The notes beneath the pieces are model-generated. The model did not search any database, was not told the DNA's origin, and saw nothing but the letters and a program-made list of their open reading frames with translations. The translations under genes and the position numbers were made by a program. From the NCBI GenBank assembly GCA_036630325.1, contig CP142732.1, positions 310,001 through 374,000 of the forward strand: DNA of 64,000 nucleotides, written 5' to 3'. How positions within the stretch are numbered: the stretch's first letter is position 1; each line of letters opens with the position of its first letter. The DNA comes from Vairimorpha necatrix (taxonomy: Eukaryota). Positions 1 to 64,000 of the stretch are shown piece by piece.

Positions 1-465
1 AAATCAAGAATTTAAAAGGTTTTGAAGTACAAGCAATCAGAGCACATATGATTTCTTATGAAATTTCAAAAGAACTTTCATCTGTTACTAAGAAGTCAAT
101 TATAATTCTCCATGCGCAAGTTCTCACTTCCATTACCAACTTCTAGACACCATCTACATAGTATCATCCAAAACCTCCTACATTACTAAATTTAAATTAT
201 ATCTTAAACCCAAATCTCGGTTCTTTTATTTAACCAGTTAGTTTTCTAAAGCTAATTTTACTTACTGCTATTGTTTTCTCATATATCGTCAACTACTATT
301 TAAAATGTAACTATTATAAGTATTTGATAACTATTCACTATAATTTTTTGCAAATAAAATATAAATAGGCGGTACTTCATTTTCTTGTCCTCTTAAAAAA
401 AATTTTATTCACAAGAAGTTTATTATTCAATCTAACATATAAAGTTCAATTTTGATTATAAATAT

Positions 466-3400
466 TGTGGTATTATAAATACCACAAATTATTTATTTTT
501 ATTTTATCAATTTTCCCTTTTTGGAAAATAGACCATTCGACCGGTCTATTCCAAAAATCAAATATTTATTTCCTTTTTGCCCTGACCCCTACAAAATTAT
601 GAGACAAGACAAAGATCAGTACCCTTGGAATCCACGACCAAGGAAGGGCCTCAGAGCCAGGGACCAGTATCCCATTACGGATGCCCAACGAGGCTTTAAT
701 CAATCAAATAAAACATATAATTTAATAGAACTATATTTGTCCAGAGGTAGCTCCTCTGGATTGCGTCATTTTGAATTCAAAGACGAATTAAATAGTAATT
801 ACGAAGATAGAAATTCCATGTTCGAATACAGAGAATTCGACATGAAGATCACTGGAACAGATGTGATAAGTAAAGAAAAATTAAAAATTATTAAAAAACC
901 ATCAGAAATTTCAATGGTGGAGCTACAGAAATTTGAGAATCTAGCAGAGGCCAATGGCTGGAATGATGAGCAGATGGGAAGAATATATGGGACCATGTTA
1001 GTTGGTGATCACTTTTTAAACGCCAAGTATAGTAAATCATACTTAAAATTAAGAGCGGCATTACTAGAAATTGCCTATCCTAGAAACATGAGATTTAGAA
1101 TTGCACAGGAGCTCGAAGATGTTAGGCAGTGCAACCACATATATCTGGAAGATTATGTTAAGAATATTTCCCAAAAGTTAGATGCCTACAGTTTCTCAAA
1201 TAATTTAACTAAGCAAGAAGCTGAGAGAAAATTTTCAGAAGTATTTTTTAGAGGACTAGGTAAACAAACTGAGATGGAACTTTGCAAAAATGAGGTTAAT
1301 ACGCGGACCACTTCAGACGTTATTGCTTATCTAAAGACTTTAGAATCAACTATTATTTCTCAAATAGGAAGACGAAACAAGAATGGATATGTACCTAAAG
1401 AAACAAGCAAAATTTGCAAATCAAGAAATCCCTATTGTAGTGTGCACAAGAGCTTTTCGCACAATACAAGAGATTGTAGACTTCGGAACAATCTCAAAGA
1501 TACTAAAGATAAAACGATACATTTTGAAGAAAAAACAAAAAGAAATAATATGGTTATTCAGCTAGGAACAACAAGTAATCAGAAAGAAGTAAAAATAGTA
1601 GGAATATTAGACTCCAATAATTACTTATTGTTAATTGATACAGGTTCACACTTGAATTTTGTGAGTGAACAAGTGGTCAACATGAATGATCATATAGCTG
1701 AACCGTGTCAGCCCTTCACTACTATATTTGGAAATGGAGATGAAAGAATGATTAACACTAAAGCTAGAATACGAATAAGGTTGTCTCCAAATATTATCAT
1801 GGATATTGAATTCTATATTATTAAAAATTGCCCGGTCGATTTACTACTAGGATCTGAATGGCTAAGGAAGAATAAAGCTACAATTGATTTTGCTAACCAA
1901 TCACTTGTTATCAACAATGAAAAAATTCCCTTTATGGACGCGATACTAAACACGGATGAGATGTTAAATGAACGATTTAACAATTTACTTTATGTGTCTC
2001 CTTCGAAGGAAATTTATATTTCACACCTTGAAAATTATAAGAAACTAAATGATAAATTTTACTCTATGAAAATGGATGAAGCTCGATTTACGGTTATAAA
2101 GAAGTTGAATATCACGCGACATAAATTCTACAATATAGCTTTTAAATATTATGAAAGAGCAAGAAAGGAGGTTAAAAGATTACTTGATGAAGATATTATA
2201 GAGAAATCTAGAGCAACTTTCGCAAGCCCAGGATATTTTATCGAAAAGAAAACTGGTGAATTAAGACTGGTCATAAATTTTAAAGAGATAAATGATCACA
2301 TCGAAGATGACATTTTTTCAATACCAAAAATAGATGACTGTATACTAAGGATGGGAAGAAATAAGTACTTTTCTCAAATAGATTTAAAGAACGGATTCAA
2401 CCAGAAAAAAATTCAGCAAGAAAGCAGAGATTTGACCTCATTTATGATTATGGGAGCCCAATACCGATACAAACGTATACCCTTTGGCATTAAACCGGGT
2501 CCAAAAATTTTCCAAAGATACATCACTGAAATATTACACGAAGTGGATAACTGCTTCGTGTACATAGATGATATTGTATTATTCTCAGAAACCAAGGAAG
2601 AACACAACAAATTAATCGTAAATGTTCTGAACAAACTCAGAGAAAAAAATGTCAAAATAAACTTCGAAAAAAGTAACTTTATGAAAGATGAAATCACGGT
2701 ACTAGGAAATACAATAAATGCTGATGGTGTGTTTCCAGCGAACAAATTGATTCCTAAAGAAATATTAGAGAGAAGACTAAAAACTAAAAGAGATGTCCAA
2801 AAACTATTAGGGACGATTGGATGGTATAAAAAATTCCTACCAAATTTGTCTACAAAATTACTTCCATTAACAAACATGCTGCAGCGAGGAGCAAAAATAG
2901 AATCGACTCAGCATGTTAAGAACATTATTAAGGACATAAGCGAATTTATTAAAAATAGAGCGAGATTAATCTGCCCAGATTACACAAAGTCATTCACCTT
3001 AGAATGTGATGCTTCTGATATGGGGATAGGTAGTGTACTTTACCAAGAGGATGGTCAAATTGGATATTTTAGTAAAAAATTTGGAAAGGTTGAACTAAAT
3101 TATAGTATTGTAGAAAAGGAATATCTTGGAATCCTTTTATCACTCATACACTTTAAAGGCATCTTGCAAGGAAATTTTGTAGAAGTCAGAACAGACAGTA
3201 AAAATTGCTTACACAACGTGAAACTAGAAACCCCAAGAATGTGTCGTTGGAAGTTAATCATTAATGAATTTAACCATAAATTAATACACATCATAGGTAA
3301 AGAAAATGTAATTGCAGATAGTTTATCGAGATGCTTCACAATTATCAAAAACAATGAAGATGGATACATAAAAATGGTCAAAGATGCAATGATAAAGGAC

Positions 3401-4677
3401 AAAAATCAAAGGATAAAAATGAATAAAGACGGAAAATTTTTTATGAAACCAAACAAAGTAAAACACTGGTTATATAAAATACATCATGAACAAGGCCATA
3501 GAGGAATAACAACAATGTATAATAATCTAAAGAATTTTTTTTATGTTCCACATCTATTCCATAGGATCAAACAAATAGTAAATGATTGTCGAAAATGCAA
3601 AACTTACAAAGTAACTTATGTCAAAAGAGAGGTAGGAGCCCATATGTCAGCCGAAAACAATCTTGGAAGAATTAGCTCGGACATATATGGTCCATTTAAT
3701 TTAGAGAAATTTAAGGACGCGGGTAAGTATAATAAAGGATTTATTATTACAGTAACAGACATAAAGACACGATACACGAAACTATATTTAGCATATAAAA
3801 TAAGAGGAGAAGAGATTATAAGCGCAATCAGCAATTGGACTGAATTAACAAAACGTAAACCTACAATACTAATATCAGATAACGGAAAGCAGCATACAAG
3901 CAAACAAGTTGAACAATATTTAAACGAAGTGGACATAAAGCACTTACGCGTTCCAACATATACCCCAAGTTCAAATGGTATATCAGAGTCAGTAAACCGC
4001 ACTATAACATTCATACTGTTTATAATGAAAGGCGAAAATATAATCACAGCCATTGATATGTGCGAATGGGTGATCAATAATAACTATAATAGATCAATAG
4101 GATGTTCCCCCAATGCTGCGTTAAATGGGAAAGAATACTATGATCCACTAGAAAGAGCAATACAAATGCGTAATATAAAAAAAACATTAACTACTCCCAA
4201 ATTCAGGCTAGGCGACGAAGTATATGTAAGGAATTTGACAGCTACGAAATTAGACCGGAAGTACTTAAGAAAGAGAAAGGTAACGCAATTAGGAGCCAAA
4301 GGAAAATGGGTAAAGGTTAATGGAATCTCTGAGTGGATACATGTCAAGAACATAAAACTTTAGAGAGGGTAGAATGTGGTATTATAAATACCACAAAATA
4401 TTTATTTTTATTTTATCAATTTTCCCTTTTTGGAAAATAGACCATTCGACCGGTCTATTCCAAAAATCAAATATTTATTTCCTTTTTGGCCTGACCCCCA
4501 CAAAATTATGAGACAAGACAAAGATCAGTACCCTTGGAATCCACGACCAAGGAAGGGCCTCAGAGCCAGGGACCAGTATCCCATTACGGATGCCCAACGA
4601 GGCTTTAATCAAATAAATAAAACGTATTATTTAATAGAACTATATTTGTCCAGAGGTAGCTCCTCTGGATTGCGTCA
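466..4677 (+). mobile_element. Full-length Ty3/Gypsy LTR retrotransposon (element A)
   Basis: 303-bp LTRs 466-768 and 4375-4677 (TG...CA, about 7 substitutions by eye), 5-bp TSD AATAT (461-465, 4678-4682), PPT AGAGAGGGTAGAA 4362-4374, single ORF with PR-RT-RH-IN order. Confidence 0.96.
599..4363 (+). CDS. Gag-Pol polyprotein (Gag, aspartic protease, RT, RNase H, integrase)
   Basis: LIDTGS protease, YIDDIV RT, ECDASD RNase H, HHEQGH...CRKC plus SDNG...SES integrase. Track start 521 is TTG; first in-frame ATG is 599, after a CCCC motif. Confidence 0.93.
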   Translation: MRQDKDQYPWNPRPRKGLRARDQYPITDAQRGFNQSNKTYNLIELYLSRGSSSGLRHFEFKDELNSNYEDRNSMFEYREFDMKITGTDVISKEKLKIIKKPSEISMVELQKFENLAEANGWNDEQMGRIYGTMLVGDHFLNAKYSKSYLKLRAALLEIAYPRNMRFRIAQELEDVRQCNHIYLEDYVKNISQKLDAYSFSNNLTKQEAERKFSEVFFRGLGKQTEMELCKNEVNTRTTSDVIAYLKTLESTIISQIGRRNKNGYVPKETSKICKSRNPYCSVHKSFSHNTRDCRLRNNLKDTKDKTIHFEEKTKRNNMVIQLGTTSNQKEVKIVGILDSNNYLLLIDTGSHLNFVSEQVVNMNDHIAEPCQPFTTIFGNGDERMINTKARIRIRLSPNIIMDIEFYIIKNCPVDLLLGSEWLRKNKATIDFANQSLVINNEKIPFMDAILNTDEMLNERFNNLLYVSPSKEIYISHLENYKKLNDKFYSMKMDEARFTVIKKLNITRHKFYNIAFKYYERARKEVKRLLDEDIIEKSRATFASPGYFIEKKTGELRLVINFKEINDHIEDDIFSIPKIDDCILRMGRNKYFSQIDLKNGFNQKKIQQESRDLTSFMIMGAQYRYKRIPFGIKPGPKIFQRYITEILHEVDNCFVYIDDIVLFSETKEEHNKLIVNVLNKLREKNVKINFEKSNFMKDEITVLGNTINADGVFPANKLIPKEILERRLKTKRDVQKLLGTIGWYKKFLPNLSTKLLPLTNMLQRGAKIESTQHVKNIIKDISEFIKNRARLICPDYTKSFTLECDASDMGIGSVLYQEDGQIGYFSKKFGKVELNYSIVEKEYLGILLSLIHFKGILQGNFVEVRTDSKNCLHNVKLETPRMCRWKLIINEFNHKLIHIIGKENVIADSLSRCFTIIKNNEDGYIKMVKDAMIKDKNQRIKMNKDGKFFMKPNKVKHWLYKIHHEQGHRGITTMYNNLKNFFYVPHLFHRIKQIVNDCRKCKTYKVTYVKREVGAHMSAENNLGRISSDIYGPFNLEKFKDAGKYNKGFIITVTDIKTRYTKLYLAYKIRGEEIISAISNWTELTKRKPTILISDNGKQHTSKQVEQYLNEVDIKHLRVPTYTPSSNGISESVNRTITFILFIMKGENIITAIDMCEWVINNNYNRSIGCSPNAALNGKEYYDPLERAIQMRNIKKTLTTPKFRLGDEVYVRNLTATKLDRKYLRKRKVTQLGAKGKWVKVNGISEWIHVKNIKL

Positions 4678-6084
4678 AATATAATGATTCATTATTTGAC
4701 TGGTTGTTTTTTTTTATAAAAATTCTTTAAAAATAAATGAATTCTTTTCCTATCAACCAACATCTTGATCTATATTCGCTCTCTTATGGTACCATAAATT
4801 TTTTATATAATTTGTGTTGTCTTCTTTCGCCTCTATAAAGCCAAGCGAGTGATTTACTATGTATTATTCGCTTACGAAATTTCCTGACGCCGAAGAATAA
4901 GAAAATTAACGGTAATCAGTAACAGGCTAGCTTATACTCTAAGTTCAAAAAATCTTCAATAGTAGTAGATTGTCGATTTTGAAGAAATCAAGAACAATTT
5001 TTTATAATTTATAATAACGCCTAAGATCCATTGAATTCGGGCATAGAATACAAAGTTAAAGTAGAATTAGATCAATAATCCCGTTGCATATGGCGAATTT
5101 ATCAAATTGTTGTCAAAAAGAAGGACCTCCAATTTAGTAGCTAGCTTCACTATGCAAGGCAATTACTTCAATCACTGTATTCTTGATTTTATCAGATAAA
5201 TTACATATTTTACAAAAATCTATTGATTATTAAGTGGTATAATTCAATACCTAGCAATGTAATGCTCTGAGAAGTTTGTGGAATGGGTAGCTTATCCCTA
5301 AGAAATTCCCTATTTAAATTACGATTTTCATTAACAAAACGATAAGCTTTACTGTCAGTAAAGCTGGAACATCCATACGTTCATAAGAACACGTCGTTCT
5401 GAGGTCGAACAATGTCTGCAAGCAAACAATCATTTTAGAAGGCCCTTTACTAAAAAGTTTAATTGCTGCTTCAATGTTCCTAAAGCACATATCTTCACAG
5501 ATATTCATTTCCAAGATAGTATCCTTGATTTTTAATCTTAAGGAGACTGTTACCAGAGGAAAAACTGGTTTTTTAGGAAGTATTTCTGATATAATGAGAA
5601 CTATTTTTATTGGAATTATACTCTATTAAAGTTTTTTTAAATATTTTGATATAAATCATTAGCAACTGTTTCATCTTTCAATTTCAGTCTGATTTAAGGC
5701 GTGTGCAATGCAGCCGGTAACACTCTCCCATACTTAGAACAAGGCTTCACTTCCCGAAGATGTTATATTTCCAGTAGATTGTCAACCGTTTGTATATTAC
5801 AAATTCATTTTTGTTAATAAAATGTTCCAATCCACCTTCAAGACTCCTTAATTCATAGGCACCTTTAGGTTTTTTTTGGATCATGAGTATTATACGACAT
5901 ATATAAAAAATAAAGATTTGGCAGACTAAGAGACAAAAAAAATCATGATGCATATTAAAAATATTCAACAACCATAGTAAAATTGATTTTGAACCTTCTA
6001 TATCGATCTCAAAACTTAATTTCTATAAAATTATTTTGCAATATTTTTTTTAAATACCTTTCATTATTGATTTTAAATTTTTGC

Positions 6085-6490
6085 TTGGCCCCGTTTGATA
6101 TTACATGTTGAGTAGAGACTTCTGTGTTAAGATTCATAAAATTGAGAGAATGATATACTATTGATTTCTAACTTCTAATATTTTCTAGATTTTTATGTAG
6201 ATGACCCTTTAATCGCTGTATAAAATACTCCTATATTTATGATAATTTTTAATAATAGGTAACAGAATTTCCTTAGATCTATTAGTTACGACTTTCAAAT
6301 ATTCTTTTGCCGGTATAAGGTGGTATCGACAATACCGAAAATTACACTTAAAGATTTGAACTCCTACCAATATGACATTTCTGCTTGACGCGAAATAATG
6401 ATTCGAATACTTAGCATACAAGTTTCGTTACTTCTAACAAAATGAGTTTCATAAAAGTTTTATGAAACTAAAACCCCCAAACTATAATTT
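6085..6490 (-). pseudogene. Degraded Merlin/IS1595-like transposase remnant
   Basis: VTNRSKEILLPIIKNYHKYRSILYSD resembles VPNRSAGVLLPIIARICRPGTIINSD of the Merlin element at 55772-56890. Boundaries approximate. Confidence 0.5.
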
Positions 6491-8165
6491 AGAAAGATTT
6501 TTTTACTTCAATGACAATTGACATCTAATATTATATTTTCATTTTTCAACCACATTATTTAACGGTTAAGACGTCAGATAGACTCAATTTAAATAGTAAA
6601 AGAGTTAATCGTACGCTAAAAAAAATGAGAACATTTCCACTTTACACCCCTACATATATAAATACCAATTTAAAAAAATATCCCAAGCTTTTGAAATTCA
6701 AAGCAGACAGAACGAGAAAGAGAAAGATCTCAAAACAAAAATTTCAATAAAACAAGATAATAACTAAAAATAAATTGTCGTAGGAGATCTTGGGATCCTA
6801 CATGTTTGACATTTCTTAATATTTAAAACTTTTATATTTTACCCCCAAGCAACATGGAAAGAAAGGAGATAAAAATAAATAAAAGACTAAATATCGACAT
6901 GGCGACAATATCAAGAGCTATTAGTGATTTTAGTGGAGATGGAGGAAAGGGCATTGAGATGTGGCTAAAGAAAGTGAACATCTTGTCGCGGGCTGCAGAA
7001 TTATCAGAGAACGCTATTTTGGGGTTGATCATATTTAAACTGACTGGAATTGCCCAAACGTACTTAATATCTCTGACAAATGGGAACATTGCCAATATCA
7101 CCTTGACAAGTTTAATAATGAATTTAAAAAATTGTTCGGTAATCAAACTAACACAGACGAGATTCTTGGTCGTTTTCTAGCCACCAAAACGGTAAATTCA
7201 TACGAAGAATATGTAGCACTGCTTAAAGAAGCTACTACATTGTTTGAAAGAGAATGCATATAACAAAAATCACTAATAAGGATGACTATTTCGAAGTCAC
7301 CACAGGAACTTAAAGCCTTGTTATATCAATACTCATGTTGCGCTTCAGATTGGAATCACTTTGTCCAACAAGCGGAGGCGGCGGCCTGGATGGCTTTTCC
7401 CGAGAGAATCAATAATAGAATAGCATCTACTGGAGCAAAGACGGTTTATCAGAAAGATCAAAAACTCAGAAGACTCAAGGAAAAGGGCCTTTCTGCATTA
7501 TCCACAAGCAGGGAAGTCACACAACAGAGAATTGCTACGTTTTTAAGCAATTGGAAGAAAAGGGATGGAAGAAAGGAAAATCGGCTAATGTGTTGGAAGA
7601 AATAAAAAACATAGAAAGAAACATTGACGAAGACAATTAGACTTTAACATCAACTCAATAAATTTACTTAGTTTTAAAAGAAATCCCCTCTTTATATATT
7701 CTACTCGTTCAAAGGCTGCTCCTCATCTAACACTCATTGATACAGGAGCCGATATCTCACTGATAAACATGAATCAGATATCAGATAAAAATAAGATAAC
7801 ATCTACAAGTGCGAAAATTAGATCAGCCTCGGGCGCTTTCATCAATATAATAGGTGAAATTGAGGACCTTAGATTAAGAGTGCTCGATCTAGAAATTATT
7901 TACTCCCCATTGGTTTGTAAAGGACTATCTGACTATTCTATCATCGGAACTGATGTTATGATAAAATATCCACGCTTATTTCAAAAAATTCTATGAAATT
8001 TCTTACCTTCAACAAGAATAAATAAAATTCCATCGAGCCGGAGACTAGTGCAGAAACTAAAACATATTTTACAGAAGGAAATATTAGATCTAACACTAGT
8101 CATGTATGTGAGAGTATGGGCCAACCAATCACTTCTGAAATTCGTCCCCAAGAGAACTAAATAAT

Positions 8166-9983
8166 TGTCGCGCGCGCGGGGCGCACGTGCGCCCAGCCCG
8201 CACACGGCCCAATTCCTGCTTTTTGAGCCATTTTTCATTTTTTTAAGGGTGCTTATGAAAAATGGCTCGCGCGGGGATCGAACCCTTCCTCTTAAAATTT
8301 GACCAGTTCGTTTCAGAATTTCTGACCGCCGAGCTAAACTCAGTTATAAAAAAACCTTAAAAATATAAATAAGTTAAAAACAACACCATTTTAAAAAATA
8401 TTTCATAACATCCCTCAAATGGTCTTACCTGTGAAAAACTCGGAAGAATATAAAAATATTCTAGATATTATTGTAGAAAACAAAGTCGTAAAAGATATTT
8501 CGAGGTTTTCTTTGGCGAGATTAAGGAAAAAGGCTGAACAATTTACAATTGTAGATAATCATCTTTACTTAAGAGGTATCGACAATCTACATTTAAAGGT
8601 TTTTGCACAAACGGATATTTGTGCGATGAAGTTAGAAATGCAAAAACTTCACGTAGATGGGCATTTAGGTCAGAATGCCCTATACCTAAAAAGTAAATGT
8701 TTATATTTTTCAATCCCAAGGGAATTGATACGTGATGTTGTACGTGAATGTAAAATTTGCGCTCAATGTCAGCCTTTGAAGACAAAGGAAAAAATGAAAC
8801 ATATTACAGCAGAATTTCCATGGGAACGCCTAATGATAGATCTTATTGATATGAGATCATACAAGGAGTTTAACGATGGGTATTGCTGGATATTATCTAT
8901 TTTGGATGTATATTCAAAATTTGCCAGAACATATCCATTAAAAGGTAAGACAGCTGAGTGTGTTATAGAGTGTTTGGAGGATTTATTTGAACATTATGGT
9001 GTACCTGGGATCATTCAAAGTGATAATGGTAAGGAGTTTAGGAACAAATTGATGTATGATCTTGCATCAAAATATAAAATCCTTCTAATAAACGGGAGAC
9101 CTAGACATCCACAGACACAGGGTCAGGTGGAACGGTTTAACCAAACAATCACAAGGTTATTATCAAAAAAATTAATGGACGAAGAAACATCAGAACGAAG
9201 TGAAAGGTGGATTGATTGTCTAAAAAAGGTTACTAGTGTTTATAATCAAGCAGTTCATTCTGCGACTTCTTTTACTCCATTTGAGAAAATGTTTAACAGA
9301 GCTGGTTACAACACAGTAGTTCGTAAAAATTTTGAACCTGAGAATAAAGTGTCTTTAGAGTTAGATAGAGAAATATGTCCTGTGTCTGTTGATAATGAAA
9401 TCGATTGTGTTAAAAAGGAAGAAAAATCTAAAGAAGACTGTGTATTTTCGAGTTACCAAAAAAAATACTTTGCACGAATGGATAGACGCGCGGTACACAA
9501 TTCTATTTATGATTTTGAAGTAGGTGATACTGTTTTATTGAAAAAAGATTTTGATAATAATAAAAAAACTAAGAAAAAAAAACTTGAATCTTTCTATCAT
9601 AAAGAGTCTATAGTAATAGAAATTTTATCTAACAATCGAGTAAAGTTAAATTTAGAAGGAAATGAAGTTATAGTAGATTTAAATTTGATTAAAAAAATAA
9701 AAAATTAGTTTATATATTTTTTCAGTACTTTTACTTATAAGGATTCCCGAACCCAACATATTATCTTGAGTTTAAAAAGATTCCAATATCAAAAATATTC
9801 CCATGCAAAAAAAACTTCTGTAAATCTAAACAATTTAATTATCTTTTTAAAGTAAAACAAATCTATTATTTTTTATTCCTTAATTTTCCTTCGGAAAAAA
9901 AAAATTGTTCTCACTGCGCTCGAACCCGGCAAAAACTTCGTTTTTGTGCGGGCTGGGCGCACGTGCGCCCTGGGCGCTTGACA
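8166..9983 (+). mobile_element. Ginger-type (Gypsy-integrase-like) DNA transposon, intact
   Basis: GC-rich imperfect 39-bp TIRs with TGT...ACA ends, 5-bp TSD ATAAT (8161-8165, 9984-9988), single integrase ORF, no RT or LTRs. Inserted between PR and RT of element B. Confidence 0.88.
8419..9708 (+). CDS. Ginger DDE transposase (integrase family)
   Basis: HVDGH...CKIC zinc motif, IDLID, QSDNGKEF, GQVERFNQT catalytic motifs. CCC motif just before the ATG. Confidence 0.9.
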   Translation: MVLPVKNSEEYKNILDIIVENKVVKDISRFSLARLRKKAEQFTIVDNHLYLRGIDNLHLKVFAQTDICAMKLEMQKLHVDGHLGQNALYLKSKCLYFSIPRELIRDVVRECKICAQCQPLKTKEKMKHITAEFPWERLMIDLIDMRSYKEFNDGYCWILSILDVYSKFARTYPLKGKTAECVIECLEDLFEHYGVPGIIQSDNGKEFRNKLMYDLASKYKILLINGRPRHPQTQGQVERFNQTITRLLSKKLMDEETSERSERWIDCLKKVTSVYNQAVHSATSFTPFEKMFNRAGYNTVVRKNFEPENKVSLELDREICPVSVDNEIDCVKKEEKSKEDCVFSSYQKKYFARMDRRAVHNSIYDFEVGDTVLLKKDFDNNKKTKKKKLESFYHKESIVIEILSNNRVKLNLEGNEVIVDLNLIKKIKN

Positions 9984-10607
9984 ATAATTACTAAATTTTC
10001 AGGATGCTTTTTAGAAACCATAGCATCAGAATCCATCAAAGGAGCAACATTACACTTTATAGACACAGGAGATCATCCTCCAATAAACCAAAAGAACTAT
10101 AGAATCCCTATACATTATGAACAAGAAAATAGCGAAGACATTCAAAAGGATTTACAATTGGGTGTTTTAAGAGAATCTAATAGCCCATGGTGTTCAAGAC
10201 TCGTCTCGGTTTAAAAGCCGATAAATCGTTAAGACTATGCATTGACTTCCGAGCTCTAAACAAAATAACGATAAAAGACAAATATCCACTTCCTCGAATT
10301 GATAAAATACTAGACAGATTGGCTGGAGCAAGGACATTTTCTACCCTAGATGCAACATCTGGGTACTGATAGATAGGTATGAACAAATCAGATAAACAGA
10401 AAACGGAATTTGCATGGAAGGGCGGACTATATTAATACAACAGAATGACTTTCGGGTTATGTAATGCCCCTGCTACATTCCAAAGAGCTATGGATAGACT
10501 AATCGGAAATCCGTGCAACGACTTTGTTATTCCCTATCTAGACGATATAATCATTTTCTCAAAGAATGGAAAGGAACACGGGAAACATCTTTTAATTGTG
10601 TTAGAAT

Positions 10608-10779
10608 TGTTGTAACTCTAGTTACCAATCATTGTTATTCATCACATACCAAGCTGTTTCAACACAAGTTGGTCCAATCAAACATGGTTATCACAAACCA
10701 TTGTCTCAGACACAGTATAAAAGAAAAAGTTCTTAAATAAATATGCAATTTCGTTCAGACTCATTTACTCTTTTCAACA
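10608..10779. mobile_element. Solo LTR (172 bp) inserted in the RT of element B
   Basis: TGTTG...CAACA termini with 5-bp TSD AGAAT (10603-10607, 10780-10784). RT sequence resumes after it. Confidence 0.8.
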
Positions 10780-13700
10780 AGAATAATTAAAGGAAACAGG
10801 TATAGTTTTAAAGAAACCAAAATGCACATTTTTTTGAGACGAGATTAAAATACTGGGGAATATTGTTTCAAGGGGTTACTTAAAACCCGACCCTAAAAAG
10901 ATTGAGACAATCCAAAAATACCCCTTTCCAGAGAACCTTAAAAGCTTACGGTCATTCTTGGGGTTGGTGAATTACTGCCGCAATATGTAGCATCTTATGC
11001 CGAGTTAACAGGATCATTATTCGGTCTTCTTAAAGGAGAAACGAAAAATAGCGTAAAAGTGAACACTGGTCAGAAGATTTACAGATTAAGTTTTCAAAGT
11101 TAAAGCAAGCTCTCGGAGGCGAGATAAAATCGAAACAACCAGACTTTAAAAAGATATTTATCTTAATCACGGATGCTTCTGAAATTGGAATTGGTGCTGT
11201 CCTTGCACAAGCTGACGATATGGTGTAGAGGAAGCGATCTCATTATACAGTAAAAGATTCGACGATTGTCAAAAAATTAGTCTGTTACAGATAAAGAACT
11301 TCTAGCTGTCATTAAAGGTATAAATAACTATAGACATTACCTTCTGGGGAAAGAATTTACGTTAAGAACTGACCATAAAGCGCTAACGTACTTATGGGGA
11401 AAAAAATCCTACAAGCCGGATTCTAAGATGGTCAATGATGTTACAAGAATATAAATTTGACGTTGAATACAATAAGGGTAAGGAAATATTGCGGACGGCT
11501 GTAGTAGAATATTTAGCAAGGAAATAAGAATTTCAAGTATCATAAAAGACTTTTCAAAAGAAGAAAAAGAGAATATACTTAAAGCCTATCATATAGAAAC
11601 TGGGCATGGATCTATTAACAACATGAAATTCGCAATCAAAGGAAAATATTCCGGGAAGACATATAAAAAGACATCGAAAAGCTTGTTTCTAAATGCGTCA
11701 TTTGTTTAAAGAACGGAAATAAAATAAGAAATACAAAACACAGGGTAATTAAAACTAGTAATCATAATGAACTCTGGGGGTTGATTTGATAGTACGAATA
11801 CCATATAATGGCACTAATCATTTCATTTTAGTAGCAATCGACCATTACAGTAAATGGATAGAGACAAAACATTTGCGAAACAAGAAAGCTGAAACCATTA
11901 GAGATGCGATTGAAAAACTAATAATTAAGAAACATGGTACTCCAAAAACAATCTTGTCGGATTGCGGACTCGAGTTTAGAAATAAACAAATAACTGTTCT
12001 AAAAGCAAAATATGGATTTGAGTGGAAATACTCATCGTTAGAACACCATAATACGGTGTGATGTGTTGAGAGAGTGAACCAAACACTTTGGACAAATTAA
12101 AAAAACTCACCAATTAGAGAGATTATTCATGAATAAGTGCATTAGAAAAAGCAACTCCCGCCGTAAATGTTTCATTTAATAGAGCCATAGGAACTTCCCC
12201 ATTTATTTTTAAACACGCAAGATCCCCCGAATTTGAGATTGACAAGAAATTTGATAGAAACCCCATAAAATTCCAAAGATTATCTCTGACTAAGAAGAGA
12301 AATGAAAATTTAACCAAATATGGGAAAAGCATAGAAAAGGGTACGATAACGGCCCAGTCAAATTTTTCAATTGGTCATAAAGCTCTCATATACAGAGAAA
12401 GCAAAAATAATAAAATGAAAGCCAATTGGCATCCTGGTTATGAAATAACGTATAGAATACTACCGGATGGGTTCATGGTTAAAAACAACAAAAGTTTAAT
12501 TAGAGTTAATAAAGCTTATATCAAACAAGACCTTTCCTTTGAGGGAGAAAGATGTCGTATAGGCTCAAGGGCTTCTACATATCTGACATGTTTGACATTT
12601 CTCAATATTTTAATTTTTTAAACTTTTATATTTTACCCCAAGCAAGATGGAAGAAAGAGACGAAAAATTTAATAAACTATTAAATATCGACAATAAGTAT
12701 AAAACAATTTGAACCTAAAATATTTAAAAGATACCACATTATTGTTTATAGGTTGGTGTGATTTAATTTTTATTTAAGTTATGCTTAAAATGTTATTTCT
12801 ATTTTTTTAGAATCCACGATCTTTCTTTTTTAAATTCACCCAACATAGGTCGAAGTTCATATAAAAAAACACCGATGAACGAATCAAGTTGATAGCATTA
12901 TAATAAAAGAATACATACGCTAGTGTACTTTTGTAAAATTTAGAAAAAACTTAAATCGAAAATTAAAACAATAATACTATCATAAATTAATATGAAATTA
13001 ACAAATTAAAAATTTATCCAGGAAATTTCAAATTTTTTAAAAGTATGCAAAGGTCTTTTTGAAGATGATGGAAGTCGAGTTGTACAAAGAGAATTAAATT
13101 ACTAGTAACGGTAGGTTTTTACACGATTATTGATTTTATATGATGAATAATGACTACTATATTTAAGAAGAACTATATAGTATGAGAAAAAGCAAAAATG
13201 TTTTATGTAAATAGATATTGGAAGTCTAACATAAGGTGTTTATGTTTGTCTGCACAATACAATGTAAATTGATTCTGTTTCTAAAACAAATATTTTTTTA
13301 AAAATAATCGAATCGGCTCTGTATGTCTGAAAAAATTTAGATAAAAAAGATATTGCAGTAATTTTTATTTCGGAAAGATTTTTAACCAGAACCACATAAA
13401 TCTGAACTCAAATAGGAAGTTTAAGCATCCCATTAAATGCCTGAAACCGATAGGGTGTTTAGACAAACAACTATGTACATTCTGTCATTGTTTTTTACTT
13501 CTTCGTATTTCAATGTATTGATATGTTACACAAAAGCCAAATATCTATAATATAATTATCGAGAATATAAAAATAATCCAGAAAAAAATTATAATTTATA
13601 ATATAAAATTCATAATTCAAATTCTACTATAATGTAACATATTGACGTATAAATTAAGGAGAGCACGAAGTTAACACATTTTATATGGCGTGTAATAATT

Positions 13701-15978
13701 GCGCAAAAAATGAAATTAATTATAGTTCAAAATTAAGTATTAGATTATCATATGATAGTAAAGACCTAAAAACATTTTATATAGCTTTTAATTTATATGA
13801 AAAAAGAATCCGATTCTGCTAGTGTTTTATTAGAAATCAAACCTCAGTTGTAAGATCCATATTTCATATATTGCAACAAAAAGAAAAATGATTCAATGAT
13901 TTATTAAATATTATAACCATATTTAGTAGTCATTGTTTGTGGTAAAAAAAATAAAGCTTATAGAAAACGTATGAACTGTAAAATACGCAATATGTTATTG
14001 TTCAAACAGCCACAGTATATATGCAATTGAACTAGAGCTAGAAGACTGCACTGAGGCATTATACAGACAAAATTACTCTAAATGAATTTGGAACCCAGGC
14101 AGAAATTATATATCAAAATACGGAAATGTAAATAATCCAAACAAACCCGATTCTAGAGTTATTTGGATCGCTTTGCAAAAAAATCTAAAGCCATGAGACA
14201 ATTCTCAATTGTAAATTTTTTTTATTTTGCTGATCTAATGCAAAAATAATTTTTATATTTTTTATTTAAAACCGGAATCTATTTATTTTATATTTATACG
14301 ACTGTTTTGATAAAATTTTTTTTCTTTATTAAATCAAGAGCCTTTTCTCTAAAAAAAATTTTGTTTTCTTTTTTTAGACATTAAAATTCATTTGTTTATA
14401 TTTGTATTATATTTTCATAATTTTTTGTTGGGGACAATATGTCCTGATAAACGCAAAGACGTTTGACAAATTCAGAAACATAATCTTATAAATTTAAATT
14501 GAAGTTTTTACTAAACGGGGGGGGGGTACTTGTAAATATTGTTAATTACAGTCAAATTAAATAGATCCACGAGAGTTAAATAATTTAATGTTATTCTTAT
14601 GTTTTTTGGGTTTAAAAACATATTGTTTAATGAGAAACTAAATATTTTGGAAATATATGTTTTTTTTATATATTCTTGCTGTAGTATCCGATCAATTATC
14701 GACGAAACATATTTTTACAAGAAGAGATTTGTTTGCATGCATATACATTATAAACATTTTCAAAAGGGGATGAGATATCACACTAGAATATTTAAAATTC
14801 CTGTAACAGCTACATCGATTTTCCATGTTAATATACAGTTGCAACTCCTCCTCTTTAAGTAAAATTATATGTAAATGTTTAAAAAATTACCTCTCAAAAA
14901 ATATATTATTTTTTCTGTCGCGGCCAAATAAAGGGCCTGGTCATGATGGTATGTTGCTATATCATTTTTTTATGTGTTTCATCGTTTCATATATTAATTT
15001 TGTGGCTCAATGTTTATATTAAGAAAATTTAATGATTTTGTTTGTATTTATCAAAAGCTGACAAAATAGACCTGTATAATTATATATTTTTGTAGGGCTA
15101 CTGTCATATCATAATGACATATCACATAAAATAAATCTGTAAAACATCTTTCACTGACCGGCAAACGTCAAAAAAAAACTTTGAAAATATATTTATAATG
15201 TAAGATACAAACAATTAGTATTCTTGTTAAACAAATAGACATCAAAAATAAAAGAAGTGCATGTAATCATACAGAAACAAGGCCAATGAAGCTATCAGTA
15301 AGTGAAGCAATAAAAATATATTTATAAGAACATATTTACTTTATACTCTATAAATTAAGATACAATTATACGTGATGTATTTATTTGTATTATACATCAC
15401 AAACTCATCATGGAAAAGGTTTAGAATATTATAATTATGTGTAAATCGACGTCAAATTGTCATCCATCATCATATAGATGCCAAGTTACTTATTTATTTG
15501 TTGACCCAACAAATAAACAAAACAAATGTATATTGGACAATATAATTTTACATCTGAGAATTAGATATTAAATCATTTAATTATTAGAATTATCATGATT
15601 TAAGATAAATTTTCAATATAAGTGTGTTCATGTATAATACTGTAGTATCATGTAGATTCAACTCTTTATAAAGCATCATTTAAAATCCATGTTTCTTTTA
15701 TTACATTATTTACACAATTATAAATGTTGCTAATCTCAGATCACAATTTTGATCAGTGAATCAGTGATTAATCAATCATTTGCTGATTTATTAAAATAAT
15801 TTTTTATCCTTGTAAAATTTTATTTCATCCAATCTGATATTATATCATTTATTAAGTATTTTTAAACAATTATAGTTTTCATATTTTATATTATAAGAAT
15901 TTGTATTAAGAAATATATTTATTTCTAATATTTTCATAAATACTGATTAAAATCAAATATATTGATTTTAATACACAA

Positions 15979-17225
15979 CACCAGGTTGATTCTGCCTGAC
16001 GTAGACGCTATTCCCTAAGATTAACCCATGCATGTTTTTGATATGGAAAAATGGACTGCTCAGTAATACTCACTTTATTTAATGTATTAAATTAGTATAA
16101 CTGCGTTAAAGTGTAGCATAAGACATATACAGTAAGAGTGAGACCTATCAGCTAGTTGTTAAGGTAATGGCTTAACAAGGCAATGACGGGTAACGGTATT
16201 ACTTTGTAATATTCCGGAGAAGGAGCCTGAGAGACGGCTACTAAGTCTAAGGATTGCAGCAGGGGCGAAACTTGACCTATGGATTTTATCTGAGGCAGTT
16301 ATGGGAAGTAATATTCTATTGTTTCATATTGTAAAAGTATATGAGGTGATTAATTGGAGGGCAAATCAAGTGCCAGCAGCCGCGGTAATACTTGTTCCAA
16401 GAGTGTGTATGATGATTGATGCAGTTAAAAAGTCCGTAGTTTATATTTAAGAAGCAATATGAGGTGTACTGTATAGTTGGGAGAGAGATGAAATGTGACG
16501 ACCCTGACTGGACGAACAGAAGCGAAAGCTGTACACTTGTATGTATTTTTTGAACAAGGACGTAAGCTGGAGGAGCGAAGATGATTAGATACCATTGTAG
16601 TTCCAGCAGTAAACTATGCCGACGATGTGATATGATATTAATTGTATTAGATGATAGAAATTTGAGTTTTTTGGCTCTGGGGATAGTATGATCGCAAGAT
16701 TGAAAATTAAAGAAATTGACGGAAGAATACCACAAGGAGTGGATTGTGCGGCTTAATTTGACTCAACGCGAGGTAACTTACCAATATTTTATTATTCAGA
16801 GAAGATTTTCGATCTGAGAATGATAATAGTGGTGCATGGCCGTTTTCAATGGATGCTGTGAAGTTTTGATTAATTTCAACAAGACGTGAGACCCTTTTAT
16901 TAATAGACAGACACAATCAGTGTAGGAAGGAAAGGATTAAAACAGGTCCGTTATGCCCTCAGACATTTTGGGCTGCACGCGCAATACAATAGATATATAA
17001 TCTTTATGGGATAATATTTTGTAAGAGATATTTGAACTTGGAATTGCTAGTAAATTTTATTAAATAAGTAGAATTGAATGTGTCCCTGTTCTTTGTACAC
17101 ACCGCCCGTCGCTATCTAAGATGATATGTGTTGTGAAATTAGTGAAAACTACTTGAACAATATGTATTAGATCTGATATAAGTCGTAACATGGTTGCTGT
17201 TGGAGAACCATTAGCAGGATCATAA
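15979..17225 (+). rRNA. Microsporidian small-subunit rRNA (Nosema/Vairimorpha type, about 1.25 kb)
   Basis: Starts CACCAGGTTGATTCTGCCTGAC, contains GTGCCAGCAGCCGCGGTAA and TTGTACACACCGCCCGTCG, ends GCAGGATCATAA. Confidence 0.98.
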
Positions 17226-17261
17226 TAAGTTAAATTTAAATTAATTTTAATTATTAAATTT
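17226..17261 (+). other. Internal transcribed spacer (about 36 nt, nearly all A/T)
   Basis: Short AT tract between the SSU 3' end and the 5.8S-like start of the LSU. No ITS2, as expected for microsporidia. Confidence 0.8.
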
Positions 17262-18861
17262 ACCCACACATGGGATCAATAGGATACCATAACGATGAAG
17301 GTCGTAATAGAATACGAAAGTATATTATTTACTTAATTAATATATTTATAATGTATTGATAACCCTTTGAACTTAAGCATATCATTAAAAGGAGGAAAAG
17401 AAACTAACTAGGATTTCTTTAGTAGCAGCGAGTGAACAAGAAATAACCCTCCATTGTAATCCTTAATTGGAGTTGTAAATGGTTTATTCTATTAATTATA
17501 TTTATAGAGAATATTATATTCGTTATTAATAGAATAGAATAATGTACTTGAGTAGAGCTGCTTGGTAGTGCAGTTTGAATAAAGGTAGAATGAAATATCT
17601 AAGGTTAAATATGATGGTATACCGATAGAAAATAAGTACTGCGAAGGAACTTGTGAAAATGTGTGGAGTTTAGCCTTATTTTTAAGGACCCGTCTTGAAA
17701 CACGGACCAAGGAGATTATAATTATAGCAAGATAAAAATTAAATTTTTTAATCTTTATTAACTTGATTAGTTATAATTATAAGACCCGAAACACAGTGAA
17801 CTATACATGTTCTGGTTGAAGATAAGCAACAGTTTATTGGAAGACCATAATCATTCTGACGTGCAAATCGATGATTTAAGATGTGTATAGTGGCGAAAGA
17901 CCAATCGAACTGTGTGGTAGCTGGTTCACAGCGAAATGTCTCTCAGGACAGCAGTTATTATTGTATAGGACATAGATGTAGGACACTGTTATAGTTTTTT
18001 AACTATGAGAAATCTTTAATTCTATGGAATTATATAAATTAAATTTATATAATGAATCTATTGTATAACTAGTGGGCACATGATTGTAAGAATGATGTGC
18101 AAAAAGGGATGAACCTTATGAAACATTAAATATTCTAAATAGTAGATATTATACCATAAATATGATGAATACATTGAGACAGTAGGGCGGTTGTTATGGA
18201 AGTAGAAATCCGCTAAGAAACGTGTTACAACGTACCTACCGAATGTATTATTGTATAAAATGGAAGAAGATTACTACTTTTATGAGATGTTTCTAATAAA
18301 TATTTAGGTAGCTGTGCAATTTGTTTGTATTGAAGTATATATGTGAGTATATATAGAAGAAACAAATGAGCCGATCTTGGAGGCAGTAACAATATATTTG
18401 TATAGATATAGACTAGGGTTTTCAATTATTATTGAAGTGAATCGGTGTTATTTATAAAAACAAAAAAGATTAATAATTCTTTATTAAATTATTATAAGGT
18501 AACTTGATAATGACAGTATATTTCAATAAATTTAAGATAAATGAATTAAATTTAATTTTAACTATGGATTGTCATGATAAGAAATAGTTAATTATATATA
18601 TATATACTTGATAAAAATAAAATAATTTTAACCGTACCTATACCGCATCAGGTGTCTTTGTATCATAACAAATATTTTAAATTAAAGTAAGTAAGGGAAT
18701 TCGGCAAATTAGATCTGTAACTTTGGGATAAAGATTGGCTCTAGCATGCTAGAACTTTTACTATGTAAGGAATCTGACTGTTTATTAAAAACATAGCTTT
18801 TTGTATTTACAAGAAGTGAATTCTGCCCAGTGCATTTATTGTTAAAGTTGTGTAAGCGAAT

Positions 18862-18914
<53 letters not shown>

Positions 18915-19013
18915 TTAATTGGTGACGCGCATGAATGGAGCAACGAGATTCCTACTGTCCCTACTTACAATTTTGTGAAACCACGAGACAAGGGAACGGG
19001 CTTGTTATTTATC

Positions 19014-19045
<32 letters not shown>

Positions 19046-19481
19046 TTAGTATGTTTTAATAAATATTCGGTATATTGTAGAGAGGTGGGAGAAGTATTGT
19101 GAAACCAACTAGTATGTTTGAATATTTATTTATTAGAATATATGGGGAGTTTGGCTGGGGCGGTACAGCTGTTAAAAAGTAACACAGCTGTCCTAAGGTA
19201 GATGAATGATGGATGGTAACCATCAGTTTATTATAAGGGAATAAATCTGCTTTACTTTATACATATGACTGTATTTAGTAGGGAAACCTTGGCCTAGCGA
19301 TCCCAATTACATTCATTATGTATTGGGTGATTGAAAAGTTACCACAGGGATAACTGGCTTGTAGCAGGCAAGCGATCATAGCGACTCTGCTTTTTGATTC
19401 TTCGATGTCGTCTCTTCTGATCATCGTAGTGTATATGTTACGAAGTGTTGGATTGTTCACCCGGTAATGAGGAACGTGAGA

Positions 19482-19523
<42 letters not shown>

Positions 19524-19809
19524 TAAGTATTTTTGAGTGAACTTTGATAGTACGAGAGGAACTCTAAGTGATGACCACTGGTAGTGCGATTAACTATTAA
19601 GTTATGTTGCTTAGCTACGTCGTTTCGATTAAGGCTGAAAGCCTCTTAAGCCTGAAGCGTAGCTCAAAGATATATTTAGGAGAATACTACTCTTTTAAGC
19701 AGAACTGTAAGAATGAAGGTGTATGCCGACATTTTGAGGTTACTGCTTTTTTTGTATGTATAGTAGGTGTTGTATACTATAAGAGATGGTACTTTATATC
19801 TAGATTTGG
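17262..19809 (+). rRNA. Large-subunit rRNA with fused 5.8S-like 5' part
   Basis: GAACTTAAGCATAT, CCCGTCTTGAAACACGGACCAAGG, TAACTATGACTCTCTTAAGGTAGCC, sarcin-ricin loop AGTACGAGAGGAAC. 3' end inferred from TCTAGATTTG and is approximate. Confidence 0.95.
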
Positions 19810-19816
19810 TACCATT

Positions 19817-19878
19817 ACAAGAGAGCGTCTACATCGCGGAGGGCGGGACCGATGTTTTTTAAATAGGTGCAAATTTCT
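19817..19878 (+). ncRNA. 5'-truncated HDV-like ribozyme copy
   Basis: Keeps P2 AGAGA/TTTCT, P3 GCG/CGC, P1 3' strand GGAGGGC and J4/2 GCAAA, but has no P1 5' strand and L3 is mutated (TCTACAT). Confidence 0.65.
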
Positions 19879-20009
19879 AAGTCTTACCAACCTTTTGACC
19901 TGGGCGAGGTCGGGCATGATACTGATGCTGTATTGTTCCGCTGAACTGAGTCGTGTTCTTAAATGGTGAATTAGCCAGGCGTTTTCGTTTTTCATCAGAC
20001 CCATAAAAA

Positions 20010-20078
20010 ACCCTCCACAAGAGAGCGTCCACGTCGCGGAGGGTGGGACCGATGTTTTTTAACTAGGTGCAGATCTCT
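20010..20078 (+). ncRNA. HDV-like self-cleaving ribozyme (complete fold)
   Basis: P1 ACCCTCC/GGAGGGT, P2 AGAGA/TCTCT, P3 GCG/CGC, L3 TCCACGT, P1.1 CC/GG, P4 ACC...GGT, J4/2 GCAGA. Confidence 0.85.
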
Positions 20079-20334
20079 AAGTCTTACCAACCTTCGGCTG
20101 CTGGTTGGTAAGTAGGGTCAGCTATACTCTAGGGGTGGGAGACCCATTGCTGGTGAGAAGAACGCCGTTAACTTTCGAGTAATTCTTCATATTTTTAACC
20201 TGGGAGAGGTTGGGCATGATACTGAAGCTGTATTGTTCCGCTGAACTGAGTCGTGTTCTTAAATGGTGTATTGAACCAGGCGTTGTGTTTTCGTCAGGTC
20301 CGCGAAATATGTAGTCAGAGATGACTAAGGATCT
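20064..20334 (+). repeat. 271-bp direct repeat, left copy (partner 27009-27279)
   Basis: Matches 27009-27279 with two substitutions seen. Contains the ribozyme 3' end, hairpins and a LINE 3'UTR-like segment. Confidence 0.9.
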
Positions 20335-20414
20335 TCAAAAAGAATACCAATGAGTTATAGAAACAAATGCTTTTTGTGTGATGGACCACAAGAAAATTTA
20401 GAACACTTTCTGCT

Positions 20415-20483
20415 ACCCTCCATAAGAGAGCGTCCACGTCGCGGAGGGTGGGACCGATGTTTTTTAACTAGGTGCAGATCTCT
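20415..20483 (+). ncRNA. HDV-like self-cleaving ribozyme at the 5' end of the LINE
   Basis: Same double-pseudoknot: P1 20415-21/20443-49, P2 20425-29/20479-83, P3 20430-32/20440-42, L3 20433-39, GG 20450-51, J4/2 GCAGA 20474-78 with candidate catalytic C at 20475. Confidence 0.87.
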
Positions 20484-20485
20484 AA

Positions 20486-21625
20486 ATGAAGGGTAAAGCA
20501 AGAGAAAGCAGGAGCGAGCTCAGTAGAGCAAAAAGTGACCACTTTGGTGGTCCAAACAACAATTTAGATATAGAAATGTATTTAAAACAACAAACTAAGC
20601 ATGTATATGCTAATAAAAGTTTCCCAAGTGTTACTTTCAAAAATGATGGAGAAATGAAATATTTTCTCAAGAAAATAAAAATTCTCTCGGAAAGAATTAA
20701 TAAAAATGATATTTTTGACACATCAAAAAAAGAAAACAATAAAGATCTTAGTGATCTTAAAAGATACATAGCTAGCACTACTGAATTATTACTGATTCAG
20801 CAGACATATCTGGAGCTCTTCCATGACAAGCTAGAAAAACAAAATATCAAATTAAAAAATTTGATATGAAGGGTAAAGCAAGAGAAAGCAGGAGCGAGCT
20901 CAGTAGAGCAAAAAGTGACCACTTTGGTGGTCCAAACAACAATTTAGATATAGAAATGTATTTAAAACAACAAACTAAGCATGTATATGCTAATAAAAGT
21001 TTCCCAAGTGTTACTTTCAAAAATGATGGAGAAATGAAATATTTTCTCAAGAAAATAAAAATTCTCTCGGAAAGAATTAATAAAAATGATATTTTTGACA
21101 CATCAAAAAAAGAAAACAATAAAGATCTTAGTGATCTTAAAAGATACATAGCTAGCACTACTGAATTATTACTGATTCAGCAGACATATCTGGAGCTCTT
21201 CCATGACAAGCTAGAAAAACAAAATATCAAATTAAAAAATTTGATATGAAGGGTAAAGCAAGAGAAAGCAGGAGCGAGCTCAGTAGAGCAAAAAGTGACC
21301 ACTTTGGTGGTCCAAACAACAATTTAGATATAGAAATGTATTTAAAACAACAAACTAAGCATGTATATGCTAATAAAAGTTTCCCAAGTGTTACTTTCAA
21401 AAATGATGGAGAAATGAAATATTTTCTCAAGAAAATAAAAATTCTCTCGGAAAGAATTAATAAAAATGATATTTTTGACACATCAAAAAAAGAAAACAAT
21501 AAAGATCTTAGTGATCTTAAAAGATACATAGCTAGCACTACTGAATTATTACTGATTCAGCAGACATATCTGGAGCTCTTCCATGACAAGCTAGAAAAAC
21601 AAAATATCAAATTAAAAAATTTGAT
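20486..21625 (+). repeat. Three tandem 380-bp copies of the ORF1 5' end
   Basis: Units start at 20486, 20866 and 21246, each at the ATG. The first two give identical 127-aa ORFs ending at an ATGA stop/start overlap. Confidence 0.95.
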
Positions 21626-22919
21626 TAAAAATAATCTGATGGATGACAGTAATCAATTTACAGAATCAACAAAAAATAAAATTGAGATGATGATTGAGAA
21701 TCACTCAAAAGAATGTGTAGAACAAAAGGATAATAACTCCGATGTTCCAAATGATACCAGTAGCGAAACCCTTCAGTTAGCTACTGGAAACAATGATATT
21801 TCTAAATTAGAAATCATAAATGAAGATGTTTTAATTAATGTCAAAAATATCGTGTCTGCTGTCAAAGTAGAAGAAGAAGATCGATTGTCAGATGATGGCA
21901 AAAGAAAATGTATAGGTGTCTCAAATGCGTCTACAAATATTATAATTAATAAAAATATTAAAACAAAAGATGTTAAGCTAGACTTAGCTTTCATTAATAA
22001 AAAAGCAGTAGTTAGACATCTGTCAACTATCTCTGCTATTATAGCTGGTAAAAGAAAAGCTCCTAAGAATGGAGTCAAGCTTTTCCATATAAACGAAGAC
22101 GGATGGACATCTGTCAAACACACATTCAAGCCTAAAGTCCAGATAGACTTGAAGAAAAACAGAAGTGGTAAAACCACAGATAAAACCAACTTTAATAGAT
22201 TTAAATCACTTAAAGTAGAAACTAGTGGCAATGTAAAAGTGCCCAAAAAGATTAATCATGAAGCTGTAAAGAGAAAGAATATCATTCCTAAAAAAGATCA
22301 TGAAAAGGAAAGATTACAAAATCAGAGAATAAATTTTACAAAAAAAACGAAGGACAGAAAAAATGAGAAATGTCAACAAAAAAGAGTTCCAGTTTTACCA
22401 AAGAAAAACTGGGCCAAAGAGCTATCTGAAGAAGCTCTTATGAAAATTATTAAGGATGGTAGAATTATTTCCAAGTGTAAGTTTAGGATAGCTCTTGTGT
22501 CTGGACTCGGATTGAAAGGGAAACCTCAATCTAGAGACGCTTGGGCAGCCTTAGCTGATGTGGAAAATAAAGATATACCACTTATAAAACAATTTAAAGA
22601 TTCGGAAGTAGTACTTCTGATGATTAGAGAACACGTGGGCCAAAAGGTACTAAGCAAAATTAAAGAAAAGTTCGGAGGTTCTAATATCTGCGATGAAGTT
22701 AATTTCTTCACCGACTTTATGTCTTTAACAAAAACAACTGTTCTAGGAGAGCTGCAAAGACTCTCTGGAACGCATAAAAATTTTGTACCGCTTGTAAAAG
22801 CATGTTGGTACATAACTAAAGAATTAAATAAAGAAAACCCAAACCATGGTTCTTTCATTATTTTAGAAAATATGATGGGTGAGCCTGCCCGAGAATCTAA
22901 GGACTTTAACAATGAATAA
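21246..22919 (+). CDS. LINE ORF1 protein (basic, no recognised domain)
   Basis: 557-aa Lys-rich ORF directly upstream of ORF2 and overlapping it (ATGAATAA). Confidence 0.8.
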   Translation: MKGKARESRSELSRAKSDHFGGPNNNLDIEMYLKQQTKHVYANKSFPSVTFKNDGEMKYFLKKIKILSERINKNDIFDTSKKENNKDLSDLKRYIASTTELLLIQQTYLELFHDKLEKQNIKLKNLIKNNLMDDSNQFTESTKNKIEMMIENHSKECVEQKDNNSDVPNDTSSETLQLATGNNDISKLEIINEDVLINVKNIVSAVKVEEEDRLSDDGKRKCIGVSNASTNIIINKNIKTKDVKLDLAFINKKAVVRHLSTISAIIAGKRKAPKNGVKLFHINEDGWTSVKHTFKPKVQIDLKKNRSGKTTDKTNFNRFKSLKVETSGNVKVPKKINHEAVKRKNIIPKKDHEKERLQNQRINFTKKTKDRKNEKCQQKRVPVLPKKNWAKELSEEALMKIIKDGRIISKCKFRIALVSGLGLKGKPQSRDAWAALADVENKDIPLIKQFKDSEVVLLMIREHVGQKVLSKIKEKFGGSNICDEVNFFTDFMSLTKTTVLGELQRLSGTHKNFVPLVKACWYITKELNKENPNHGSFIILENMMGEPARESKDFNNE

Positions 22920-25900
22920 AGTATCTTTGTTAAAGTCCTGTTATTATAGGAAATTATTTTCCTATAACAAGAGTGATATTTTCAAATCTCTAAATAAAAA
23001 AACGCATAATCCAATTGGATTTACTCAGATTAAAAATACTTTCCAAACGACAACGAGATTGAATAGTCTCAAATATTTTTCTATTAGAAAGAATATGTGG
23101 TGGAAGAAAGTACAAGAACAATATTGTATTGTCAAGATACAAAGAATTCCTTATGGAGTGAAAGATCTCCTCAAAGACTTATGTAAGAAGAACTCTCTTT
23201 TGGAGAATTCCATCATTACAGCAAGAAAGTATAGACGAAGAGACACGTCTTTTACAAAAATAATAGTTGAAAAACTATACGCAAATTTATTGATTAAGAC
23301 AGTTAAAGCTAAAGGCTTTAAAGTTTTAAATGATAATAGAAAAGAACTAGAGAAATCTAGTAAAGTAAATAAAAAGACCAAAGAGAACATAAAACTCTTA
23401 AGTCTAAACATTAATCATCTCTCTAATAAGAGAGAAGAACTTGAGTTTCTTCTTAAGAAGGAGAAACCAGAAATTATGTGTTTACAAGAAACTTGGAGAC
23501 AATCTACAAGACCTTTAAAACTTGAAAAATACACTACAGTTGAAACACCTAGTGGTGGAAAAAATAAACCAGGATTAATAACTCTGGTTAGAAATAATGG
23601 AGCGATCAGATGTTCCAAAAAAGGAACCGACTCAAACATTCTGCAAACTGTAGTTGAGTTTAGTTCAGCAGGCAAATGGATTAAGTATTTAGTCTTAAAT
23701 GTCTACATACCACAAAACAAGGATCTCAAAAGGGAGACCTTGGCTAGATTATTTTCTCTTTTAGAAAAAGAGAATTTCAGAAATAACTATAGTGAGATCA
23801 TAGTGATGGGAGATATGAATATGCAGAGTTCTAGTCTCAAGAAAAAATTAAATGTAGTTGGTTTGCCAGTTACAATAAAATATAACAGCAACGATGGTAC
23901 AAGGATCCTCAAAGATGGTAAAAGATCTAAGAGGAAAATTGATACCATCTTTCGACTAAAAAGTAATGATAATGAGAAGATCATTATATCCAAGTCTTGG
24001 GTATTAAGTGATCACTTAGTGCTCAAAAGAAGTATTAAACTTGCCGTTGATAAGATCTCCGATCAACTAGTTTATGATAAGAAAATGCTGGAAAATCCAA
24101 AAGTGATTAAAAAGCTAAAAAAGAAGTTGTGTAATCAACAATTAAACATGAATAATCTCCCCGAGATTATTCAGAAAGTTTGTACATCTTTGAAGATTTA
24201 CAAAAAGAGAAGAGTCCATACTGGACTTACAATGAGATGGAGATATTTAAAAGTCTTCAAAGAAAAACGTCTAGCAGCAAGAGCTGTTATGAAAAATTAC
24301 AATGAAATCAACTCAATTAGATTCGAATATCTCAAAAAGAGAGTAGACGAAACTAAAAAGTTGATTCGCAAAGATAGATCGAAACTTTGGGCTTTAAGAG
24401 GAATAAAGCTCTTTAAAAGTAACAGATCCCGAGAATTCTGGCAATGGCTGAAAAATAGAAGTGTTTCCATTCGTTTGGATCAAGTGGCTCTAATTGACCA
24501 CAATAAGCTTCTTCAGACTTGCCGAGCAAAGAAGCTAGAAATAGCAAATAATTTTTACGCTGATTTGGCGTCAGAGAATGATATAGATGTCAATGTCTAT
24601 GATAAAGTAGATCTTGTTGATCTTCCCCCAGAGATAACAGATGAAGAATTTCTATCCGCACTGAAGAAATGTGGAAATAACAAAGCTGCCGGTCCTGATG
24701 AGATTCCAACCGAGCTATACAAATACTTACTGACTAGAGCAGTAGAAGATAAATTCTTTAAATTCATGCTACATGAATTTAATAAATATATTTGTGGAAA
24801 TAGTACTCCTGAATATTGGAGCATGGCAAACATGATTTGCCTTCACAAAAAAGGAGATGAGACAGATCTGAATAATTATAGGGGAATCTCCTTAATTAAC
24901 ACAATTAGTAAGATCTATCTCAAGATAATAAATGACAGGTTAACTCAATTTGTCGAAGAACAAGATATACTCTCTAGATACCAAGCAGGATTCCGAGCAG
25001 GTGAAGAGTGTATGAATCAGATTACATCTCTACTAGAAATAGTGAGAAGAAGAGAATTCAGAGGCTTGAACACAATAATGTGTTTCATTGACTTTGAAAA
25101 AGCTTATGATAATGTAAGTCATGACTTATTATTTGAAAAGCTTACAAAACTTAATATCCCATTGTATTTAATCAATACAATAAAGGATATTTATAAATAT
25201 ACCACCATGCGTGTGAAAATTGGTGGTGACACGTCAAGTGGTTATAGCTACAGAAAAGGAGTGAGACAAGGGTGCCCTTGTTCTCCAATGCTGTTCAATA
25301 TATTCATCAATGATATTTTTGACGGCATAGAAGGAGTTTTGATCCCAAGATCAAATACGAGAGTTCCGGGACTGATGTTCGCAGATGATATTGTTGTCTT
25401 CGGAAACAACATTGATGATCTTAATAATAAGATCAATAGAATTTCAAAGTGGGCAGTTAATAACAGAATGAAGATTAACTGCACAAAAAGCGGAGTATTA
25501 GAATGGAATGCTCATTCTAACATACAAGAATTCCGAAGTTTATATTCTCTCAGTACAGACTTTGGTGTGATTGAAGAAGTCACTGAATACAGATATCTAG
25601 GTGTCTTAATTAAAAGAAACACGCTAGAAGAACACTTGGTTAAAGACGCAGCAATGCGTGGCAAGAAAGCCTTGGACGCCTTGATGCCCAAGTTGATGAA
25701 TAGCAGCATCAATCTCTACTTCAAGGCGATCTTAATAAAATGTGTACTAGTACCCACACTAATGTATGGCAGTGAATTGTGGGGAATGTCAAGTACAAGA
25801 GCAGGTAAGATTAACAGGATCTTAAGAAAATCTATCAGAATGATATTCAAAAGAGTATTAGTTCCACTAGATAGAGTAATGGACGAGTTCAGTATCGAAC

Positions 25901-26604
25901 GAATTCATATACAAGCAGCTTTGAGTAGATTCAGAGCATACAACAAGTGGAAACACAATAAGACAATCATATCGGATATAATCTCAATTAATCCGAAAGA
26001 AAGAAAAACTACCTGGTGTTCAAGAACACAAAGATGGTTAAAACGATTTGTTGGCAACGAATACGAATCAAGTGATAGTAGATTTATCACTACAAAAATA
26101 ATTGATGTACTAAGAAGTCGAAGAACTCTAAATACTTCTTTAGCTGCATCAATAGCAAACCAATATGACATAAGAAATTCACAAATAAAATATGTCATGA
26201 ACAAAATAAACAATAGAAAAATTAGAACATATACTAGATTGAGATGTAATCTAGTAAAGTGGTCCTCAGCAATAGCATATTCAAAAAGAATACCAATGAG
26301 TTATAGAAACAAATGCTTTTTGTGTGATGGACCACAAGAAAATTTAGAACACTTTCTGTTGGAGTGCGTCTGTTTTACTGACATTAGAACATCTTTTGAA
26401 AATAAACTGCCTCTACTGACTTGTTCAAAAACAAATATCCGAGAAAAAACCAAACAACTCCTTGGTAATAAAATCGGACTAAAAAATAACCCAGATAAGA
26501 TAAAAGAACTTTGTTGGACTATAGAGTTCTTAGATAGAATGGTTGTCTCTAGAAGAATTATATTTGAAAAGAAACTTAAAGAGATAACAAAACAGGATAA
26601 TTAA
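22912..26604 (+). CDS. LINE ORF2: AP endonuclease, reverse transcriptase, C-terminal CCHC finger
   Basis: SLNIN, CLQET, NVYIP, MGDMN, SDH (APE); FIDFEKAYD, GVRQGC, FADD (RT); CFLC...HFLLEC. First ATG is 22912 (track start 22879 is GTG). Confidence 0.95.
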   Translation: MNKVSLLKSCYYRKLFSYNKSDIFKSLNKKTHNPIGFTQIKNTFQTTTRLNSLKYFSIRKNMWWKKVQEQYCIVKIQRIPYGVKDLLKDLCKKNSLLENSIITARKYRRRDTSFTKIIVEKLYANLLIKTVKAKGFKVLNDNRKELEKSSKVNKKTKENIKLLSLNINHLSNKREELEFLLKKEKPEIMCLQETWRQSTRPLKLEKYTTVETPSGGKNKPGLITLVRNNGAIRCSKKGTDSNILQTVVEFSSAGKWIKYLVLNVYIPQNKDLKRETLARLFSLLEKENFRNNYSEIIVMGDMNMQSSSLKKKLNVVGLPVTIKYNSNDGTRILKDGKRSKRKIDTIFRLKSNDNEKIIISKSWVLSDHLVLKRSIKLAVDKISDQLVYDKKMLENPKVIKKLKKKLCNQQLNMNNLPEIIQKVCTSLKIYKKRRVHTGLTMRWRYLKVFKEKRLAARAVMKNYNEINSIRFEYLKKRVDETKKLIRKDRSKLWALRGIKLFKSNRSREFWQWLKNRSVSIRLDQVALIDHNKLLQTCRAKKLEIANNFYADLASENDIDVNVYDKVDLVDLPPEITDEEFLSALKKCGNNKAAGPDEIPTELYKYLLTRAVEDKFFKFMLHEFNKYICGNSTPEYWSMANMICLHKKGDETDLNNYRGISLINTISKIYLKIINDRLTQFVEEQDILSRYQAGFRAGEECMNQITSLLEIVRRREFRGLNTIMCFIDFEKAYDNVSHDLLFEKLTKLNIPLYLINTIKDIYKYTTMRVKIGGDTSSGYSYRKGVRQGCPCSPMLFNIFINDIFDGIEGVLIPRSNTRVPGLMFADDIVVFGNNIDDLNNKINRISKWAVNNRMKINCTKSGVLEWNAHSNIQEFRSLYSLSTDFGVIEEVTEYRYLGVLIKRNTLEEHLVKDAAMRGKKALDALMPKLMNSSINLYFKAILIKCVLVPTLMYGSELWGMSSTRAGKINRILRKSIRMIFKRVLVPLDRVMDEFSIERIHIQAALSRFRAYNKWKHNKTIISDIISINPKERKTTWCSRTQRWLKRFVGNEYESSDSRFITTKIIDVLRSRRTLNTSLAASIANQYDIRNSQIKYVMNKINNRKIRTYTRLRCNLVKWSSAIAYSKRIPMSYRNKCFLCDGPQENLEHFLLECVCFTDIRTSFENKLPLLTCSKTNIREKTKQLLGNKIGLKNNPDKIKELCWTIEFLDRMVVSRRIIFEKKLKEITKQDN

Positions 26605-27008
26605 TATGAATAATTAAAAACAATAAAATCTAGAAATGGAAGAAAGAGATGTTATTTTACTAACAAGAAAACTTATATTTAATTATATTTGACCTGGGAG
26701 AGGTCGGGCATGATACTGATGCTGTATTGTTCCGCTGAACTGAGTCGTGTTCTTAAATGGTGTATTGAGCCAGGCGTTTTCGTTTTTCATCAGACTCATG
26801 AAAGTGGGTCTCTAGTCATATTATGACTAAGGATGTATCCTATGGGAACAAACTTTTCTCCTACAAGCGAGGCCGTTAAGGTATGCTGGCGTGTAAACGC
26901 ACTTATTGATGATTTTTTCTTTATTAGTGGAGTTTTTGGTGGCTTGGAGGCTTTTCTTCGTTTTGCTGATTCTGTCTTTTTTTTACAATAAACAATTTTA
27001 TTTTTTTT

Positions 27009-27279
27009 TAGGTGCAGATCTCTAAGTCTTACCAACCTTCGGCTGCTGGTTGGTAAGTAGGGTCATCTATACTCTAGGGGTGGGAGACCCATTGCTGGTG
27101 AGAAGAACACCGTTAACTTTCGAGTAATTCTTCATATTTTTAACCTGGGAGAGGTTGGGCATGATACTGAAGCTGTATTGTTCCGCTGAACTGAGTCGTG
27201 TTCTTAAATGGTGTATTGAACCAGGCGTTGTGTTTTCGTCAGGTCCGCGAAATATGTAGTCAGAGATGACTAAGGATCT
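27009..27279 (+). repeat. 271-bp direct repeat, right copy
   Basis: Matches 20064-20334. Continues as a diverged LINE 3'UTR copy to 27426 and resumes after the LTR insertion at about 30419-30448. Confidence 0.9.
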
Positions 27280-27426
27280 GTTACCTACGGGAACAAATTT
27301 TTCTCCTACAAGCGAGGCCGTTGAGGTATGCTGGCGTGTAATCGCAATTATTGATGTTTTTCTGGTTGGTGGAGTTTTTGGTGGCTTGGTGGCTTTTCTT
27401 CGTTTTGCTGATTCTGTCTTTTTTAC

Positions 27427-30418
27427 TGTGGTATAATATCTACCACATGGATCATAAGTAACCAATAGGACAACAACACGTCAACGATGTTTCTATCACA
27501 TCTTGAAACACGACGTCTATTGGTCTATCATGAAACAATATATTCTTATTGGTTACCAACAACTATAAATAAAGAAATTATGAACATTAATATGATGCAC
27601 AAGAAATCTAATACGCTCTCCTATCCTTCACAACAGGGCAACGACGCCTCAAATAAAACTATTTACACTAAACAAAACTCTACCTTGGGAATCAACGGTT
27701 CTAATAACCGTAGCATCTTAGAATGCTTTCTTGCCTCTGGCACAATTCCCGGCAATTACGCCAATTTGAGCTCAAATGGCATTAAAGGTAAAAACGCAGT
27801 TACAGCTGATAACAAACATCATTACGCGGAATTCAAAAGAATAGTTGAAGGAACAGACGTACCCATCATCGAACATATACTCAAAATATTTAATATAAAA
27901 ACCGACCTAACAACTGCAGGTCTCAAAGAGTTCGAAACTCTTTCCGAGTATAATAAGTGGAATGACACACAAGCCGGTCAAATCTACCATAGTCTAATCT
28001 ATGATTCCACATATAAATCAAAATTAACAAATAAAAGTTATAAAGCATTAAGAAAAGAACTTCTTAATATACTATACCCCAAAACACAACACCGAATAAT
28101 CTCTCAGAAACTTGATAATATTAAACAGTGCAATTACTTTACCATAAATGAATACATGGATGAAATTAGTAAAGAATTAGAAGGATACACTCATATTAAC
28201 GAACTTTCTCGAAAAGAATTAGAACGAAAACAAGAAGAAATATTCTTTAGAGGATTAGGCAAATACACAACAATTAAAATAGCCGACCAGAAACTTAAAT
28301 CGGCGTTATTTGAAGAAATTATACAATTCCTAGTAGACCTTGAAGAAACTATTTTAGCACAGTCAACAGAGACAAGTCAACGTGCTGTAAAAGACATAGG
28401 ATTTACCAAAACTACAAATAACTTTACAAGCAAGAAGTGGTGCAAGTATCATAACTCCAAATTCCATAACACCAAAGATTGTTTGCTTCATAAGAACACC
28501 CCATCTAACGATAATAAAAATCTTATTATATCGGAACAAAAAACTGATAGTCATGAAGGCATTAAAATCAATGGGAAAATTAATGACACTATGTTACAGT
28601 TATTCGTGGACACAGGGGCTACATGCAATTATATACATGAGAACATTGTCAATATATTAAAACTGCCAATATTTGAAACAAAACCACTTACTATGGTATT
28701 CGGCAATGGTACAAAAGAAACAACTAATAAGATAGTCGAATCAAGATTAGATATCAGTGGTAGAACATTTTTGATAAAGTTTTATGTATTACACAAAATT
28801 CCAGAAGATATAATTTTAGGTTATGAATTCCTCGCTGCAAACGACGCAGTGTTAAACATTAAAAAGAAAATTATTATTGTGGACAAAGGAACGATAATTC
28901 CATTCATTGGTGTCGAAAAATCATCAGAAGAGATGCTAGATGAAGTATTAGCAGAAAATACTTGTCTAACCATTAAAAACAAAAATTTTCATATTAAGGG
29001 GGCAGATAATATTGCTGCGGACTCCCTATCGCGATGCCTCATATCTCAAGCAACATCGCTAAAAGTAGAGTATGACAATGCTGTAAGAAGAGCTTGCGCG
29101 TCAAACAACGACGCATTACTAATAAATGACAAAGGTAAACTAGAAGTTAAACATGACAAGATCAAGTCGTTTCTTAAGACTATACACAAAATATCAGGAC
29201 ACCGAGGGGTTTCAACGCAGTATAACAATATAAAAAATTATATTTACGTTAAAGATGCTCTGAAGAACATAGCAAAAATAGTCCATAAATGTAACATTTG
29301 CAGAAACTATAAGATTATTAATAACAAGAAACAACAAGAAGTAAGAATGAACTCCGACAAGCTATACGAACGAATCTCAACGGATATATTTGGGCCTTTT
29401 CAATATTATACTCCCATTCCTAATTCCGAAAAGAGGACAGGATATATCTTAACAATAACAGATATATATTCAAGGGAAACACAGTTAGTTTTTCACAAGC
29501 AAATTAAGACACAAGAACTTATAGACGACGTAGAATATTGGATTTCTAGTAGAGCAAAACCAAAGCATTTGATCTCAGATAACGGACGGCAATACACCTC
29601 AACCGACTTCACTAATTACCTTACGGACAAGGATATAAACCATATTCTTATACCAACGTATACACCTAGATCCAATGGTATATCAGAGAGAATTAATCAA
29701 ACCATTGCTTTTATCATATCTATTAATAAATATAGGAATATTTACGACACCGTCAAAGAAGCAGAGAACACATTAAATATCAATTATAATCGAGGTATTG
29801 GAACTTCTCCCTATCTCTTAACGCACAAAAAGGATTTCTTCGATATCGAAAATAAGCTTCAAAACTTTAGAATAAATACAAAGAATTTATCGTACACTCC
29901 AAAGTTTAAAGTGGGAGATATAGTATATAAGCGAAATCTAAAGGCAGGAAAACTCGATCGTAAGTATGGACATAAACAAAGCATAGAAGAAGTTGGAAGT
30001 AAAGGGAATTGGGTTCGTCTAAAGAATGAAGAATCTTGGACGCACGTCCGAAACCTAAAGTGCTAGTCGAAGGTGGCAGTATGTGGTATAATATCTACCA
30101 CATGGATCATAAGTAACCAATAGGACAACAACACGTCAACGATGTTTCTATCACATCTTGAAACACGACGTCTATTGGTCTATCATGAAACAATATATTC
30201 TTATTGGTTACCAACAACTATAAATAAAGAAATTATGAACATTAATATGATGCACAAGAAATCTAATACGCTCTCCTATCCTTCACAACAGGGCAACGAC
30301 GCCTCAAATAAAACTATTTACACTAAACAAAACTCTACCTTGGGAATCAACGGTTCTAATAACCGTAGCATCTTAGAATGCTTTCTTGCCTCTGGCACAA
30401 TTCCCGGCAATTACGCCA
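27427..30418 (+). mobile_element. Non-autonomous Ty3/Gypsy element lacking RT/RNase H (element C)
   Basis: 337-bp LTRs 27427-27763 and 30082-30418, identical by eye, TSD TTTAC, purine tract GAAGGTGGCAG before the 3' LTR. Confidence 0.95.
27487..30066 (+). CDS. Gag-protease-integrase polyprotein with in-frame loss of RT and RNase H
   Basis: Gag similar to element A, FVDTGA protease, then directly HIKGADNIAADSLSR, HKISGH...CNIC and SDNG...SER integrase. No YxDD motif. Start codon uncertain (several ATGs in the LTR). Confidence 0.88.
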   Translation: MFLSHLETRRLLVYHETIYSYWLPTTINKEIMNINMMHKKSNTLSYPSQQGNDASNKTIYTKQNSTLGINGSNNRSILECFLASGTIPGNYANLSSNGIKGKNAVTADNKHHYAEFKRIVEGTDVPIIEHILKIFNIKTDLTTAGLKEFETLSEYNKWNDTQAGQIYHSLIYDSTYKSKLTNKSYKALRKELLNILYPKTQHRIISQKLDNIKQCNYFTINEYMDEISKELEGYTHINELSRKELERKQEEIFFRGLGKYTTIKIADQKLKSALFEEIIQFLVDLEETILAQSTETSQRAVKDIGFTKTTNNFTSKKWCKYHNSKFHNTKDCLLHKNTPSNDNKNLIISEQKTDSHEGIKINGKINDTMLQLFVDTGATCNYIHENIVNILKLPIFETKPLTMVFGNGTKETTNKIVESRLDISGRTFLIKFYVLHKIPEDIILGYEFLAANDAVLNIKKKIIIVDKGTIIPFIGVEKSSEEMLDEVLAENTCLTIKNKNFHIKGADNIAADSLSRCLISQATSLKVEYDNAVRRACASNNDALLINDKGKLEVKHDKIKSFLKTIHKISGHRGVSTQYNNIKNYIYVKDALKNIAKIVHKCNICRNYKIINNKKQQEVRMNSDKLYERISTDIFGPFQYYTPIPNSEKRTGYILTITDIYSRETQLVFHKQIKTQELIDDVEYWISSRAKPKHLISDNGRQYTSTDFTNYLTDKDINHILIPTYTPRSNGISERINQTIAFIISINKYRNIYDTVKEAENTLNINYNRGIGTSPYLLTHKKDFFDIENKLQNFRINTKNLSYTPKFKVGDIVYKRNLKAGKLDRKYGHKQSIEEVGSKGNWVRLKNEESWTHVRNLKC

Positions 30419-30599
30419 TTTACAATAAACAATTTTATTTTATTTTTAACTCAAATAATTCTGGTCCAGGGCATGGGTTATATCTACCTCTTACAAGCAA
30501 AGAAAAACATGAATTTTTAATGTCCGGTGGGGTTTCTTATCTTTGCTAATTCGGTTTTTTACACTTTAAATTTTTATTTTATTTTTAGGATTACAGACC

Positions 30600-30795
30600 A
30601 CGGGAATAACTTTCTACACTACAGGAGAGGCCGTGAAGGCATGCTGGCATATAAGGCAATTATTAATGATTTTTCTTTTTTATGATAAGTTTTTATCTAC
30701 TCGGAGCTTTTCTTTCTTAGCTGATTGTGTCTTTTTTGCATAAATATTATAATTTTATTTTTTACAATAAACATTTTTATTTTTATTTATTTTTT
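30600..30795 (+). repeat. Older degenerate copy of the LINE 3'UTR end
   Basis: GAGGCCGTGAAGGCATGCTGGC, GCTGATTGTGTCTTTTTT and TTTTACAATAAACATTTTTAT match motifs in 26844-27009. Confidence 0.7.
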
Positions 30796-33700
30796 GGTAA
30801 TTTAGTTTTAAAAGTAAAATTAAAAATTTTGTTGGTTGGTTTTTTTCGAGGACTTTGTTGTTTAACGAACGTTCCATGAATTTAAAAAGTATAAAAAGAA
30901 AAAAATTATCAAAAATTATGAAAGGGTCAGAGTCTAGATATCAATGTTCATGACACAGTAAAAGCATGGGGCTATTATATGATGCAATGTATACTACAAA
31001 TGAAATCTGAACCAGTTCATATTAAGATATGTCTTGTTTTTTCAATTTCTCATGTATATCAGATTATCTCTTTATGCGTCGTTGGTAGCCTAGAAAACTT
31101 TAGAACTATTCTTAAATATAAAAAATCAACTTATGCGGATTTATGAAAGTTGCTTTTTTCTGTATTAGATTTTCAAAATTTTATCCAGTTTATGTCTTTG
31201 AATAATCATCTTTTTCCCCCTTGATGTTTAAAATCAATTTTCAATTCATTTTTCAAATTAGAGTATTGAATTTCTTTTATTTAAAACAAACTCTTCAAAA
31301 ATTAAGAACTCATAAAAACTATTTTCCGTGATATTTTAGATCATCATATATTTACGTGATATTCTTGTGGAACGTTAGATGTAGTTATAGCCCAAAAATA
31401 ATGTTTTTTTTTTCCAAACAAATACTCAATATCGTACATAATGTCTTTCATTTACTTTCTTGTACATCCAAGAAATAGCAGCTAACTACGAATAAGCCTT
31501 TAGTAATGGCACCAGTAATTATTTTTTGTAACTGTTTATGTAGACCTTCAAATATTGCATTTCTTCAAACATTCAAGCCTTATTTCAAAATCATTTAAAT
31601 ATCGATATTATCCACATAATTCCTCCTGCCGAATGTTTTCAATATGACGAATTTTTCTTTTCAGTGCTTCATTTTTACGTCACATTACACTCATCTGTAA
31701 TTATTTTACAAGGGTACGTTAGTTAAGTATAATTCACCAACGTGCTTCATAGATAATAATAAAAATGCCGTAAGAGTCTATTTGGCCCATTTCTATATTA
31801 TCATATTTTATAAGTATTAGGAAACATAATTAAGCCTTTAAATTCATGTTATTAAAGAAATTTGTTTTACTAACCTTACACTGGATAAAAAATTATATAT
31901 GTATTTTTCAAGCTCTAATAAGAAATTAAAGAGCTCTATCACATAGGAATTACAAAATTAAGAGAATCGTAGCTCTATTTACAATATAGTTATCTATCAA
32001 TTTGTTTTACATTATTTCCTGAATGATAATAGAAAAAAATGGAATCTGGGGGTTCTTCTAATATATAAAAATCGAGGTTTTTTTTTGCTAGATTAAATTA
32101 GGATGGATTGCAAAAAAAAATGATACTTAAATATTCTTGTAAAAGAATTTCAAAAAACTATGATCGTGTACGCTTAAACAGAATTAATTATTGTTTTTGA
32201 TTTTTGACTCTAAAATTACAAAACAGTAAAAAATTACATGAAAACAAAAACAACAAAGTAAATTTTTGGAGCATAGAGTCGAAACACAAGTTAAATACCC
32301 AAAGGCATACTAAAATACCTTTATGTCTGTTTTAAAGGTGAATTACATAATGTAATTAATTTTTAAACATGACTTAATTATATATTAACTTATTTGCACA
32401 AGATGTTTTATTAGTGTGCTAGTTTTTTTAGGTTCAATTCAAAGTTTAATGAATTGTTCCCAAAGAAAAAGATTTTACATATAGTTAATATTGTAAATTA
32501 TGCCTGCTTTATTTATGTTTAGGTATAGTTGTATGATCGAATAAGAATATTCAATAATTTATTGATTTTTTGTTTTTGGTGAATACATAGATATTTAGAA
32601 TATTTCTGTAGGACTGATTTTGTTCATTATGTTAAAAATACGTAGGGCATATTATTTATGCACTAATATTTATGCGAACATGCAATCATAAAAGTTGAAA
32701 CAAACTAATGAAAAGATTATAAAAAATATAAGTGATATTTGCCGAAAATGAAGTTTAAATATTTTATAAAAAAATTGTGGAAGAATACCCATAAGAATTT
32801 AAAGTAATAGTTGTAAAAACATACAAAATCGTTTAAATAAAAACAATTTGTAGCCTTGTAAACAAGATGATTGCATATAATTACATTTGAAAAAAAGATA
32901 TGTCACAACCCTTTTCATATACTAACACTAAATTTGGCATTTAAGAGTAATGGAGGTTTTTTGCAAGGAAAAGGTTCTCTTTCTCACAATTGCATTGTAG
33001 TCTTTTGGCTGTTGCATTTTTATGAATATCGATCAAAAGTAATAGTTATGATTTTTTATTTAATAACGTTGACTGTTATTGTATTCTATATTAAGCCCAA
33101 CATTATTACTGCAATGAATAGCTTTCTTGTCTTTACACAGATTGTTAGATTTTGCTACCGATTTTATTGAATATCTATCTGTTTTATACAAATATATGAC
33201 GGGAGCTCATCAAAACAAGATTTTACATTCCTCCTGCCCAAATCGCGATAGTGTCTGGGTTGAATTCAAACGGAAGAATTAAAATTATCCGTTAATAAAA
33301 ATATTCTAAAGAGCATTTTGGCATATTGGCCATTATATGTTCGAGTAACGACATTAATACATACAGAGTAGAGGTGTCTTAATTCTTTAAATGTTGATCT
33401 TTCTGTTTTTATGTAAAAAATCTTAGAGAGTATATTCTTAGATAATTTTCATTAGATTTAAAAAAAAGAAACATATTCCATCATTATAAATTTGGGAGTT
33501 GAAACAGCGATAGGGGTTTTATCATGTTGCCACAGATTGCGTCTTATATTCAAATCTCTAATATAATGCGGGTTGTTTATACTATATAAGAACATTTATG
33601 TTAATTTTGAACTATCCAAATCTTAACAAATATCTCTAATTTCTCAAATTATCACTTGTCTAATACAAAAAAATTCATCTTCTCCATCTTTGATATTGTG

Positions 33701-36700
33701 ATACGAATAATTGTAATTTAGTATCTGTTATTACTTCGTTGGCGTGTTCCTTTTTGATTTTGTATTACAATCACGGGGAAAATATCTTTAACAAAAGCTT
33801 ATATCGTTTACGGGATCTAATTGCCTTGTTTGCTTTTCTGTGTGTTTTATTGTATATTTTTTTAATCAACTCTGGAATTTTAAAATTTGATGGCCACTTA
33901 CAAAGCAATGTAAGAATGTAAGTTACATATTAAATCCCCTTTGATAAATACCCAGATTAAAATCAAGTACTTCACGCTATATTTCCGTATTCCCATGATA
34001 TTATCGTAGTCTCACAAATATGAACACGTTATTATATTCTATTTCATTTTATATGTTTTATAAAAGAACTTTGCAATCATTATTTTATTTATAAAGGTCG
34101 CCTGAATTTATGATTAAATATCGGTAAAAAAGAGTACGATGTATTTTTAATTCTGAGCCCAATAACTTATATTTTTGTCTCTAATGAATAAAACGGGGGT
34201 AAATCAGGTTTAAACGAAACAAATATAAAAAAGACTCATCAGTACATTGATTAATAATAGATAAAAGGGGTTTATCGAATATTCGAACCGCATGTTTTTT
34301 TTAATTTGGTTTTATGGAAATTATTTGCAATTTTTAGATCTATAATAGTAATTTTTTTGAAAACATTTAAAACTTTCATCATAGATAGTATTTTTGTTTT
34401 TTTCATTTGCCATTCCTAACAAATTCCTATCTTTTCATTTGTGGCAGAAAAAGGATTATATATGTAAGAAAATATCGCTTTGTTTTTGACAATTCTATTA
34501 TATAATTTTTGATAATTTAAATATAATTTGAGATTTAATTTTTCAAAATATTAGATGTCCTACCTCTCGTCTAGTGTATCTAGCTCATAAAGGGATTTCC
34601 GCTTTCATGATTTGGCAGTTACATAGAAGTTATTCAAATGTATATTATAATTATCTTTAATATTTATTTTCATTTTTATGTTCTCATAAGATATAGATCT
34701 GCAACATAAAAAAATTTTATTAGCTGCAAACTTTTCATATTAAATTAGAGATGAATTTCAGTCTATAAGTAACATTTATTTATAAAACTTTACGCTAAAA
34801 GAGAAGAACTTACGCTTTAGTCATTAGTTTTTGTATTAGAATTTAATATAATCAAAACAGTACTATAAAAATGACATAAAAACATACTCGGGTTTATTAT
34901 ATGAAATATTATCTAATATCTCTTCTATTTTTTGAATTCTAAATAATTATCAGTAATATGGGTTGTGTACATCGAGAATCTGTTTATATCCTGTATATAT
35001 ATTATAGAGGCATCTAAACATCTCTTCTCTATAACGATGGCTTTGTAAATTAGCTAAATAGAATTATTATTTTCAACTACTATTCTTATTTCAGGAAAAC
35101 AATATTTTATTTAACTATTTTATATATTTAAAAATTCCTAAAAGCCTGAAAGCTGCACGAATAAACAAACTTGTTTCTACTATATCCAAGGATAATGCTA
35201 TAAAAGATATGGATGTTTTCATCACCATTGGTATCTTTAGTTGTCTGAAATTAGTTCAATTATTGCTTAACTTCATATTTATAAAGATATTAGTTAGATC
35301 GAGATCGATTTCTATATCAGACGTTACGGACTACGAGTTTGTGTAAAAATGAATCAAGAGTTGTTATAGAGTCAAAAATCATAGATTTATAGAAAAGTTG
35401 CTTCTGCGCATATTATTTTGTTTATCTTTATAATGATGTATTTATCCAGAAATTATATGAGAATGCCTTTGAAATATAGTAATTTTTTATAGAAAAAATA
35501 AAAAAAACTGATGCTTGCAGTAGTTCACAAGAACTTTTTACGAATATAAGCTTTAAGTTAGATCTGAAACTTTTGTTACGAATTACAAGTACGAAGTTCT
35601 TTTTCATGCCAAAATAGATTACAAATTATACCATCAGGGAGATTACAATACAGAGTGAAAAGAAGGTTTAAATTAAACCATCTTATTTCTTAAATTGTTA
35701 TAGCTTTTAAGTTTTAATTGTGCGGTTTCAATCCAGATGTTTCTTTTATTTCAAAAAACATAATTTTTTTGTACTTATATAATCTTTAATTATTATATTT
35801 TCTTTTTGAATAGATTTTTTCAATTATAAACCCAATTATATTTTATTTAAATCATTTCTAATAAACGCGTCTAGAAAAACAGTTTCTCTAATATAAAACA
35901 AAAGTACTATATGTTTAACAAAAATATTTTATAGGCTTGTTGAAGGATAAGATAAAGTCCAAAATTACTTTACAACCGGAATACCAATATTAGTAGAATA
36001 AAATATACAATAAATATTAATGTCATATTAAAGATGATTTGTTCAAAAATACAGATACAACCGATTTATATTCCATTTAAATTTATATACGATCCAAGAA
36101 GAGATAGAAATATCAAAAAAGGTATATAATATCTTATGTGATTAGTTCTTGGTTTTAAGTCAATAGAACATTGTTATTTCATTTTTTTTTTTTTTGGGGG
36201 GGGGGGTTGTTATACCGATATATAAAAAATCAACTAAGTTGAATAGATTTAAATTTATGAGGTATCATGGTCATTGTTCTTGTCGAAATTGATGCCTTAT
36301 ATTCTTAGGCAGTGCACAATACAGCCCCAAATTAACTTTATGATGTTCTATAAGGGTAAATTTTTTTAAATTCAAAATTTGTCCTATTTATTTCAGTTAG
36401 TGCTCTAAATAGATGTTAAATTTTTTAATATATTTCTTCATAAATTTTCTCATATAATCAGAATATAATTTAATAAGTAAGATTTTAATATATTTTTTTT
36501 TCTAAACCATTCGTTTGAAAAAAAAACATTCGCGCCCATTACTATGTGGTTATGATATTATAATCGTCTTTGGAAAATTATATAATATTTAATAAGAGAT
36601 TTGAGAGCGAGTTTTCAAGATATGTCCTAATCCGGCAAGTTATTGCTATATATATATATATGTATCGGTACCTGGTTTTCGGGACGAACACAATTATCAG

Positions 36701-37190
36701 GACATTATTCATATTCTAAACGAGAACAAAGTTTAGAACATATTTTTTGGCCTTTGACATATATATACATATAAAAAATAATATCAACACAAACCTTTGA
36801 AAGAAATACATAATATAATGGTAAAATGAAATTTTTGGTGTTAACATCATAAACGCATAATAAGTTTAAGCAATTGTATCAATTAATCCTGTTAAAAGTT
36901 CAACAATTAAGTAAGTGCGACGTTTTAGAATTCAATTTCCTCATATAAATATGGAGATAAGTTGACAATATAAGACAAGAATGAGGTTTTACTGCTGTTA
37001 TAATGGGAATTGATATTTAAAGTCGTTTCCTAAATTTGATAAATTTTGTCAATAACGACAGAAAAAATACACATAATCGTATTGTGAACTGTGCATTAAC
37101 ATACTTGTAAAAACGCTGTATTATTGACCATACATCATCATATAAAATAATAATATATAATTTATTTGGGTATAATATTCGGCTTATTAA

Positions 37191-40100
37191 TTACTTTTCA
37201 CAAGATACGCTTACAGTCTCATCTGGCAGTTCCAGGACTTCCTTCTGAGATTCACTCATTGGGCTCTCGAAGACCCCTTCCTGATCTGTATCAAGCCCAT
37301 GTCTGGCTGACATAGTTAGGCTTTCTAAAGTCATTTTAAGGACTCTTGACTGTATATATGCTTCCGTTCTGGGTTCTAATCTGAGCACTTTGAAATGCGT
37401 ACGGTGAAAATTAGTTACTATTCCATCCCACGTCATCACATAAGGAATAATTTTCGGCTTGTATTTGTAGAGAGAAGCCACATGATTTGCGAGCAAGTCG
37501 TATTTATGTCTCTTTTCTGTTTCTACTGCATGGAGGTTGTTAAAACTTGTGATTCCAACTTCTACAACGATCACTTCTTTCCTCAACTTGTCTGCAATTA
37601 GTATATCAGGCTTGTTATACTTTATTTTAATACTGGAATGTATCCTACTGTCGACTCGTATCTCAACATACTCATTTGCTACACATTCCTAACTGAATGA
37701 TTTCTAATTCTTTTGGCATGGGATAGACCATACGTCTTACACAACTGCAGGTGGATGCATCGCAGTGCCTCATTGTGCCGTCTCATGTAATCATGTGAAA
37801 GCATACGATCACATTGGGCGGCCATATGATCTACTATCTTTGCATATTCATGGCAGTGTGGACATTTTATCTGTTTCTCTAAGAAAATATTTCGGTCCTG
37901 TAATGCACAAAAATTGCCTTCCTCTCTCGGGCTTATAATTTCTTTTTGTGAGCCACGTGGCAGCCTGTTTTATATCAATAAGTGGATCGCCTCTTGGTCT
38001 AAATAGCTTTGAATGGTTTGTTTTTATTTTTATATCGCTATAAAGAGAAATATTTTGTGCCTCTATTAATATTTTAGCTGTTACGTTTTCCTTAAGTTTA
38101 TATTTCTCTTTTATATATCCTTCTATGGTGGATAGATAAGCGTAGCCTGTTTTCTCGGAGTTGAAAAACGCTTTGCGTCTTAGAACAGATTCTTTCGTGC
38201 TTTCAAATTCTTTGGCTAGTTGTAAAAGCATTCTTTCACTTTTATGTTCTACGCATTGGAGCCCTCTTCCAAGTTCGGCTCTGGAGAGATATAATCTTTC
38301 TTTAGTTGCAGATTGAATGATGGACGTGAAATTTAATCAATAATTTTCTGATGTTAATGTCTATGATCTTGTATTCTTCTGGTTCGGCATCTATTATTCC
38401 TATATAGTAATTAATTAGGCTTATTCCATGTTCTTGTTTGCTTTAAACAAATGGTTCGCATTCAACTTAGTCTTACATAGCTTTTCGATTCTTAATAAGA
38501 TGGCCTTCCATATTTTTTATTTTGTTTCCTTCATTATCTTACCTTCGTGGCTTTCTGTAATGCCTAGATATTTATACCCCTTATGCCCCTCTAGCAATTT
38601 ACCTTCATCTTTACACTTTATACTATTTGTAGCCGATTTTTCCGCGTTGATTTCTAGACCTACAGTATTAAAGAATTTCTTGTCTTATCTATTATCTCTT
38701 TCAATACTTCCTCATTTTCTGCAAGTAATATAGATCGTCAATAAACAACAAATGGTTAGTTACAAATGCTTGTTCTCCCAACGGATGCTTAACTTGGGGT
38801 ATATACTATTCAATTTACGACTTAGCGGGTCTATACACAGCACAAACAATAACGGCGACAAACTATCTACTTGTAATATTCCTCTTCTGATCTTCTTTTC
38901 CATGATCTTCTCATTTCCTTCAAATATTTCTAGATTCCACTTGCTGGCCAGTAATTCTATTGTCTTACATATCCACTCTGGTAGTCCCAGAGCTATAATG
39001 CATTTTCTAAATAGTCATGTCTTACTGAGTCGTACGCCTTCTTAACATCTATCCAGGCCGCTTTGATTTTATAATTATATTCTCTATTCAGCATGTTATT
39101 TGTCGTTGCCTGATTTTTAGCTCCCTGCACTTTCCTCTTTGTTCCCATCTGGTTATCTGCTAAAAGAGAGTTTGATTCCACTAGTTCCTGGAGTACGTAT
39201 GTAATACATTTTGTTGTAAGTTTGTACAAGTTAGACATACATGTAATGGGTCTAAAGTCTTTTCCTTCCACTGGTTGCCCTTTAGGTATCAGATAAGTAA
39301 TTCCTCTGTAAAACCATTCTTCTTCCGTATAACTCTCCAGGCATATTTTCTTAATTACTTTGTAAAGAGATCCATGTAGGCAAGACATTTTCTTTATAAA
39401 GAAATTATAGACTCTATCTGGACCTGCTGCTTTCCAGTTGGGCAGCCATCCTATTATATTTTTAAACTCTTTTTCTGTCGGGAAAGCATTGATGCTGGGC
39501 TGTTCTATTTTGTATTTCCATAGGTATTCTTCTTCATTCTCCAGTGTTTCTTGTTTTGCATTTTCCCACATTTTCGACCAAAAATCTTCAATCTCTTTTT
39601 TCCCAACTTTATTGACGAAACCCAGAGGAGCTACCTCTGAGCAAATACAATTCTATGATATTAATGATTTTATTATTGTTGTGGCTCGTTGGGCCATGAG
39701 TACGGGGCATTAAGTCTTCCCTAGCTTGGTTGTTCTTCCTTGTCATTGGGTTACAAGGGTAATGGTAATTAGGATGGTTGTTGTTAAAGTGTGTTGTCAT
39801 CCTTCGAATTGTGGGGGTGAGAAATAAATTTAAATAAATATTCGATTTTTGGAATAGATCGGTCGAACGGTCTATTTTCCAAAAAGGGAAAATTGATAAA
39901 ATAAAAATAAATAATTTGTGGTATTTATAATACCACATTTATGATCATTCTTCTCCTCTGCATTTAGGTCTCGGTAGTATCTTCCACGGTAAAGTTCAAA
40001 TTTTGTATTTTCATTTCTATATGCTTTTCTCTTCTCGTGAACTTCTATCTTCTTCTTGTATACCAAGATCCTCTCCTTAAGGTATAATTCCATTTTAATA

Positions 40101-40969
40101 ACATCATTTGCTTTTGAAAGTATTAAGTTTCTTTCCCTCATGCATTTTCTTAGGGCTTTTTTCTCTTCCTCAGTTATCTTATCTTTCTCTAACTTAAATT
40201 GTATCAAAAAGCGCTTTCTTTTGTTCCATTGCGTTTATTTTATCTTCAATACTTTCTTTTCAAACACTTTTCTTAATTTCTTTACATGTTATCTCTTGAT
40301 ACACCCATTGTGCAGTTTGGATAATTTTGACAATATCATTCATATTATTGACTTTATTCTTTAGTAAAAATTTTCAACCACTAATTTTAAAGATTCTATA
40401 ATTTCATAATTAGCTTTTAAAGAAGATATCTTTCTTGTTCCTTGTACAGAGCAAACGTCCGTATCTTTAATTTTAGTCCACATCTCTTTAAATCTTTTAT
40501 CTATTTCATTTTGTCGCTCTACATCTTTTGGGGAGCATACTCTTGCAATCTCGTCCAAAGTCTTTCTTCTTTAAGTTGTATTCTCCTCTTTTAACTCTCT
40601 TACTCCTGTAAGCGTCCCTGCTTCATTTTCAAGTGCTTTTTGCGCCATTTTCTTTATTCTAACAATAGATATTTTTTTCTTAAATTTTGCATAATAGAAC
40701 TCTAGTACTTTGTTCCATCCTCCCTTTGGCATCTGATTCCATCTACTTAAAATGGCTTGGAAAGACTTCCTAGGCCAATCATACTTGGCGCCCTCAACTT
40801 CCCCGAGAACGGCCATTAGAGAATCCAACTTGTTAGACCTCTTGGGTCCTCCTGGTTCTGTACTTAATGATACTGAGTTTATATCGTGTGTTTTTTGGTT
40901 GTTCGGTGCTGCTGGTGTTGTTTCAGCTATTTTTAGTTCAGCTCCTTCTTCTTCATTTTTACCCTTCAT
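37191..40969 (-). mobile_element. Degenerate RLE-type (R4/Dong-like) non-LTR retrotransposon
   Basis: Fragments KAAGPD, FRPITCMSNLYK, WIDVKKAYDSV, a CCHC/RHN region, and PDIL...EVGIT...EKRHKYD restriction-like endonuclease. No APE. Many stops and frameshifts. Confidence 0.85.
39613..39937 (-). mobile_element. Solo LTR (325 bp) of the element A family inside the R4-like element
   Basis: Reverse complement starts TGTGGTATTATAAATACCACA and ends TTTCGTCA. TSD TTTAT (39608-39612, 39938-39942). Confidence 0.93.
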
Positions 40970-41799
40970 GTTTTAAAATAATAAATTACTAATTTAAAAT
41001 AACTTTAATTTTTGTTTAATCTGTACTAAATGCTTCAAAGAAAAATATCAGAGACTAATAGATTTGATATTATACCTTTTCTGTTAAAAGTTATCAATGC
41101 ATGCATTGTTCTTGGTTATTATTTCACTAATATCTTCTATGTATTTTTTGGATTGTTTGTGTCGATTGGATTCAACTTAGTGATATAATACGTTCAATTT
41201 TTTTGTAATGTTAATGCGAAACAACGCCGATCTATAATTTTTATGTAAAACTGTACTGTTTTAGAGACAGATTTTTGAATAAATTGATTTACGACGATCT
41301 CATATTTCCGGTTTAAAAGTTTTAGACCTTTAGGTATCACTTGATGTTATATCGTAGTATATTGGTGGAAGATATTCGATACCATTTTCTGTAATTTATA
41401 AATCTAAACCATTATGAAAAGTAAAAATATTAATTTTAGTCAAATTTCCGTTCTAATTTTATTAGATGTTGGTAGGACATTTTGCACTAAAAAATTTTCT
41501 GTTTTTTATTTATAAAAAAATGTGAATCTGCATGCAGCAACATATAGATTAAATTTAATTTGCCTATAATTGTTCAATACAAAAACATCACACAACATAA
41601 ATAAAACAATACGACTTATTGCACCAAAACTTTAATGGCTTTTTACAATTTAAGATTTTTGTTCCGAAAAAAACTATTATATGTATAAAAACTGAAAAAC
41701 ATTTATAATATTAAATTCTTCAAAAAAATAATAGTCTTATAAAAAATGTAGAATATTAAAAATATATACAATTGGAGGAAATCATTTGTAAGAATTTAT

Positions 41800-42414
41800 T
41801 TATAACGCGATTAGTAATAGAGTAAATCCCATGACAGGAATAGACACCAATACTTTGTCTGCATTGCTACTTACAGAATCTTCATCAACGTTTTTATCGT
41901 CGTTTTTTACTTTCGTATTCTTTTTTTTCGTTTGCGGGCTAGAAGCTGCATTCTTTTGTTGAATGGTTGGTTTATACTCATAAAATGTAGACCTTTTGTC
42001 GGTCCGTATTCCTTCTATAAATCTAGGTTTGGAATTATAGACAGCTTTGATTGTTTTTTCGTCATTAGACATTTTATTGTATTCTTGTATATTATAATTA
42101 ATTTTTTCTGGTTTTAATTGAAAATCATTCGGCGTTGGGGCATATGCAAGTATGTATTCATTACCTTCTGTCTTGACAATAAGAGCTCCACTATTAAGTA
42201 ATTCTCCGGCGTTTTCATGTACAGCAATTTTCTTAGGCACACTCCATTCAATATCATTTGGCCCTTTTGATTTTATTTCTATTCCTCCTCGACCATCAGT
42301 CTTTATAGAATAGGCCACATTGTCTTTTAGATTGACTAATTCTTCAACGTGTATGCCCGGCTGTTCACTAAGACTAACATTGTTGAATATGAATACTAGA
42401 AGTTGCAGGTCCAT
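41800..42414 (-). CDS. Hypothetical host protein, probably secreted or surface-anchored
   Basis: 204-aa ORF with hydrophobic N-terminus, polar stalk and hydrophobic C-terminal tail. GGG motif and A-run upstream of the ATG. No TE motifs. Confidence 0.65.
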   Translation of the reverse strand: MDLQLLVFIFNNVSLSEQPGIHVEELVNLKDNVAYSIKTDGRGGIEIKSKGPNDIEWSVPKKIAVHENAGELLNSGALIVKTEGNEYILAYAPTPNDFQLKPEKINYNIQEYNKMSNDEKTIKAVYNSKPRFIEGIRTDKRSTFYEYKPTIQQKNAASSPQTKKKNTKVKNDDKNVDEDSVSSNADKVLVSIPVMGFTLLLIAL

Positions 42415-42661
42415 TTTTATTTACCCTCATAAAAATTTTATTTATATTTTACATGTTTATTTACACTACAAGAAAACACTGTAAATTAACAAACTTAAAC
42501 AATTGAATCAACAAATTTCCTAAAACAAATATACGAGTATTAAAAAAATACTATGAAAACTTTGATTGTTTTTTACTTATAAGGAATAATTAGAATGTTC
42601 AAAGTCAATTTCCCATGTCATATAAATCTTATTGGTGATATGAAAACACGGGGTTATTTAT

Positions 42662-44344
42662 TGTGGCGCGCGAGCGTTGACCCCTAGGATTCCATCCTGT
42701 GCCGGCGCTGAACCCTAAGATTAACAAGCCGTGCAGGCGTTGGCCCTGAGTTTCCTGACGAAAACCCCTGTCTAAATCTAATATTATTTAATTAAATAAA
42801 CGCACTAAACTGGATTCGGACCTGCGGCCTATGTGAAGGAAACAAGCGCACATACCACTCGGCCATAGCTTACTACATAATGTGAAATATAAACAATAAA
42901 AAAACACTTGCAAAATGACATTTGATGAATAAAAAGATTTTTTCTTATCCCTTAAAAATGATTCTTTCCCCCAGAAATGCTAGTGAATGCATAATTTAAC
43001 ATTAATTTTACAAGGCAGGGACAATGAAGTTTTTTTTTAGAAAAGCAACAAAAAAATGGTTGAAACAAAAAGCTGGCAATTGCCTTCTTATAGATGGGGC
43101 GCTATATATAAGGGACGAGGCTAATGGAGACCACCTCAAAGTTTTTCATAGTCAACAGCTTCAAGCCATGGAAGTTAATGTAAAGCTTTTCACCAGCTTC
43201 ATCACAGGGGCGTTAACCGATTCAAAGAATCATGCAATAAGCTTTTTTAAAAAAATTTTAAGGGACAATATAAGAAAAATCGTTTCCGAATGCATCACAT
43301 GTGGACAATCACAACCGTTAAAAAATAAAGAGCGCCAATTATATATTACGGCCTCTAAACAGATGGAACGACCCATGATCGATTTCATCGATATGACACT
43401 TTAAAAGGGGTTAACAATGGGCATTGTTGAATTTTAACAATAATAGATGTGTATTCTAAGTTTGCATGGGCCTTCTTATTGAAAAGTAAAACAGGTGATG
43501 AGGTTACAAAAAAATCTTAAATTTTTATTTTACAATATGACTGGTCTGCCCAAGATCCTTCAAAGTGATAAGGAAGGAATTCTGCACTTTCTATATAAAT
43601 AAACGTTGTTCAGACTTTTTTTATTATCTAAAAACATAGTAGGCCCCGTCGCCCACAATCAAACTGGCAAATAGAAAGGTTTAACCAAACCTTAACGTGA
43701 ACAATCCAAAAACATGTATTTGAAGAAGGTTTGTTAGCCGTTGATAATTCTAAAACTGAAGATGAAAAGTTATGGCCAAACATCTAAATGAAGTCGTTTA
43801 CGACTACAATTTAGCCAAACATAGTGCGACAAAGCATGTCTATTTAATTTAGTCTTAAAAATACCAAGATTTAATTCTGTTTTTACGCAAGATGAGAACG
43901 AGTCTTCAGATGATAGTTTAAAAGAAATTATATGATACTCAAGACAGAAAATGGAAGAGATTTGTCGAATAGTGTTTTTAAAGAGCAAACTGAAACTGGT
44001 TCAGTTGATTAAATTATCTTGCAAGAATGGATCGTCATTCGTTGGTTCATATCTCAAAATATACTTTTGAAATTGGTGACAAAATCATTGTAGCCAAAGA
44101 CTTTGATAATAATATCAAAACAAAAAAACTAAAATTACCTTCATTTTTTTCTAAAGAAGTTAAGATTATAGAAATTCATTCAAACAACAAAGTGAAATGT
44201 GAAACTGAGGAAGGTACTCAAATTTTCCATATGTCTAGGCTTAAAATAAATTTAATATTAAACATTCAATTAAAAAATTTATTTGTGTTCTTTTTATTTC
44301 TTATTTTTTTACGTTTTTAGAGGGGTCAACGCTCGCGCTCCACA
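42662..44344 (+). mobile_element. Degenerate Ginger-type DNA transposon
   Basis: 24-bp TIRs TGTGG(C/A)GCGCGAGCGTTGACCCCT, imperfect TSD TTTAT/TTCAT, broken ORF homologous to 8419-9708 (ECITCGQSQPLK, KDFDNNIKTKKLKL). Confidence 0.85.
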
Positions 44345-47300
44345 TTCATTATAAAATATTTAAAGAGCAACATGTCAAATATCTCAGAATGGCCACTGCC
44401 GGATTTGACATGTGTTACATTTCCTACACTAACATACCTTTAAAAGCTTGCCGTGATTTCAACTTGCCATAACCGTTTTTTCCATTTTCAGTCAACGCTT
44501 TAAATGAATTGAATCGCGGTTCTACAACCGTTCCTTTTTCTTCCCACTTTGGTTTGAGTATTTTCTAAACGGTAGAATTAAATAATACCAAACTCTATCT
44601 CCCACCTTAATGGCATCCTTGTCACCGGAATTAGCTTTTTTACTAGTAGCGTATTCTCGTCTAAAAACGTCCAAGTTTTTAATTGTTTGCGCCTTTTGGG
44701 TTTTTTATCTTTTAAAGAATGCATTTCTTCTTGTATATCTATCTTATTTAAAGCTCTTCCTATTAAGAGTTCTATCGGTGCACACCCCATAGCCCCATGA
44801 CATGATTGCATATAGACTCTGACTACTTTAGGGACACATTCTACCCAAATAAAATTCCCCAAATTCTGTAATCTTTCTTAATTTTATGGCTATACTTCTA
44901 TTAAACTTCTGAACAAGCCCCGTGGTTGTAGGTTTATAAGGGGAGCCATATTTCCATAGAATTTTTTTGGTCTTCGCATATTCCTCACATATATTATTTT
45001 TGAATTCTATGCCATTATTATAAAAAATGGCCTTTTGAATACCATACCCCCTGTTTATATGTTTATCAACCAAATAAATAACCGTGTTCATGTCTTTTGT
45101 ATAAATCGGCACCACCTCAGCAACTTTCGAAAAGTGGTCAATCATTGCCAATAAGAATTTATATCCTTGCTTGTTTTCTCTCAAGGGCCCTAATATGTCT
45201 ATTTCCTGAATTTCTCCTATTGTTTTTGTTACTAATGACACCATATCTCTAAATTTCCTCTGAGGCTTTTCTTTTTGACAAATTACACATTTATCTACGT
45301 AATTTTCTATGTCTCTGCCTATATTCTTCCAAGTAAATTTTCGACCAATATTATATTTCATATTCTGTTTTAATCCATGCCCAAATAAAACATGTTAAAA
45401 CTTTAATAATACTAACCTCCTATCTGTTTAAATTTTTTTCATTTGTATTGAATTTATTTCTAAAACAGTCTCCTCATGTTTTTCAAATTCTCTGCTTAGG
45501 TGATCTTCATAGTTTGATAATCATGTAATGTATTCAATATAGAAATCATATTCTTGTGGCAGTAATGACCATCTAGCCAACCTAGCTTTTACGTTCATAG
45601 ACATAAGCAAATATTTTAAAGCCTGATAATCCGTTTTTAGTGTAAAGTTTCCTAATAATAGATTTTTTCTGAAGTATTGAATCGATTTTATAACTGCTAG
45701 CAACTCTTGCTTAGTAGTGGAATGGTTTTTAATAAACTTTAAGCAATAGTTGAAAACCCTGTGGTATTACAACCACATATAATTTTCCATTTTTCCCAAA
45801 ATGGAATTTCTTTAATATTTTTAGAAAAAATTAGTTTTCTTTCCAACAAAAAGGAAAAGGAGATGCAAACAAAGAACACAAATAATAAACGATTTTTCTA
45901 AAAACAAATAAGGCCCAAGGAGCCTATTACAAGTAGCTTACTGGAAGCCTACTTATAACGAGGGTTCATCCCTCATGACCCTCAAGTTGAATTTAACGAG
46001 AAAACTCATGTCAAAGAATACAAGAAAGAAAAAGAACATCCAGAATTTGTAAAAAATAACAAGGAACTGCAGTTAAGAGTAAGTAAAAATTGATAACATT
46101 TAGGATAATCAACAAGATTTAACCATAAAATAACTCCAAAACTTTGAGATATTAGCTAAAGCAAATGATAGGAATAACGAACAAATGGCTTTGACTTACA
46201 TAAATTGTACACACGAACCAAGAAAGGAATATTTACCATCAGATTCTTATATTGCATTAAGAAAAACTGTTAAATTTTTTTACCCACCGGAACAAAAAAG
46301 ACATGCTATACGTGAATTAGATAATACAAGCCAAATAAGTTTTTTAGTATCGCAGAATATAAAGAAACAAATGAGGAAAGACTAAACAGTTATTCAAATT
46401 ATAATGATCTAAAAAAAGAGAGGCTCTGCATAAAATGAAAGAAGTATTTTGCGAGGGACTAGGAAATTTTACGCATTTATAATTAACAAGACAAAAGATG
46501 ATCAGTAAGGAAATCTATGAAATTTATAATTACCTTGTTCTAATATTAAATGAAATTGTAACTTAAGCTGAGAAACCCAATACCCATTATGAAAAAAGAG
46601 AATTTTGATAATAGCAGAAATACTCAACTTAATAGCCCGAAATGGTGTTCACTTCATAAGAGTAACTATACTCATGATACCAGGCGTTGCTACGCCTTAC
46701 AGAATAAAAAAAGATTGCCTGAATTTGCAGATAATAAGGATAAGAATGAGATTATAAAACAACGTAGCCAAGGTTTCGAAAACATTACTGTAATAGAAAA
46801 AATAGGTACTAATAGTGTGAAAATAATCTAGATGGGGATCAAGGAGAAATCATATTTTATAAAGCGCAGTTAATGAATTTAATTCAAAGAAAGAAGAATG
46901 TGTTAAAATTAAAATCATAATTGGAACTAATGTTGCAGAAGAATCAAAAGAAATGGTCAATACTATTGTTACGATAAAAAAACCCCTTTGAAGTAGAATT
47001 TTGCGTTTTAGAAAAAATTACCCGTTAATTTTATTCTAAGAAACGAATTTCTTGACATTCATTGTGCGAAGTTAGATTACGCCGAAGGAACGGTAGAATT
47101 AGATGGACTACGAATTGACATGGTACAAAAGTAGGGAAATGCGGAAGAATTGCTAGATAGAGAAATAGTCAAGAAATTGTGTCAGGTTAGCGAAAACAAA
47201 CAGTTTAATAAACTATTAGATTTCTATATTAAAAAACAAAAAATTAACCTTTATGAAAGCAAACCTAGCTTTGTTTAACGTAATACGACCAGTTTTAAAA

Positions 47301-50222
47301 ACAAAGAAGATTACCTATACAGTTCCATTTAAATATTTTGAAAAGGCGAAAATGGAAATTAAAAGACTTAAAGATGCAGATATAATTGAAAAGAGTTCTT
47401 CTGATATAATGAGCTCTACATTTTTCATAGAAAAGAAAAATAAGGAGTTACGTTTAGTAGTAGATTATAAGGAAGTAATTAAAGCCTTGCAAGATGACCC
47501 ATACATATTACCAAAATTGAGGATTGTATAACAATATTGGAATCTAACAAATTTTTTATGCAGATTGATTTAAGTAACGAATTTAATCAGATAAAAATAG
47601 ATGAAAAAAGCAAGAAATATACATTGTTTTTTTTTGTTAGGACAATAGTGGAAATGCAAGAGAAGTTCCTTTAGGATTAATCCCGCTCAAAATTATTTCA
47701 AATTAATATTTCAAACATATTAGGAGATTTAGATAATGTATTTGTTTTTATAAATTATATTGTGATTTATAATAAAACAAAGAAAAGTCATTTAATTTCC
47801 TTAGAACAAATACTAGAAAGATTATACAGCAAAAATGTCCAAATAAATTTAAGAAATCGAAATTTTATCAACTATAAACTGAATTTTGGATTACAAAATA
47901 AAACACGAAGGGATTTTCCTAAAAACTAAAATTTAAATAATAGAATATTTAAGAAAGAAATAAAAACGAAAAAGGATATACAAAAACTGTTAGGAGTAAT
48001 AAACTGGTACAGAAAGTTTATTCCAGATCTATCGATAAAGATTAATAAATTAACCGATATGTCAAAGAACAAGAATGAATATAAAATCAAAGTAACGACC
48101 GAAATGAGAAAGGAAATTGACAAAATCAAAGAATGGATTCTAGGTAATCACAAGTTATTATTTTCCGATTACAATAGTAAATTTACATTACAAGTTGGCG
48201 CAAGCGAAATAGGTTAGGAAGTACGCTACACAAAAGAATAAAATCATTAGATATTGTAGTAAAATATTTTCTGGTCCAGAATTAAATTACAGTATTGTTG
48301 AGAAGGAATTTTTGGCAATAGTTTTATCTATGCTCAATTTAAAAAACATAATCCAAGGATCTTATGTAGAGATTTATGCTGATAGTAAAAATTGTATCTA
48401 TGAAAATAATATAGAACATCAAGAATTAATAGATGGAAATTGTTGTTAAATGAATTTAGTTTTTTACTAAATCATATAGATGGAAAAAAAATTGTATTGC
48501 AGATTACCTATCAAGAGATTTCACTGGAATCGGAAATAATGAAAACAATAATCACGAAGAAAATATCAAATAAACCAAGAATGTTATCGCAGAGACAAAG
48601 TGGTAACTTTATAGTTGATAAAGAAAAGCGCTACATAGTTAAATTTAATCATGTAAAGAAATTTATATCATTTATGCATGAATTTGGATTTCATAGTTGA
48701 ATTTCTACCCTATATTACAATATAAAGCGCTTTTACTATATAAAACGAATCTTTAAAAAAATAAAAAATACCATTAGCCAATGTAAAATTTGTGGAATTT
48801 ATAAAAATAAGCATCCGTAAAAGTATATCACTATTAATATAGTAGCACAAAGAAAATTTGAAAAGGGGAGTATGATATTTTCGGCCCCTTTAGTCTTGAT
48901 AATTTAATTACTTCAGAAAGGAAAGAGTTAGGATATATTCTTACTATGACGGATATATATTCCCGATATACTAAACCTTATTTCTTATACACTATAAATT
49001 CAGAATCAATGTTTTGATGCTTTGAAAATTGGATTAAAACTTTTGGAAAACCAGCATCTATAATATCAGACAATAGGCGCCAGTTCATAAGTAAAACAAC
49101 GCAAGATCATTTAATTAAAGAAAAAATTCTACATACCTTGATACCCACATATAACCAAGCTCTAATGGCTTAAAGAATCAACGAATAAAAGAATTTTATT
49201 CACTCTGAGCTTCAACGAAGGTATAAATATACGAGAAGTAGTTATAAAGGCAGAAAATGCAATTAATTATAATTATAATAAAACGATTTAATCTTCTCCA
49301 TTTTCAATCATTAATGGATTTAGCATTTATGACCCATTACAGAGAGATTATGATTATATTAGTATCTTAAACGAAGAAAAAATCTATTTGGTAAAAGTTG
49401 GAGACATTTTTAGGAAAAGAATATATAATGCTAAAAAATTGGGACCAAAATGGAGCAAGAGAATGAAAGTATTTTGTGTCGGCAATAAGGGGTACTAGAT
49501 TAAACCGAAAGGGAATAGTAGATGGACTCATATTACAGGGGTTTGCATTTTTTTAGTCCAACTTTTGCATTTTTATAGTCCATTTTTTGAAAAAAAACCA
49601 AGATTTGATAAAAAATCAAAAATCAATAGAATTATGCAAAAAATATTTACAAACTCATTTAATTAGATAAACTCGTTTTTCTGCCTTGCCATTTCTAACC
49701 ATTTAACATATTAGTGTAGAATCCATTACACGAAAGGCTGAAATCATCGTTCAGCACTTGTTCCAAATCCGTTTCAACAGCATTATTTGAGTTCCTTATA
49801 GCACAAAACCTTGATTTTATCATAGAAAAAAACTCTTCAATGGGATTAAGCTGTGGGATATACGGAGGCAAAAAAACATAAGATATGCCTAATTCTCTTA
49901 GCTTACCTAAAACTTCTCTTGAATGATGAAATTTAGCATTATCCATGATTAAAATCTTTTGAGAATTTCTTTGGAAAAATTCTACAAGATGCCTTTCAAT
50001 AAATTCGACAAATAGAGCAGAATTATATGCGCCCCTTTTCATTTCGTATGCTATAATATTCGATTTTGAAATTACGCAAAGACAACTTAAATTTTTGCCT
50101 CGATTTGCAGGGACTGTTTTAAATGCTTTTTTATTTTTATATGTGTCAATGGATTTATTGTTGTCCTTCATCAAAAATTAGGGGTTTATAAAATTTAAAA
50201 ATAAATATCAACATCCCCCTTC

Positions 50223-53051
50223 TTAAAACATATCGTCAACTATTAATTTCAGCTGTGCAGCATGCCTTTTAAATCTTCTACAACCAACATCAATTAGGTA
50301 AGTGTTATTATCAAGGGAGTCAACTACCATTCCTCTGTTTAAGTATTTTGGAGCACCTTTTTTAATTATGCCTTCGTTCCTTATCATCACAACATCCCCC
50401 TTTTCGAATTTGTATTCCGCTGGTTTCCTTTCATGCTTTGTTTTGAATTTTAATATTTGCCGTAGTTGTGTTTGTTTCAATTTCTCAGCATTTTCTTCAT
50501 TACATGCTTCTGTTGGAGTCATTATAATTCCAGTGTGAAATGTGGTGTTGTATACGTGTAAGGCATGTATTAATCTTCGTGTCAGTAGTTTACCGGTAAT
50601 ATTCTTATAAATAAGGTCCTGTAAAGTCCTGTTAAAACGCTCTACCCTTCCATTTGATTGATGATGGAATGGTGAGGTATAATGCAGACTAATATTTTTG
50701 TCGGCACATAAATTTTTAACTGCATTTCCCAAATTTTCTTTAGATTGATCTAGAATTAATGTTTTTATCTTTAACTTTTCATTGATCTCTTTAATAAATT
50801 CTGCGACTTTTGAGGTTTCACGCGATTTAATTATCTTAGCAAATCCGTATCTTGTAAAATAATCAATTCCGGTGATAATGTATTGGTTATTAATAGGGCC
50901 AATAATATCAATGGCAACCTTCTCCCCCTTCTCGTATGCTGTTACATATAAGAATCTTCTGTCCTTTTTTGGATTATATTTTGCACAAATAGTGCATCTT
51001 TTAATAACCTTTCTTATCACTTCTTCCACGTTTTTTACCTTAAATCCCCTTTTCTCGATTTCATACTTCATAGATTGTATCCCTCTATGCAAGAGCTCTT
51101 TATGGATTTGCTCTATCTGTTCTTCAAGGCAAACTGTTCTTTCAACTTCATTTATCGTAGGCTGTGAATCTAATTGTGGGAGAGGGCTAATTTCTGCTGA
51201 ACAATTGGTAGGGTTTCGGCTCAGACAGTCTACGTGTGGTATCTCCTTTCCTTTTTTATACTTTATTTTAAAACTAAAATTAGCAATTCTCTCCAACCAT
51301 CTTTGTATTCTTAACGACTTTATTTCTCCTTTATTTAGTGCCTCTAGGGCTTTATGGTCCGTTATGACTTCAAAATCAGTACCATACAAAAAATACTTAA
51401 AATGTTCCATGCCCCATAGTATTGCTAGGCATTCCTTTTCACTTATGCTGTATTTTATTTCCGTTTCCTGCAGTCTTCTGGATGCAAAAGCTACGGCTTT
51501 ATCTTCACCTTCGAACTCTTGGGATAATATCGCAGCTATCCCACTGTTTGACGCATCTGTCTCTAATTTAAAGTGCTTATTAAAATCTGGTTGTGTCAAT
51601 TCTGTACTATTTTTAAGTGAATTTATGAGGGCTAGGAATGCATTGTTTTCTGCTTCTCTCCAGTAAAACGTCTTATCACCCTTTAACAAATCATAAAGGG
51701 GCCCGCCTATTAATGCACAATTGGGGATGAATTTTCTATAGTAATTTATCAGCCCTAGGAATTCCTGTACTTTCTTCTTATCTTTCGGAGGCTCTAGATC
51801 TTCGAGCGCCCGTGTTCGTTTCACACAAGGTAGTACTTTATTATAGGTTATTTTGTGGCCCAAAAATTTTACTTCCTCTTTTTTGACTATTGATTTGTCC
51901 ATATTTATATTCAAATTATATTGTTTAAGTATATCTGTAACTCTCTTATATGCCTCGTCATGTTCTATCTCATTCCTACCAAAAACTAGAATGTCGTCCA
52001 CATAGCAATAACATGACTTACCGAGCTCACTATTCAGAACATGATCCATATATCGTTGAAAAATAGCTGGGCTATTTTTAAATCCTTGTGGCATTACTGT
52101 CCACTCATATAGCACATGCTTGTATCGGAATGCTGTTTTGTGTCTATCTCTAACACTTAATGGTATCTGAAAAAATCCGTCTTTCAGGTCGATCGTGGAA
52201 AAAAACTTCATACCTCTTAAATTGCATAATATTTCGTCGATATTTGGTAACGAATAACGATCCAGTTCGACGAGATTGTTCAATGCCACCAAATTAGTCG
52301 TTATTCTAACCTTTCCATCAGGCTTTATTACTGGTCGAAGATTATTTAGCCAGGAGGAATTCGACTTACGAATGTATCCTTTCTCAATGAGTGTCTTTAT
52401 AGATTTATCCGCTTCAACTTCTAGCTTTTTTGGTAAAGGGTATACCTTTTCCACAACCTTACATCCTTCTTTTGTTTTTATTTCACAAATATATTTAAAT
52501 TTATCTTTGTTCATCACCTTCTTTATCGTGTTTACTCCTATCAGAATTTTCTCAGATTTAACCTTTGGGAGGACATAGAAATCGGCCGTACATTTAATGT
52601 TTTTATATTTAAATTCTAGTGAAACATATTGTTTAATACTAAATTGTTCTTCCAAACAGGTCCAGAATTTTATTTCCTCATTCAGTTCTTTAGGTATGAG
52701 TGATAGTCTTTGTATCACTGAGTAACTCATAAAATTATATCTTGCACCAGTGTCAAATAAAACTGCAACTTTTACGTCTTTAACATAGATAAAACTCTCT
52801 TTATTTAAAATTTCTGCAATATCTTCGCTTATCTCATTAATTCTCCTAGATCTATCGGTCTCTTTTCCGTTATTTCTCACATTTTCTGGGTACTTTCGAC
52901 ATGACCTAGCGTAATGACCCCGTCGTCCGCATTTATAACATCCTGTAGACCTAGAATTTTCGTTAATTTTTAAAGCATTTAATCTTTCTAAAAGAGAATT
53001 TATGTTGTTCTTCTTGTCTACTTGTTTCTCTTTTTTCTTTTCTTCTTCCAT
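50223..53051 (-). CDS. Zinc knuckle-PR-RT-RH-IN polyprotein of element E
   Basis: CYKCGRRGHYARSC, FDTGA, YVDDIL, ETDASN, HKELLH...CTIC, GRVERFN. Confidence 0.93.
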   Translation of the reverse strand: MEEEKKKEKQVDKKNNINSLLERLNALKINENSRSTGCYKCGRRGHYARSCRKYPENVRNNGKETDRSRRINEISEDIAEILNKESFIYVKDVKVAVLFDTGARYNFMSYSVIQRLSLIPKELNEEIKFWTCLEEQFSIKQYVSLEFKYKNIKCTADFYVLPKVKSEKILIGVNTIKKVMNKDKFKYICEIKTKEGCKVVEKVYPLPKKLEVEADKSIKTLIEKGYIRKSNSSWLNNLRPVIKPDGKVRITTNLVALNNLVELDRYSLPNIDEILCNLRGMKFFSTIDLKDGFFQIPLSVRDRHKTAFRYKHVLYEWTVMPQGFKNSPAIFQRYMDHVLNSELGKSCYCYVDDILVFGRNEIEHDEAYKRVTDILKQYNLNINMDKSIVKKEEVKFLGHKITYNKVLPCVKRTRALEDLEPPKDKKKVQEFLGLINYYRKFIPNCALIGGPLYDLLKGDKTFYWREAENNAFLALINSLKNSTELTQPDFNKHFKLETDASNSGIAAILSQEFEGEDKAVAFASRRLQETEIKYSISEKECLAILWGMEHFKYFLYGTDFEVITDHKALEALNKGEIKSLRIQRWLERIANFSFKIKYKKGKEIPHVDCLSRNPTNCSAEISPLPQLDSQPTINEVERTVCLEEQIEQIHKELLHRGIQSMKYEIEKRGFKVKNVEEVIRKVIKRCTICAKYNPKKDRRFLYVTAYEKGEKVAIDIIGPINNQYIITGIDYFTRYGFAKIIKSRETSKVAEFIKEINEKLKIKTLILDQSKENLGNAVKNLCADKNISLHYTSPFHHQSNGRVERFNRTLQDLIYKNITGKLLTRRLIHALHVYNTTFHTGIIMTPTEACNEENAEKLKQTQLRQILKFKTKHERKPAEYKFEKGDVVMIRNEGIIKKGAPKYLNRGMVVDSLDNNTYLIDVGCRRFKRHAAQLKLIVDDMF

Positions 53052-53080
53052 GCTATGAATTCTCTGGAGTTCTCGAGCTC

Positions 53081-53551
53081 CTATTGATTTAACTGACCAT
53101 AGATATTTTTTATATCGTTATTACCTGCATTCAGTCCTTCTGCGATGATGTCTACAATATCTAAATCGCTCAACTTATAGATACTAGCCTTTTCTTTTAC
53201 CCTTTCTATAAAGGCTACAATGCCTTCGTTCTCATCCTGGTTTAATCGGTATATCTCACCCAGGGAAATCTCTTTCTTACCAAATACTTCTTTGGCGGAC
53301 TCTAACCATTTTTCATACATTAGAGCGCACTTTCTTCGCGACTCTAGAAACTCCTCATGCCATTCTATAACGGCGTACTCTGCTCTTCCTATGATGTATT
53401 CAATTTTATCTTCGTCATTCTTGTTGATGAAGAAAGACATCATTCCAAGTCTCTTACATTCTTGAAGAAGGTTACGTTTTGTTATAACCATGTTCATGGG
53501 CTTTGATGTCCCATTCTCCACCATGTCAATGGATTTATTGTTGTCCTTCAT
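53081..53551 (-). CDS. Gag N-terminal part of element E
   Basis: Position and gag-like LNQDENEGIVAFIERVK. ATG at 53551 lies inside the LTR. Out of frame with pol by one base. Confidence 0.7.
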   Translation of the reverse strand: MKDNNKSIDMVENGTSKPMNMVITKRNLLQECKRLGMMSFFINKNDEDKIEYIIGRAEYAVIEWHEEFLESRRKCALMYEKWLESAKEVFGKKEISLGEIYRLNQDENEGIVAFIERVKEKASIYKLSDLDIVDIIAEGLNAGNNDIKNIYGQLNQ

Positions 53552-54173
53552 CAAAAATTAGGGGTTTAGGGTTTATAAAATTTAAAAATAAATATCAACA
53601 ATATGAAAACCCATAATGCCTTGTGGTATGAGCATTAAATCCAGTTTCATCCAAAAAATCGAATTTTCTAGTGAATATCGATATTTCCATAGCATATTCT
53701 GCTCTTTTATCAATTTTGTCCTGCGAATTACGCTCTGCAGGAATTAGAGACAGTCTTTTTCTTGTAATATTTAGATATTTCAACTTTCTCGAAATAGTTG
53801 ACAAAGACATTGAAACATTTGCTATTGTATAAAGTTCTTCCTTGATTTCACTTAGAGTCTTGTCATTACTACGTGCAATGACGTTTTTAAGCACAATGTC
53901 GATAGGCTTTAAAACCCCATGAGCTGAAACTTTAGAACGATTTGTTGTACCTGTAGAAACAATGGATTCTCCCTCTAACATTTTCCTATGGATCCCATAA
54001 ATTGTTTTATAACTTAAATCTAATGTTGTAGAAATATCTTTTAGGGTCAAGTTTTCGTTTTTTATATGTCTTTCAATGAGCTTTAAGACATCAGGAGTGA
54101 CCGAAGATCTCGCTTTTCTAGGCATTGGGGGGGGTTTTTTTTCAAAAAAAAGGCCATTGAAATAAAAAAAAAT

Positions 54174-54348
54174 GGACTATAAAAATGCAAAAGTTGGACT
54201 ACAAAAATGTAAAAGTTGGACTATAAAAATGCAAAAGTTGGACTATAGAAAATGCAAAAGTTGGACTATAAAAATGCAAAAGTTGGACTATAAAAATGCA
54301 AAAGTTGGACTAAAAAAAATGCAAAAGTTGGACTAAAAAAATGCAAAA
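54174..54348. repeat. Subterminal tandem array of about 22-bp units (GGACTATAAAAATGCAAAAGTT), about 8 copies
   Basis: Visible tandem units at the right end of the Tc1-like element. About 2 inverted units at the left end. Confidence 0.92.
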
Positions 54349-55771
54349 CCCCGTAAAAACACTAAAGTTTGGAGGGGGTGGCAGGATGTGGCATTACAAT
54401 CACATGAAAACGTCTATTTCCCCAAATGGAATTTCTTAAATATTTTTTCAAGAAATTATTTTTGTACCCCAACAAAAAGGGAAAGGAGATGCAGACAAAG
54501 GACACAAACAATAAACGATTTATTTATAAACAAACAAGGCAAGGAGTCTATTATAAGTAGCTTGCTAGAAGCCTACTATAAACGAGGATTCATCCCTCAT
54601 GACGACCTCAAGCCCCAAGAAAGATTGTAATTTCTTTTTACTTTTAGGAACTGGTAATCCTCGAATGCTTTTAACTCTTTCTCCAACCACACTTATTCCC
54701 CCTTTAGAAACAACATAACCTAGAATTTTTAAGTGTGTATTTTGAATTCGCACTTCTCCCTATTAAGTTTTAGTCATATGGATTAAGCTTTTCTAGTACC
54801 CTTTTGACATCTCTCCTATGATCTTCTTTCGTTTTACTATAAATTAGTATATCATCTATGTATACTGCAACAAATTTATATAAGAACTCTTTTAAAATGT
54901 TATTCTTCACCAGCTGAAATGTAGCAGGTCCATTGACAAGCCCAAATGACATTTTCGTAAATTCAAATAATCCTTCTCTACAGGCGAAGGCTGTTTTTCG
55001 ATATCATACAAGGCCATATCAAGTTGATGATATCCCGATTCTGCATCCAATTTTGTGAAGTAAGTGGCGCCCTCTAATGCATTAATAAATTCTTCTACTC
55101 GTGGCATTGGGTATGCATCTTTAAGAGTCGCATCATTCAACTTCTATAGCCCACACATAACCTGTAGTCTTCATTTTTTTTTTTTGAAAATTATTATCGG
55201 ACTTTCCATGCACTTTCATAGGTCTTATGATTCCCAAGTTCAGAAATTCTTTTACTATTTTAGAGGATATGTCTTCTTTCTGCACCACCTAACTTGTATA
55301 ACTGTGTAAGTATTGGTTTATCATCTTTTGTGATGATCTTGTTGTAACCCATGGCTTTATTTTTGGCCACTAAGCCGGATTCGATTTCCATTCTATTATC
55401 CCCAAATCTTAAATTTATTTTGTATTTATCCAGTGACGCATGTCCTATGATACATGGAATAGTAATATCTCTTGTTATATAAATTTTTCTTTTAATATCA
55501 CCCATCAATCTTTATTTTAATTACCTTTTCTCCAATGATCTTTATTTTCGATCCATTGGCTGCCCAAAGCTGTTGTTTAGAAAAATAACAACGGGTTTGT
55601 TTACAAAAAGCTCTGGTCTAATATGATTTAGTTCAGCTCCAGAAACGGTGAGCACTTTAAACTTAGCAAATGAATCGTTTAAGGACGCTTTCTATGGCGT
55701 AGTCCCAATATCCTCGAATTTTGCAACAGAGTAATTATAAATAAATTTCTTTAGATCTACCTTCTTTTTTC

Positions 55772-56890
55772 GGATCTAGTTTGCTACGCGCCCGGAGCCA
55801 AACCTAGTTTGTATACGCCCAAAATAAAAAATTAGGGCTTTTAAGAGAAAAGAACTTTTATAGCATGATAATAAAAAAGCAGCATTGTAAAAAGACAGGC
55901 TTGTTTTAGAATTATTTTATTTTTAGCTTATGGCTAGTAAAGCTAGAATTCTGATGAACGCAGTCTTCTTAAACTCATCTCTGAACATCAGTTCAGCTAT
56001 AAGACCGGGAAGTTGTGCTTTTTGAACACCATATATTTTCTTAATCACAAGCTTCATCTTTTGCAGAACGACTCAATGTTTTGGGTATGGGCTTCAGTTA
56101 TCGGATCAACGAAATTTGTCTTGTGGTTCACGACCAGATGACGGAACCCGAGCTCTCTTTCAATATTCGCATATGATCCCAGCCATCTGAGTTAATGATT
56201 GTGCCAGGTCTACATATCCTAGCAATGATCGGAAGTAAAACACCAGCTGATCGATTTGGGACAATCTCTATATAGCACTTCGCAGGAGAGAAAGAGGTGT
56301 CTGCGCTCCCCCAAACCCACACACCACTAGATGGTGCTCTGCCATGATGATGTTTGATCTTGTGGACGAACTGGCTTTCGTCGATCTGGCAAATAATACC
56401 TGGACCTCCCAATCTCATAGGATCCGCCTCAAAGTATACTTTAAGGATAGTCCTCGGCTTGTTTATAACCGCCACGATGCTGTTTCTTCTGAATCCATGG
56501 TCTAAAATAATCTCTTTAATCTGTTTTCCTTCGCTCCAAAGCATAATCATAGCGAAGATCTCTGACAATGGCAATTTAAATCACTCAAAAAAGGATCCAG
56601 TTCTAATGCTCTATGTGGTCCTGTAGAGCCTGCACACTTTATTATCACAAGTCCAGCATATAAGGTCCGGGCCTTTCTTTGATCTCTCAACCATGCCAGA
56701 TGAACACTCAGAACAGGACATACTGGTCAAAAGAAGGGTTTGTTCTCGCAGAACAGAAATCATCTCTCTAGGTGGCATTCTACGAATTTGTACGTAACTT
56801 TCAAACTGCGACACACTCGTTCTCATAAGGGTAAATTTTTAAAAACCTAGTTGTTATACGCCCTATCCGGGCGTATAACAAACTAGATCC
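55772..56890 (-). mobile_element. Merlin (IS1595/IS1016-like) DNA transposon, frameshifted
   Basis: 25-bp imperfect TIRs GGATCTAGTTTG(C/T)TA...GCCCGGA, N-terminal Cys cluster, LGGPGIICQIDESQF, PGTIINSDGW. No TSD found. Confidence 0.85.
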
Positions 56891-57138
56891 AAATTTTTTA
56901 TATTAAAACGAAAATTATAATCAAACTTTTTTTACAAGAGTTTCTTAAGTGGTTAGAAGAATCGAAAAAAAAAATTAAATGGTTTTATATAGATTTAATA
57001 GACATTGTTTTAACAAGAATGCGAAGCAATTTTCTTATTAATTACTACGAAAAGAGGTTTAAATGTTGTTTTCGATTATATCTCGAAGAAATTACAAAAA
57101 ATAACTACGTGTAGAGAAATACTTAGAAACAATACTTT

Positions 57139-59308
57139 TTAATGAGATACTTGATTTTGCATGTCATCTGCAATTTGGTCATAATTAATGATATAAGATG
57201 AATTGGCAGCTCTTAAACAGTTATCTAAATGTTTGTCCGTAAGTTGTGATCGATATTTTGATTTTAAATACGTCATATTCGAAAAAAGAGCTTCACAATT
57301 ATATGTGGTTCCACAATATGAATATTTTTAGTACACATTTTCTTAAAATGAGAAAACTATTATCTGAAACCAATTTCCGAAAGTACTTGTCTAAATAATG
57401 TGATTTTAAAACTATATCATTCTTCAAATTAATAATTTCGATTTTTAAGTCGTCCATGTTAACTATATACAAAAAATTAGAAATTTTTACTGGTAAATCA
57501 GAATCAAAAACATATAAAGGATTAGCAAAAAATGGAATTATTTTTCTCAAATGATCAATAATCAATAAATCTTCATGAAAACTCGATCAGTAATAAATCT
57601 ATTGAGCCTATGTACGATATAGGATCGAATTCATGAATACTTAAATATATTTTTTCAATTATTAACTTAGTATTTTGAAAATGAGATAAGGATTTCTTCA
57701 TTAAATGTATTTTAAAAAGTTCTAACTTTTTTGCAAAAGAATTAATTTAGCTCATCATATCTGCAATATGTGAATTCTTTTGTTGTAATTTTAAATTTAG
57801 TTCGTTAAATTTCATTGTGATATCCGCTAAAAATCCAAGATCTAATAGCCAACTTTTGCTTTCTAATTCTATAGTAGTTTCATTTCTCATTGCAAAAAAA
57901 ATCCTTTATTTGAGGTAAAAGCTTAATATAGCGGTCCGGAACTTTACCTCGGCTAAGCCATCTCACTTCTGTATGAAGAACTAAATTTTTAAAATCTTGA
58001 TTTCCCTCATTCATAAGCAGCTTAAACAGCCTATGTTGAGTTGCTTTGGCTCTTATCGAATTTATAATTTTAGTAACAATTATTAAAATATGATTAAAAT
58101 TAACACTTTTTAAAAATAAAACTTGTTAATGAATTTTACTGTGATATGAAAAATTGTTTGGGAACAAAACTTCTTTATTACATAAACCAAAAAATCCGTT
58201 TTCTTTTCCGACCATTGCTCGTGCGCCATCAGTAGTAATAGAAGAAAGTTTTCGAGGCGGTATATTTTTATCGACAATAAATTTTTTAAATATAGAAAAA
58301 TGTCTTTTCCCGTTGTACGAGCTTGTTAAAGGTAGAATTTTTAAAAATTCCTCTTTAGTTGAAAAGTCATTATATACCATTTTTATAGAAACAATTAGTT
58401 GTGCTGTGTCAACTACATTGGTAGATTTTTTAAGCTGAAAAGAGAAATACATACAATTTATTAAGTCTTTATCTAATTCTGATTCTAAATTATTAGCAAT
58501 TAATTCTATTCTCCTTGATGCAGTTCTAGCTGATAACTGCAACATATTAATAGCTTTTAAAATTTCTGTCTTGTTTTCAAAATCTTAAAAAAGAGAATCA
58601 AACGCTGTTATCATGGCCTCTTTTATATTTTCTGCATCAGTAAAGGGGGTTTTTTTCTTAGCCAAGAGATGTGCAACTTTTATTGGAGCTACAGTGGCCG
58701 CCTTTGAAAGCTCTTTTGGTTTGTAAAACATCTCTGCTGTTTACAATTGCTGATTTTAAAGATATCAACTTACTTTTTCGCAGTTCTGACTTCAGTGGGT
58801 ATTCAATATTTATATTTTCATGCAAACTATATAAGTGTCGTTATAAATTACTTTTTTGCAAATTGAAATGCTTTTGTTGTACAATAAACAAATACACCAT
58901 CCTTAAAATTCTATAAAGAAAAAATCTTCTTCCCATAAATTATTGAATTGATAATTTCTTCTTTTTTTTAAGGTTCCATAAAGGGGCAAAAAAAATTGTA
59001 ATAAATTTTGAAAATTTATTGAATTTTGCATTAGCATGTTTTATGGCATAATTATTGTCAAAATAAATTTTAAAGAACTTTATAATTGAAATAAAAATAT
59101 TATTGTTATAATCACAATATGTAAGAAAATTTTTGTTGAAAGATCTTTTTGCTTAACGAAAAGTACATCAACTCCTTATAATGAAATCCCAATATTTAGC
59201 ATTAAAAATGTAATTGGCCAAATTTATTTTCAAAAAATGAAATATTAAATTTTTATAATTTCTTCTCAATGTGAAAAATAAAAACGGGCGCTTCGTTGCC
59301 GACCCCTG
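57139..59308 (-). mobile_element. Degenerate hAT transposon (Buster/SPIN, GTF2IRD2-like)
   Basis: One TIR CAGGGGTCGGCAAC ending at 59308. Transposase relic about 58979-57139 with STNVVDTAQL, SITTDGARAMVG and QVSH-stop. Second TIR not found. Confidence 0.82.
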
Positions 59309-59748
59309 ATCTATACCATATGTATTTGCTATTAAAATTCAGAAAATAACTTATAGTAGCAAAAACTAATGTGATCACATAAATGAACGTTTTTGCGAAA
59401 CAAAAATTACATATTAATCAAATATATTTATACAAAGTTCGTCTTTTGTATTAACAGACCTATGCATGAGTAAATACTTAATGAATGTTCATAGAGCATA
59501 CAGCACGAAATTAAGTTTATGTGTCTATAGTCAAAATACTATATAGCGAATTTCAATATGAAATGAAAAAAATTTAAATCCGCTTACGGTTAAATTCTAC
59601 GATACCATGCAATGAATATAATACTTCTATCTATTTGTTGCAAACCAAAAATTCACGATATTACTAACAAAGGGCGTAATTTATACGGAAATGAACAAAA
59701 AAACAAAATGTCGAATATGTTCGTTTTGCTTCTTACAAATAACATTAT

Positions 59749-62700
59749 TGTCGTAGCCGATCAAATACTGACCAATCATATTCTTACAAATGGACAGATT
59801 TGATTGGCTACAAAAAGTATTTAAAAACATTTCCGAAAGAGGGGATGGAAAATTCGAATAAAACATTTGACATGGCGACAACGACAAACAATGTCGGATG
59901 CTTCACAGGAGAAGCAGGTGAGGATATAAATGTCTGGCTGATAGACATAATGTTGGTAGGGGAAGTTTTGAAATGGACCAATGATCAATTCAAAACGGCA
60001 TTGGTGAGCAAGCTCAGGGGAAAAGCATTATCATGGGCTTCCCAGACATTAGGCGGGAAAATGGAGACAGTCAGCTTAGAGGAAATACTTCATTTAATAA
60101 AGAAAAGATTTGGATCGTATAAGAACAACGATATAACACTAATCAGGTTCCTTTCAATAATGGTCCCGGAGACGAGAGAAGATTACTCGCAGATGCTACA
60201 GGGAGCTACTGTAATATATGAGAGATCTCTTATAAATTTGGACGCTTTGTGCCAAATGGTAATTAATAAATCACCAATGGAGATAAAAGCTCTGTATACC
60301 AGACCGAAACTATGGTCCAGACGTGGCAAGGATTTATACAAAAGGCGGAGGAGATATCGTGGATTTTATATCCCGATAAGATGTTAGCTAGGACTAAGCT
60401 ACACGACGACGCGGGCAGAGGGCCCCACACTAATTTTTACAAAGAAAAAGGATTTAAAAGAAACATAACCCATGAAAAACTACCGCGGCATGCTAATAAA
60501 CGGTGCACACTCCACGGGGAATGTAACCATTCCACAAAAGATTGCAAAGCACTTACCATAATACTCAATAGAGAAAGAAACAACTTGAAGAGAAAAAATA
60601 TAAATGCCGTGGAAGAATACGAAAGTGACGAGAAAGATCATGACAATAAAGAAATTGAATTTTATTTACATCATATACAAAATAGTTTTAACCCATTTTT
60701 TGTGGAAAGCCGTCTCTTTAATAAAAATACGAAAGTACTACTAGACACTGGGGCCGATGTTTCGGTCATAAATTACAATGATATTCCACAAGAAGAACGT
60801 AATAAGATTATTAGATATAATGGCGTAGTAAAAGGTATGAGAAAAGAAATATTAAAAATAGAAGGCTATTTAAAAGACTGTATAATCGAAATCAATGGAA
60901 AAGGTGTGATCTTCTCACCCTTAATAATCAAAGACATAAAATATGTTATAATAGGAGCAAATGTAATATGCGACAATAAAAAACTGATTTTAGATATTCT
61001 AAATGCACCAAAATATAGAATCAACCAAATGTTGAACTCAGCATGTGATTTAGAAGAGAACAAAATTTTGAAAGAGTACGAGGACGTCTTCAAAACAGAA
61101 ATAAGCGACTATAACCTCTGCACTGCAGGTAGTCATCGTATACAGACGAACAGTACGAAGATAATTTGCCAAAGGAACGGAAGAATACCAGTATCACAAG
61201 AAGAGGCCGTAAATGAAGAAATCAACAAACTCCTAGGACTTGGAATTTTAAGGGAAAGCAGAAGTCCCTGGTGTAGCAGAATACTGATGGTACCGAAGCC
61301 TGACAAAACATGGAGAATGTGCGTAGACTATAGAGGTCTGAATAGCATAACAGTAAAGGACGCATACATGACACCTAGAATCGACGAGATTTTTGACAGT
61401 CTATCAACTGCAACTATTTTTACAATACTGGACGCGACTAGTGGATTCCATCAAATTCCTTTACACGAAGAAGACAAGGAAAAGACAGCATTTTCGTATA
61501 GGGGGAAATTATACGAATTTAATTGTATGCCGTTCGGACTATGTAACGCACCAGCAACATTTCAAAGGGCAATGGACAATATATTCAGGAAAGAAAACCA
61601 TAATTTTGTGATCCCATACTTAGACGATATTATAATATATTCAAGGAACAAGGAAGAACATAAGAAACATGTGAAAATAGTATTGGGAAAAATAAGAGCG
61701 GCAAATCTATCGCTTAATAAGAAAAAGTGTAAATTCTTTAGATCGGAAATAAAGATCTAGGGGAACGTCATTGGAAACGGAATCATAAAGGTAGACGAAA
61801 CGCGCATTAAGGATATACAAGCGTACCCATTCCTATCACCATAAAGGAATTAAGGAGTTTTTTAGGAATGGCCAACTATTGCAGGGATTTTGTGACAAAG
61901 ATGGCAGAAATTACGGGACCCTTGTATGATGTACTTAAGGGCGAAAACAGACATCTGGTAAAAAAATTAAACTTACTGACAAACAGCTGGATACGTTTAA
62001 AACCGTTAAAAAAGTACTAAGCCAAAATACAATACGTACACAGCCAAATTTTAAAGCTCCATTCATTCTGGTTACTGACGCATCTGAAACGGGAATAGGA
62101 GCAGTGCTGCTGCAAAAGAACAAAGGTGGAGCTGAAAAAATGATAGCCGCCTTTAGCAAAAGACTAGAAAATTGTCAGAAGAATTATTCAGTTACCGATA
62201 AAGAACTTCTTGGCTTGGTTAAAGGAATAGAACATTTTAGACATTACCTTTTGGGAAGCAAATTTACGCTCAGAACAGACCACAAAGCCTTAATCTGTCT
62301 ATGGACAGTGAAGGATCCAACTAGTAGGATTCACAGATGGGCACTCAAATTGTGGAATACGACTTCGAATTGGAGTATATAAAAGGAGAGCATAACATTG
62401 CTGATGGCTTTAGTAGATTTCACCAAGAGTGTGAAACATGTAACATTGATTTACATCAGTTATCGAATAATAACATCAACGACATACTAGAGGAGTACCA
62501 TAAAATATCAGGGCATGAAACATCAAATACCATGAAATTTATGATTTCACAGGCACTTAAGTGGAAAACAATGCACCAAGACATTTCGAAATTCGTAAGC
62601 AATTGCAAAACATGTCTTCGTTCGGGATATCAACGCGTGAAGACAAAGAACAAAGTAATACTTTCAGAAAGACCCAATCAGCTGTGAGAATTTGATCTGC

Positions 62701-63599
62701 TTGGAAAACTTTCGGACAACAGCGGAAGCGGATACATATTTGTAGCGATCGGATACTACTCTAAATGGATAGAAACCAAGATCTTACGAATCAAAAAGAG
62801 CTGTGAAATATATAAGGCGATTGAAGAATTAATCATTAGTAAGCATGGGATACCCGAAAGAATCTTGTCAGACAACGCTTAGAGTTTGACAACAGCGTGG
62901 TACAAGCATTAGGTTCGAAGTATAATATATCATGGGAATTTTGTTCGCCATATCATCACCAGACTACAGGCGCGGTTGAGAGGGTCATACAAACATTGAC
63001 GAACAAAATTAGAAAATTAGCAAACTATGGCGAAATTGGCTGGAGGAAAGTTGTCAAAGAAGCTACATTGGCAGTAAATCTATGGTTTAACCGATCAATA
63101 GGAACATCGCCGTACATTCTAAAATACGGTCAGCAAATAACAACAGCCATAGATGAGAGAATAGGAGTTACCCCTAAGACCTATACGAAGCAAGAACTTT
63201 TACGGAAGAGGGACTTAAACTTTAAAAAATACAGCAAATACATCGTTAAAGGAAAAAAAAGATATAAAGCAAAAGTTTAAAATAGGAGAAGATGTTTTAG
63301 TTTACAGAGATTACCCAGGAAGTGGAAAGTTATTAGCTAAATGGTCACCTGGTTATATTATTGTCAAAATTTTAAGTGAAGACGCATTTCTGGTAAAAAG
63401 GAAAAATTCAGCAGGCGAATTGAGAGTTAACATAAGTCATATTAAGAAGGACACGTCGAAGACTGATTGAGGGGGTGTCGTAGCCGATCAAATACTGACC
63501 AATCATATTCTTACAATTGGACAGATTTGTTTTTCTACAAAAAGTATTTAAAAACATTTTCGAAAGAGGGGATGGAAAATTCGAATAAAACATTTGACA
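59749..63599 (+). mobile_element. Ty3/Gypsy LTR retrotransposon with frameshifted ORFs (element F, related to B)
   Basis: 124-bp LTRs 59749-59872 and 63476-63599, TSD ATTAT, TGGCGAC after the 5' LTR, PPT GAGGGGG, LLDTGA, YLDDII, VTDASE and GAVERV fragments. Confidence 0.95.
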
Positions 63600-64000
63600 A
63601 TTATAATATCTATATTTAACTTTTACATTGTGATTCTATTAATTACAAAATTTCTAAATTGGCGAGAAGGGAACTCTTTAGCGAATAATTTTATACACAT
63701 AAAATTAATAAATTTCAAGTTTAAAATACTGTAATAGAGACGAGTTTGACATATATAGCATAATTTGAAGATATTTTTAGCATGTTAACCTCTAATTTGC
63801 TTTTTTGATTTTACTCTTTGTAAAATACACACTAAGAAAAGAATTTATTGGTTGGTGTTAATATTGTCATAATCAAGAATATAGGCCCAAAATTTAAATA
63901 TTAGATTAATTTTCGCAATGATTAATTAACATCCGAATTGGCGGAAGTTTATAACATTTCTTAAATCTGTAAATAGCAAGATCGGCATGAAATATGAACA

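Follow-up and report, generated by a model that had tools for sequence, protein, structure and literature searches.

The window analysed here, a stretch of 64,000 nucleotides from Vairimorpha necatrix, carries rRNA genes on its forward strand, to which all coordinates below refer. The SSU rRNA gene, of the microsporidian type, lies at 15979-17225 (Rfam RF02542, 1057.6 bits) and is followed by the LSU rRNA gene at 17340-19810, which RF02543 matches over 17340-19868 (1329 bits). The LSU match is a single unbroken hit of 2529 nt, with no kilobase-scale insertion within it; this continuity is what the analysis shows on the first-pass statement that the classical R2 site in the LSU is empty. Where the LSU gene ends is uncertain, within a range from 19771 to ~19816: the match of the archaeal LSU model stops at 19771, and that of the eukaryotic model is drawn out to 19868 and reaches into the first of the element copies described below. 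The first-pass annotation had placed the start of a series of HDV-like folds within about 10 nt of the LSU 3′ end, on the rRNA strand. The adjacency and the strand hold, but because the LSU end is not fixed the gap amounts to anything between ~1 and 46 nt, and the nearest fold, at 19817, is dead; it lacks the 5′ strand of P1 and is changed in its core, so that the array opens with a dead remnant. An Rfam scan of the window found no further rRNA operon facing this one tail to tail within 44 kb.

From the LSU 3′ end to 30795, at least seven pieces of one LINE family are stacked on the same strand, and no further pieces of this family were found elsewhere in the 64-kb window. The central piece (C, 20415-27008) is a full-length LINE with a ribozyme head, two ORFs, and a 3′UTR with a T-rich tail (26605-27008). 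ORF1 (21246-22919) encodes a protein of 557 aa of no recognised family; it had no Pfam or NCBIfam match, was blank in the protein atlas, and gave an uninformative single-sequence structure model (pLDDT 38). ORF2 (22912-26604) encodes 1230 aa with an APE endonuclease at residues ~158-370, a reverse transcriptase (RT) at ~560-905 and a C-terminal CCHC motif (C1135, C1138, H1147 and C1152), and is matched in Pfam by RVT_1 (7.5e-39) and Exo_endo_phos (1.9e-05). Residues 158-904 match human L1 ORF2p (E 1.9e-32), invariant columns add to the evidence, and the order of an N-terminal APE endonuclease followed by RT is that of an APE-type LINE. A Pfam search found no RNase H domain in the LINE. The nearest relatives of ORF2 are unnamed proteins, 59% identical to it, and a protein of Nosema granulosis labelled 'LINE-1 ... 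like' (42%). The earlier description of this element as an intact APE-RT LINE stands in that ORF1 and ORF2 are open and both the APE and RT domains are present, but it has to be amended ahead of ORF1, where three tandem 380-bp units, 100% identical to one another, occupy 20486-21625 and begin with an ATG that lies 2 nt behind the ribozyme. Units one and two each encode a 127-codon ORF that ends in an ATGA overlap, and because of the tandem the ORF1 start is present in two additional 127-codon copies ahead of ORF1 itself. This perfect threefold repeat could be an assembly artefact.

The remaining pieces are short or truncated. Piece B (20010-20334) is a short non-coding element that runs from the ribozyme head through ~115 nt of its own sequence, including a 10-bp hairpin (20083-20112), to part of the 3′UTR. 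It is identical to piece D at 269 of 271 positions. The first part of D (27009-27426) enters the ribozyme near position 55 and lies directly against the LINE tail, and its own tail (30424-30448) agrees with that of the LINE at 29 of 29 aligned bases, with one 1-nt gap. At this locus D has the complete tail and cut 5′ end that target-primed reverse transcription (TPRT) would give, and B is without a tail. The two parts of D are separated by an RT-less Ty3/gypsy-type LTR element (27427-30418), a later insertion with identical 337-bp LTRs and the target-site duplication TTTAC (27422-27426 and 30419-30423). The window as a whole is rich in transposable elements, with many other retroelements besides this one. 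Piece A (19817-20009), the remnant nearest the LSU, is a short element with a cut 3′ end, in which the ribozyme begins at position 8 and joins straight to a 3′UTR segment (equivalent to 26688-26803, 111 of 115 positions identical). Compared with B it differs at 6 of 76 positions, including the C and G of L3; L3, P1.1 and P2 are all altered, and its fold is dead owing to the loss of the first seven bases together with these core changes. That A is instead a decayed full-length copy was rejected, as 5 of its first 7 bases differ from the intact heads, whereas the remaining 62 aligned fold positions show 6 changes. Beyond D lie piece X (30449-30589), a diverged, strongly 5′-cut piece from the 3′ end of a related element, closed by a similar T-rich tail, and piece E (30590-30795), an older, 5′-cut relative of the 3′UTR (~76% identical) whose T-rich tail is followed by unrelated flank. 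Complete tails are present on four pieces, C, D, X and E.

The head and the 3′UTR are common to the coding and the non-coding members. B, D and A have both without the coding part, as SIDE-type elements do, and the 3′UTR hairpins differ between the LINE and the B/D version by two compensatory double changes that keep the pairing.

Both complete 69-nt HDV-like folds lie where the first-pass annotation had put them, at 20010-20078 (copy 1, the head of B) and 20415-20483 (copy 2, the head of the LINE), and each of the helices it had proposed (P1 ACCCTCC/GGAGGGT, P2 AGAGA/TCTCT, P3 GCG/CGC, P1.1 CC/GG) is made of standard pairs in both copies. The two differ at one base (position 9, in J1/2), and 23 of 23 pairs are standard in each: 7 in P1, 5 in P2, 3 in P3, 2 in P1.1 and 3 + 3 in P4. 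P1, with 7 of 7 pairs in both intact copies, opens at the predicted cleavage site, 5′ of A20010 and A20415, and its first base is also the first base common to elements B and C. P2 forms the pseudoknot that closes the fold after J4/2, with 5 of 5 pairs between columns 11-15 and 65-69. The 3-bp P3 carries a 7-nt L3 with the conserved C and G, and P1.1 joins L3 to the bases that follow P1. The 5-nt J4/2 contains an unpaired C that is the proposed catalytic residue (C20070 and C20475). Folding by minimum free energy finds P1, P3 and P4 unaided. The cleavage-site pair is A-U in these heads and not the G.U wobble that is typical of HDV and CPEB3, and that is common, not universal. The fold parameters match the R2 consensus, which the available text of PMC3774820 gives as a P1 of 6-7 bp, a P2 of at least 5 bp, a variable P4, a J1/4 of 0-2 nt and a catalytic C.

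The core motif occurs three times in the 64-kb window and in none of 100 shuffles. A search of both strands with a core descriptor (the pairings, the U and G in L3, and a compact span), as the first-pass annotation had proposed, matched only the two intact heads, and gave no match in any of 30 first-order Markov randomisations. A descriptor built from the pairings alone is weak, with a mean of 0.53 matches per randomised 64 kb and at least one match in 13 of the 30. The covariance-model search proposed alongside went against the fold: no Rfam family reaches its gathering score, the best for the heads being CPEB3, with 15.6 bits (E 0.38) where 35 are required, and with the HDV-type models unable to score the fold's two pseudoknots. 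These sub-threshold scores and chance pairing matches would also suit a head that is a conserved 5′UTR element, for instance an internal promoter, a binding site for a protein or an element acting in translation, which looks HDV-like by chance and does not cleave itself. The same reading is favoured by the lack of covariation within the lineage, where no pair is changed on both sides among three copies, two of them near-identical, and by the 77 nt of L1Tc, which serve as promoter and ribozyme according to the available text of PMC3383444, so that such heads can have other roles.

We nevertheless regard a non-cleaving 5′UTR element as improbable. The active-site stretch P3-L3-P3′ is one base off the Rfam consensus of the mammalian CPEB3 ribozyme (RF00622) and has the same spacing to P1, which can itself be aligned to that consensus with every pair changed on both sides. 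The likeness stops at P4 and P2, which differ from those of CPEB3, and the CPEB3 ribozyme is intronic, not a retroelement head. In viral and prokaryote contigs the active-site core pattern has at least 240 matches, and among the matches listed four combine it with a 7-bp P1 and a P2. Three of these four are compact (55-66 nt) and have an active-site stretch identical to that of our heads, with entirely different P1 and P2 sequences and a G.U or U.G cleavage-site pair; one of them (L316) scores 38.7 bits with the Rfam HDV-F-prausnitzii model (E 7e-4). The fourth (L170), 183 nt long and GC-rich, was set aside as chance-like. Also at odds with a chance resemblance, P1 starts at the very first base in both full-length copies, and the decay of piece A follows the fold: the only copy without a P1 5′ strand, and hence unable to form P1, is also the one changed at the L3 C and G. 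These are conserved sites that, according to the Fig. 6 legend of PMC3774820, are changed in an R2 ribozyme inactive in vitro.

The boundaries of the elements bear on the same question. B and C are alike from exactly 20010 and 20415 onward and unlike upstream, and ahead of each lies a different, unrelated element fragment with a cut 3′ end. In front of C this is an 85-nt fragment of the ORF2 3′ region (20328-20412, equivalent to 26274-26358, 97.6% identical), separated from the LINE head by 2 extra nt (20413-20414). Similarity that starts at the predicted cleavage site, behind unrelated 3′-cut fragments, is the pattern expected from a self-cleaved RNA template. The sequence supports the view that both the APE-RT LINE and its short derivative begin exactly with an HDV-like fold, right after the LSU and on the rRNA strand. 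We consider it likely that the locus holds a non-LTR retrotransposon family whose autonomous member and short, internally deleted derivatives are all headed by a 69-nt, HDV-like, predicted self-cleaving ribozyme. In such a family, the element would be transcribed from upstream within a longer RNA, and the ribozyme would cut 5′ of its own first base to set the exact RNA 5′ end. Translation would begin at the AUG 2 nt behind the fold, and the RNA would be copied into DNA by TPRT, guided by the structured 3′UTR and the T-rich tail. At the LSU 3′ end, four or more insertions with tails (C, D, X and E) are stacked head-to-tail, and template jumps are the probable source of the fragments ahead of C (A, B and the ORF2 piece).

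The stacking itself might have another origin, as a by-product of T-rich-tail targeting or of unequal exchange after a first copy had landed beside the rRNA gene by chance. At every junction between tail-bearing pieces the next element comes straight after a T-rich tail, no duplication can be recognised, and the region has also taken the LTR element and holds many others. We find such an origin rather unlikely, as it leaves unexplained why A, B and the ORF2 piece, although they end internally, each run into an exact element 5′ end, and it is at odds with the enrichment of specific LINEs at microsporidian rRNA operon tails that is described in the available text of PMC12449221.

Alternatively, the ribozyme-headed LINE family may be a specialist of the rRNA operon's 3′ terminus, which would extend the interpretation above and does not exclude it. 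Its endonuclease would nick at the LSU end or immediately behind it, the rRNA 3′ end would be restored by the duplicated target, and expression would depend on Pol I read-through, amounting to an R2-like life that leaves the rRNA intact. The concentration of the seven or more same-strand pieces, four with complete tails, between the LSU and 30795, and nowhere else in 64 kb rich in transposable elements, points in this direction, as does the position of the oldest-looking pieces, X and E, farthest from the LSU. The entire array is moreover flanked by a candidate target-site duplication, TTTGGTA..ATT, with its upstream copy at 19805-19816 and a possible partner at 30793-30802; it is a weak candidate because its T-run merges with the element tail and the copies differ by a 2-nt indel. 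Against specialisation, repeated insertion at a fixed site with duplication would leave copies of the duplication between the stacked elements, where none are seen, and the T-rich simple-sequence tails could themselves be the preferred target. The association is seen at one locus only, in a window so full of other retroelements that it may be a general sink for transposable elements. We hold specialisation for the rDNA tail to be plausible, if tentative.

A similar position has been reported in other microsporidia. In Hamiltosporidium tvaerminnensis and Gurleya vavrai, LINE repeats are found where two rRNA operons meet tail to tail, for the most part at the 3′ tails (PMC12449221, 2025, available text). 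We liken the V. necatrix elements to these by position; however, the window contains no inverted second operon, and the missing tail-to-tail partner within 44 kb also weighs against specialisation for the operon terminus. The word 'ribozyme' has no occurrence in the available text of that article, and co-transcription with rRNA followed by self-cleavage would offer a testable mechanism for LINEs at microsporidian rRNA operon tails. It is possible, though in our view doubtful, that an APE-type LINE lineage of microsporidia has, independently of R2, combined insertion that restores the LSU end, Pol I read-through and HDV-like self-release, and that this combination is the mechanism behind the co-location of LINEs and rRNA tails.

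LINEs with HDV-like heads, among them R2 and L1Tc, are known from animals and trypanosomatids. A case in microsporidia would widen this range to relatives of the fungi whose genomes are extremely reduced. The first-pass annotation knew of no microsporidian example, and the matches of a full-text literature search are off-topic by title; an HDV-like LINE head has apparently not been described before in microsporidia. The novelty is narrower than this suggests, as LINEs at microsporidian rRNA operon tails are already published (PMC12449221, available text), and HDV-like heads on APE-type LINEs are already known from L1Tc (PMC3185411, available text). A metagenome scan with an ORF2 alignment kept 80 loci with a best-segment identity to ORF2 of ~23-48%, none of them a close relative over the full protein length. 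No convincing HDV-like fold was found at these distant LINE loci, where the core descriptor gave one unconvincing 151-nt match, and an Rfam search of 20 of the 80, those with the longest stretches upstream, returned no hits.

R2 and L1Tc are among the closest known systems. Like the R2 5′ ribozyme, which is processed from a 28S co-transcript, the heads described here are associated with rDNA on the rRNA strand, and in some R2 lineages cleavage falls at the first base of the element, as predicted here. R2, however, places its insertions within the 28S gene and has only one ORF, whereas the V. necatrix LINE has two ORFs and an N-terminal APE, the LSU is matched as one continuous hit, and the elements lie past its 3′ end. 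R2 carries a restriction-like endonuclease. Membership of the R2 clade was rejected on this domain architecture. In the L1Tc/NARTc pair of Trypanosoma cruzi, one HDV-like ribozyme (L1TcRz) stands at the 5′ end both of an APE-type LINE and of the non-autonomous element that accompanies it, as in the LINE and short elements here; this is a likeness by description, in a different host phylum, and the L1Tc head is also an internal promoter. Copies of L1Tc are dispersed, and the element is not known to be linked to rDNA. According to the available text of PMC3185411, L1TcRz cleaves at +1 of the element.

The short elements and the joints in front of the heads have their own parallel in R2. R2 SIDEs consist of a ribozyme head and the 3′ end of the autonomous element, and foreign RNA pieces before full-length R2 5′ ends have been attributed to template jumps (PMC3414825, available text). 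The plan of head plus 3′ end is the same here, except that the short element adds ~115 nt of its own. The template-jump chimeras of R2 carry snRNA or tRNA, whereas the pieces before the 5′ ends here are fragments of the family's own RNAs, and these apparent chimeras, with their joints exactly at the predicted cleavage site, would be in-genome records of the RNA 5′ end.

The two 69-nt HDV-like folds described in the first-pass annotation are present at exactly the coordinates claimed, 20010-20078 (copy 1) and 20415-20483 (copy 2), and differ from one another at a single base, position 9, in the joining segment J1/2. When the structure is written out with both of its pseudoknots, 23 of 23 proposed pairs are standard in both intact copies (7 bp in P1, 5 bp in P2, 3 bp in P3, 2 bp in P1.1 and 3+3 bp in P4), and the proposed catalytic cytosine is C20070 in copy 1 and C20475 in copy 2. 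The pair at the cleavage site is A-U in both intact copies, and a G.U wobble was not found there. Plain minimum-free-energy (MFE) folding recovers P1, P3 and P4 unaided, while the energy of the fold is not better than that of shuffled sequences, as expected for a pseudoknotted RNA. The 19-nt core occurs three times in the window and is absent from 100 shuffles. The descriptor search that had been proposed as a check combined the pairings with a 7-nt L3 loop (U first, G sixth) and a compact span; applied to both strands, it matched exactly the two claimed sites, at 20010 and 20415, which are copies of one sequence, and none of 30 first-order Markov randomisations contained a match. A descriptor of the pairings only gave 0.53 matches per randomisation, with at least one match in 13 of 30, and the pairings alone are not convincing as evidence for a ribozyme. 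In the proposed covariance-model search, the best match, to CPEB3, reached only 15.6 bits against a threshold of 35 (E 0.38), with Rfam models in which pseudoknots are not scorable. The CPEB3 model aligned P1, P3 and L3 in register with the fold; P3-L3-P3′ differs from the CPEB3 consensus by one base, and all P1 pairs are changed on both sides. The window copies themselves show no covariation: none of their pairs carries a double change.

The boundaries of the elements provide a second line of evidence. Similarity between pieces B and C, the short element and the LINE headed by copies 1 and 2, starts exactly at 20010 and 20415, and the upstream DNA is unrelated; in both, the element therefore opens with the first base of P1, where cleavage is predicted. 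Full-length non-LTR copies extend as far as the 5′ end of the template RNA, and the shared boundary is thus the genomic trace expected of self-cleavage. Piece A, which begins at 19817, is without the P1 5′ strand, with 5 of 7 bases differing there. Its 76-nt alignment with B contains 6 more changes, of which two fall on the L3 C and G and a third weakens P1.1. In the Fig. 6 legend of PMC3774820, an R2 ribozyme that is inactive in vitro is changed at these two conserved L3 bases. From the sequence, we consider it probable that the LINE head truly is a self-cleaving ribozyme and that it sets the element's 5′ end.

The LINE, piece C, spans 20415-27008 on the + strand, and its start ATG at 20486 lies 2 nt past the fold. 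This ATG opens the first of three 380-bp tandem units (20486-21625) that are 100% identical. Because 380 is not divisible by 3, units 1 and 2 yield 127-codon ORFs that repeat the ORF1 N-terminus and end in ATGA stop-start overlaps; ORF1 at full length (557 aa) begins in the third unit, at 21246. The triplication either reflects duplication in the very recent past or is an artefact of the assembly. Family and protein-atlas searches matched ORF1 to no protein family. ORF2 (1230 aa) overlaps ORF1 by 8 nt, encodes an APE endonuclease and a reverse transcriptase (RT), and carries a C-terminal CCHC, which its relatives share without variation. Of the relatives with a solved structure, human L1 ORF2p is the best (E 1.9e-32, residues 158-904). 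The nearest in the databases are two proteins without names (59% identity), whose contigs of 5772 and 5947 nt are each about the length of one element; a LINE protein of Nosema granulosis follows at 42%. The 3′UTR ends in a T-rich tail. The fold lies within the R2 ribozyme consensus parameters; unlike R2, however, the LINE encodes two ORFs and an APE endonuclease and is not inserted in the LSU, whose match is continuous, and R2 membership is thereby ruled out.

Several short elements accompany the LINE. B (20010-20334) and D (27009-27426 and 30424-30448) are identical at 269 of 271 positions; in both, the ribozyme head is followed by about 115 nt of unique sequence and then by a version of the LINE 3′UTR (87% identical). 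The part restricted to B and D contains a perfect 10-bp hairpin (20083-20112 and 27028-27057), for which an Rfam search of 19780-20560 returned no match to the B copy. A represents a second short variant without a 100-nt insert (B 20093-20192), and its 3′UTR part is nearer that of the LINE (111/115). When the LINE/A type is compared with the B/D type, two 3′UTR hairpins (within 26690-26830 in the LINE and 27141-27275 in D) stay paired, with one pair turned from GC to AU and another from AU to GC, a pattern that would fit an RNA structure read by the reverse transcriptase. Such derivatives follow the same pattern as the R2 SIDEs (short internally deleted elements) (PMC3414825), and as NARTc with L1Tc (PMC3185411).

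The array lies behind the single rRNA operon that Rfam identifies in the 64-kb window, with a microsporidia-type SSU rRNA at 15979-17225 (+) and an LSU rRNA in one continuous match at 17340-19868 (+). The LSU 3′ end differs by model, the eukaryotic one running to 19868, stretched over A, and the archaeal one to 19771. Ahead of the LSU start given by Rfam, within 17226-17340, there is a 5.8S-like motif. In microsporidia the 5.8S is fused to the LSU, which this motif fits, and the real LSU 5′ end is therefore probably earlier than 17340.

All array pieces lie on the rRNA strand. A, cut at both ends, is followed by B (5′ end exact, 3′ end cut), an 85-nt ORF2 fragment with 2 extra nt, C (5′ end exact, tail complete), D (starting at about ribozyme position 55, tail complete), and X then E, which are short, more diverged and each complete in the tail; E is about 76% identical to the LINE, and unrelated DNA resumes from 30796. 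D is split by an LTR element (27427-30418) with identical 337-bp LTRs, a 5-bp target site duplication, TTTAC, and an 859-aa ORF with gag, protease and integrase domains and no RT; it is a recent insertion of an internally deleted Ty3/gypsy-type element. C, D, X and E retain the whole tail and all but C are cut at the 5′ end, as target-primed reverse transcription would give. A, B and the ORF2 fragment break off internally at the 3′ side, and behind each of them an element begins at its exact 5′ end. Most simply, these three would have arisen by template jumps, in which the reverse transcriptase would reach the 5′ end that self-cleavage leaves on its template RNA and then jump to other family RNAs; in vivo template jumps are described for R2 (PMC3414825). 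The motif TTTGGTA..ATT occurs at both array flanks (19805-19816 and 30793-30802, the two differing by 2 nt), and if it were a target duplication, the upstream copy would keep the LSU 3′ end. As evidence this is weak, since the T-run passes into the tail, and the array contains no copies of the motif between stacked elements, which argues against simple repeated fixed-site insertion with duplication. New copies may instead have inserted into the T-rich tails of earlier ones.

Specificity of the family for the tail of the rRNA operon is a tentative proposal that we regard as slightly more doubtful than credible. In favour of a real preference, the pieces stack behind the LSU in a common orientation, and neither DNA nor protein comparison found a family piece in the rest of this TE-rich window. 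One further trace of a LINE, a decayed and unrelated RT remnant, lies at 38781-39607 (-), on the strand opposite the rRNA; it belongs to a different LINE family and is 21-33% identical to LINE proteins over most segments. LINEs at microsporidian rRNA operon tails were also reported in 2025 (PMC12449221), in a paper in which the word ribozyme does not occur. However, this is a single locus, the window holds no inverted partner operon, and the region is a general retroelement sink, with Ty3/gypsy-type ORFs at 599-4363, 8419-9708, 27487-30066, 50223-53051 (-) and 60312-61760. An R2-like reading, rDNA-tail specialisation with putative Pol I read-through expression, is possible. Ruminski et al. are said to have described HDV-like ribozymes in further LINE clades in 2011. 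A full-text literature search combining microsporidia with HDV-like returned matches on other subjects, as judged by title. An rDNA-TE review lists only MITEs for microsporidia (PMC10946416), and microsporidian TE surveys mention LINEs without ribozymes or rDNA (PMC4202319, PMC3486916). The element is best classed among the LINEs with a ribozyme head and SIDE-like derivatives, here in a host phylum new for them.

The case for a ribozyme also draws on the same active-site core in viral and prokaryote contigs, where 4 of the 240 matches listed (a raw count) have a 7-bp P1 plus P2. Three of these, all on viral contigs, are compact folds of 55-66 nt with P1 and P2 sequences wholly different from the LINE head: L316 10120-10186 (+), L314 29-94 (+) and the 55-nt fold at about L222 6704-6758 (-). 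The L316 fold scored 38.7 bits against Rfam HDV-F-prausnitzii (E 7e-4), under the threshold of 44. The L222 fold is surrounded by the tRNA genes of a large array, with a GOLLD-like RNA match close by (79.5 bits, under its threshold), and is reminiscent of the tRNA-associated HDV-like ribozymes of phages.

What the first reader, a model, noticed from the sequence alone, without database searches (positions are those of the whole stretch)
19817..20334. Short non-coding units of ribozyme plus LINE 3'UTR (SIDE-like non-autonomous elements)
Seen: unit 1 (19817-20009) and unit 2 (20010-20334) each join the ribozyme to sequence homologous to the LINE 3'UTR (26690-26835) with no ORF. A third, 5'-truncated unit follows the LINE (27009-27426, resuming near 30419) and a decayed 3' end lies at 30600-30795. 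Known: Drosophila R2 SIDEs have this ribozyme plus 3'-end design. Inference: a SINE-like family with no Pol III promoter, mobilised by the neighbouring LINE and accumulating in tandem.
Basis: partly seen in the sequence, partly recalled or inferred. Interest (0 to 1): 0.75.

Follow-up and report, generated by a model that had tools for sequence, protein, structure and literature searches.

The report
Ribozyme-headed jumping element behind rDNA
In a microsporidian parasite, a short non-coding jumping element that starts with a predicted self-cutting RNA borrows the copying machinery of a larger retrotransposon, and both pile up, nested inside each other, directly behind almost every ribosomal RNA gene.

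Summary
Real, and larger than described. The units are pieces of one ~495-nt non-coding family: HDV-like ribozyme fold (nt 1-70), a 115-nt middle found nowhere else, the LINE's structured 3' module, AATAAA and a T-rich tail. The genome holds at least 68 matches; 21 full-length copies were seen, 11 with 12-16-bp target-site duplications, all starting at the predicted cleavage site. Four matches lie far from rDNA. Corrections: the units are nested, not tandem; unit 1's ribozyme is decayed; unit 2 is 3'-cut; the 'third unit' is the rest of a full copy that starts at 20415 and was split by the LINE. The LINE has no ribozyme: 9 full copies have their duplication 0-13 nt before the ORF1 ATG. So this resembles the Drosophila R2/R1 hybrid SIDEs, not a deletion product of its partner. 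Seventeen of 18 dispersed rDNA units carry such arrays right behind an intact LSU, all in the sense of rRNA transcription, with no fixed target sequence. Cleavage and transcription are inferred, not shown. The scan had not noted this sequence before. New variant of a known kind.

The parts
15979..17225 (+). Microsporidian SSU rRNA gene (context)
   Evidence: Rfam RF02542, 1057.6 bits
17340..19771 (+). LSU rRNA gene, complete to its last helices; the array begins right behind it
   Evidence: Rfam LSU; local scan ends the model at 19771; all 18 rDNA copies share sequence up to 19756
19772..19810 (+). Short worn remnant resembling the 5' part of the ribozyme
   Evidence: Comparison of LSU-end junctions, read by eye
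19811..19893 (+). Unit 1, 5' part: decayed ribozyme (P1 broken, L3 changed) plus ~15 nt of the middle part
   Evidence: Alignment; fails descriptor
19894..20004 (+). Unit 1, 3' part: LINE-type 3' module from its recurrent start point, cut off by unit 2
   Evidence: 96% to the LINE 3' UTR; same junction in L056
20010..20080 (+). Unit 2: intact HDV-like fold. P1 20010-16/20038-44, P2 20020-24/20074-78, P3 20025-27/20035-37, L3 20028-34, P1.1 20029-30/20045-46, P4 20048-68, candidate catalytic C 20070; predicted cut 5' of 20010
   Evidence: Descriptor scan, MFE fold gives P1, P3, P4, weak CPEB3 match
20081..20194 (+). Middle part (about 115 nt, hairpin-rich), found only inside this family
   Evidence: 43 genome matches, all at places of the family; fold -34.9 kcal/mol
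20195..20334 (+). Unit 2: first half of the LINE-like 3' module (84% to the LINE), cut at element nt 325
20334..20412 (+). Piece of LINE ORF2 (copy of about 26280-26358) that interrupts unit 2
   Evidence: Repeat family D13
20415..20485 (+). Element 3, nt 1-71: intact ribozyme; 20470-20485 is the left copy of the LINE's target-site duplication
20486..27009 (+). Full-length APE-type LINE starting at the ORF1 ATG; first 380 nt present three times; ORF1 21246-22919 (557 aa, no Pfam match), ORF2 22879-26604 (endonuclease + RT), 3' module from 26688, AATAAA at 26987, T-rich tail
27010..27426 (+). Element 3, nt 56-472; 27010-27025 is the right copy of the duplication
   Evidence: 414 of 417 identical to a full-length copy
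27427..30418 (+). Ty3/gypsy-type LTR element (protease and integrase, no RT found) inserted into element 3 with a 5-bp duplication
   Evidence: Identical LTRs, Pfam, junctions
30419..30448 (+). Element 3, nt 468-497: AATAAA and T-rich tail
   Evidence: 29 of 30 identical
30526..30763 (+). Old decayed 3' ends at the far end of the array
   Evidence: 76-77% to the 3' module; similar pieces end the arrays L054, L057, L063

Best explanation
A ~495-nt non-autonomous retroelement (SIDE-like) that lives in the zone just behind the LSU gene of dispersed rDNA units. Inferred cycle: RNA polymerase I reads past the LSU end into a copy; the HDV-like ribozyme cuts the RNA at +1 and frees the element, so it needs no promoter; the structured 3' module taken from the LINE is bound by LINE ORF2 in trans; target-primed reverse transcription inserts a new copy with a 12-16-bp duplication and a variable T-rich tail. 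LINE and short element insert by position and orientation (behind rDNA, sense strand), not at a fixed sequence, and mostly land in older copies, giving nested arrays. The LINE begins at its ORF1 ATG and has no ribozyme, so the short element is a hybrid of a ribozyme of unknown origin and the LINE 3' end. Shown: anatomy, copies, duplications, exact 5' ends, position and orientation. Inferred: cleavage, Pol I co-transcription, which protein moves it, how the target zone is found.
For: 68 matches, a lower bound as 40 of 75 candidates were scored. 21 full-length copies in the window and 28 fetched regions; 11 of 21 have 12-16-bp duplications (two of them, L063/L064, are one event copied with its locus) against 16 of 400 mismatched flank pairs. 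29 of 51 ribozyme-bearing pieces begin at +1/+2, also the 4 copies far from rDNA. Descriptor: 2 hits in the window, 0 in 10 window shuffles, 0 of 2000 element shuffles. Same tail and same duplication length for the LINE: 9 full copies, duplication ends 0-13 nt before the ATG; ribozyme sequence lies before only 3 of 28 LINE starts, in 2 of them as the duplicated target. 18 rDNA loci, 17 followed at once by the family. 64 of 68 unit matches and 39 of 45 ORF2 matches lie within 50 kb behind an LSU end (6% of the genome), all on the rRNA strand; 38 of 68 within 1 kb (0.12%); 0 of 129 pieces reversed. 11 intact ORF2 copies. The 3' module keeps paired changes between LINE, short element and a distant LINE subfamily: 3 of 20 pairs. 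Precedent with tested ribozymes: PMC3414825.
Against: No cleavage assay and no RNA data. The Rfam CPEB3 match is only 15.6 bits against a cut-off of 35, and the same family rings at E <= 10 in 13 of 14 control genomes. Covariation in the ribozyme does not exceed shuffles (3 pairs changed on both sides, 134 of 500 shuffles as high). The descriptor was written from recalled HDV consensus after seeing the sequence. The first P1 pair is A-U in young copies and A-C in some, not the usual G-U (recalled). 10 of 21 full copies show no duplication. Matches are pieces of nested and partly duplicated arrays, so the counts are not independent events. Pol I read-through in microsporidia is not shown.
Confidence: 0.75

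Rival explanations
1. Classic internally deleted derivative: the LINE has, or its ancestor had, this ribozyme at its 5' end, and the short element arose by loss of the ORFs (as R2 SIDE, RIME, NARTc).
For: In the window and in L052 and L053 ribozyme sequence stands directly before ORF1; the 3' module is clearly LINE-derived.
Against: In the window and L052 the last 15-16 nt of the ribozyme are duplicated behind the LINE, so the LINE inserted into it; the other full LINEs start at the ATG in unrelated flanks. A distant subfamily also starts at its ATG with no HDV-like fold in 6 regions scanned. The middle part has no match in the LINE.
Confidence: 0.1
2. Passive amplification: one old chimera behind one rDNA unit, spread by duplication of rDNA loci and unequal recombination, with no RNA step.
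For: Some loci share junctions (L063/L064, L057/L058, L061/L062) and four arrays end in similar decayed pieces, so rDNA loci were copied with their flanks. One longer duplication (about 100 nt, L059) looks recombinational.
Against: Duplications at seven different target sequences, tails of variable length, exact +1 starts in different flanks, and four solo copies, one with a 15-16-bp duplication between host genes.
Confidence: 0.07
3. Host function first: the ribozyme is kept behind the LSU to cut the 3' trailer of the pre-rRNA, and mobility is secondary.
For: 10 of 18 rDNA units have an intact fold 57-481 nt behind the LSU end; the only RNase III matches in the genome are two domains in one 1145-aa frame (Dicer-like), with no separate Rnt1-type gene among 2 candidates.
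Against: One rDNA unit has no element, 4 of 17 arrays show no intact fold in the 10-20 kb read, the distance is not fixed, and the LSU-proximal copies are usually the most decayed.
Confidence: 0.08

Closest known systems
R2/R1 hybrid SIDEs of Drosophila (Eickbush and Eickbush 2012, PMC3414825; abstract and parts 1-3 of 6 read)
   Same: HDV-like ribozyme head that the mobilising LINE does not carry, 3' end of that LINE, about 14-bp duplication typical of the LINE, no Pol III promoter, interspersed with full LINEs in arrays at rDNA.
   Different: Here the host is a microsporidian; insertions lie behind the LSU and leave it whole, not at one site inside 28S; target sequences vary; copies nest in each other; tails are T-rich; no donor element for the ribozyme was found; activity untested.
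R2 SIDE (R2Dwi_SIDE, 529 bp, same paper)
   Same: Size, ribozyme + unrelated middle + LINE 3' end, diverged but structure-keeping 3' end.
   Different: R2 SIDE shares both ends with its partner and uses R2's site; here the partner has an APE endonuclease and no ribozyme.
NARTc, RIME and SIDER with L1Tc/ingi in trypanosomatids (PMC3185411 passages; PMC3383444 and PMC4035085 search listings only)
   Same: Compact (70-77 nt) HDV-like ribozyme at the 5' end of a short non-autonomous element released from co-transcripts; that the partner is an APE-type LINE is recalled.
   Different: There the ribozyme is shared with the autonomous LINE and also acts as promoter; copies are not confined behind rDNA.
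CPEB3 ribozyme (Rfam RF00622)
   Same: 15 of 16 nt of the P3-L3-P3 core match the Rfam consensus; very short J1/2.
   Different: Below the family cut-off; two-pair P1.1; part of a mobile element. Such cores converge (PMC3774820 passages), so no descent is claimed.
Position-specific non-LTR elements such as Dictyostelium TRE3/TRE5 near tRNA genes (recalled, from no call)
   Same: APE LINE that targets a distance and orientation to a host transcription unit without harming it.
   Different: Pol III genes there, Pol I units here; no tethering partner is known here.

Membership tests
HDV-like ribozyme | Nested double pseudoknot: 7-bp P1, P2, 3-bp P3, 7-nt L3, P1.1, P4 | tested here: met
   All five helices form in unit 2 and at 20415; 92.8% of cells paired against 36-46% for slid partners; not met for unit 1
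HDV-like ribozyme | Catalytic C and A in J4/2, U and G in L3 | tested here: met
   C, the last J4/2 A and the L3 G are invariant in 14 variants, the first L3 U in 13 of 14; residues named in PMC3774820 passages
HDV-like ribozyme | Covariation supports the helices | tested here: inconclusive
   3 pairs with two-sided change, not above shuffles; copies are 91% alike
HDV-like ribozyme | Self-cleavage 5' of P1 | not testable with these tools
   Indirect only: 29 of 51 pieces start at +1/+2
SIDE (Eickbush 2012) | Ribozyme head plus 3' end of a resident LINE, no coding region | tested here: met
   no ORF of 120 aa lies wholly inside a unit
SIDE (Eickbush 2012) | Insertion marks of the partner LINE | tested here: met
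   12-16-bp duplications and T-rich tails in both
SIDE (Eickbush 2012) | Inserted at the R1 or R2 site inside 28S | tested here: not met
   Arrays start behind the LSU end; targets vary
SIDE (Eickbush 2012) | Ribozyme derived from a resident R2 element | tested here: inconclusive
   All ribozyme matches but one chance hit belong to this family; R2 proteins were not searched for
Internally deleted LINE derivative (RIME, NARTc, R2 SIDE) | 5' end shared with the autonomous partner | tested here: not met
   LINE starts at its ATG without ribozyme
Pol III SINE | tRNA, 7SL or 5S head with internal promoter | tested here: not met
   No tRNA, no such Rfam match at E <= 10; a run of six T at nt 46-51 would end a Pol III transcript (established knowledge)
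Named LINE clade (L1, R1, RTE, Tad and others) | Place in an RT tree with reference elements | not tested
   Only: APE + RT, best solved relative human L1 ORF2p, E 2.4e-47, where the LINE hits were only L1 and R2

The most novel reading that the evidence does not exclude
The LINE finds the 3' end of RNA polymerase I units by position rather than sequence, and its ribozyme-headed parasite doubles as the cut that removes the pre-rRNA 3' trailer in a parasite where no Rnt1-type enzyme was found; ribozymes left in front of an inserted LINE would also release LINE RNA from the Pol I transcript, making the two elements partners.
Probability: 0.15. Interest if true: 0.82.

Novelty: new variant of a known kind. 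Interest (0 to 1): 0.6.

Why it matters
It shows that the ribozyme-plus-LINE-tail design, known from flies and trypanosomes, also exists in a fungal-related parasite, here with a ribozyme that has no parent element in the genome. It also reveals an apparently undescribed LINE family, with relatives in Vairimorpha ceranae and Nosema granulosis, that in this genome inserts almost only behind rDNA without breaking it: a safe-harbour strategy that is directly testable and that bears on how dispersed microsporidian rDNA units end, are processed and are copied.

Tried and rejected
Hammerhead, twister, pistol and hatchet readings: no Rfam match at E <= 10 in 19700-20600 or 26600-27430. Pol III SINE: rejected. 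LSU sequence completing P1 of unit 1, as in some R2: no pairing found by eye; unit 1 is a decayed copy. A ribozyme at the LINE 5' end or in the distant LINE subfamily: none. A donor elsewhere in the genome: 33 of 34 core-pattern hits are family copies, one is chance coding sequence. Expression: no RNA holder listed; the one run X1 is of unknown kind, kept as contigs and may be the source sample; it covers the stretch and shows one junction at depth 3 that is in none of my loci, too weak to use. Other species' DNA: the metagenome scan gave only relatives at 22-36% identity, so rDNA linkage outside this genome is untested. Age gradient: identity falls with distance from the LSU for LINE pieces (rho -0.44, 71 pieces) but not for short-element pieces (rho -0.08, 58 pieces), and pieces are not independent. 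Literature searches listed no paper on a ribozyme or an rDNA-linked LINE in microsporidia; the library lacks most subscription papers, the genome-wide HDV-like surveys of Webb 2009 and Ruminski 2011 were not read, and no supplement was opened, so a listed hit there cannot be excluded.

Full report
Setting. The window is from a microsporidian: SSU rRNA at 15979-17225 and LSU from 17340. A local scan ends the LSU model at 19771 with its last helices whole; the 19868 end comes from the whole-model alignment. The genome (G000, 15.0 Mb, 12 contigs) has 18 dispersed rDNA units. Dispersed rDNA is described for this group (PMC10759460 and PMC10133504, passages only); those passages do not mention elements behind the units.

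The element. Mapping the window and fetched regions against its parts shows one family of about 495 nt: ribozyme (nt 1-70), a middle part of about 115 nt, the LINE's 3' module (about 84-92% to the present LINE), AATAAA and a T-rich tail of variable length. Unit 2 gave 68 matches, a lower bound. In the window and 28 of the 29 regions then held (L077 left out as a repeat of the end of L076) there are 21 full-length copies; 11 of 21 are flanked by 12-16-bp duplications, at seven different target sequences, against 16 of 400 mismatched flank pairs (I did not check whether those 16 come from re-used targets). Four matches lie more than 50 kb from any LSU end; all four begin at +1, they are 78-97% like unit 2, and one has a 15-16-bp duplication between host genes. 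The family is therefore mobile and old.

The ribozyme. Nt 1-69 fold as an HDV-like double pseudoknot; the core matches the CPEB3 consensus at 15 of 16 nt but scores 15.6 bits against 35, and that family rings weakly in 13 of 14 control genomes, so the Rfam hit is only a lead. My descriptor, written from recalled consensus after seeing the sequence, hits 20010 and 20415 and nothing else in the window, 0 times in 10 window shuffles and 0 of 2000 element shuffles. The free-energy fold returns P1, P3 and P4 unaided. Across 14 variants 92.8% of cells pair, but covariation is not above shuffles. The best sign of activity is that 29 of 51 ribozyme-bearing pieces begin at +1/+2, in many different flanks; in HDV-like ribozymes P1 sets the cut (PMC3774820, passages). 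Unit 1's copy is decayed and probably dead.

The window re-read. Behind the LSU come worn ribozyme remnants, unit 1 (19811-20004), unit 2 (first 325 nt of an element), a short ORF2 piece, and a third element that starts at 20415. The LINE sits inside this third element with a 16-bp duplication (20470-20485, 27010-27025); an LTR element sits inside it with a 5-bp duplication; its tail is at 30419-30448. The array is nested, not tandem.

The LINE. ORF2 has an APE endonuclease and RT; 11 copies are intact over the whole length. Nine full-length copies have duplications that end 0-13 nt before the ORF1 ATG; ribozyme sequence precedes 3 of 28 LINE starts, and in 2 of these it is the duplicated target. 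So the LINE does not carry the ribozyme, and how its RNA comes to start at the AUG is unexplained (an internal promoter is the simplest guess). Relatives exist in V. ceranae (clusters at 68-69% over the RT region) and N. granulosis (52%). A distant subfamily in G000 (47-65%, all with stops) lies away from rDNA, also starts at its ATG and also ends in a T-rich tail. The 3' module keeps paired changes across LINE, short element and that subfamily (3 of 20 pairs in 9 sequences), as expected for the handle that a stringent RT binds; this is suggestive, not proof.

Targeting. Seventeen of 18 rDNA units are followed at once by the family; the copy on C10 is not. 64 of 68 unit matches and 39 of 45 ORF2 matches lie within 50 kb behind an LSU end, all on the rRNA strand; 38 of 68 within 1 kb, 0.12% of the genome. 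None of 129 pieces in 17 arrays is reversed. These are pieces, and some loci were copied with their arrays, so the number of events is smaller; still all 20 insertions with a duplication found are in the sense direction, 19 of them in arrays. The duplications share only a purine at the first place (18 A, 2 G; a first T could not be told from the tail). The end of the ribozyme (nt 56-71) was hit repeatedly by both elements. Solo copies have not grown into comparable arrays, so the element's own sequence is not enough; position behind rDNA matters. Tethering to Pol I termination chromatin or opening of the transcribed strand are guesses.

Origin. The 3' module has a recurrent 5' end 84 nt behind the ORF2 stop: five different non-LINE junctions meet it at the same point, one with its own 14-bp duplication. 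A discrete RNA of about 320 nt, perhaps a decay or processing product (an AATAAA follows the ORF2 stop), seems to be copied on its own; joining it behind a ribozyme would make a new short element. Unit 1 looks like such a join. The source of the ribozyme and middle part was not found.

Comparison. It works like the R2/R1 hybrid SIDEs of Drosophila, whose ribozymes were shown to cleave and which use R1 with 14-bp duplications in arrays mixed with R1 (PMC3414825, parts 1-3 of 6). It is not a member in the strict sense: no fixed 28S site, no R2 donor found. It differs from NARTc and RIME in not sharing its 5' end with the LINE. A review of elements in rDNA lists only MITEs for microsporidia (PMC10946416, passages); a ribozyme review covers SIDEs and ribozyme-bearing SINEs of animals and trypanosomes (PMC6765202, passages); PMC7313128 passages name no such element. 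Eight searches listed no description; supplements and papers outside the library were not seen.

Host role. Ten of 18 units have an intact fold 57-481 nt behind the shared LSU anchor, an eleventh at 7.1 kb, two more with one P1 mismatch; four arrays show none in the 10-20 kb read. The only RNase III matches are two domains in one 1145-aa frame. A role in cutting the pre-rRNA trailer is possible for some units but cannot be required for all.

Verdict. Real, mobile, a new variant of a known design; interest 0.6. Cleavage, transcription and the moving protein remain inferred.

Noticed in passing
window 20486-21625: The first 380 nt of the LINE are present three times, 100% identical, head to tail; either a very recent duplication, repeated 5' template jumps or an assembly artefact.
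   Followed up: no
window 26688-27009; L057:3201-3519 in the reversed strand: The LINE 3' module inserts on its own from a fixed 5' point, once with a 14-bp duplication; suggests a discrete ~320-nt RNA.
   Followed up: partly
window 20486 and 27 other LINE starts: Full LINE copies begin at the ORF1 ATG with 0-13 extra bases, i.e. without a 5' UTR; the distant subfamily does the same.
   Followed up: partly
window 26987-27009 and all copies: Both LINE subfamilies and the short element end in AATAAA plus a T-rich, not A-rich, tail on the sense strand.
   Followed up: partly
window 27427-30418: LTR element with identical LTRs and one 859-aa ORF holding protease and integrase but no RT or RNase H match; related copies lie at a similar place in arrays on C4 and C2 (L058, L168).
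   Followed up: partly
L158-L162 (G000 C3, C8, C10, C11, C7): A second, dispersed and broken LINE subfamily at about 47-65% protein identity, away from rDNA: the rDNA preference is confined to one branch.
   Followed up: partly
L063/L064, L057/L058, L061/L062: Pairs of rDNA loci share their first array junctions, so rDNA units were duplicated together with downstream elements.
   Followed up: partly
L065 (G000 C10:158262): The one rDNA unit without the family diverges from the other 17 right after the last LSU helices.
   Followed up: partly
L174 (G000 C1:868348-869277): One 1145-aa frame with two RNase III domains is the only RNase III match in the genome search.
   Followed up: no
window 49533-49599 and 54121-54363: 22-nt tandem repeats in inverted orientation flank a gypsy-type pol ORF at 50223-53051.
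   Followed up: no
L170:564-599 and L171:288-322 as scanned: A 35-nt reversed match to the LSU lies beyond the far end of two arrays.
   Followed up: no
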